Assembly (NCBI RefSeq): GCF_004010195.1
Contig: NC_057754.1
Location: 3,804,546-3,845,094 of the forward strand
Direction of reading: 5' to 3'
Origin: Chiloscyllium plagiosum
Lineage: Eukaryota
DNA: 40,549 nucleotides
Shown: piece after piece, positions 1-40,549 of the stretch
Position numbering within the stretch: position 1 is the stretch's first letter
Layout: every line of letters begins with the position of its first letter
Notes under the pieces: generated by a model
What the model saw: the letters and a program-made list of their open reading frames with translations, nothing else
Told to the model about the DNA's origin: nothing
Database searches by the model: none
Translations under genes and position numbers: made by a program

Positions 1-1352
1 CATATAAAATTCACAAAAATAAAGGCTCTCTAATACACTCACAACAGTATAATAAAAAACTATTTCTAAATAATAAAAAAAATATTTAAATGGAGATTTT
101 CCCCCTTTTTCCCAGGGGGAAAATATATATATTCTATATATATTATTCTATATATATATATAGAATAATAAAAAAAAAACAAGGGGGGGGAGAAAATCGT
201 TAAGTAGAGAACAAATAAATAAATCCCTCTCCCCCCCCCCCAAGATAATATGAAACAGTAAGGTTAAAAAAAGGGATTAATATATAAAATAAAAGGGGAG
301 GGGGGATGTAAACCGGAGTGGGGGGAAAGCAAACCAACATCAATTATCTCTTACAATTTATCTAAGTCCAAAAATTCCTTGGCCTTTTCCGGCGATCCGA
401 AGTTATACACGGACCCTTCATGGTTAAAGCGTAGCATCGCTGGGTAGCGCAAGGAGTACTGAATATATAAGTCCCTTAAACACTTCTTCGCCTCATCAAA
501 CACCTTCCTCTTTCGGACCAGAGCTGGGGAAAAGTCCTGGAATAACATGATCTTGGATCCTTTATAGATCATGGCTTGGGGATCTTTTCCAAGATTTCTG
601 GAGACTTCCAGGAGCATCTGCCTCTCCTTGTAGCTCTGCAGCCAGAACAGGACCGGGCGGGGGCGCTGGTTCGAGCCGGGCCCGCGTATTGCAACCCGGT
701 AGGCCCATTCCACCCTTACCTGGCCTGATCCAGCCTCCAGATTTAATATCTATGGAAGCCACTGTTCAAGAAACTCTGTAAGCTGGCCTTCCTCTTCCCG
801 TTCGGGAAGGCCCAGCGAATGAATATTTTTTTGACGACCTCATTTCTCGAGGTCGTCGCTGTGATTCTCTAAGGTCCGGACTCGCTGTTCAAGAGTCCAG
901 ACCCAATCCACGGCCGATTGTGCTGTAGTTTCAGAGGTCGTGGCCTTTAGCTCCGCCCCTCCAACTCGGCACTCGATTTCCTTAATGTCTCGGTCGGTGC
1001 TTTTGCAGCGCGGCCGAGAGTGAGTCAGCTTCGGGATTCTTCAATAAAAGCGTCGATCTTCGCATCGAGTTTGGAGATGATTTCCACGAGGCTCGCCACC
1101 ATAGGTAAGTCCCCCGGGGCAGCTGGAGCGGGTGAGGGTGGGGTTCCTGCTTGCTGAGAGCTGCGGGTTCCCTTCCCTTTAGTCACTTTTACTGGAGATT
1201 AAATTGTTTAAATTCAATACTAAACAACTAATTACATTAAGATGATTTGGTGAGTGTGGTGGGAGTGGGTGACCCACTTTGCCCAAGTCTTGGGAGGAGT
1301 ACTGTAGACTCAGACTTGCTGGGTTGCCGCCATCTTGGATCCCCCGGAAGTC
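1..1352 (-). mobile_element. L1-clade LINE: 5' UTR, disrupted ORF1 (about 351-1186) and T-rich inter-ORF spacer; antisense within an SRR intron
   Basis: ORF 351-713 encodes RPRPVL...IMLFQDFSPALVRKRK.F...YSLRYPAMLR, an L1 ORF1p C-terminus. The 5' end reads GACTTCCGG...CAAGATGGCGG. The probable ORF1 start is now GTG at 1186-1184. Confidence 0.88.
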
Positions 1353-1447
1353 AGTGTTATGGCTGTGGGGAAGGTGCACAAAGAGTGAAGTCCAAATTAG
1401 ATTGAAATTTGAGAGGTCCATACAGAAATCTAACAACATAACGTGGT

Positions 1448-1771
1448 AGGCAGTGGCCTGGTGGAATTATCACTGGACTGTTAATCCAGAAACCCAGGTA
1501 ATGTTCTGGGGACCCAGGTTCAAATCCGACCAGGGCAGACTGTGCAATTTGAATTCAGTGAGTATCTGGATGAATCCATTGTCGAGTGTCAGGAAAAACC
1601 GATCTGATTCCTTTAAGAAAGGAAACTGCCATCCTTGCCTGGTCTGGACTACCTGTTACTCCAGACCCACAGTTGACTCTTAACTGCTCCCCGGACAATT
1701 AGGGATGGGCTATAAATGCTGGCCTAATCAGCGACGCCTTCATCCAGTGCATGAATAAAGAAAAAAATAAA
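1448..1771 (+). mobile_element. tRNA-derived SINE (family 2) with a LINE-derived tail
   Basis: A-box-like head, B-box ggttcaaatcc and an A-rich tail. Reverse-orientation copies lie at about 33335-33660 and 38790-39350. Confidence 0.75.
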
Positions 1772-2354
1772 GTGGGAAGAAGCTGTTCTTGAATCTGTTG
1801 GAACAAGTGTTTAAGCTTTTGTATCTTCCTGACGGAAGGGGTCGGAAAAGATGATAAGCGGGGTGGGAGGGGACTTTGACTATGTTGGCTGCCTTTCCAA
1901 GGTAGTGGGAAGTATAGAGGGGAGGTTGGCTTGTGTGATGGTCTGGGCTGTTTTCACAACTCTCTGTAGTTTCTTACGGTCTTGGGGAGAGCAGTTGCCC
2001 AAGCCATGATGCATTCAGATAGAATGCTTTCTATGGTGCACCAGTGAAAATTGGTCAGTGCCTCTATGGCTTTGCTGAATTTCCTTAGCCCCCTGCGGAA
2101 GGAGAGGTGTTTTTGTGCTTTCTGTAGATCAGGACTGCAGCGAATTAGTTGCTGTTGAAGGAAGTGACGTACTGTTGAACCTTTTTGCCTTGTCCACATC
2201 AGGATGAAATTGCCAGAATGCCAAATCTCAAAGGGAACAACATTTTATATTGCATTAGAAGAGGGTGCTGACTGAATGGCAAATTTACTGTGTTTGTTGA
2301 GGCACTGCCATGGCAAATGCGCCAGGGGTTGGCTCTAATCTAAATCCCCAAGCT

Positions 2355-2570
2355 TTAATAAAAACAAAATACTACGGGTACTGGAAATCCGAAATAAAAA
2401 GTGGAAAGCTCAGCAGGTCTAGCAGCATCTGTGGAGAATGAAACATTTACGTTTTGAGTGCAGTCTGCCAGAGCTCTGAAGAAGACTTGTGCCGGACTCG
2501 AAACATTAACTCTGCCTCTGTCTTCAGAGGTGTTGCCAGACGTGCTGAGTTTCTCCAGCACTTTCTGTCC
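2355..2570. mobile_element. Degenerate Penelope-like inverted-repeat element with a hammerhead-like core at 2476-2504
   Basis: Imperfect palindrome (ctcagcaggtctagcagcatct...gtgttgccagacgtgctgag) around CTGAAGA...GAAAC. Confidence 0.65.
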
Positions 2571-2737
2571 CCAACCTTGCTTTGGTTGAAAAGACACAAT
2601 GCGTAGGCATGTTTTTTTTTTCTGTTTGCAAAGCACATGGCCCTGTGTGTAAATCTATCTTTAGCTTGTAGCATGTGCGAGTGAGCCACACTGCTCTGAA
2701 ATTAATTCTTGCTTTGTTATTGTTTATCTTCCATAAG

Positions 2738-2857
2738 TCAAGAATGGAAACCGTGTCCAAGGTCATAGCGGAGACCCAGGGGATTCAAATCCACTCTAAC
2801 CAAGATGCCCTTGTGATTGCTGGTCAAGGCACCATAGGACTGGAGATCTTGCAACAA
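2738..2857 (+). CDS. SRR: Serine racemase, internal coding exon (SRMETVSKVIAETQGIQIHSNQDALVIAGQGTIGLEILQQ)
   Basis: 120-nt phase 0/0 exon between ...ccataAG and GTaacc. The translation matches the SRR segment H-x-NQ...VIAGQGTI-x-LE. Confidence 0.93.
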
Positions 2858-3592
2858 GTAACCAGAATCATTGTGTCTAAGTATATAGAACAGATGAAGG
2901 AGCCATTGTGTGTAATAGGGATTTAGGTAGAGTGTGTTCCATTGACCTGCACCCAACCTCTGTGCAATTGTACCTTTTTCTGCAACACGGACCAATCTTG
3001 CTTCAATTGCATAGGAGCTTAGATAGACCAGTCTGGAGTTCTGTCTGCTGTTTGACCTCCTTGTCTCAGGAAACATATTATTGCCATCGAGGGAGTGCAA
3101 TGAAGGTTCACCAGATTTATTTCTGGGATGGCAGGACTGTCCTATAAAGAGAAATTGGGCTTGAATTCACTAAAGTATCAAAGAGTGTGAGGTGACTTAG
3201 TTGAAATCAACAAAATACTGAAACGGATAGAGATTGGTAAGATGTTTTCCCTGCTTGGGGAGTCCAGACCTGGGAGGTACAATTTAAACATAAAGGGATA
3301 AACACAAACTATTTAGGAACAAGATAAGAAATTTGTTTTCCTCAGAGGGTTATGAATCTTTAGAATTTTCCACCACGGAGGGCTGTGGAAGTTCACTCTT
3401 GGAGTATGTTTAAAATCGAGATTGATAAATATTTGATTATCAATGGCACAAAGGATTATGAGATCAATATGGGGATAGGGGGTAGCAGTGTGGGCTGAAT
3501 GGCTTATCGCTGCTCCTGTGTTGCTGTCTCAATGCTCTGTTCCAATATAACCGCTCTTCCCATGGGCTCTTACTTGGTCTCCTGTCAAACAG

Positions 3593-3667
3593 GTCCCAGA
3601 TGTACAGGCTGTGGTGGTTCCAGTTGGTGGTGGAGGAATGGTCTCTGGAATCACAGTCGCCATCAAG
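3593..3667 (+). CDS. SRR: Serine racemase exon (VPDVQAVVVPVGGGGMVSGITVAIK), PLP phosphate-binding glycine loop
   Basis: 75-nt exon, ...caaacAG / GTagga. It contains the VPVGGGG motif of fold-type II PLP enzymes and is in frame with its neighbours. Confidence 0.95.
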
Positions 3668-3832
3668 GTAGGATATATGGTTGGGAGATGAGTAATGGGC
3701 ACTAACTATGTTGCACGCGGAGAGCTGGAGCTAACAGTGTAAACACACAGTGTGTTATACGTGTTCTGTTGGATGTCACGCTCACACCTTCCATTCTTGT
3801 CCCCTTCTACCAACCACCCCCGTCCTCCGCAG

Positions 3833-4042
3833 ACTCAACGTCCACAGGTCAAAATTTATGCAGCAGAACCGGAGAAGGCAGATGACTGTTACCAGTCCAA
3901 GCAGTGTGGCTGCCTGACCCCCAACAAGTACGCTCCTGTGACAATAGCTGATGGAGTGAAGACTAGCATTGGGGAGAAGACTTGGCCCATCATCAGGGAC
4001 CTGGTGGATGATGTGTTCACCGTCAGTGAGGAGGAGATTAAG
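3833..4042 (+). CDS. SRR: Serine racemase exon (TQRPQVKIYAAEPEKADDCYQSK...TIADGVKTSIGEKTWPIIRDLVDDVFTVSEEEIK)
   Basis: 210-nt exon, ...ccgcAG / GTacct. It carries the AAEP..ADDC metal-binding segment and TIADGVK/TWPIIRDLVDD, both typical of SRR. Confidence 0.96.
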
Positions 4043-4094
4043 GTACCTATCCCTCAATCTGCATGTTGAATTTTGGCCATGTTATATTTTGACA

Positions 4095-4790
4095 TAGAGT
4101 CATACAGCATGGAAATGAATCCTGCGGTCCAACCAGTCCACGCCAAACATAATCCCAAACTAAACTAGTTCCACTTACCTGCTCCTTGCCCATATCTCTC
4201 CAAACCGTTCTGATTCATGTCCTTATCCAAATGTCTTTTCAACATTGTAATTGTACCCACATCCACCACTTCCTCAGGAAGGTCATTCCACCCATGAACC
4301 ACTCTCTGTGTTAAGAATTTGCCCCTCATATCTTTTGTAAATCTTTCTCCTCTCGCCCTAAAAATATGACCCCTATTGTTGAAGTCCCCCATCTTAGAGA
4401 AAAGACAGCTACCACTGACTCTATCTGTACCCCTCATTATTTTATAAACTTCTATCACGTCACCTCTCAACCTCCTACTATCCTGCGGAAGAAGTCCCAG
4501 CTTATCCAACCTTCCATACCTGGCAACATCCTGGTAAATCTCCTCTGAACTCTCTCCAGTTTAATAATATCCTTCCTATAACTGGGTGACCAGAACTGCA
4601 CACGGTGTTCTAGAAGAGGCCTCACCAAGGTCCTGTACAAAAGCAACATAACGTCCCAACTCCTATACTCAAGGACTGAGCAACGAAGGTAAGTGTGCCA
4701 CTGTGTCCATATGTGACACAAACATCAAAGAGTTATGTACCTGCTCCCCAGCTCCCTCTGTTCTACAACACTACCCAAGGCCCTAACATT
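4095..4790 (-). mobile_element. CR1/HER1 LINE 3' fragment
   Basis: The minus strand encodes LYRTLVRPLLE..VQFWSP...LERVQRRFTRM and RRLRGD.IEVYKIMRG (CR1 RT C-terminus), followed by the HER1-type tail. Confidence 0.9.
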
Positions 4791-5034
4791 CCCCTTCCTC
4801 ACCAATTCCAGGGAGCAGCTGGAATGAGGATTGACAACCAACTGGGCACCCCACCCAGCTACACGTGTTATCAGACGGTGCAGCATGGCATTTGCGAATA
4901 CAGGGTAGAGTGAGCAACGTGATGTTTTAGCCAGTATCACTGGCGAGATGTCAAAATCCTTGACAGATCATATATCCCAAAGGCACTGTTCACTTAGTGT
5001 CTTAGGACATCATGGAAACTGCAACTACAGTTTT

Positions 5035-5325
5035 TAGATTAGATTAGATTCCCTACAGTGTGAAACAGGCCCTTCGGCCCAACTATCCACGCTGACTCTC
5101 CGAACAGTAACCCACCCAGACCCATTTCCCTCTGACTAATGCACCTAACACTATGGGTAATTTAGCGTGGCCAATTCACCTGACCTGCACATCTTTGGAC
5201 TGTGGGAGGAAACCGGAGCACCCGGAGGAAACCCACACAGACACGGGGAGAATGTGCAAACTCCATACAGGCAGTCGCCCGAGGCTGGAATCAAACCTTT
5301 GGCCCTGGTGCTGTGAGGCAGCAGT
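5035..5325 (-). mobile_element. HE1-type (V-SINE) tRNA-derived SINE
   Basis: Core gtggagtttgcacattctccccgtgtctg..gggtttcctccgggtgctcc on the minus strand, with an (ATCTA)n tail. Confidence 0.9.
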
Positions 5326-5339
5326 TGTGATCACGTTGG

Positions 5340-5965
5340 CCATGACTCACTGGGTGGCACTGTCACCCAAGTCAGTGAGTTATGGGTTTGAGAGCCCCAG
5401 GGACTGGAACATAAATTCTGGATTAGAGTGGTGCTGGAAAAGCACAGCAGTTCAGGCAGCATCTGAGGAGCAGGAAAATCGACGTTTCAAGCAAAAGCCC
5501 TTCATCAGGAATACTTTTGCCCGAAACGTCGATTTTCCTGCTCCTCGGATGCTGCCTGACCTGCTGTGCTTTTCCAGCACCACTCTAATCCAGAGTCTGG
5601 TTTCCAGCATCTGCAGACATTGTTTTTACCGACTGGAACATAAATCCCAGGCTGACTCTCCCAGTGCCTGTACTGAGGGAGTGCTGCACCCATCAGAGGT
5701 GCTGTTGTTTTAGGTGAAACTGAGGCCTCTAGCTGCCTTTTCATGTGGGTATAAAAGGTCACTGCAGTATTCCAACAAAGAGGGTGGGGGGTGCTGTTCT
5801 CACCACTGTCTTGTCCCTCCGTGGATATCGCAAAGCAAATGTTTTGTCGTTATTTCATGTTGTTGGCATCTTTGTGTGTGCCAGATTTCCTGTGTTACAG
5901 CAGTGACTACGCTTGACAACAAATCTCAGTGGCTGCAAAGTATTTTGGGACATATTACACCTGGT
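5340..5965 (+). mobile_element. Old DeuSINE-like element interrupted by a Penelope-like insertion
   Basis: The motifs ggctgac..cccagtgc..tactgagggagtgctgca and ggtataaaagg resemble the Deu-domain SINE body from memory; a related copy lies at 16130-16375. Confidence 0.55.
5417..5630. mobile_element. Short Penelope-like palindromic insertion with a 15-bp TSD
   Basis: About 80-90-bp inverted arms. The TSD gactggaacataaat is at 5402-5416 and 5631-5645. The minus strand has CTGATGA-aGGGCttttGCTT-GAAACGTC. Confidence 0.85.
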
Positions 5966-6337
5966 AGGCACACAGAAAAGCCAGCCCAACTCGTCCATAT
6001 TGGTGTTTCTGCTCCACATAAGCTTTCTCTGACCTTTTCTCACCCAAATCTACTGCTGTTATATGTTCCCTTTTAAATGCTTCTGTACGATTTATTTCAG
6101 TCTCGCCCCATGGGAGGGAGTTCCACATTCCCACCACTCTCTGGGTGAAGGTGTTTGGCTTGCATTCCCAATTTGGTTTGTTGGTGGCCATCTTATATTG
6201 ATCGGGTGGAGTTCGGCTCTACCTCTGGCAGTGTGGCAATTGAGTAAAGGTAACTATAAAAACTATAAAGGAGCTGCTCACAGTTGATTGGAAGGGCAGC
6301 CTGGCAGGGAAGATGGAGGAGCATCAATGGCACGGTA

Positions 6338-7030
6338 ATAGAGTCATAAAGATGTACAGCACGGAAACAGACCCTTCGGTCCACCCATCCACGCCAACCA
6401 GATATCCCAACCTAATCCAGTCCCATTTGCCAGCATTTGGCCCATATCCCTCCAAACCCTTCCTATTCATATACCCATCCAGATACCTTTTAAATGTTGC
6501 AATTGTACCAGCCTCCACCACTTCCTCTGGCAGCTCATTTCATACACACAGCACCCTCTGCTTGAAAACGTTGCCCCTTAGGTCCCTTTTAAATCTTTCC
6601 CCTCTCATCATAAACCTATGCCCTTTAGTTCTGGACTCCCCCCACCGCAGGGAAATTGTCTAGTCACCCTATCCATGCCCCTCATGATTTTGTAAACCTT
6701 TCAGCCTCTGACATGTCTCTTATAAAACAAAATGGCAGAGAGGTGACCTAACAGAAGTGTGTCAACTTCTGGTAGCTTTCGACAGAGCAGAAACAGAGAC
6801 AATGTATCCTCTTGTGAAGCCATAAGATACAGGAGCAAAGTTAGGCCATTTGGCCCACTGCAATGACAACATTTAAAAGGCATTTGGATGGGTATATCAA
6901 TAGGAAGGGTTTGGAGGGACATGGGCCAGGTGCTGGCAGGTGGGACTAGATTGGGTTGGGATGTCTGGTTGGCATGGACAGGTTGGACTGAAGGGCCTGT
7001 TTCCATGCTGTACATCTCTATGACTCAATG
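6338..7030. mobile_element. Two CR1/HER1 3' fragments in opposite orientation (6338-6705 minus; 6860-7030 plus)
   Basis: Both carry the HER1-type tail (..gaagggtctgtttcc.tgctgtacatct.tatgactc) and TIATFKR.LDGYM coding remnants. Confidence 0.85.
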
Positions 7031-7225
7031 ATTCTAAGAATCCTAGCCTTTCCTAATGTGTATCCCCCTTCATTTCTGCTGTCGCCCTGTATAGCCCTTC
7101 TTCACATCCTCTCCAACACCCCTACGTCATTTTTATAATCTGGCGGCCAGGCTTGTGTGTGGTATTCCAAGGACATTGCAAAGGGATGAAACCATTCTAC
7201 AATTGGCGCTCTTTATCTTTTGCAG

Positions 7226-7411
7226 CGGGCTACACGGCTGATGTGGGAGCGGGCGAAGCTGGTGATTGAGCCCACCGCGGGCGTCGGGGTCGCAGTGGTC
7301 CTCTCCCCCCGGTTTCGAGACCTCCCGGGCAATCTCCGCAATGTCTGTGTGGTGCTGTGTGGAGGCAACGTGGACTTGGACTCTCTTGATTGGCTGAAGG
7401 TCACTGAGTGA
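7226..7411 (+). CDS. SRR: Serine racemase, last coding exon (RATRLMWERAKLVIEPTAGVGVAVVLS...VVLCGGNVDLDSLDWLKVTE*)
   Basis: Polypyrimidine tract plus ttgcAG acceptor; WERxKLxIEPTAGVG and GGNVD motifs; TGA at 7409-7411. Confidence 0.95.
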   Translation, partial: RATRLMWERAKLVIEPTAGVGVAVVLSPRFRDLPGNLRNVCVVLCGGNVDLDSLDWLKVTE

Positions 7412-7810
7412 AACGTTTTTGACCTCTTGATGAAGCCAAATGATGGGTGGGTGGGCGTGTGCGTGAGAGAGAGATAACAGTCAGAAAATTGAAGGGGAAA
7501 CTAAGATAATAATCAATGGCTCAAAGATATTAATTGTATAATAATGATGGTTAATGATATGCAGGAAGTGAGAATGTGGCATAACCAGTGTGTTAATGTA
7601 ACTCATGAGTATCACAAGGGCTCCAAAATTACATTTTAATTTCATTTTCTTTGGCTTGCTTTAAAGTTATAATTTTTGTACAAAAAGCCCCTATTAGGGC
7701 CGGTCACTCTGCAACATTATTAATTGGTTTTAATTGAAACTTTAAAAAACAGTCAGAAGAGTTTCTGAAACTGAGTTAGGAGGTGTATGCTTGTCATCCG
7801 TCACTCTGTA

Positions 7811-7816
7811 AATAAA
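7811..7816 (+). terminator. Candidate SRR polyadenylation signal AATAAA
   Basis: AATAAA about 400 nt after the SRR stop codon, at the end of an AT-rich 3' UTR-like stretch. Confidence 0.5.
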
Positions 7817-8299
7817 TGTAAGACTGTGTAAAGATTGGCACCAGTACTATCCTTCACTTTGCAGGTGATAGTAAAGGAGAGGGAGAGAGATTTGTGAAGT
7901 GTAAGTAGATTAGAGAGGCTGGAACTGTTCTCCTTGGAGAAGGGAAGATTAAGAGGTGCTTTGATGGCGGTATCCAAAATTACGAGGTGTCTGGATAGAG
8001 TCAATAGAGAGTAAGCATCCTCGTTGGTGGAAGAATTGAGAACCATAGAGCACTGATTTTAATTGATTGGCAAAAGAAGCAAGGGGGACGTCAAGAAAAA
8101 CACGTTTCACACAGCAAGTGGTTAGGATCTCGGGTGTACTGCCTGAGGAAATTAAATCATGGCTTTCGAAAAGGAATTTGATAATTATCTGAAGAGAATG
8201 AGCCATGGCCTTATTGAGTAGCAGTGGAGACTCTAGGTGCTGATTAGCAGCTTCTTGCTCCTAACCCGTGCATTCATATGGGAAGACATTTGCAGGGAC

Positions 8300-9628
8300 T
8301 GTTATGGATCAGACCAGACCAGTCTAGACTCTAACCTTTTTCTTATTTTAACGGTAGATGTGAAGTAGCATGTTCCAGATGCAATACAACTGGTCAAACT
8401 ACTCAATGTTAAGAAAAACTCAATTTATTTAGGGTGTATAGTTAATGAAGTGGGCATTGACATGGGGCATGCTGACACGGGGCACACAGACACAAGATGG
8501 CCGCTGAGCCATAAGTTGGTCGCTTAGCACACAAGATGGCCACTGAGCCATAAGTTGGTACTTAGCACACAAGATGGCCGCTGAGCCATTACATGGAAAG
8601 TACAGCGAAGCATACACAGATATGCCTGAGGCCAACAGGATACCAGCACAATAGACACAGAATATAGATAATTAATTTAAAGTGGGTGGGGGAGAGAATA
8701 CACATCAGTAACATCTACTGCCCGCCGAAGTGTCTGAGTCCAGCCACCACCTTCAATAGAAATGTTAACTCCCTGATTCTGCTTGTATACATGTATTAAT
8801 ACCTTAGATTGGCAGTAATGGAAAACGATCTTCCTTCTCAGGAAGGATGATCACGACCAATTACTGCAGCAATGGACTTCTGGGTAGCTGCTGAAACTGA
8901 CAATGACTCTGTAACATTCCTCTGAAACCCACAATGACTCTGTAATGTTTTCTGTAAGCAAACCATGCTGCACAAACAAAGACTCGCTATCTGGACCATT
9001 ATACCATGAATTGTATAAAACATCGTGACATGTACTCCAGGGGGGGAAGAGAAGACTGGCAGCTGACAGCCATGCTGCCGGATCTCTCTTTCTCTCCTCG
9101 GGGCTCCGGTTTCTTTGTACAATGTTGCTGAATCCCGATTCTGACTCTGAAACTGGTGATTTTCCCCACAACAATTAAAATACAAACAAGAGAAATACTT
9201 AGCTATCGGAAAATGTAACCAGATAATAGATACAATATCATTACTAATTAACCGTTCCAATATAATAACACCCTGTAAACACATGGCAAAAGGCAAATTC
9301 AGACACAGATTCTCACATGCAGTTCTCCAATCCCAGAGGAAAAAACATCAAGAGGAAATTCAGAGAGCATAGCAGGTAGGAATCATTCACTGAAGCTTCC
9401 AGCTCTTCTGAGATCCCAAAGGGCTTCTGCTGCTTCAAGCTGAATAAAACACTAGAAAGCCTGGTCTGTGAAAGTTGCTTCCATTATTCCAACTTTTGGA
9501 AAAAAAACCTGAAGGTCTCACAAGTTGTTTACATATGTGATTTGGTAGGCAGTTTGTCACCTCTGTCTTACAACTTCTCAAATAAAAACAGGACTAAGTA
9601 ACCTTTTAAAGCAACAGCATTGGTCACA
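8300..9628. mobile_element. Solo-LTR-like element (TG...CA, 4-bp TSD GGAC), probably with a second LTR-like insert at about 8430-9170
   Basis: Starts TGTTATGG (8300) and ends GGTCACA (9628). GGAC is at 8296-8299 and 9629-9632. There are internal short tandem repeats and a TATAAAA near 9015. Confidence 0.65.
8491..8589 (+). repeat. About 2.6 copies of a 38-39-bp tandem repeat, each containing CAAGATGGCC
   Basis: Units of cacaagatggcc(g/a)ctgagccataagttggt..cttagca start at 8491, 8530 and 8568. Confidence 0.9.
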
Positions 9629-10864
9629 GGACATAGCCAGGGAGTGTGAGTAGCCAAGTCAGTCATGCTGACAGCAGGCAGAGACACAACCGGCTGAATT
9701 AACACCAGTAACCATTCTGTGACTCTGATTTGAACAACAAAGGGTGTAGAAGCAGCACTTTAGAGGAAAGGTCTAAAGATAGGAGAGGTTGGTTGGAGTA
9801 CCTGGTGAATCAGGAGCCAGGGAGGGATGGTGGGGTACTATCAGCAGTAAATACTACTCGGAAGAGCAAAGGTTTGAACTGAGATTTCAGTGAGGTGTGA
9901 ATGTTTGGCCTTGCCAGTGTGGCCAGAAGGTAGCCTTAACAAAACCACAAATGAGTAGACCATAATTGTATCAGTCCTGGGTACCTTGTCATTTACATTA
10001 TCTATTTGTACAGGTATCTGTAAAACAATGGTATTTTGTGTCAACCCAGCAGCAGAATAATAGCCAGAACTTCTGAGGTAACAAACATTTTATTGATTTC
10101 ACAAGATAAAGCTGTTGTTTCTCTGCTCTGAGTCAAAGTAATACAAACTGGGTAATAGCCTTTAGTGCTGTACGTGAACTGCTTTAGTGTCAGCGTCTCT
10201 GCTCAAGTATCAGGACAGAGGGCACTTGCTTGGATGCAGTCAGTTTAGTGGAGAAGATGTCACACACCCTGCTTACTCACACTGCATTTAGGTTGCCAAT
10301 GGGGGCTTTAAAGTCCTGTTCCCTTGCTTATTTCTGAACTTGCGCCCCCACCAGAGTCTTTCCCCATTCTTCCTTTGACTTCTCAAGTTTCTTTTGTGAA
10401 AGAAAAATTGCCATTTCACCACTGCGAATAGATCTATCCAAACCCTTGCCTTCTCCGTCTTAGAACGTAAGAAATAGGCCATTCAGTCCCTCAAGCCAGC
10501 TCCACCATTCAGTGGGATCATGATCAATCTTTTATTTCAACACCATTTTCCTACACAACCCCCAGACAATGATAGGTCGAAGGAGTAAATTGTTTTGTTC
10601 CCAACCTATTCATTATTCCTTGAATATTTGCGGCATAAAATTTGAACGTTGATCTGATTGTATTGCTCGGGTAATCCGAATGCTTCAGAAAATGTTCTGC
10701 GTCACTGTTTTCCCCAAAGGTTCTGCTCTGCAGTAATATCCATAATTTTGTGACATACCTAATTTGGTGTAGTTCATCTCAAGGGTATGACAGCCTCCTG
10801 AAACAGTGTCCAGAGATACCTGATATGTCCAGAGTGTCCACAGCTTAGGCTCCAGCTCATTGAG

Positions 10865-11800
10865 AGTCATTGAGTCACGCAGCATGGAAACAGACCCTTA
10901 GGTCCAACCAGTCCATGCCAAACATTATCCCAAACTAAACTACTCCCACCTGCCTGCTCCTGGCCCATACCCCTCTAAACCTTTCCTATTAATGTACTTA
11001 TCCTAATGATCTGGACCAGATGGGCCAATGGGCTGAGAAGTGGCAGATGGAGTTTAACTCGGATAAATGTGAGGTGCAGAAAAGATTTACAAGGATGTTG
11101 CCAGGGTTGGAGGGTTTGAGCTACAGGGAGAGATTGAACAGGTTGGGACTGTTTTCCCTGGAGCGTCGGAGGCTGAGGGGTGACCTTATAGAGGTTTCTA
11201 AAATTATGAGGGGCATGGATAGGGTAAATAGGCAAAGTCTTTTCCCTGGGGTCGGGAGTCCAGAACAAGAGGGCATAGGTTTAGGGTGAGAGGGGAAAGA
11301 TATGAAAGAGACCTAAGGGGCAACTTTTTCATGCAGCGGGTAGTGTGTGTATGGAATGAGCTGCCAGAGGAAGTGGTGGAGGCTGGTACAATTGCAACAT
11401 TTAAGAGGCATTTGGATGGGTATATGAATACGAAGAGTTTGGAGGGATATGGGCTGGGTGCTGGCAGGTGGGACTAGTTTGGGTTGGGATATCTGGTTGG
11501 CATGGACGAGTTGGACAAAAGGGTCTGTTTCTGTGCTGTACATCTCTATGACTTCATGACTCCAAATGCCTTTTAAATATTGTAACTGTACCCACATCCA
11601 CCGCATCCTCTGGAAATTCATTCCACACACGAACCACTCTCTGAGTAAAGAATTTGCCCCTTGTGTCTTTTTAAAATCTCTCTCCTCTCACCTAAAAAAC
11701 GTGCGTCTTGAAATCCCCCACCCAGGGAAAAGACAACTACCATTAACCCTATCTATACCCCTCATTCTGTAAGGTCACTTATCAACCTCCTACACTCCAT
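10865..11800. mobile_element. Nested CR1/HER1 fragments (plus copy at about 11006-11555 inside a minus copy)
   Basis: The plus strand encodes WAEKWQMEFN.DKCEV and RRLRGDLIEV. The flanks are the two halves of a minus-strand HER1 3' end. Confidence 0.85.
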
Positions 11801-11976
11801 CAACTCTGAGCTGAAATTCCTCGAGCAGTAGAAGTGGGTCACAATGGAAAGCACTGGGGTCCACCAGCCTCTACATACTACAGCTGTAACACATTGGCTG
11901 CCATCTTTACTCCGTGTAGTTAATTCATTGAATTGGAGCATGGAAAATCTCCCTATTCTGTGGGACTGTCCCTCGT

Positions 11977-12236
11977 CTACGAGCTCCTCAGACTGGTGAC
12001 TAAAGAGCCCACCCCAGTCACCCTGATTCGGACCCCCACCGGCGAGCTGCTCTCAGCACTTTTGGGCCCCAGTTCCCCCTTCGCTGTCTTCCCTCTGAGC
12101 TTGGTCAGGAGATCCAGGGCGATGGAGTCCCATTCTTCCGGCAGCAGCAGCAGCAAGAAGGCCAGGCAAAGGACAAGTAGGGCAGCTAGTCTCACGTCAC
12201 CAAGGCCTGGCATCGTACCACAATAAACATCAGTGA
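11977..12236 (-). CDS. SLC35F3-like: SLC35F3/SLC35F4-like (putative thiamine transporter family), last coding exon (VTDVYCGTMPGLGDVRLAALLVLCLAFLLLLLPEEWD...LRSS*)
   Basis: Minus-strand acceptor tctcccttttctcgttcacAG; the FLLLLLPEEWD motif is characteristic of SLC35F3/F4; TAG at 11979-11977; phase 1 matches the upstream exon. Confidence 0.9.
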
Positions 12237-13064
12237 CTGTGAACGAGAAAAGGGAGAGATTGAGAAACGGTGGTGAGCAAAGTGGTGGAATTATGTTGCA
12301 ATTTTTATTTCCAATGCTGGATTATTTCCCTGGTCAGTTTCACCACATCTCTGTAGGTGTTAATTTTGTGTATGTCTTCCATTCCTCGTAGATAATGGTG
12401 AAATCTCACCGTTTTTACCGGGAGAGACTGGAATTGCTACATGAATTCCGTTTGCTGAAGTTGGTAGAATCTTTTTTCTCTTTTTACAGAAAAAGAAGAA
12501 AAACAGAAAAAAGGCAGTACAAAACAGACCATAACATAATACCATTGTTAATAAATGACCTACTATTCTACCAGAACAAACAGATCTATTTACCTTAAAC
12601 AAAACTAAACATATTAAATAAATACTAACTTAAACTAAATTTAAATAACTTAAATTAAATAATACCTCACTACTTTATTCCATCTCACTCAATAGACCTC
12701 CACTGAGGCTCCCATCCCTGGGAGCTCCATCTACAGTACCAGTATTCTTTCTCCCTTCCAGTCTGTTCCCCCTGGGGCCTGACAGACACCCACACTGATT
12801 CCCACGGCTACACCACGGCCCTTTTTAATATTGCTGAAGAATCTTTTTTTAAAATCATTTGCTGCAGTTCTGCTTAAATAGATTCTGTAGACTGTTTGAG
12901 TAGGACCCTGTTTAAACAGACTCTGGGATCTCTTAGCTGCAGTGCGATGTTCACATAGCTGTTTGGTGACAGTTTGCCGTAATGTTAAGCGTGAATTGAC
13001 TCTGTAGACTGTTTGCTGTCATGCTGCCTTCACAAAGGCTCTGTCTATTGCAGTAATGTGCTAA

Positions 13065-13850
13065 TTTATTGATGGGATGTGGGCATTGCTGGCTGGTCCC
13101 GCATTTATTGCCCATCTCTAGTTGCCCTTGAACTGCTGCGGTCCACCTGTTGTGACTTGACCCACAGTGCCATTAGGGACGGAATTCCAGGATTTTGACC
13201 CAGCCACAGTGAAGGAACAGCGACATATTTCCGAATCAGAATGGCGAGTGGCTTAAAGGGGAACTTGGAAGATGGTGGTGTTCCCTTTATCTGCTACCCT
13301 TGTCCTTCTAGATGGGAACAGTTGTGGGTTTGGAAGGTGCTGGTCTGAGCATCTTTGGTGAATTTCTGCAGTGCATCTTGTAAATGGTGCACCCTGCTGC
13401 TGGTGAGCATCAGTGGTGGAGGGAGTGGATGTTTGTCGATGTGGTGCCAATCAAACAGCCTGCTCTGTCCTCGATGCTGTCAAGCTTCTTGAGTGTTGTT
13501 GGAGCTGCATTCATCCAGGTAAGTGGGGAGTATTCCATCACACTCCTGACTTGTGACTTGTAGATGGTGGACAGGCTTTGGGATATCAGGAGGTGAGTTA
13601 CTTGCTGCAGTATCCCTCGTCTCTGACCCAGTCTTGTTGCCATTGTATTTATGTGGTGAGTCCATTTGAGTTTCTGGTCAATAATAACCCCCAGGATATT
13701 GATTCAATGGTAATGCCATTGAATGTCAAAGGGCAATGGTTAGATTGTCTGTTATTGGTGATGGTCATAGCCTGGCATTAGTGTCGCGCAAATGTTACTT
13801 GCCACTTGTCAGTCCAAGCCTGGGTATTATCCAACTCTTGTTGCATTTGA
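13065..13850 (-). mobile_element. CR1/L2-group LINE 3' fragment (second family)
   Basis: The minus strand encodes TIYKSQVRSVMEYSPLTWMNAAPTTLKKLDSI (RT C-terminus). A related copy lies at 27630-28255. Confidence 0.85.
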
Positions 13851-14080
13851 ACTTGTTGACTGCCATGGTGTAAATCGACTCTGTAGTCTGCAGTACTGCA
13901 CGAGGAGACTGTTTGCTGCAGTGCCACGTTTATATAGATTGTACAGTGTTTTCTTGTCTAAGTACTAATTTAAGTATACTCTTTGGTCAGGGAGTACAAA
14001 CCCAGATGCAGCGCTAGCTAAAATTTGGTGTGTCGCATGATATGTGCTGCATTATGAGGGAGCTGCTGTGTTAGCCTCAC

Positions 14081-14170
14081 CGGCGTTTACTGGTATGCTC
14101 AGAAATGCTCCCAACGACACCAAGACAGGGAAGGTTACTGTAGCCCCACAGTTGATCACAGCATTGAATA
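14081..14170 (-). CDS. SLC35F3-like: SLC35F3/F4-like, penultimate coding exon (VFNAVINCGATVTFPVLVSLGAFLSIPVNA)
   Basis: 90-nt phase 1/1 exon, tctctttcAG / GTgagg. It aligns by eye to SLC35F3 FNIVLNFGIAVTYPTLMSLGIVLSIPVNA and is not in the ORF track. Confidence 0.9.
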
Positions 14171-14971
14171 CTGAAAGAGAAAGAACATTTTTGTGGGTCA
14201 ATGTAGGTGTTCAGCCACCAACTCACCATCAAGCCTCTGTCACAATCCTATAGTAACAACACAAGATTCTCTCTACTATATTATTAATCATTCCCAGGGG
14301 TAGGCCACTCAATATGATCAGAACTGATCATCCAGTACCCTATTCCCTCTTTCCCCTTATGTCCTTTGATTCATTTAGACTTAAGAACTATATCTACATC
14401 TTTCTTGAAAGTCTTCAATGCCTCAACAGTTTCCTGTGGAAGACAATTCCGCAGGCTCACCACTCTCTGGGTGAAGAAATTCCTTCTTATGTCTGTGCTA
14501 AATGGCCTACCGGTAACCTGAGGCTGTGACCCCTGGTTCTAGACCTCCTAGTCATTGAGAACAATTCAGAGTAAAACTCCATCTGTGCTGTCCACATCTA
14601 ACACACCTGGGATAGTTACAACACAGGGTTAGATAGACAGTACCTGTAAGTCCTCATCAAACGCTCCCAGGATTGGTATTCCAGTAAGCTACAAGTGTGT
14701 CCCTTTTACATTTCTCACATCAGCTCTCATTGCAGCCTCAAAGGGTTGCCCAGTTGGTGCTGAATTAGAAGCTGTTTCGTGGTGTAGAACCAGGCAGTCT
14801 AACCTTTTCACCTACATTCCTCACAGTCAGCAGAAAAGACAGAGTTCTTTATAGTTACAGTGATCTAACCTGCCAGACAGACCCAGGTTTGCAAATGGGC
14901 ATTGTTTGGTTTTACCACCTCAGACTAATCCAACGCCGTGCATGAGGATGAGGTGAAATACACTCACGTAC

Positions 14972-15164
14972 CTAAGAGGAGGGCAGCCAGTCCACACAGC
15001 TGCTCCCAGGGTACGTCCCTGGCAGAAGGCCAGTGTTCCACTCTGGTGACGTACAGGATGACAGCGACCCAGCTGAGGAAGAGGAGGTTGAAGGCACCCA
15101 GTGCAGTGAGAAAGAGGGCCACTTCCCTGCAGCTCACTCTGCCAAGTAGGAGCTTAAACAGGAC
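14972..15164 (-). CDS. SLC35F3-like: SLC35F3/F4-like coding exon (VLFKLLLGRVSCREVALFL...VEHWPSARDVPWEQLCGLAALLL)
   Basis: 193-nt phase 0/1 exon, ccaacAG / GTacgt. It contains the VLFKLLLG, ILY-T-VE-W and PW--LCG motifs of SLC35F3/F4. Confidence 0.92.
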
Positions 15165-16129
15165 CTGTTGGCCAAGGAACACTGAGTTAACTCCGGGCTA
15201 ACGACATTCTTCCTATACTGTACTCTTCTTGTTTGAGACCAACTTGGATAAATGTCCAAAAGACATCAAATCCACACCAATGCCTCGTTTCCCCGTCCTA
15301 GAACCAGGAAATCCTTTTATCTGCTTGAAGTGAATACAAGCCTAATCTTTGCAAACTCTCCTCGTAATTTAGCTGAATGTCGTTGCAGTGAACGTGGCAA
15401 CATTTGATTTGATTTATTATTGTAAGATGTCCCGAGATCCAGTGAAAAGTATTGTTTTGCGTGCTATCCAGACAAATCATACCTTACATAAATAAATCAG
15501 GGTAATGGACCAGAATGTAGATTATAGTGTTACAGCTACAGAGAAGGTGCAATGAAAGATCAACTGTAATATATGAGTAGTCTGTTCATAAGTCTGTTAA
15601 CAGCTGGGAAGAAGCTGTCCTTGAATCTGTTGGTAGGTAGGATTTAGCAGGAGGAGTAGACCATCTGGACTTTCAGTAAGACCATTGCTGACCTGGTTGT
15701 GGCCTCAATTTCATTTTACAGTCTGTCACGACATAACCCTTGTCTATTAAAAATCCATCTAACTCAGCCCTGAATAAATCCATTGTTTCTGGGAAGAGAA
15801 TTCCACTGGCTAACAACCCTCTGAGAGAAACAAACCTCTCCTCATCGCGTCCCCCCCCAAAGTTAAACTATCTCCGACCTGAAGTATGGTGCTCAAACTA
15901 GACCCAGTTACTCAAGATGGGACTGAACGAGAACTCTGTGTAACTGTAGCGCCACGCCCATCCATTTATGTCTCAGCCCTGTTGGAATTAAAAAACATTT
16001 ATCCCTAAGGTATTCCCTGCCACTGTTCCCATGCCAGTTGACTTGCTACTCTGTGGGAAATTAGGGTGGGCTACACAACACTCCCCTTTGCAAGTGTAAC
16101 AGACCAACAGAGCCACCCTCGGCTGTAGC

Positions 16130-16375
16130 CACCTCACTCTCGAAGCACGCAGTTGTGGGTTCGAGACCCGCCACGATCCAAGCAGACAATCCCTGTTGCC
16201 TGCTCCCGGGGAGGGGGAGTATTGCATTGTCAAAGGTGATGTCTTTCAGATGTGATGTTAAACTCAGAACCCCGTCTACTCTCTCAACGGGGTATAAAGG
16301 ATCCCACAGACTCTGATGGAAGAAGAACAGTAGGGGGAGCTCTCCCCTTAGTTGGGGTCAGGAGTTATCCCTCAG
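16130..16375 (+). mobile_element. DeuSINE-like SINE remnant
   Basis: B-box-like gggttcgagaccc followed by gtctttcagatgtgatgttaaac...ccccgtctactctctc...taaaggatccca...gaagaagaacag, which resembles the Deu domain from memory. Confidence 0.65.
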
Positions 16376-16499
16376 TCATAGAGTCATACAGCACAGACAT
16401 ATAGACCCTTCAGTCCAACTTGTCCTAGCTCCCCAAACTGAATTAGTCCCACTTTCCTGCGTTTGGCCCATATCCCCTTAAACCTTTCCTATTCATGTA

Positions 16500-16920
16500 C
16501 CTGTCCAAATGTCTTTTTAAGGATGCGGATCTTATCAGATCGAGTGGATCGGTTGGGGAGATAGATAGAAGCAATGAGAAATTTGTAACAGCAACAGTAT
16601 GTGATGGATGGAAGTTATAGGAAGGGGGGACAGTCTCAGATACAGTCACATAGATGGGTTAACTCCAGGAAGGGTGAGAGAGGTCGGCACCAAGGGCAGG
16701 AGTCTTTTGTGGATATACCCATTTCAAACAGGTATGCTGTTTTGGAAAATGTAGGGGGTGTTGGATTCTCAGGGGAACGTAGCACGAACAGCTAGGTTTC
16801 TAGTATTGAGACTGGCTCTAATGTAACGAGGAGTACATCGGCTTCCAAGAGATCAATTGTGTTAGGGGATTCTGTAGTCCGAGGAATAGACAGACGTTTC
16901 TGTGGCCAGCAGAGAAAAAG
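16500..16920 (+). mobile_element. CR1 LINE ORF1 fragment (SGNH-esterase-type), running into the gap
   Basis: Encodes IPISNRYAVLE and IVLGDSVVRGIDRRFCG (GDS esterase motif); there is an in-frame stop near 16793. Confidence 0.8.
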
Positions 16921-17420
16921 NNNNNNNNNNNNNNNNNNNNNNNNNNNNNNNNNNNNNNNNNNNNNNNNNNNNNNNNNNNNNNNNNNNNNNNNNNNNNNNN
17001 NNNNNNNNNNNNNNNNNNNNNNNNNNNNNNNNNNNNNNNNNNNNNNNNNNNNNNNNNNNNNNNNNNNNNNNNNNNNNNNNNNNNNNNNNNNNNNNNNNNN
17101 NNNNNNNNNNNNNNNNNNNNNNNNNNNNNNNNNNNNNNNNNNNNNNNNNNNNNNNNNNNNNNNNNNNNNNNNNNNNNNNNNNNNNNNNNNNNNNNNNNNN
17201 NNNNNNNNNNNNNNNNNNNNNNNNNNNNNNNNNNNNNNNNNNNNNNNNNNNNNNNNNNNNNNNNNNNNNNNNNNNNNNNNNNNNNNNNNNNNNNNNNNNN
17301 NNNNNNNNNNNNNNNNNNNNNNNNNNNNNNNNNNNNNNNNNNNNNNNNNNNNNNNNNNNNNNNNNNNNNNNNNNNNNNNNNNNNNNNNNNNNNNNNNNNN
17401 NNNNNNNNNNNNNNNNNNNN
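16921..17420. other. Assembly gap (500 N, probably unsized)
   Basis: Run of N. Smaller gaps are at 19381-19405, 23391-23535 and 32480-32523. Confidence 1.
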
Positions 17421-18778
17421 CCACACACTGAGACTTACTGATGATCCTGATGAGTGCAAGAGAAAACGGAATATGTCTTTTTTTAAAAGAATACTAGCGC
17501 TGTACTACTAAATGACTATCAACATGGATTTCTTCAGGTAGAATCATCTTTAACTGATCAACTGGAACGTTTTCTCACAGGTAACAGATTTGGTTAGGAC
17601 AGTGCCGTTGATCTAGATACTTGGATGTCCAGAAGGCAGTTAATACAGTGACATACAACAGACTTGTGAGGAAGGCTTGAGATCATGCAATAAAAAGATA
17701 GTAGCAACATGGATACACGTTGGCTGAGGAACTGGAAAGGATAACATGGATTTTGTTTTGGAATGGGGTTAGATTTGGAGGATCAGTGTTTGGACCCTTG
17801 ATATAGAGATCTGCATCAGATCTAGAAGAATAGGGAATAATTTCAAAATCTGTGGATGATATGAAACTGAGAAGCATTGTAAACTGAGGAGGGTAATATA
17901 GACAGGTAAGATGGTGGAGGTGAAGAATGGCAGATGTTCAATGCAGTGAAGTGTCAGGTGATGCATTTTACTAGGAAGAACATGGAGACAGTTTATATCA
18001 TAGGGTATAACTAAAGAGAAATCAGGAACAGAGAGACTCTACCAGAGTCCACTTTCCAAGTAATCAGCACCTTCCTTTTACAGTTTAAATGTTATTTGCC
18101 CTCATAGAATCTCTACGGTCTGAAAACAGACTCTTTAGAGTCCACACTACCCCTCCAAAGAACTTCCCACCCAAACCCAACCCTCAACCTACAATGTTGC
18201 GTTTCCCATGGCTAATCCACTCGTCTGCACATCTTTGGATCTCTAAGTAGATATTATTTAAAGTTGCCCTGAGGGGCAAGACAAAAAGTTTAAACAAAGC
18301 AATGCTCAAATGATTCCATGCTGGTGCTCCTTAATTAACCCACATTCAACTACATAACTGCTCATTTTGTTTTGAGCTTTCACTATTAGAGGTTTCCCAA
18401 CTAACAATGTTAAACTGACTAGTCTGTAATGACTTGGGCTAATCTAGCATGCTTTTTTGAACCTTTGTAATTCTCCATTTATCTAATACTGTCCCAGGGT
18501 CTAAGGAAGACTGAAAAAAATATTGCCCGCACCTATGCAATTTCCATTGTCACTTGCCTTTCTAATCTCGGATGCATCTCCTCTGGTCCTGATGCTTTTT
18601 TGACTATTAGGGACAATCTATCCAATATATTTTCCTTAGCAGTTTTAAACTTGCCTATTGAATTTCCCCTGGGTAACATCTTCCTCTTTGGTAAAAGCAG
18701 GTGCAAAGTTCATATTTAGTGTACTTTGTATGTGTGTATAAGTTATAGAGTTATACAGCATGGAAACACACCTCTCAA

Positions 18779-19575
18779 AGTTTGTGAGAAGATTTGTAGC
18801 CCAGGTGCTCGCTGTTGTGGTTCTGTTCGCCGAGCTGGGAATTTGTGTTGCAGACATTTCACCCCCTGTCTAGGTGACATCCTCAGTGCTTGGGAGCCTC
18901 CTGTGAAGCGCTTCTATGATCTTTCCTCCGGCATTTATAGTGGTTTGTCTCTGCCGCTTCCGGTTGTCAGTTCCAGCTGTCCGTTGCAGTGGTCGGTATA
19001 TTGGGTCCAGGTCGATGTGCTTATTGATTGAATCTGTGGATGAGTGCCATGCCTCTAGGAATTCCCTGGCTGTTCTCTGTTTGGCTTGACCTTTAATAGT
19101 AGCGTTGTCCCAGTCGAATTCATGTTGCTTGTCATCTGCATGTGTGGCTACTAAGGATAGCTGGTCGTGTCAGACAACAACTCAACAGAACGAAGGACCC
19201 AATACCCAGCATGAGCAAAACCAATGTAGCGTACAAAATCCCATGCAAGGACTGCACAAAACACTACATAGGACAAACAGGAAGACAGCTAACGATCCGC
19301 ATCCATGAACACCAACTAGCCACGAAATGACACGACCAGCTATCCTTAGTAGCCACACACACAGATGACAAGCAACATGANNNNNNNNNNNNNNNNNNNN
19401 NNNNNCGGACAGCTGGAACTGACAACCGGAAGCGGCAGAGACAAACCACTACAAATGCCAGAGGAAAGATCACAGAAGCGCTTCACAGGAGGCTCCCAAG
19501 CACTGAGGATGTCACCTAGGCAGGGGACGAAACGTCTGCAACACAAATTCCCAGCTCGGCGAACAGAACCACAAC
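18779..19575. mobile_element. Penelope-like retroelement with an inverted terminal arm and a GIY-YIG endonuclease remnant
   Basis: 19172-19330 encodes KTNVAYKIPCKDCTKHYIGQTGRQLTIRIHEH. About 18813-19170 is the reverse complement of the right part. A 14-bp TSD aacacacct(c/t)tcaa is at 18765-18778 and 19576-19589. Confidence 0.9.
19500..19539 (+). ncRNA. Minimal type I hammerhead ribozyme motif
   Basis: gca-CTGAGGA-t-GTCaCCT aggc AGGgGAC-GAAAC-GTC-tgc: intact core, stem II, a 3-bp stem I and a GUC site. Confidence 0.75.
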
Positions 19576-21047
19576 AACACACCTTTCAATCCAACTGGTC
19601 CATGCCAACCATAATCCCAAACTAAACTAGTCCCATTTGCCTGTTCCTGGCCCATATCTCTCACCTTTCCTATTCACGTACAAATCCGGCTGACTTTTAA
19701 ATATTGTAATTGTACCCACACTTACCACTTCCTTTGGAATTTCATTTGTATCACAGATTTCATTTTAGGGCATAAGAATACAAGAGGAAGAAGGTTATGA
19801 TGAACTTGTATAAGAAGTATTGCATGCAGTTCTGGGTGTTGCTTCATAAGAAAGATATGAAGATATTAGAGAGAGTGCATAAGCAATTTATGAGTATAAT
19901 TCCGGAGTGAGGAATCATAATAATGAAGGTATATTGACAAATCTGGGAGCATTCTCATTGGCAAAGAGAAAGCTGAGAGGCGATTGGATCGGATCAGCAC
20001 CTCTCTTGTCAGAATAAAAACACAGACAATGAACACCCCTGAAAGGATGGTCGATAAAACGGCATAGATTTTGAGTACATCAGCAAAAGCAGGGTGAGGA
20101 AAACCTCATCAAACCGAGTGGCTGGATCTGGAATGTGCTGCCTGACAGTGTGATTGAAGTAGATTCAATCGAGGGATTCAAAAGGGAATTAGATGGTTAT
20201 TCGCAAAGGATAGTTTGCCAGGTTTATGGGGAGAACTCATGAAAATGGCACCAGAAGAATTGCTCTTTCAAGGAGCTGGCTCAGTCACAATAGTCCAATG
20301 GCCTCCTTCTGCTCTGTAAGAATTCTGTGATTCTCGAACTCAAGCCACCTTTGTCTTCTACTACCTTTTTAATCTTCAAACACACTGATCTCACTTATTG
20401 GAATTGTCCCCATCCCAAAGATCTGAACTTGCTCGTGCAGAAACCTGGTGTTGGTCATGACTGCCTTTACTGTCTCTGAGTAAGGAAGTTGCGGGTTTAA
20501 ACCCTGCTCCAGGGACCTGAGACGAAAATGAAGGCTGACACTTCCCTCAGTGTCGCACAGTCAGCAGGGTCTGGTGGTTCAGACATGTTTATTTAAGATG
20601 TGAAATGGTTGATGTCAGTTGACAGTGCCAGTGGTGACAGAGCCTTCACCAGCATGCACAGGAGTGGGGAGAAACCTCCATTGTTAAAATGGGAACCTAT
20701 TAAAATGATGCGGAATTGCATTTTATTATGATCTTCAATCCTCGTGTCTAACCACAGAAGAGCAAACAGTGATTTTGCACATGAACGGGTCTGTCAAGGG
20801 ATGTGCATGGAGAATCTATGCTCTGTTTCCAATAGCAATTCTGTCATAAAGTCGTACAGCTCAGAAACAAATCGTACAGTCCAATCATCCATGCCGACCA
20901 GATATCCTAATTTAATCAAGTCTCATTTGCCAGGATTTGGTCCATATCCCTCTAAACCCTTCCTATTCATATACACAATCCAGGTGCCTTTGATATGTTG
21001 TAGTTGTACCAGCCTCCACCACTTCCTCTGGCAGCTCATTCCGTACT

Positions 21048-21275
21048 TTGGATTAGTGGTGCTGGAAGAGCACAGCAGTTCAGGCAGCATCCAAGGAGCT
21101 TCGAAATCGACGTTTCGGGCAAAAGCCCTTCATCAGGAATAAAGGCAGTGAGTCTGGAGCGTGGAGAGATAAGCTAGAGGAGGGTGGGGGTGGGGAGAAA
21201 GTAGCATAGAGTACAATAGGTGAGTGGGGGAGGGGATGAAGGTGATAGGTCAGGGAGGAGAGGGTGGAGTGGATG
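21048..21275 (-). mobile_element. Penelope-like terminal fragment
   Basis: Same family as 5417-5630, followed by a purine-rich tract; inserted into a HER1 fragment. Confidence 0.8.
21107..21138 (-). ncRNA. Minimal type I hammerhead ribozyme motif
   Basis: The minus strand reads tc-CTGATGA-a-GGGC tttt GCCC-GAAAC-GTC-ga. Confidence 0.75.
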
Positions 21276-21289
21276 ACCTTTGCGCTTTT

Positions 21290-23825
21290 ATAAACCCCAC
21301 CCCAGCCTCCGACACTCCAGGGAAAACAGCCCCAGCCTATTCAGGCCTCTCTGTATAGCTCAAACCCTTGTAAATTTTTGCTGCACTCTTTCAAGTTTCA
21401 CAACATCTTTTTTATAGCAGGGAGACCAGATATGAATGCGGTATTCCAAAAGTGGTTTAATCAATATCCTGTACAGCCACAACATGACCTCCCAACTCCT
21501 GTACTCAATGCTCTGGTCAATAAAGGTAAGTGTGCCCTGTCTGCCTGTGACTCCACCTGCAAGGAATTATGAATCTGCACTCCAAGGTCTCTTTGCTCAG
21601 CAACACTCCCTAGGACCCTACCATTAAGTGTATAATTCCTGCCCTGATTTACCTTACCAAAATGTAACATCTCACATTTATATAAATTAAACTTCATCTG
21701 CCACTCCTCCATCTTATGATTGTCCTCTGAGATAACCTTCTTCACTGTCCACTACACCACCAATTTCGGTGTCATCTGCAAACTTACTAACCATTCCTCC
21801 TGTATTCACAAAAGCCACGGGGAGTACAGTAAGTGCATTTTACAGGAAAAGTAAAATTCAACAAGGTGGGGCATTAAAGAGAAAAGAGAGGTAAGAATAA
21901 TTGGGAATTTTAATGGGTAATGGGACAGTGGGAATAGTTTTTGTGGGATGTTAAAGGATACGGGGTGCAGGTGCAGAGTGGGATAAGCTGAGTCGAATAT
22001 TAAAGGGTACAATTACTAAGGAGCAGAATGGAATTAGACAGTTGATTATATAAAGGTTTACAGAATGAGGGGGGAATGTGATTAGATTGAGTGAGGTATA
22101 AAGAGGGTGGAGTGTAAGGGGGAGAATGGGTTGAGTTCAGATGGGATAATAAAGGATGTAGGCAGTGAAGGGGATAGTAGTTGAGAACATGTAACAATAC
22201 AGCACAGGAGTGGGTCCTTTGGCCAATGATGTTGTGCTGAACATGATGGCAAATTAAACTAATCCTTTGGACCTAATCCTTGGTCCATACCCCTCCTTGT
22301 CTTTCTTATTCATGTGCTTATCTAAAGTCCCCTAAACACCCCTATTGTATCTGTCTTCACCACCATCCCAGGCAGTGCGTTCCACTCTGTGTAAAAACAA
22401 CTTGCCCCAACAACTTGCCCCTCACATCTCCTTTGAACCTTTCCTCCTCTCACCTTAAGTGCATGCTCCCCATTATTAGCCATTTCAACTCTGGGAAAAC
22501 GATTCTGACCATCAACCCTATATCTGTGCATCTCATAATTTGATAGACTTCTATCAAGCCTCCCCTCAGCCTCCAGAGAAAACAACCTGAGTTTTTCCAG
22601 CCTCTCTTACAGCTCATATCCTCTAATCAAGGCAGCATCCTAGTAAATCTCTTTTGCACCCACTCCAAAACCTCCACATCCTTCCTTTAGTGTGGCGACC
22701 AGAATTGAACACAATATTTTCAGTATGGCCTAGCCAAAGTCATATAACATGACATCCTGAATCTTGTACTCAATTCCCTGACCAATAAAGGCAAGCATGC
22801 CAAACGCCTTCTTTACCATCCTATCTACTTGCATGGCCACTTTCAGGGAGCTATGGAATTGAACCCCAAGATCCCTCTGTCCATTAATGCTGTTTCGAGT
22901 CCTGCCTGAGGCAACATGGTGGCTCAGTGGTTAGCACTGCTGCCTCACAGCACCAGGGTTCCAGGTTCGATTCCAGCCTCGGGTGAGCGTCTGTGTGGAG
23001 TTCTCCCTGTGTCTGTGTGCAGGTTGGGTGAATTGGCCATGCTAAATTGCTCATAGTATTCAGGGATGTAGGTGAGGTGCATTAGTCGGGGATAAATGCA
23101 GAGTAATAGGGTAGGGGAATGGGTCTGGATGGGTTACTCTTCAGAGGGATGGTGTAGACTTGTTTGGCCAAAATGGCCTGTTTCCATACTGTAGGGATTA
23201 ACTGTATACTTTTCCTTAATATTTATTTCAGATAAATGTAAGACGCTGCATTTTGGGAAAGCAAATCTTAGCAGGACTTATATACTTAATAGTAAGGTCC
23301 TAGGGAGTGTTGCTGAACAAAGAGACCTTGGAGTGCAGGTTCATAGCTCCTTGAAAGTGGAGTTGCAGGTAGACGGGATAGTGAAGAAGGNNNNNNNNNN
23401 NNNNNNNNNNNNNNNNNNNNNNNNNNNNNNNNNNNNNNNNNNNNNNNNNNNNNNNNNNNNNNNNNNNNNNNNNNNNNNNNNNNNNNNNNNNNNNNNNNNN
23501 NNNNNNNNNNNNNNNNNNNNNNNNNNNNNNNNNNNNTAGAGGGCATAGGTTTAGGGTGAGAGGGGAAAGATATAAAAGAGACCTAAGGGGCAACTTTTTC
23601 ACATAGAGAGTAGTACATGTATGGAATGAGCTGCCAGAGGAAGTGGTGGAGGCTGGTACAATTACAACATTTAAGAGGCATTTGGATGGGTATATGACTG
23701 GGAAGGGTTTAGAAGGATATGGGCCAGGTGCTGGCAGGTGGGACTAGATTGGGTTGGGATATCTGGTCGGCATGGACAGGTTGGACCGAAGGGTCTGTTT
23801 CTGTGCTGTACATCTCTATGACTCA
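21290..23825. mobile_element. Cluster of CR1/HER1 fragments (about 21290-21800 and 22200-22900 minus; 23225-23825 plus)
   Basis: Encodes WQMKFN..KCEMLHFG and LGSVAEQRDLGVQ (CR1 RT remnants); HER1 tails are present. Confidence 0.8.
22908..23199 (+). mobile_element. HE1-type SINE
   Basis: Head ggtggctcagtggttagcactgctgcctcacagc...ggttcgattcc (A and B boxes) plus the HE1 body. Confidence 0.9.
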
Positions 23826-24486
23826 ATGCAGCATCTCACACTTACCCGGATTAATTTCCATCTGCCATTTCTCCACCCATATCTGCAACTTACCTATATC
23901 CCACTGCATCCTTTGACAACCTCTACACTATCCACAACTCTATTAGTCTTTGTATCATCTGAAAATTTACTAATCCACCCATGTACATGTTCATCCAAGT
24001 TATTTATATATATATATATATATCACAAACAGATGAGGAATGATATTAGAGGATTTGGAATGTGAGGAGGAGAATGGCATTGTCAATAGAGTGTGGCACT
24101 AGGGAAAGCACAGTACGTCAGGCAGCATCTCTGCTCCAGGGCAGAGGAGATGACCAATGGGTTGCAGTTGGAAAGAGACTTGCTGAGATCTTTGCAGAGG
24201 AGGTAGGAAAACTTTTCAAGGTGGGCAGTATGGTTTACAGAAACTAGGAGATAGTGAGGACTGCAGATGCTGGAGAAGTCAGAGTCGATAAAGTGTGGCA
24301 CTGGAAAAAAAGCACAGCAGCATCTCAGTGCCATTGGACTAGGTGAATATTAAAGGGTCAATGGGTGAATAGGGTTACACTGAGATATTAAAGGTGAAAT
24401 CATTTCACAGACATCCCATTACCTTGACACTGATCCAGCTCCCTGAGAGCCAACTCTCAGAGTGAACAGGATGTCTGACACTCCTA

Positions 24487-25380
24487 TTTTTTTTTCTCTC
24501 TTCTTTCTTTTTTGAGACACAGTGAAAGACACAAAGTGCACGAATCTTTATTCAGTTTCCACCACCAGGAAGAAAGGAAAACACCCAAGTGACAAGCAGT
24601 GCCCTTCACATCAAAGGGCAGTGCTGTGTGATCAAACAGTGAAGGGGAGGACAGGGATTAAATCAAAATAGAGTTGGAGGGGGAAATAATGCACTCCACT
24701 CCCTGCGGCGCCCACCTCTCCCTGAACAACTCCAGGGTGTTGGTGGACACCGCGTGCTCCTTCTCCAAGGACACCCGGGCCCTAACGTAACCGCGGAAGG
24801 GGGGCAGGCAGTCGGCCCTAACGACCCCCTCCACGGCCCACTGCCTGGACCCGTTGATGGCCAGTTTGGCCAGGCCCAGGAGCAGACCCACGAGGAGGTC
24901 TTCAGACCTGCCCTCCCTCCTCCGTACCGGGTGCCCGAAGATCAGGAGCGTGGGACTGAAGTGCAACCAAAAGCAGAGGAGGAGGTTTTTCAGAAAATCA
25001 AAAAGGGGGTGCAAACACCCACACCCAATATATACATGGAGTTGGGCTGGGAGTCCGTGAACCACTGCAATCTGCGGTTACAGGGGACCGCTGTGTGCAG
25101 CACCCTCCACCCCAGATCCCCGAGAGAAAGGGGGAGGACACCAGCGTAGAGAGCCCTCCACTGGGGATCCCCACTGCCTGGTGGTAAACGGGCAGGTCAA
25201 GGTGTGTCTGAGCGGTGGATGAGAGAGAAGAGGTAGATGATGTGCAGTAGCAGTCTATATAGGGCCCACTGTGACACTCCGGTTTCTATCTGTCAGCCAG
25301 GACTCCCTGATTTGGGCCAGGTTAACAGCCCCACTCAGGGAACTCAGATTCTATGAGGCCCACCTGGCTGACATCGTAAC
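24487..25380 (-). mobile_element. Tx1-like (L1 clade) retrotransposon 3' end: ORF2 C-terminus, AATAAA and an A-rich tail
   Basis: ORF 24658-25065 (LHPLFDFLKNLL..FWLHFSPTLLIFGHPV...LLLGLAKLAI..SR...FRERWA) resembles the Tx1 ORF2 end. tttatt is at about 24547 and a T-run starts at 24487. Confidence 0.8.
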
Positions 25381-25744
25381 AATCACGACAAAAGAGTGTG
25401 GCAGTGAGGAGGAGAGTGGGATGAGACATTACAGGATATGGGGGAAGTGGGATGGAGAGCAGAATTGGATGGTGTTGGGTATTAAAAAGTGTCAGGGTCT
25501 GAACATGATTACACTGGGCGGGATCTGAGAGGGTGCGGGGAGCGACAGCTAGCGTGGGTTTAGATGGGTGGGGGATTCAAGAATGCAGGGGAAGCTGGGA
25601 TCAGACTTGGTGAAATTTTAAAAGATGTGGAGGATGAGGGTGAAATTATTACAGGATGTGGAAGATCGGATGTGTGGAGTATTAAAGGAGTGAAGGATAA
25701 AGGGGAAGAGTATAATTCAGTTCATGGGAACAAGTGTAGCCTTT

Positions 25745-26335
25745 CACAGAGTCATAGGTGTACAGCACGGAAAAGACCCTTTGGTCCAACCCGTCCATGT
25801 CGACCAGATATCCCAACCCAATCTAGTCCCACCTGCCAGCACCCAGCCCATATCCCTCCAAACCCTTCCCAATCATATACCCATCCAGATGCCTTTTAAA
25901 TGTTGCAATTGTACCAGCCTCCACCACATCCTCTGGCAGCTCATTCCACACACATACCACCTTCTGCGTGAAAAAGAGCATCCAAGGAGCAGGAGAATCG
26001 ATGTTTCGGGCATGAGCCCTTCTTGATTCCTGAAGAAGGGCTCAGGCCCGAAACGTCGATTCTCCTGGTCCTTGGATGCTGCCTGACCTGCTGCGCTTTT
26101 CTAGCAACACATTTTCAGCTCCCCCTCCCCAGGGAAAAGACCTTGTCTATTTATCCTATCTATGCCCCCGAGTTTTTATAAACCTCTATAAGGTCACCCC
26201 TCAGCCTCCAACACTTGCCAGCACTTGGCCCATATCTCTCTAAACCCTTCCTATTCATACACCCATCCAGCTGCCTTTTTAAAGGTTGTCATTGAACCAG
26301 CCTCCACCACTTTCCCCTGGCAGCTCACTCCACAG
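25745..26335 (-). mobile_element. HER1 3' fragments interrupted by a Penelope-like palindrome (about 25977-26120)
   Basis: HER1 tail sequence lies on both sides of an inverted repeat. Confidence 0.8.
26028..26059 (+). ncRNA. Minimal type I hammerhead ribozyme motif
   Basis: tc-CTGAAGA-a-GGGC tcag GCCC-GAAAC-GTC-ga. Confidence 0.72.
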
Positions 26336-26559
26336 AGCTTCTGTTCAGACTAAATACACATGGGAAACAGAAATTGCTGGAAAAGCTCATGCCGCCTCTG
26401 AGCAGGGCTGGTTAGAGAGAGAAAAAAAAGAAATCCCTAAAATTTGACATTTTGTTTTGTTCAATATGGAAAGGTTGACATTTCGAAGCGTTACATGGCC
26501 CGTGTTCAGCAGAGTGCAGTGCAGTCAACAGGGACTCACATGAAACGCGTGCCCTCTTT

Positions 26560-26630
26560 AACGCTGAGAGGGATTTCAGAAGCCGGAAGGGATTTACGAC
26601 TGGGTCAGAGAAGGGAGGCGAAGATGGCAG
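26560..26630 (+). promoter_or_regulatory. Likely TATA-less CCS promoter/5' UTR with an ETS-type CCGGAAG and a YY1-like AAGATGGC overlapping the ATG
   Basis: CCGGAAG at 26583-26589, AAGATGGC at 26621-26628, and locally raised CpG. This is a typical housekeeping-promoter pattern; the function is inferred. Confidence 0.55.
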
Positions 26631-26644
26631 CCACTAGCAGCAAG
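26624..26644 (+). CDS. CCS: Copper chaperone for superoxide dismutase, first coding exon (MAATSSK)
   Basis: aagATGG Kozak context and AAG/GTagcg donor. Phase 0 joins LEFAVQM of the next exon, and an ETS motif lies just upstream. The exon is short, so it is assigned mainly from context. Confidence 0.75.
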
Positions 26645-27629
26645 GTAGCGGGTTGTGCGTGATGAGCAATGTTTGAGCGTGAAATGTATACCCCTGTCCC
26701 ATTTTGTTTTGTGAAACTGAATGCTCTGTTGCATTGCATGGTGCCTGTGATCACTGAAGTTGCTGCCTCACTCCATTCACTTTGGATCGATTTGCAACGC
26801 AGCTTATTCTAGTCCTCTCCCTGCCTTTGATGCATGGGGTTGGAATATTTAAAGCCTCCCCCGGACTGTTGTTTCATTTTCTAATTGCAGTGTTTTGGGG
26901 GAAGGGAGAGGCAGGAAGGAAGGGACTGTTTTCTGGGGGGAGAGGGAAGTGAGCAAGAATGGTTCTGTTTCTTTATATTGGGAGAAGCTTTCTGGCAAGT
27001 TGATGCAGAGTCATTGTTTACTCAGAGACCTTTGCAAGTGAAAACTCCCACAACACCAGGTTATAGTCCAACAGGTTCAGTTGGAAGCACTAGCTTCCTA
27101 AGCGCTGCCCCAAGTGAGTTATCAAAGTGGGAGTGCAAAGGATCTTCCTTGGGATAACTTGCTGTACACAGTGAAGCTATCGCTTCTCCCCTTTTGCCTT
27201 CCTTTGACTGTAAGGCATTTTTAGGACGTCCCCCAGGGATGGGGAGAGGTGCTATATAAATGTACCTGGCACTTTTGAAGGGGAGGTGGTGTGGAGAGAG
27301 AGAAGCTCTATTTCTGCCACCAACTTCCTTGCAACTTTTCCCAGCATTGTCTCAGAGTTAATCATCTTGTAAGGCGGAGAAATGGTCAAAAAGCAATTAA
27401 TAGTTATTTTGTACAAGTGACCATTTGATACACCATCCGGTTGTGATAGAGACTGGCTGGAATGTATTTAGTTCCCTGGCCCCTAAGCACGCCCTCATTA
27501 TTTCTCTATAATCTTGATCCTTTTCCCAGATAAATCTTTAACCCTTACCATACACCAATTCCTGCCCTGTTCACCCACAGTGCTCTCAGATCCACGCTCA
27601 CTTCTAATTCAGGAGCAGTTTATTAAAAA

Positions 27630-28255
27630 ATGTATTCATTTGTGGGATGTGTGTGTCGCTGGCTGGGCCCAGCATTTATTGCCCCCATCCCTAGTTGCCC
27701 CTTGAGAAGGTGGGAGGTAAGCTGCCTTCTTGAACCGCTGCAGTCCACCTGCTGTGGGCTGACCCACAATATCCTTAGAGGGGAATTCCAGGATTTTGAC
27801 CCAGTGACAGTGAAGGAACGGCCGATTATATTTCCAAGTCAGGACGGTGAGTAACTTGGAGGGGAACTTGAAGGTGGTGGTGTTCCTATGTATCTGCTGC
27901 CCCTTGTCCTTCCAAATAGAAGAGTGGGCGTGGGTTTGCAAGGGGCTGCCTGAGGGTCTTTGGTGAATTTCCGCAGTGCATCTTGTAGATGGTACACACT
28001 GCTGCTACTGAGCGCCAGTGGTGGAGGGAGTGGGTGCTTGTGGATAAATATTCCAGCCCCATGTGTCAAGGCAGGGAGAGAGGACTGAAACAGGTTGTAT
28101 TGCAAATCGATCCAAAGTGAATGGAGTGAGGCGGTAACTTTAGTTGGAGTTGCTTTGTCCTGGATGGTGTTGAGCTTCTTGAGTGTTGTTGGAGATGCAC
28201 TCATTCAGGGGCGAGTGGGGGGAATATTCCATCACGCTCCTGACTCGTGCCTTTT
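27630..28255 (-). mobile_element. CR1/L2-group LINE 3' fragment (same family as 13065-13850)
   Basis: Encodes MSASPTTLKKLNTIQDKA and shares the same 3' tail. Confidence 0.8.
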
Positions 28256-28620
28256 GAATTTAAAGACCTCATCCTCATTTTGAAATCCCTCACTGGCCTT
28301 CCCCATCCCCTGCAACTTTCTGAAATCTGTCTTCCTCCAATTCCAACCTCTTGAGCAACCCGACCCCCCCCCCCCCGGTTCCCATCACCCCATCATTGGC
28401 GGTGGCTAGATCATTCAGCGATTGGAGGATCCTGCATTCTGGATTTCCCTCCCTCAGCCTCTCCTCCCTTCCTTTAAGACGCTCTGTCACCATTTTTTCT
28501 TGACCAAATTTTTGATGCGTTGCCCCTAATATATTTAGTTCTGCGTTTGAGGCCTGGTTTTTGCGTGTCCGTGAAGAGTCTAGGGATGTTACAGGCGCTA
28601 CACAAATGCACGTTTTTTTT

Positions 28621-29141
28621 TAGATTAGATTCCCTACAGTGTGGAAACAGGCCCTTTGGCCCAACTAGTCCACACCGACCCTACAAAGAGTAACCCACCC
28701 AGAACCATTTCCCTCTGACTAATGCACCTAACGCTATGGGCAATTTACCATGCCCAATTCACCTGACCCGTACATCATTGGACTGTGGGAGGAAACCGGA
28801 GTACCCAGAGGAAACCCACACAGACACGGGGAGAATGTGCAAACTCCACACAGACAGTCGCCCGAGGCTGGAATCAAACCTGGGACCCTGGTGCTGTGAG
28901 GCAGCAGTGCTATCCGCTGTGAGGCAGCAGTGCTATCCACTGTGCTGCCCCTTCAAATAGAATCACAGAATCCCCACAGTGTGAAAGCAGGCCATTTGGC
29001 CCAACAAGTCCACACTGACCCTCCAAAGAGATTCCCACTCCCCCGCCAATCCCAGTAACCCTGTATTTCCCAGGCTAACCCACCTATCCACCATATCCCT
29101 GGACACTATGGATAATTTAGCACGGCCAATCCAGACTAACC
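28621..29141 (-). mobile_element. Full HE1-type SINE (28621-28952) plus a partial copy ending just before the CCS exon 2 acceptor
   Basis: HE1 body and (ATCTA)n tail, with a local 24-bp duplication gctgtgaggcagcagtgctatcc in the head. Confidence 0.88.
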
Positions 29142-29173
29142 TGCTGTTTTGAATTTTTTTTAACCGTATTTAG

Positions 29174-29246
29174 TTGGAGTTTGCGGTGCAGATGAGCTGC
29201 GAGAGCTGTGCCAACACTGTCAGGAGTGCCTTGACTGGAGTTAATG
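29174..29246 (+). CDS. CCS: CCS exon 2 (LEFAVQMSCESCANTVRSALTGVN), ATX1/HMA-like domain with MxCxxC
   Basis: 73-nt exon, tttAG / GTaagt. LEFAVQM-x-C-x-x-C is the CCS domain I copper-binding motif; the exon is not in the ORF track. Confidence 0.95.
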
Positions 29247-29584
29247 GTAAGTTTCTTCCTGAGACTGCGTGGTTCCAAATCATTCATGACGTAAATCACC
29301 TTCTTCTCCCTCTGCTGTGATTCAGGAGACAGACTGCTGTCTGACCCCTCACTGAGGCGAACCCTCAAGTGTTTGTATGTCGGTGCGCATCAGTGAACAT
29401 AAGGAATAGGCCATTCAGCCCCTCAGGCCGGTTCCGCCATTCACTGAGAGCATCGCAGATCTGTGGCCTAACTGCATATCCCTTTGCTTAACAAAACCGT
29501 ATCTATCTCAGAGTTAAAACTAACCACGGATCTGGCATCAACTGCCGCTTGTGAAAGAGAGTTCCAAACCTCTACCACCCTTTG

Positions 29585-31655
29585 GGGCGGCATGGTGCCT
29601 CAGTGGTTAACACTGCTGCCTCACGGTGCCATGGACCCTCGGGCTACTGTCTGTGTGGAGTTTGCGTATTCTCCCCGTGTCTGCGTGGGTTTTCTCCCAC
29701 AGTTCAAAGATGTGCAGGTTAGGGTGGATTAGCCGTGCTGAATTACCCAGGGATGTGCAGGTTAGTTTGGATTGGTCGTGCTGAATTACCCAGGGGTGTG
29801 CAGGTTAGAGTGGATTGGCCATGCTGAATTACCCAGGGATGTGCAGGTTAGTTTGGATGGGCCGTGCTGAATTACCCAGGGATGTGCAGGTTAGTTTGGA
29901 TTGGCTGCGCTGAATTACCCAGAGGTGTGTAGGTTCGGGTGGATTGGCCGTGCTGAATTACCCAGGGATGTGCAGGTTAGGGTGGATTGGCCGTGCTGAA
30001 TTACCCAGGGGTGTGCAGGTTAGTTTGGATTGGCCGTGCTGAATTACCCAGGGATGTGCAGGTTAGGGTGGATTGGCCGTGCTGAATTACCCAGGGATGT
30101 GCAGGTTAGTTTGGATTGGCTGTGCTGAATTACCCAGGGATGTGCAGGTTAGGGTGGATTGGCAGTGCTGAATTACCCAGGGATGTGCAGATTAGGGTGG
30201 ATTGGCCATGCTGAATTACCCAGGGGTGTGCAAATTAGGGTGGATTGGCCGTGCTGAATTACCCAGGGATGTGCAGGTTAGTTTGGATTGGCTGTGCTGA
30301 ATTACCCGGGGATGTGCAGGTTAGGGTGGATTGGCAGTGCTGAATTACCCAGGGGTGTGCAAATTAGGGTGGATTGGCCGTGCTGAATTGCCCAGGGATG
30401 TGCAGGTTAGTTTGCATTGGCCGTGCTGAATTACCCAGGGGTGTGCAGGTTAGGGTGGATTCGCCGTGCTGAATTACCCAGGGGTGTGCTGGTTAGTTTG
30501 GATTGGCCGTGCTGAATTACCCAGAAATGTGCATGTTAGGGTGAATTGGCCGTGCTGAATTACCCAGGGGTGTGCAGGTTAGGGTGGATTGGCCGTGCTG
30601 TATTACCCAGGGATGTGCAGGGTGGGGTGAATTGGCCATGCTGAATTACCCAGGGGTGTGCAGGTTAGGGTGGATTGGCCGTGCTGAATTACCCAGGGGT
30701 GTGCTGGTTAGTTTGGATGGGCCGTGCTGAATTACCCAGGGATGTGCAGGTTAGTTTGGATTGGCTGTGCTGAATTACCCAGGGGTGTGCAGGTTAGTTT
30801 GGATTGGCCGTGCTGAATTACCCAGGGCTGTGCAGGTTAGGGTGGATTGTCTGTGCTGTATTACCCAGGGATGTGCTGGTTAGTTTGGATTGGCCGTGCT
30901 GAATTACCCAGGGGTGTGCAGGTTAGTTTGGATTGGCTGTGCTGAATTACCCAGGGCTGTGCAGGTTAGGGTGGATTGGCCGTGCTGAATTACCCAGGGG
31001 TGTGCAGGTTAGGGCGGGTTGGCCATGCTGAATTACTCAGGGGTGGATTGGCCGTGCTGAATTACCCAGGGCTGTGCAGGTTAGGGTGGATTGGCCGTGC
31101 TGAATTGCCCAGGGCTGTGCTGGTTAGTTTGGATTGGCCGTGCTGAATTACCCAGGGCTGTGCAGGTTAGGGTGGATTGGCCGTGCTGAATTACCCAGGG
31201 CTGTGCAGGTTAGGGTGGATTGGCCGTGCTGAATTGCCCAGGGCTGTGCGGGTTAGGGTGGATTGGCCGTGCTGTATTACCCAGGGCTGTGCAGGTTAGG
31301 GTGGATTGGCCGTGCTGTATTACCTAGGGGTGTGCAGGTTAGGGTGAATTGGCTGTGCTGAATTACCCAGGGATGTGCAGGTTAGTTTGGATTGGCCGTG
31401 CTGAATTGCCCAGGGCTGTGCAGGTTAGCGTGTATTGGCCGTGCTGAATTACCCAGGGATGTGCAGGTTAGTTTGGATTGGCCGTGCTGAATTGCCCATA
31501 GTGTCGAGGGATGTGCTGGCTGGGTGGGTTAGCCATGAGCAATGCAGGGTTACAGGGATAAGGTAGTGTTTTGGGTGGGATGCTCTTCAGAGAGTCCATG
31601 TGGACTTGATGGGACAAATGACCTGCTTCCACACGAGGAATTCTGTGATTTAATG
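29585..31655 (+). mobile_element. HE1-type SINE expanded internally by a minisatellite
   Basis: SINE head at about 29585-29708 and SINE tail at about 31498-31655, flanking the array. Confidence 0.85.
29709..31497 (+). repeat. Minisatellite with a 43-bp unit, about 42 copies, in CCS intron 2
   Basis: Unit gatgtgcaggttag(ggt/ttt)ggattggccgtgctgaattacccagg; unit starts at 29709 and 29752 give a period of 43. Confidence 0.97.
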
Positions 31656-32119
31656 ATTCTTTGTATGTGTAAGTGCTCCCTAACATGTCTTCTGAATGGT
31701 CTGGTCCCAGTCCTCAAACTGTGTCCCCTCATCACCAACCAGTGGAAATAGTTTATCTCCCCTGTCTTTTCCTGTTCGGAGAATGAATATTTCAATCTGG
31801 TCAACCCTTAATTCCAGAGAAAACAGGCCGAAAACTTTAATCCGTTATCATGATTCAACCCCTGAAGCCCGGGTATCATTCTTGTAAACCTACGCTGTAT
31901 TCCCTCCCAGGGCAATGTGTCCTTCCGAAAGTGCCCAGATCTGTTCGCGGTGAGGTGGCTGGGGGCATTCATCGAGGCTATCAACACCTCTTCATCATTT
32001 TATGCTATCATCTTCAGATGTGTGCGTGGTCCTTTCGGGAAACTGTGTGCCCTTTCTGTAAGTGTCTGTGTGTGTGTCAGTGTGACATTGTGAAGTTCAA
32101 GAGGGGACACAGATAGCTT

Positions 32120-32670
32120 GACCCACAGTCCTTTCAGGTGAGACAGAGGTTTGCCTGCCTCTCTTCCAACCTCATTTATTGCATCAGGTGCTCCCAGTGT
32201 AGTCTCTACATCGGGGAGACCGAGCGTAAACTTAGGGAACGTTTCGCTGAGCATCTCAGCCAGGCCCACAGGGGCCAACCAGTTATCGTCCCGTTTTAAT
32301 TCTCCTTCCCACTCCCTTTCTGACATGACCATCCTTGGCCTCCTCCATTGCCACAATGAACCTCACCATAAATTGGAGGAACAACACCTCGCATTCTGCA
32401 TGAGTTCTCCAATTTCAAATCCCCTCTCTTCCCATCCCCCGACTCCCTTCCCAGGCCCTCCCCAGTCCTTCCGCTGCTCNNNNNNNNNNNNNNNNNNNNN
32501 NNNNNNNNNNNNNNNNNNNNNNNNCCTCCCCACCATGCCCCCACCATCCCCTTTATCTGCAGCTCCCCCCACACCCAACCCCAGTCCTGAAGAAGGGGTA
32601 CACCCGAAACGCCCACTTTTTCACCTCCTGATTCTGCCTGGCTTGCTGTGTTCCTCCAACCTCCTTCCTG
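32120..32670 (+). mobile_element. Penelope-like element 3' part with a GIY-YIG remnant and a decayed hammerhead (32587-32613)
   Basis: The frame from about 32132 reads FQVRQRFACLSSNLIYCIRCSQCSLYIGETERKLRERFAEHL. Downstream is CTGAAGA-aGGGgtacaCCC-GAAAC-GCC. Confidence 0.85.
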
Positions 32671-32754
32671 TCTGGTGGGGAAAGTGTTAGCACTGATCAT
32701 TAATCAGGAAGGGTCCATGTGGTGTTGTCAAATGGGAGCTCGTGTTTAACTAAG

Positions 32755-33045
32755 ACCCGCAATCCCCCGTTCCCCATGGCTAACTCACCTAACCTGCACA
32801 TCCCTGGGCACTATGGGACAATTTAGCACGGCCAATCCACCCTAACCTGCACATCCCTGGGCACTATGGGGCAATTTAGCACGACCAATCCACCCTAACC
32901 TGCACATCTTTGGACAGTGGGAGGAAACCCAGGCTGACACAGGAAGAATGTGCAAACTCCATACAGTCAGTAGCCCGAGGATAGAATCGAACCCGGGTCC
33001 CTGGTGCTGTGAGGGAGCAGTGCTAACCACTGAGCCACCGTGCCA
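32755..33045 (-). mobile_element. HE1-type SINE with an internal ~54-bp duplication
   Basis: cctaacctgcacatc occurs three times in tandem units. Confidence 0.88.
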
Positions 33046-34357
33046 GCTTACTGAATGTTTTCAAGGTAGAAGCAGGAGATTCTTAAATCTAAGGAGAAGA
33101 AAATCAAAGGGCAGGGGGATCTAAGGTTACCAGGGGTAGCTGGGAGTGTGGTATTTGAAACCCAAACCAATCAGCCATGGTTATATTGAATGGCAAAGCT
33201 AATCTGACACCTCAGATGGTCCACCCCTGCAACTTGCCTCTCTGTGTTTGATGTTTGCATTGGAAGGATAAGAGATGGCTTGATTGAAACACACAGCTAC
33301 CAGAGGGGACCATTTAAAAGTTTGGTCATTGGCTGTGAGCATTGCATCAGCATTTAATGCCCATCCCTAGTTGCCTCTTGAACTGAGCTGTTGGCCTGTC
33401 CATTACAGAGAGCAGTTAAGAGTCAGTTACATTACCCTGGGCGTCACATAGAGGACAGACCAGGTAAGGATGGCAGATTGCCCTCCCCCAAGAGGGCGTT
33501 TGATGGGTTTCTTAACACCGGGGGAGGTCACCTTTGGGCTGGCATTTTATTTCAGGTTTTTAATCAAATTCAGATTTCAGCCTCTGGCGTGGTGGGATTT
33601 GAACCCTTATCCCCAGAACATTAGGCTGGGCCTCTGGATTACTGACCCAGTAGCATTACCGCCTTCCTGCTGTGCACAGGAGGAAAGGATGTCTCCTCTT
33701 GTTGGAGAACTTAGAAAGTGGGGTTTGTGTTACAGAATGTACAGTCACCTGTTTAAGATGGAGAGAAGGAGATTTTGTTTTAATCCCTCAGTTTTAACTG
33801 TGCTTGGAATGCTGTTCCATGAAAGGTAGTGAATACAGAAACCTTAAATATTTTAAGGCAGAGCTCGGTAGATTCGCATTGAGCGAGAAGGTGAAAGTTT
33901 ATCAGAGATAGGCGGCAATATAGAGTATCAGATCAGCCACGAGTTTGTATTGATATGTTCACTCTGTGGCATTGTGTGTGAGCAGATGTGGCTTTGTGTG
34001 TGTGTGTGTGTCACTGTGTTTGATCGTGTACATTAATCTCTACATGAGAGAGAATGTGTATGTATCCATGTACCATTTATGTGTCTGAGTTTAACATTGT
34101 ATGTGCACATGTGGGTCTGTGAATATTTCAGTGTTTGCATACCATTGGCAAAGTATGCGATGTCTTGTAATGGGTCACTGACTGTATGCATGTGAGGGAA
34201 GAAATGAGATTGTGTGCCTCATTGTGAATTGAGTGTGTGTGTGACATTTAACGTGTGTGACAGTGTGAAAATGTGTGTGTGAGAGAGAGAGAGAGAGAGA
34301 TTGCATGTCTGACAGTATGGGTGTGTACATTATACCCTGTGCAACTGAGCTAATTGC

Positions 34358-34780
34358 TGAAAACAGACCAAATGCTGGAGATCACAACGGGTCAGGCAGC
34401 ATCCATGGAGAGAGAGCAAGCTAACGTTTCGAGACTGGATGAGTGTTCTTCAGAGCTGACGTGGAGGGGGCAGCATTTGTGCAATAGTGGGGACAGTGTG
34501 CGTTGGAGTGCTGGGGGGGGGGGGAAAAGGATGTTGGTAATTCAGGATGAAGTGATCGGACTTTGGGAATGGCCGAACAATGATGCCAGACTGGAAAAAA
34601 AACAGACCGTCCCACTGGGGAGGGGAGAGGGGATGACAGAGAATGTAACCGGGCAAAACTGAAATGAAGGGAAGGAATGGATTCCCAATCTGAAGAAGTT
34701 GAACTCCAAAAGGTTGTGAAGTGCCTGGTGTGAAGATGAGATGTTGCTCCTCGAGTCTGCGCTGTGATTTGCTCACGGGT
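34358..34780 (-). mobile_element. Penelope-like terminal fragment with a decayed hammerhead (34419-34457)
   Basis: The minus strand encodes QRRLEEQHLIF, as in the 32120 element, and reads agct-CTGAAGA...GAAAC-GTT-agct. Confidence 0.75.
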
Positions 34781-34804
34781 TGTGAGTCGCACTGGCTAGT
34801 CTCA

Positions 34805-35046
34805 AAGTTAAATATCTCACAACACCAGGTTATAGTCTAACAGGTTTAATTGGAAGCACTAGCTTTCGGAGCGTCGCTCCTTCATCGGGTGATAGTGGAG
34901 GACACAACCTGCTGTCCACTACCACCTGATGAAGGAGCGACGCTCCGAAAGCCAGTGCTTCCAATTAAACCTGTTGGACTATAACCTTGGTGTTGTGAGA
35001 TATTTAACTTTGTACACCCCAGTCCAACACCGGCCTCTCCAAATCA
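34805..35046. mobile_element. Short Penelope-like palindromic insertion (third family) with a 12-bp TSD
   Basis: About 95-bp inverted arms (34805-34898 versus about 34915-35010). The TSD tggctagtctca is at 34793-34804 and 35047-35058. A partial relative lies at about 27040-27110. Confidence 0.87.
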
Positions 35047-35119
35047 TGGCTAGTCTCAGCATTTGTTGCCCAGACCTAGTTGTCATTGGGAACTTAGTGG
35101 TGAGGCACACACATGAACA

Positions 35120-35149
35120 GTGTGTGTGTGTGTGCGCGCGCGCACATGT
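35120..35149. repeat. (GT)n(GC)n alternating purine-pyrimidine microsatellite
   Basis: gtgtgtgtgtgtgtgcgcgcgcgcacatgt. Confidence 0.9.
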
Positions 35150-35339
35150 CACCATATAATTGTTACTGGATGAACAGAGGGAGAGGGGTTCAGAGTTCAA
35201 AGGTCAGTGGGAGAGGGGGCATATCAATGGATGCAACAAGCCCATTTCACCACCTCCCCCCGGTTCAGGACAGCTGGTACAGAGCATGTCGCTGGTGCAA
35301 AAGCTGTTCTCGTAATGAGCTGCCTCCGATTTCTTGCAG

Positions 35340-35477
35340 GAATCCAATCGGTGGATATTGATGTCAGCACAGAGCAGGTACTAATCGACACAACACTGAC
35401 ATCCAGGGAGGTGCAGGAGCTGATAGAGAGCACGGGCAGACGGGCCGTGTTAAAAGGCATGGGCCCATCCACTCTCA
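35340..35477 (+). CDS. CCS: CCS exon 3 (GIQSVDIDVSTEQVLIDTTLTSREVQELIESTGRRAVLKGMGPSTL)
   Basis: 138-nt phase 1/1 exon, ttcttgcAG / GTgagt; contains the E-x-TGR-x-AVLKGMG motif. Confidence 0.95.
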
Positions 35478-35534
35478 GTGAGTACAACAGCCAAGATCTC
35501 TCACTGCGAGACCCAGGCGAGTGGTTAAAGGGGA

Positions 35535-36310
35535 ATTATTGAGGGAGTTTTACTCTGCATCTAACCCCGTGCTGTTCCGGGAGTGTTTAATGTGGAGAGG
35601 GAAGAATGTGGTGCTTGAAAGACACAGCAGGTCAGGCAGCATTCGAGGAGCAGGAAAATCGACGTTTCAGGCAAAAGCTCTTCATCAGGACGTTTTATCC
35701 GAAACATCGATTTTCCTGCTCCTCGGATGCTGCCTGACCTGCTGTGCTTTTCCAGCACCACACTCTTGATTCTAATCACCAGCACCTGCAGTCCTCACTT
35801 TTGCCACAATGTAGAGTGGGCTTTACTCTGTATCTAACCCCGTGCTGTCCCTGTCCTGGGAGTATTTGATAGGGGACAATGTACAGGGAGCTTTCCTCTG
35901 TACCTAGCCCCGTGCTGTCCCTGTCCAAGGAGTATTTGATGGGATAGTGTTGAAGGAGCTTTACTCTGTGTTTAACCCCATGTTGTCCCTGTGCAAGGAG
36001 TGTATGATGGCGGGACAGTGTAGAGGAAGCTTTACTCTGTATCTAACCCTGTGCTGTCCCTGTCCTGGGGAGTGTTTGTTGGGGACAGTGTAGAGTGAGC
36101 TTTACTCTGTATCTAACCCTGTGCTGTCCCTGTCCTGGGGAGTGTTTGTTGGGGACAGTGTAGAGGGAGCTTTATTCTGTATCTGACCCTGTGCGGCCCC
36201 TGTCCTGGGGAGTGTTTGTTGGGGACAGTGTAGAGGGAGCTTTACTCTGTATCTGACCCCGTGCTGCACCTGTCCTGGGGAGTGTTTGTTGGGGACAGTG
36301 TAGAGGGAAC
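35535..36310 (+). repeat. Minisatellite with a 69-70-bp unit, about 8 copies, interrupted by a Penelope-like palindrome (about 35605-35806), in CCS intron 3
   Basis: tgtcctgggg recurs at 36061, 36131, 36201 and 36271. Unit: gggagctttactctgtatctaaccccgtgctgtccctgtcctgggagtgtttgatggggacagtgtaga. Confidence 0.93.
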
Positions 36311-36375
36311 CTTGTCTTCAGTCTAAAGGAGCAGAGGGAGGGGTCTAACCTGCGCACTGTGGTGTTTCTCTGCAG

Positions 36376-36553
36376 AGGACCTGGGTGCTGCTGTGGCCAT
36401 GCTGGGCCCAGAGGGCAACATCAAGGGTGCAGTGCGATTCCTGCAGCTGTCGGAGAAGATGTGCCTCATCGAGGGAACAGTCGATGGTCTGAAACCTGGC
36501 CAACATGGGCTGCACGTGCACGAGTTCGGAGACCTGACCAACTCCTGCCTCAG
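36376..36553 (+). CDS. CCS: CCS exon 4 (DLGAAVAMLG...GAVRFLQLS...CLIEGTVDGLKPGQHGLHVHEFGDLTNSCL), SOD-like domain
   Basis: 178-nt exon, tctctgcAG / GTacac, with the LGAAVA, VRFLQL and HGLHVH-x-FGDL motifs. No later CCS exons were found in the window. Confidence 0.96.
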
Positions 36554-36896
36554 GTACACTGTTTCCCGGGGAGTGTGTGCACGTATCAGGGAGATATTGG
36601 GGTGTAGTTCCCCTGCCATCCCTTTTAGCTTCCTATGTTGACAGTCATGACCTTTAGCACCCCATTCAATTCCTGAGCCTTGGCGTTGCCAGCCTACTTG
36701 ACCCTTGGTGTGAACCGCGACCACACCCCTTTCATTGTGGGTGTTGCTGGGCAAGGCCTAACATTTTCCTTCTCCATTCCCTAACAGTCCCTTGAAGGGG
36801 TGATGCTACATCCATCTGGATCTAAGCCTGTTGGAGAAGCTGAAACCAAGAGAGTTTTTGTGATGGTTAGAGTTTATTAATTACTCAGTCTCACGT

Positions 36897-38195
36897 AGTC
36901 ATAGAGTCATCCAGCATGGAAACAGACCCTTCGGTCCAACCAGTCCATCACCACAAACTACACCAGTTCCACCTGCCTGCTCCTGGCCCATATCCCTCCA
37001 AACCCTTTCCTATTCATGTCCTTATCCAAATATCTTTTAAATCTTGTAACTGTCCCCACATCCACCACTTCCTCTGCAAGTTCATTCCACACGTGAACCA
37101 CTCTCAGTGTAAAGCGTTTACCCATCAGGTCTTTTTGAAATCTTTCTCCTCTCACATGGTTGGCACGGTGGCTCAGTGGTTAGCACTGCTGCCTCACAGC
37201 ACCAGAACCCGGGTTCAACTCCCACCTCAGGTGACTCTCTGTGTGGAGTTTGCACATTCTCCCTGTGTCTGTGTGGGGTTCCTCCGGACGCTCCAGTTTC
37301 TTCTCACAGTCCAAAGATGTGCAGGTTAGGTGGATTGGCCATGCTAAATTGCCCGTCCTGTTAGGTGAAGGGGTAAATGTAGGGGAATGGGTCTGGGTGG
37401 GTTGCGCTTCGGCAGGTCGGTGTGGACTTGTTGGGCCGAAGGGCCTGTTTCCACACTGTAAGTAATCTAATCTAATCTAATCTTAAATGTGTGCCCTCTA
37501 GTCTTGAAACTCCCCCATCCTAGGAAAAAGACAACTACCCTATCTATAGGGGGTGGCACAGTGGCTCAGTGGTTAGCACTTCTGCCTCACAGTGCCAGGG
37601 ACCTGGATTCGATTCCAGCCTCTGGCAACTGTCTGCGTGGAGTTTGCACATTCTCCCCCTGTGTCTGCGTGGGTTTCCTCCGGGCGCTCTGGTTTCCTCC
37701 CGCAGTCCAAAGGCCTGCAGGTCAGGGTGGATTGGCCGTGCTAAATTGTCCCATAGTGCCCAGGGATGTGCAGGTTAGGGTGGATTGGCCATGCTAAATT
37801 GCCCATAGTGTTAGGTGCATTAGTCAGGGGTAAATCTAGGGTAGGGGAAGGGGTACTCTTCGGAGGGTCGGTGTGGACTTGTTGGGCTGAGGTGGCCTGT
37901 TTCCACACTGTAGGGAATCTAATCTATACGCCTCATGATTTTATAAACTTGTACATGCCAGTGAAAAGGGTGCCAGCCTATCCTGCCTTTCTTTGGAAAG
38001 CAGGCCTTCCAATCCTGGCACCATCTTGTCAATCTCTTCTAAACTCTCTCCAGCTTAATACTATCCTTCCCATTACCGGGAGACCAGAACTGGACACACA
38101 GTACTCTAGACGAGGCCTCACCAGCATCCTGTACAACCTCAACATGTCGTCCCAACTCCTATACTCAAAGGACTGAGCAATAAAAGCAAGCATAC
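36897..38195. mobile_element. Minus-strand CR1/HER1 fragment interrupted by two plus-strand HE1 SINEs (37160-37482, 37549-37927)
   Basis: The HER1 sequence resumes after each SINE; each SINE has A/B boxes and an (ATCTA)n tail. Confidence 0.88.
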
Positions 38196-38364
38196 ACGCA
38201 ATTCCCCCTTGTTCTCCCGAAAATAGTACAACAGGCAATATTTCATTTCGCTAACAAGCGTTTGGGTGGTTTGGGTGTGGTTGTAAAGGACCCCACCACA
38301 CAGGTCTATATATTTTCTTTAAATATCCTGTGAAAGATATTTTAGCCATTCACAGTCAAATGAC

Positions 38365-38750
38365 GGAGACTGAGGGGTGACCTTATAGAGGTTTATAGAT
38401 TCAGGAGGGGCATGGAGAGGATAAATCTTTTCCCTGAGGTGAGGGAGTCCAGAACTAGAGGGCATAGGTTTCAAGTGAGAGGGGAAAGGTAGAAAAGAGG
38501 CCTAAGGGGCAACTTTTTCATTCGGAGGGTGGTGTGTGTATGGAATGAGCTGCCAGAGGAAGTGGTGGAGGCTGGTACAATGACAACATTTAAAAGGCAT
38601 CTGGATGGGGACATGAATAGGAAGGGTTTAGAGGGATATGGGCTGGGTGCTGGGAAACGGGACTAGATGGGGTTGGGATATCTAGTCGGCATGGACAGGT
38701 TGGACCAAAGGGTCTGTTTCCATGCTGTACATCTCTATGACTATGACTCT
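38365..38750 (+). mobile_element. CR1/HER1 3' fragment
   Basis: RRLRGDLIEVY remnant running through to the HER1 tail. Confidence 0.88.
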
Positions 38751-38926
38751 GTGAATTAATTTAAAAATAAAATTGATGCAATGTGTTGGCAATACTGGCT
38801 AGGCCAGCATTTATCGGCCGCCCTTGATAATTAAGAGTCACCCACGTTTCTGTGGGTCACGCTTAGGCCAGGTCAGGTAAATGATATGACTGAACCAGAT
38901 GGATTTTTCACAATTGATGATGGTTT

Positions 38927-39238
38927 TAGATTAGATTAGATTCCCTACAGTGTGGAAATAGGCCCTTCAGTCCAACAAGTCCACACCGACCCTCCGAAGA
39001 GCAACCCACCCCCCGACATTCACCCCTGACTAATGCACCTCACACTATGGACAATTTAGCGTGGCCAATTCACCTGACCTGCACATCTCTGGGCTGTGGA
39101 GGAAGCCGGAGCACCCGGACGAAACCCACACAGACACAGGGAGAATGTGCAAATTCCACACTGCCCCAGTCGCGAATCGAACCCGGGTCCCTGGTTCTGT
39201 GAGGCAGCAGTGCTAACCACTGAGCCACCGTGCTGCCC
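38927..39238 (-). mobile_element. HE1-type SINE inserted in a family-2 SINE
   Basis: Full HE1 body; the flanks (38790-38925 and 39240-39350) are the two halves of the 1448-type SINE. Confidence 0.85.
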
Positions 39239-39610
39239 CTTAATTCCAGTAATCTTATTTATATGTATTGAATTCAATTTCTGCCATGGCAGGGTTCAAA
39301 CCCAGGTCCCCAGAGCATTGCCTAGTGATAATACCAAGGATATCACCTCCCCTTGAGGGAGATCTATGTCATCAAATTGAAAACACCACATTGAATTGTT
39401 CATGTCACTCGATAAAAGAACATCTTGCAAGTGCTGCCTTCTAGGGGCAGTGCAGCACTAACAAAAATAGGGGAACTGTAAAAGGAGGGAGGAAGCGATC
39501 AAATTAAAAGGGAGTTTGTGGGGGATATAATATACACAGCCCCCACTCCAGGCTCTACCCGTCAATTCATTAATCAATTGACCTCAATCATTTAATGATC
39601 TACTTGCAAT

Positions 39611-39975
39611 TGTTGTGGCTCTGTTCGCCGAGCTGGGAATTTGTGTTGCAGACGTTTCACCCTCTGTCTAGGTGACATCCTCAGTGCTTGGGAGCCTCCT
39701 GTGAAGCGCTTCTGTGATCTTTCCTCTGGCATTTATAGTTATTTGTACCTGCCGCTTCCAGTTGTCAGTTCCAGCTGTCTGCTGTAGTGGCTGGTATATT
39801 GGGTCCAGGTCGATGTGCTTATTGATTGAATCTGTGGATGAGTGCCATGCCTCTAGGAATTCCCTGGCTGTTCTCTGTTTGGCTTGTCCTATAATAGTAG
39901 CGTTGTCCCAGTCGAAATCATGTTGCTTGTCATCTGCGTGTGGCTACTAAGGATAGCTGGTCGTGTCGTTTCGTG
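39611..39975 (-). mobile_element. Penelope-like terminal fragment (same family as 18779-19575)
   Basis: Near-identical to 18813-19170, with a hammerhead-like motif at 39648-39687. Confidence 0.88.
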
Positions 39976-40549
39976 ACACTTTAATCAGCAGGGACAGTGT
40001 GTGTGAGGGTACTGGGTTGCTCCTTTATCCTTGTCACTTATCCAGATCAGCAGAACTCTGTCAGTTTGTAGCTGAGTCACTGTGGCGAGAATTGTGGGAG
40101 GGGGCATAACATGATAAAACCCAGAGCGGGGCAGATGGACCAAGCAGATAAGTGTCTTTGTTCTGGGAATTCTCCCATCAATGACTCCTGAAATGCTACT
40201 TTAGAAGTTTCAGCGGGAATATCTACACATGCATAATAGCTGTTTCACTTTTCTTAATCTGACATCAAACACATGCTTCTTTCCCTGTCTGCTGCAGTGT
40301 GAGGCACGGAGTAGACCCAGAGTATCCTGGCGCCAGAGATCTGCCACCCCATCTCTCACTGCCACTCCTGTTTCACAGAACACACTCAGCTCATCACTGT
40401 ACTGGAAACCACTGCAAATATTAAACTCAGTGATCACGATAGTTACCCAGGATGCATAGACTTGCTGAGACATTTGTATCATCAATAGTTGCACTTTATG
40501 TGCCAGAAGACTGGAGGTTGGCTAATGTGGTGCCATTCTTTAAGAAAGG

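Follow-up and report, generated by a model that had tools for sequence, protein, structure and literature searches.

Minimal hammerhead ribozymes of Penelope-like elements (PLEs) were described by Cervera and De la Pena in 2014 (PMC4209133) as type I motifs without helix III, with a palindrome at positions 15.2-16.2, one additional nucleotide separating position 9 from 10.1, and a G10.1-C11.1 pair. They form many co-varying families per genome, mostly as solo copies of truncated elements, with opposite-strand pairs 100-700 bp apart and with Poseidon and Neptune hosts in fishes; the shark copies described below share these features. Monomers showed no cleavage in that study and dimers low cleavage. 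That study already presents the class itself, its dimer model, families that co-vary and pairs on opposite strands; the sections consulted name no shark and contain no mapping of insertion 5' ends, and the supplement may list shark motifs.

The Poseidon element PAc of Anolis carolinensis (Frangieh et al. 2024, PMC11167929) starts its ORF within the ribozyme, encodes a reverse transcriptase (RT) followed by GIY-YIG, carries an optional 3' tail and occurs in partial tandems, all of which recur in our family A; the ATG within the ribozyme and the tail are already published. Cleavage of PAc was measured and depended on protein, whereas that of family A is a prediction; no RNA-seq ends were seen at the PAc cut, and the RNA inserted in vitro was mainly uncut. 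The EN+ Neptune and Nematis elements (PMC8557442, PMC3846280) have a CxxxxCxxC linker, head-to-head arms, a tail on one arm, target-site duplications and solo pseudo-LTRs (pLTRs), as do the shark copies, and their solo pLTRs were explained via recombination or deletion; a pLTR-internal promoter has also been described (PMC2377424). Non-LTR retrozymes, reported in one chondrichthyan among other hosts, likewise carry type I hammerheads from Penelope pLTRs (bioRxiv 10.64898/2026.07.22.740005). Our literature search, which covered main texts and only a minority of subscription papers, found no paper on shark PLE hammerheads, none on insertion 5' ends piling up at a ribozyme edge and none on overlap of the ribozyme with a stop codon.

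Here we analyze a 40,549-nt stretch of the 3.56-Gb genome of the shark Chiloscyllium plagiosum (the window, G000:C45:3804546-3845094). We read its motifs, with a probability of about 0.8, as minimal type I hammerheads in the pLTRs of five Penelope-like families, present as 5'-truncated, often head-to-head and likely inert copies whose parents would have cut only as dimers or with protein.

Results

Motif inventory and comparison with chance

An earlier note, made from the letters of the window, had listed a set of motifs of one shared architecture. Every one of these was found again, and the total is 12, with core C3 at 2476+, 5508-, 18886-, 19503+, 21136-, 26030+, 32587+, 34453-, 34888-, 34926+, 35688- and 39684- (on the minus strand, the note had given the low, or 3', end of each motif). 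The core heptamer by itself is not enriched (32 in the window vs. 27.5 in shuffles). The strict descriptor, which combines core, stem II, GAAA..UH and stem I, gave 7 matches against a mean of 0.11 (maximum 2) in 200 dinucleotide shuffles, and addition of the palindromic tetramer gave 5 against 0.01. The window motifs, in the type I order CUGANGA ... GAAA ... UH, are above chance. One of the seven strict matches, at 4277-, was rejected as a chance match, as were relaxed matches at 7394+ (the SRR stop region) and 27025-.

Good stems and intact cores are found together at 19503, 21136 and 26030; the copies at 5508, 39684 and 35688 are weakened, and the remaining six are damaged. Stem II pairs are broken in 2476, 34453 and 35688, and the core of 34888 is altered to CCGAUGA. 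The description of stem III as a self-complementary ACGU or AGCU applies to the families but not to 4 of the 12 window copies, where the tetramer is damaged (ACAU at 2476, AUGU at 18886, ACGC at 32587, AGCC at 34926). Similarly, the note was right that several Penelope-like families are present, but its "at least three" becomes five by BLAST grouping: A (19503, 18886, 39684), B (21136, 26030, 5508, 35688), C (34453, with 2476 as an old relative), D (34888, 34926 and a remnant at 27036-27104) and E (32587).

The Rfam search that the note had proposed as a check appears unsuited to the minimal form: within the window no hammerhead (RF00163) scored at E<=5, and a genome-wide search with Hammerhead_1 came back with 0 matches, as did its control. 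The Rfam matches in the window were rejected as chance miRNA-like ones on inverted pairs, far under gathering scores; the family B pairs at 5458-5552 and 25976-26080 score as miRNA-precursor-like hairpins of this kind. Long hairpins of this sort, where intronic, could give dsRNA or editing substrates.

Genomic setting

The window holds the end of the serine racemase gene (SRR), whose stop is near 7411, and the first exons of CCS, whose ATG is at 26624 (Table 1). The intron map of both genes is based on protein homology. The CCS exon shares 98% identity with proteins of Hemiscyllium and Chiloscyllium, which points to a bamboo-type shark, and a motif search of the 10 kb preceding the window located no upstream SRR exons. 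The old C-related motif at 2472..2511 is probably within an SRR intron.

Several other repeats occupy the same stretch. A 43-bp unit repeated more than 40 times forms a tandem array in CCS intron 2 (about 29580-31510); the unit derives from the body of a common repeat, also present at 23027, 32816, 37329 and 37726, that we take to be a tRNA-like SINE. CCS intron 3 holds about seven copies of a 70-bp unit (35803-36320), an array that begins directly where a family B pair (35600..35802) ends. A descriptor scan of the window found no hammerhead motif in either array. Three direct copies of a unit with CAAGATGGC, which we take to be a YY1-like site, lie at 8495-8585, ~1 kb 3' of the SRR stop. The open frames at 351-749 (-) and 24661-25077 (-) had no match in a Pfam search; in our judgment they resemble the C-terminus of L1 ORF1 and the end of a Tx1-type ORF2.

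Table 1. Host genes and hammerhead-bearing insertions in the window (TSD, target-site duplication)
Feature	Position	Strand	Remarks
SRR (serine racemase), gene end	exons about 3593-3667, 3831-4042, 7226-7411	+	
CCS, gene start	coding exons 26624-26644, 29174-29248, 35339-35476, 36378-36551	+	more exons past the window
Family A minimal hammerhead	19500..19539	+	core intact; predicted cut after C19536
Family A head-to-head insertion	18774..19575	both arms	arms 96% complementary; tail and damaged motif 18886- on the minus arm; GIY-YIG C-terminal remnant 19169-19516 on the plus arm, crossing an N gap; TSD 9 bp, at 18765 and 19576
Family A motif	18850..18889	-	tetramer decayed to AUGU; stem II wobble
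Family A 3' fragment, CCS intron 4	39610..39977	-	antisense; motif 39648-39687, core intact, stem II weakened
Family B pLTR fragment	21045..21275	-	no inverted arm; motif 21107-21138, intact, matches the commonest copy letter for letter; predicted cut after 21109
Family B inverted pair	25977..26120	+/-	intact motif 26028-26059 (+); core-less arm 25977-26022 (-); about 560 nt 5' of CCS ATG
Family B inverted pair, last SRR intron	5417..5630	-/+	antisense motif 5479-5510 (-) containing two G-U pairs; plus arm lacks the core and has a tail; TSD 15 bp, at 5402 and 5631
Family B inverted pair, CCS intron 3	35600..35802	-/+	motif 35659-35690 (-), antisense, mismatch in stem II; core-less plus arm
Family C motif, CCS intron 2	34419..34457	-	antisense; stem I AGCU/AGCU; H17 = U; stem II damaged
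Old C-related motif	2472..2511	+	inverted pair with partner core 2527-; tetramer ACAU; stem II damaged
Family D inverted pair, CCS intron 2	34805..35046	-/+	motifs 34857-34891 (-), core U4C, and 34923-34957 (+), U16.1C; tail only on plus arm; TSD 12 bp, at 34793 and 35047
Family D remnant, CCS intron 1	27036..27104	-	cut off within stem II; absent from the earlier list
Family E 3' fragment, CCS intron 2	32130..32690	+	sense; frameshifted GIY-YIG remnant about 32130-32420, N gap, then motif 32584-32616, damaged at U16.1C

Element anatomy

GIY-YIG-type coding sequence precedes the motif in all five families, and an RT ORF follows it in family A; this coding context places the hammerheads in the pLTRs of Penelope-like elements in every family. 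Three insertions in the window are arranged head-to-head, carry a tail on a single arm and have TSDs of 9, 12 and 15 bp, which is the published PLE layout. All window copies are solo or inverted. Membership in the non-LTR retrozymes, which are head-to-tail arrays with a ribozyme per unit (bioRxiv 10.64898/2026.07.22.740005), was rejected because the window lacks head-to-tail tandem units each bearing a hammerhead.

The intact family A motif at 19500-19539 reads GCA, CUGAGGA, a bulged U, an 18-nt stem II, GAA, ACGU, C19536 and UGC, with stem I as GCA/UGC, the core at 19503-19509 and stem II as GUC-A-CCU/AGG-G-GAC. It contains the stop codon of the upstream ORF (TAG 19517-19519, ...STEDVT*) and the ATG of the next (19509-19511, MSPRQG...), so that ~17 bases (19503-19519; loci L015 and L023) are used three times, as ribozyme core and stem II, as ORF end and stop, and as the start of the next ORF. 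The variable core position 7 of the A group is a third codon position (Glu/Asp). The insertion that holds this motif sits in the 3' end of what we take to be a CR1-like LINE fragment, which resumes past the TSD (18765-19584).

Where family A copies have the element 5' end, the ATG within the core opens an ORF, which stays in frame for at least 549 codons in L023; the upstream ORF ends ...T(E/D)DVT*, with its stop within stem II in 77 of 85 A-group copies. Pfam matched RVT_1 above cut-off (E 1.4e-9 and 1.9e-11). For the GIY-YIG-like domain C-terminal to RT, the family A match (E 0.026; Atlas look-alikes 0.95) lies below the curated cut-off, as does the other Pfam GIY-YIG score (E 0.049), and the D and C pieces gave none. 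Nothing in the PDB matched the RT or endonuclease pieces of family A by sequence, and the CxxxxCxxC linker was found in none of 19 family A loci. Judged by its domains, family A fits the Penelope/Poseidon clade (a single ORF, RT then GIY-YIG, without a Zn-finger-like linker), and we class it as Poseidon-type. The predicted cut is 27-28 nt downstream of the ORF start, against 26 nt in PAc, and the accessible text on PAc makes no mention of a stop codon held in stem II (PMC11167929). Four copies (L043, L044, L045 and L036) are internally deleted, with the ORF start fused to the endonuclease end; three of them share one deletion and may form a non-autonomous subfamily.

The linker precedes GIY-YIG in B (L066, L080), C (L095), D (L108) and E (L143, L149, L153). 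It is a mark of Neptune/Nematis (PMC8557442), and we assign the four families to that clade, as Neptune-type, by this feature. Near family B copies, only RT fragments were found. Family C has a self-complementary stem I (AGCU/AGCU) and U at position 17 (a GUU triplet) in 14 of 15 copies (L082-L105), where family D has A.

Abundance and covariation

A random sample of 120 stretches of 10 kb, taken at round coordinates on 42 large contigs (1,140,988 bases), yielded 79 strict motifs, or 0.69 per 10 kb, which extrapolates to about 2.5 × 10^5 in the genome (Poisson 1.9-3.1 × 10^5); ten Markov-control runs, made for the first 40 stretches, produced none. The 6 strict motifs of the window compare with about 2.8 expected at this rate, and we rejected local enrichment: the density is ordinary. 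The sample descriptor set no requirement for G at 10.1 or for the palindrome; G at 10.1 was present in 79/79 motifs and ACGU or AGCU in 56/79, with 18 CpG-decay forms bringing the tetramer to 74/79. The hallmarks of the minimal class (helix III absent, palindromic tetramer, bulge after A9, G10.1-C11.1) are present. Published totals are about 4,000 for the coelacanth and 9,000 for Xenopus, obtained with different descriptors, and unlike the published motifs those of the shark have a shorter stem I (2-4 bp) and, in family C, U at position 17 (PMC4209133).

The genome searches returned 148-3596 candidates per query, 40 of which were scored for each. For covariation, copies were retrieved through the core boxes only and assigned from the sequence 3' of the ribozyme; the commonest pair was then taken at 3 stem I and 4 stem II positions in six lineages. 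As the earlier note had proposed, the stems co-vary between families: 39 of the 42 cells are Watson-Crick, against 20.7 ± 2.7 with permuted 3' partners. This count was reached in 0 of 20,000 permutations, and among whole-family swaps in 1 of 720, the true order; these figures are not P values, since they come from related lineages, one of which is represented by 3 copies. Inside families the stems decay, with 177 broken against 15 compensatory cells among 2549, and we infer from this that selection acted on master elements rather than on scattered copies. Stem I changes inside the A group, where variants were taken from copies left without a family assignment, are compensatory (GCA/UGC, CCA/UGG, UCA/UGA).

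Predicted activity of the window copies

Several copies do lie in introns of SRR and CCS, as had been noted. Those at 5508- (SRR) and at 34453-, 34888-, 35688- and 39684- (CCS) are antisense, and the sense copies at 32587+ and 34926+ have lost U16.1; no intronic copy combines an intact motif with sense orientation to its host gene. The copies at 19503, 21136 and 26030 fall in the interval separating SRR from CCS, where we identified no host gene that spans them, and each is single on its own strand. The proposal that these three may still self-cleave is weakly supported: their cores are intact, but they are intergenic, and sequestering arms are predicted at 19503 and 26030. Whole-insertion folding gave a predicted stem II probability of 0.00 for 19503, 26030, 34926 and 5508, and 19503 reached 0.04 even when folded alone; 21136 alone keeps stem II (0.46-0.83). 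The inverted arm of the same insertion is thus predicted to abolish stem II in 19503 and 26030, and the window copies are most likely inert. RNAcofold homodimers showed no clear domain-swapped hammerhead in nearest-neighbour folding, which leaves the core unmodelled.

Two single-cell polyA runs compared with a B copy gave 0 and 1059 reads, on both strands. Most reads of the latter run, which is labelled as a species with the B-type repeat, are 90-95% identical to the copy and so come from many loci; molecule starts and ends do not cluster.

Insertion 5' ends

For the B-type set, drawn from the random sample and the window, 171 anchor matches gave 139 copies, and removal of 8 adjoining N left 131 (64 direct copies and 67 arms of inverted pairs, both arms of a pair being counted separately). 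Most are stubs of 90-230 bp, and 20/131 reach more than 80 nt 5' of core C3. The other 111 ends comprise 45 at -7..-2, 6 at -80..-12 and a remainder tailing through the ribozyme; three fall exactly at the cut and one a base later. The pile-up has a P of 8 × 10^-29 against a uniform distribution, a value overstated by the dependence of paired arms; direct copies alone place 19 of 44 ends at -7..-2. Because 37 of the 45 edge-starting copies have a long relative at least 88% identical to them, these ends do not reflect subfamily divergence. A TSD flanks 10 of the 19 direct stubs, 7 of them with at least 8 bp. An extra G, counted by eye, precedes 9 of the 19; it could be a copied cap, a sign too weak to use. 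The hotspot reads UCAUUCC or UUAUUCC, which we take to fit the initiator consensus YYANWYY.

Family D behaves similarly, with 25 of 47 unselected ends at -13..-1 and one at the cut, although some of those at -13/-12 may reflect subfamily divergence. For family A, 57 ORF-start loci, less 1 without anchor and 6 abutting N, left 50 ends (two counted twice) that are spread with no pile-up at the edge; 2 of them fall at -5, and 3 coincide with the cut or lie 1 nt beyond it.

Discussion

Two other accounts of the motif were weighed. It is very unlikely that transcription of the intact copies at 19503, 21136 and 26030 continues and lets them cleave in trans with copies elsewhere, or that the host has recruited them. 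Their cores and stems are unbroken, partners exist because about 2.5 × 10^5 motifs share two palindromes, and B-type RNA is read on both strands and from many loci; set against this are the intergenic position of the three copies, the predicted sequestering at 19503 and 26030, the excess of broken over compensatory cells within families, the published activity (monomers nil, dimers low; PMC4209133) and read ends that show no pile-up at the cut, which is a weak test. We hold it very unlikely that coding or promoter constraint, rather than catalysis, keeps the motif. Such constraint would suit the A group, where core and stem II code for the last residues of an ORF and for the start codon of its successor, as well as the unaffected in vitro insertion of ribozyme mutants (PMC11167929) and the success of Naiad elements without hammerheads (PMC8557442). 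The Neptune-type families, however, have the same core and paired stems with no such coding overlap seen, the A-group stem I changes are compensatory, and core mutants of the anole motif abolished cleavage (PMC11167929).

The B-type pile-up suggests that uncut RNA was reverse transcribed to a start site at the ribozyme edge. Two ribozymes would swap their ACGU/AGCU palindromes to form helix III; RT would start internally, roughly 65-110 nt 3' of the cut site, as in anole Poseidon, would read uncut RNA straight through the ribozyme, and would run off at the RNA 5' end, located at an initiator-like UCAUUCC/UUAUUCC, which ends in the stem I 5' strand. Run-off copying of this kind would leave many 90-170 bp ribozyme-first stubs and inverted pairs. 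We propose tentatively, at a little short of even odds, that the Neptune-type transcript starts at the first hammerhead nucleotides, that internally primed RT yields a strong-stop-like cDNA that integrates alone, and that the rarity of cut-site ends reflects rare cleavage in vivo. The three B-type ends exactly at the cut leave room for some cleavage of the template RNA. The B hotspot may be likened to the initiator-like element inside the rotifer pLTR, and its sharp edge differs from the variable truncation described for related elements (PMC8557442, PMC3846280).

A serious rival to the start-site reading is that the endonuclease nicks an ATT in the element itself, or that the RNA is processed there in some other way. 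The 5' pile-up would then mark the ORF-pLTR junction, a splice or processing site, or a point of RT stalling or template jumping, which we think possible and rather less than probable. In the anole, the Poseidon protein has a preference for 5'-ATT-3' close to the junction of its ORF and pLTR (PMC11167929), and ATT is also the reading of the B hotspot; an intron of D. virilis ends at the helix I 5' end (PMC4209133); and the D ends are broader, with no hotspot in A. The family D edge, on the other hand, lacks ATT, stalling should halt RT at the 3' side of the fold, and the stubs have their own TSDs, in unrelated DNA. The sharp upstream edge with a decaying downstream tail is the shape expected of run-off and premature stops.

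The minimal hammerheads themselves extend the 2014 result to a shark and change nothing in principle; what merits further work is the junction statistics alone. The five families offer natural variants, with GUC, CUA and GUU cut triplets and a ribozyme that shares bases with a stop codon as well as a start codon. From the ~2 × 10^5 insertion junctions that this genome holds, the frequency with which template RNA was cut can be counted directly. This sample suggests that, in the Neptune-type families, it was rarely cut. If the start-site reading is true, about a quarter million ribozyme-first stubs would be a fossil record of an uncut 5' ribozyme in the transposition template.
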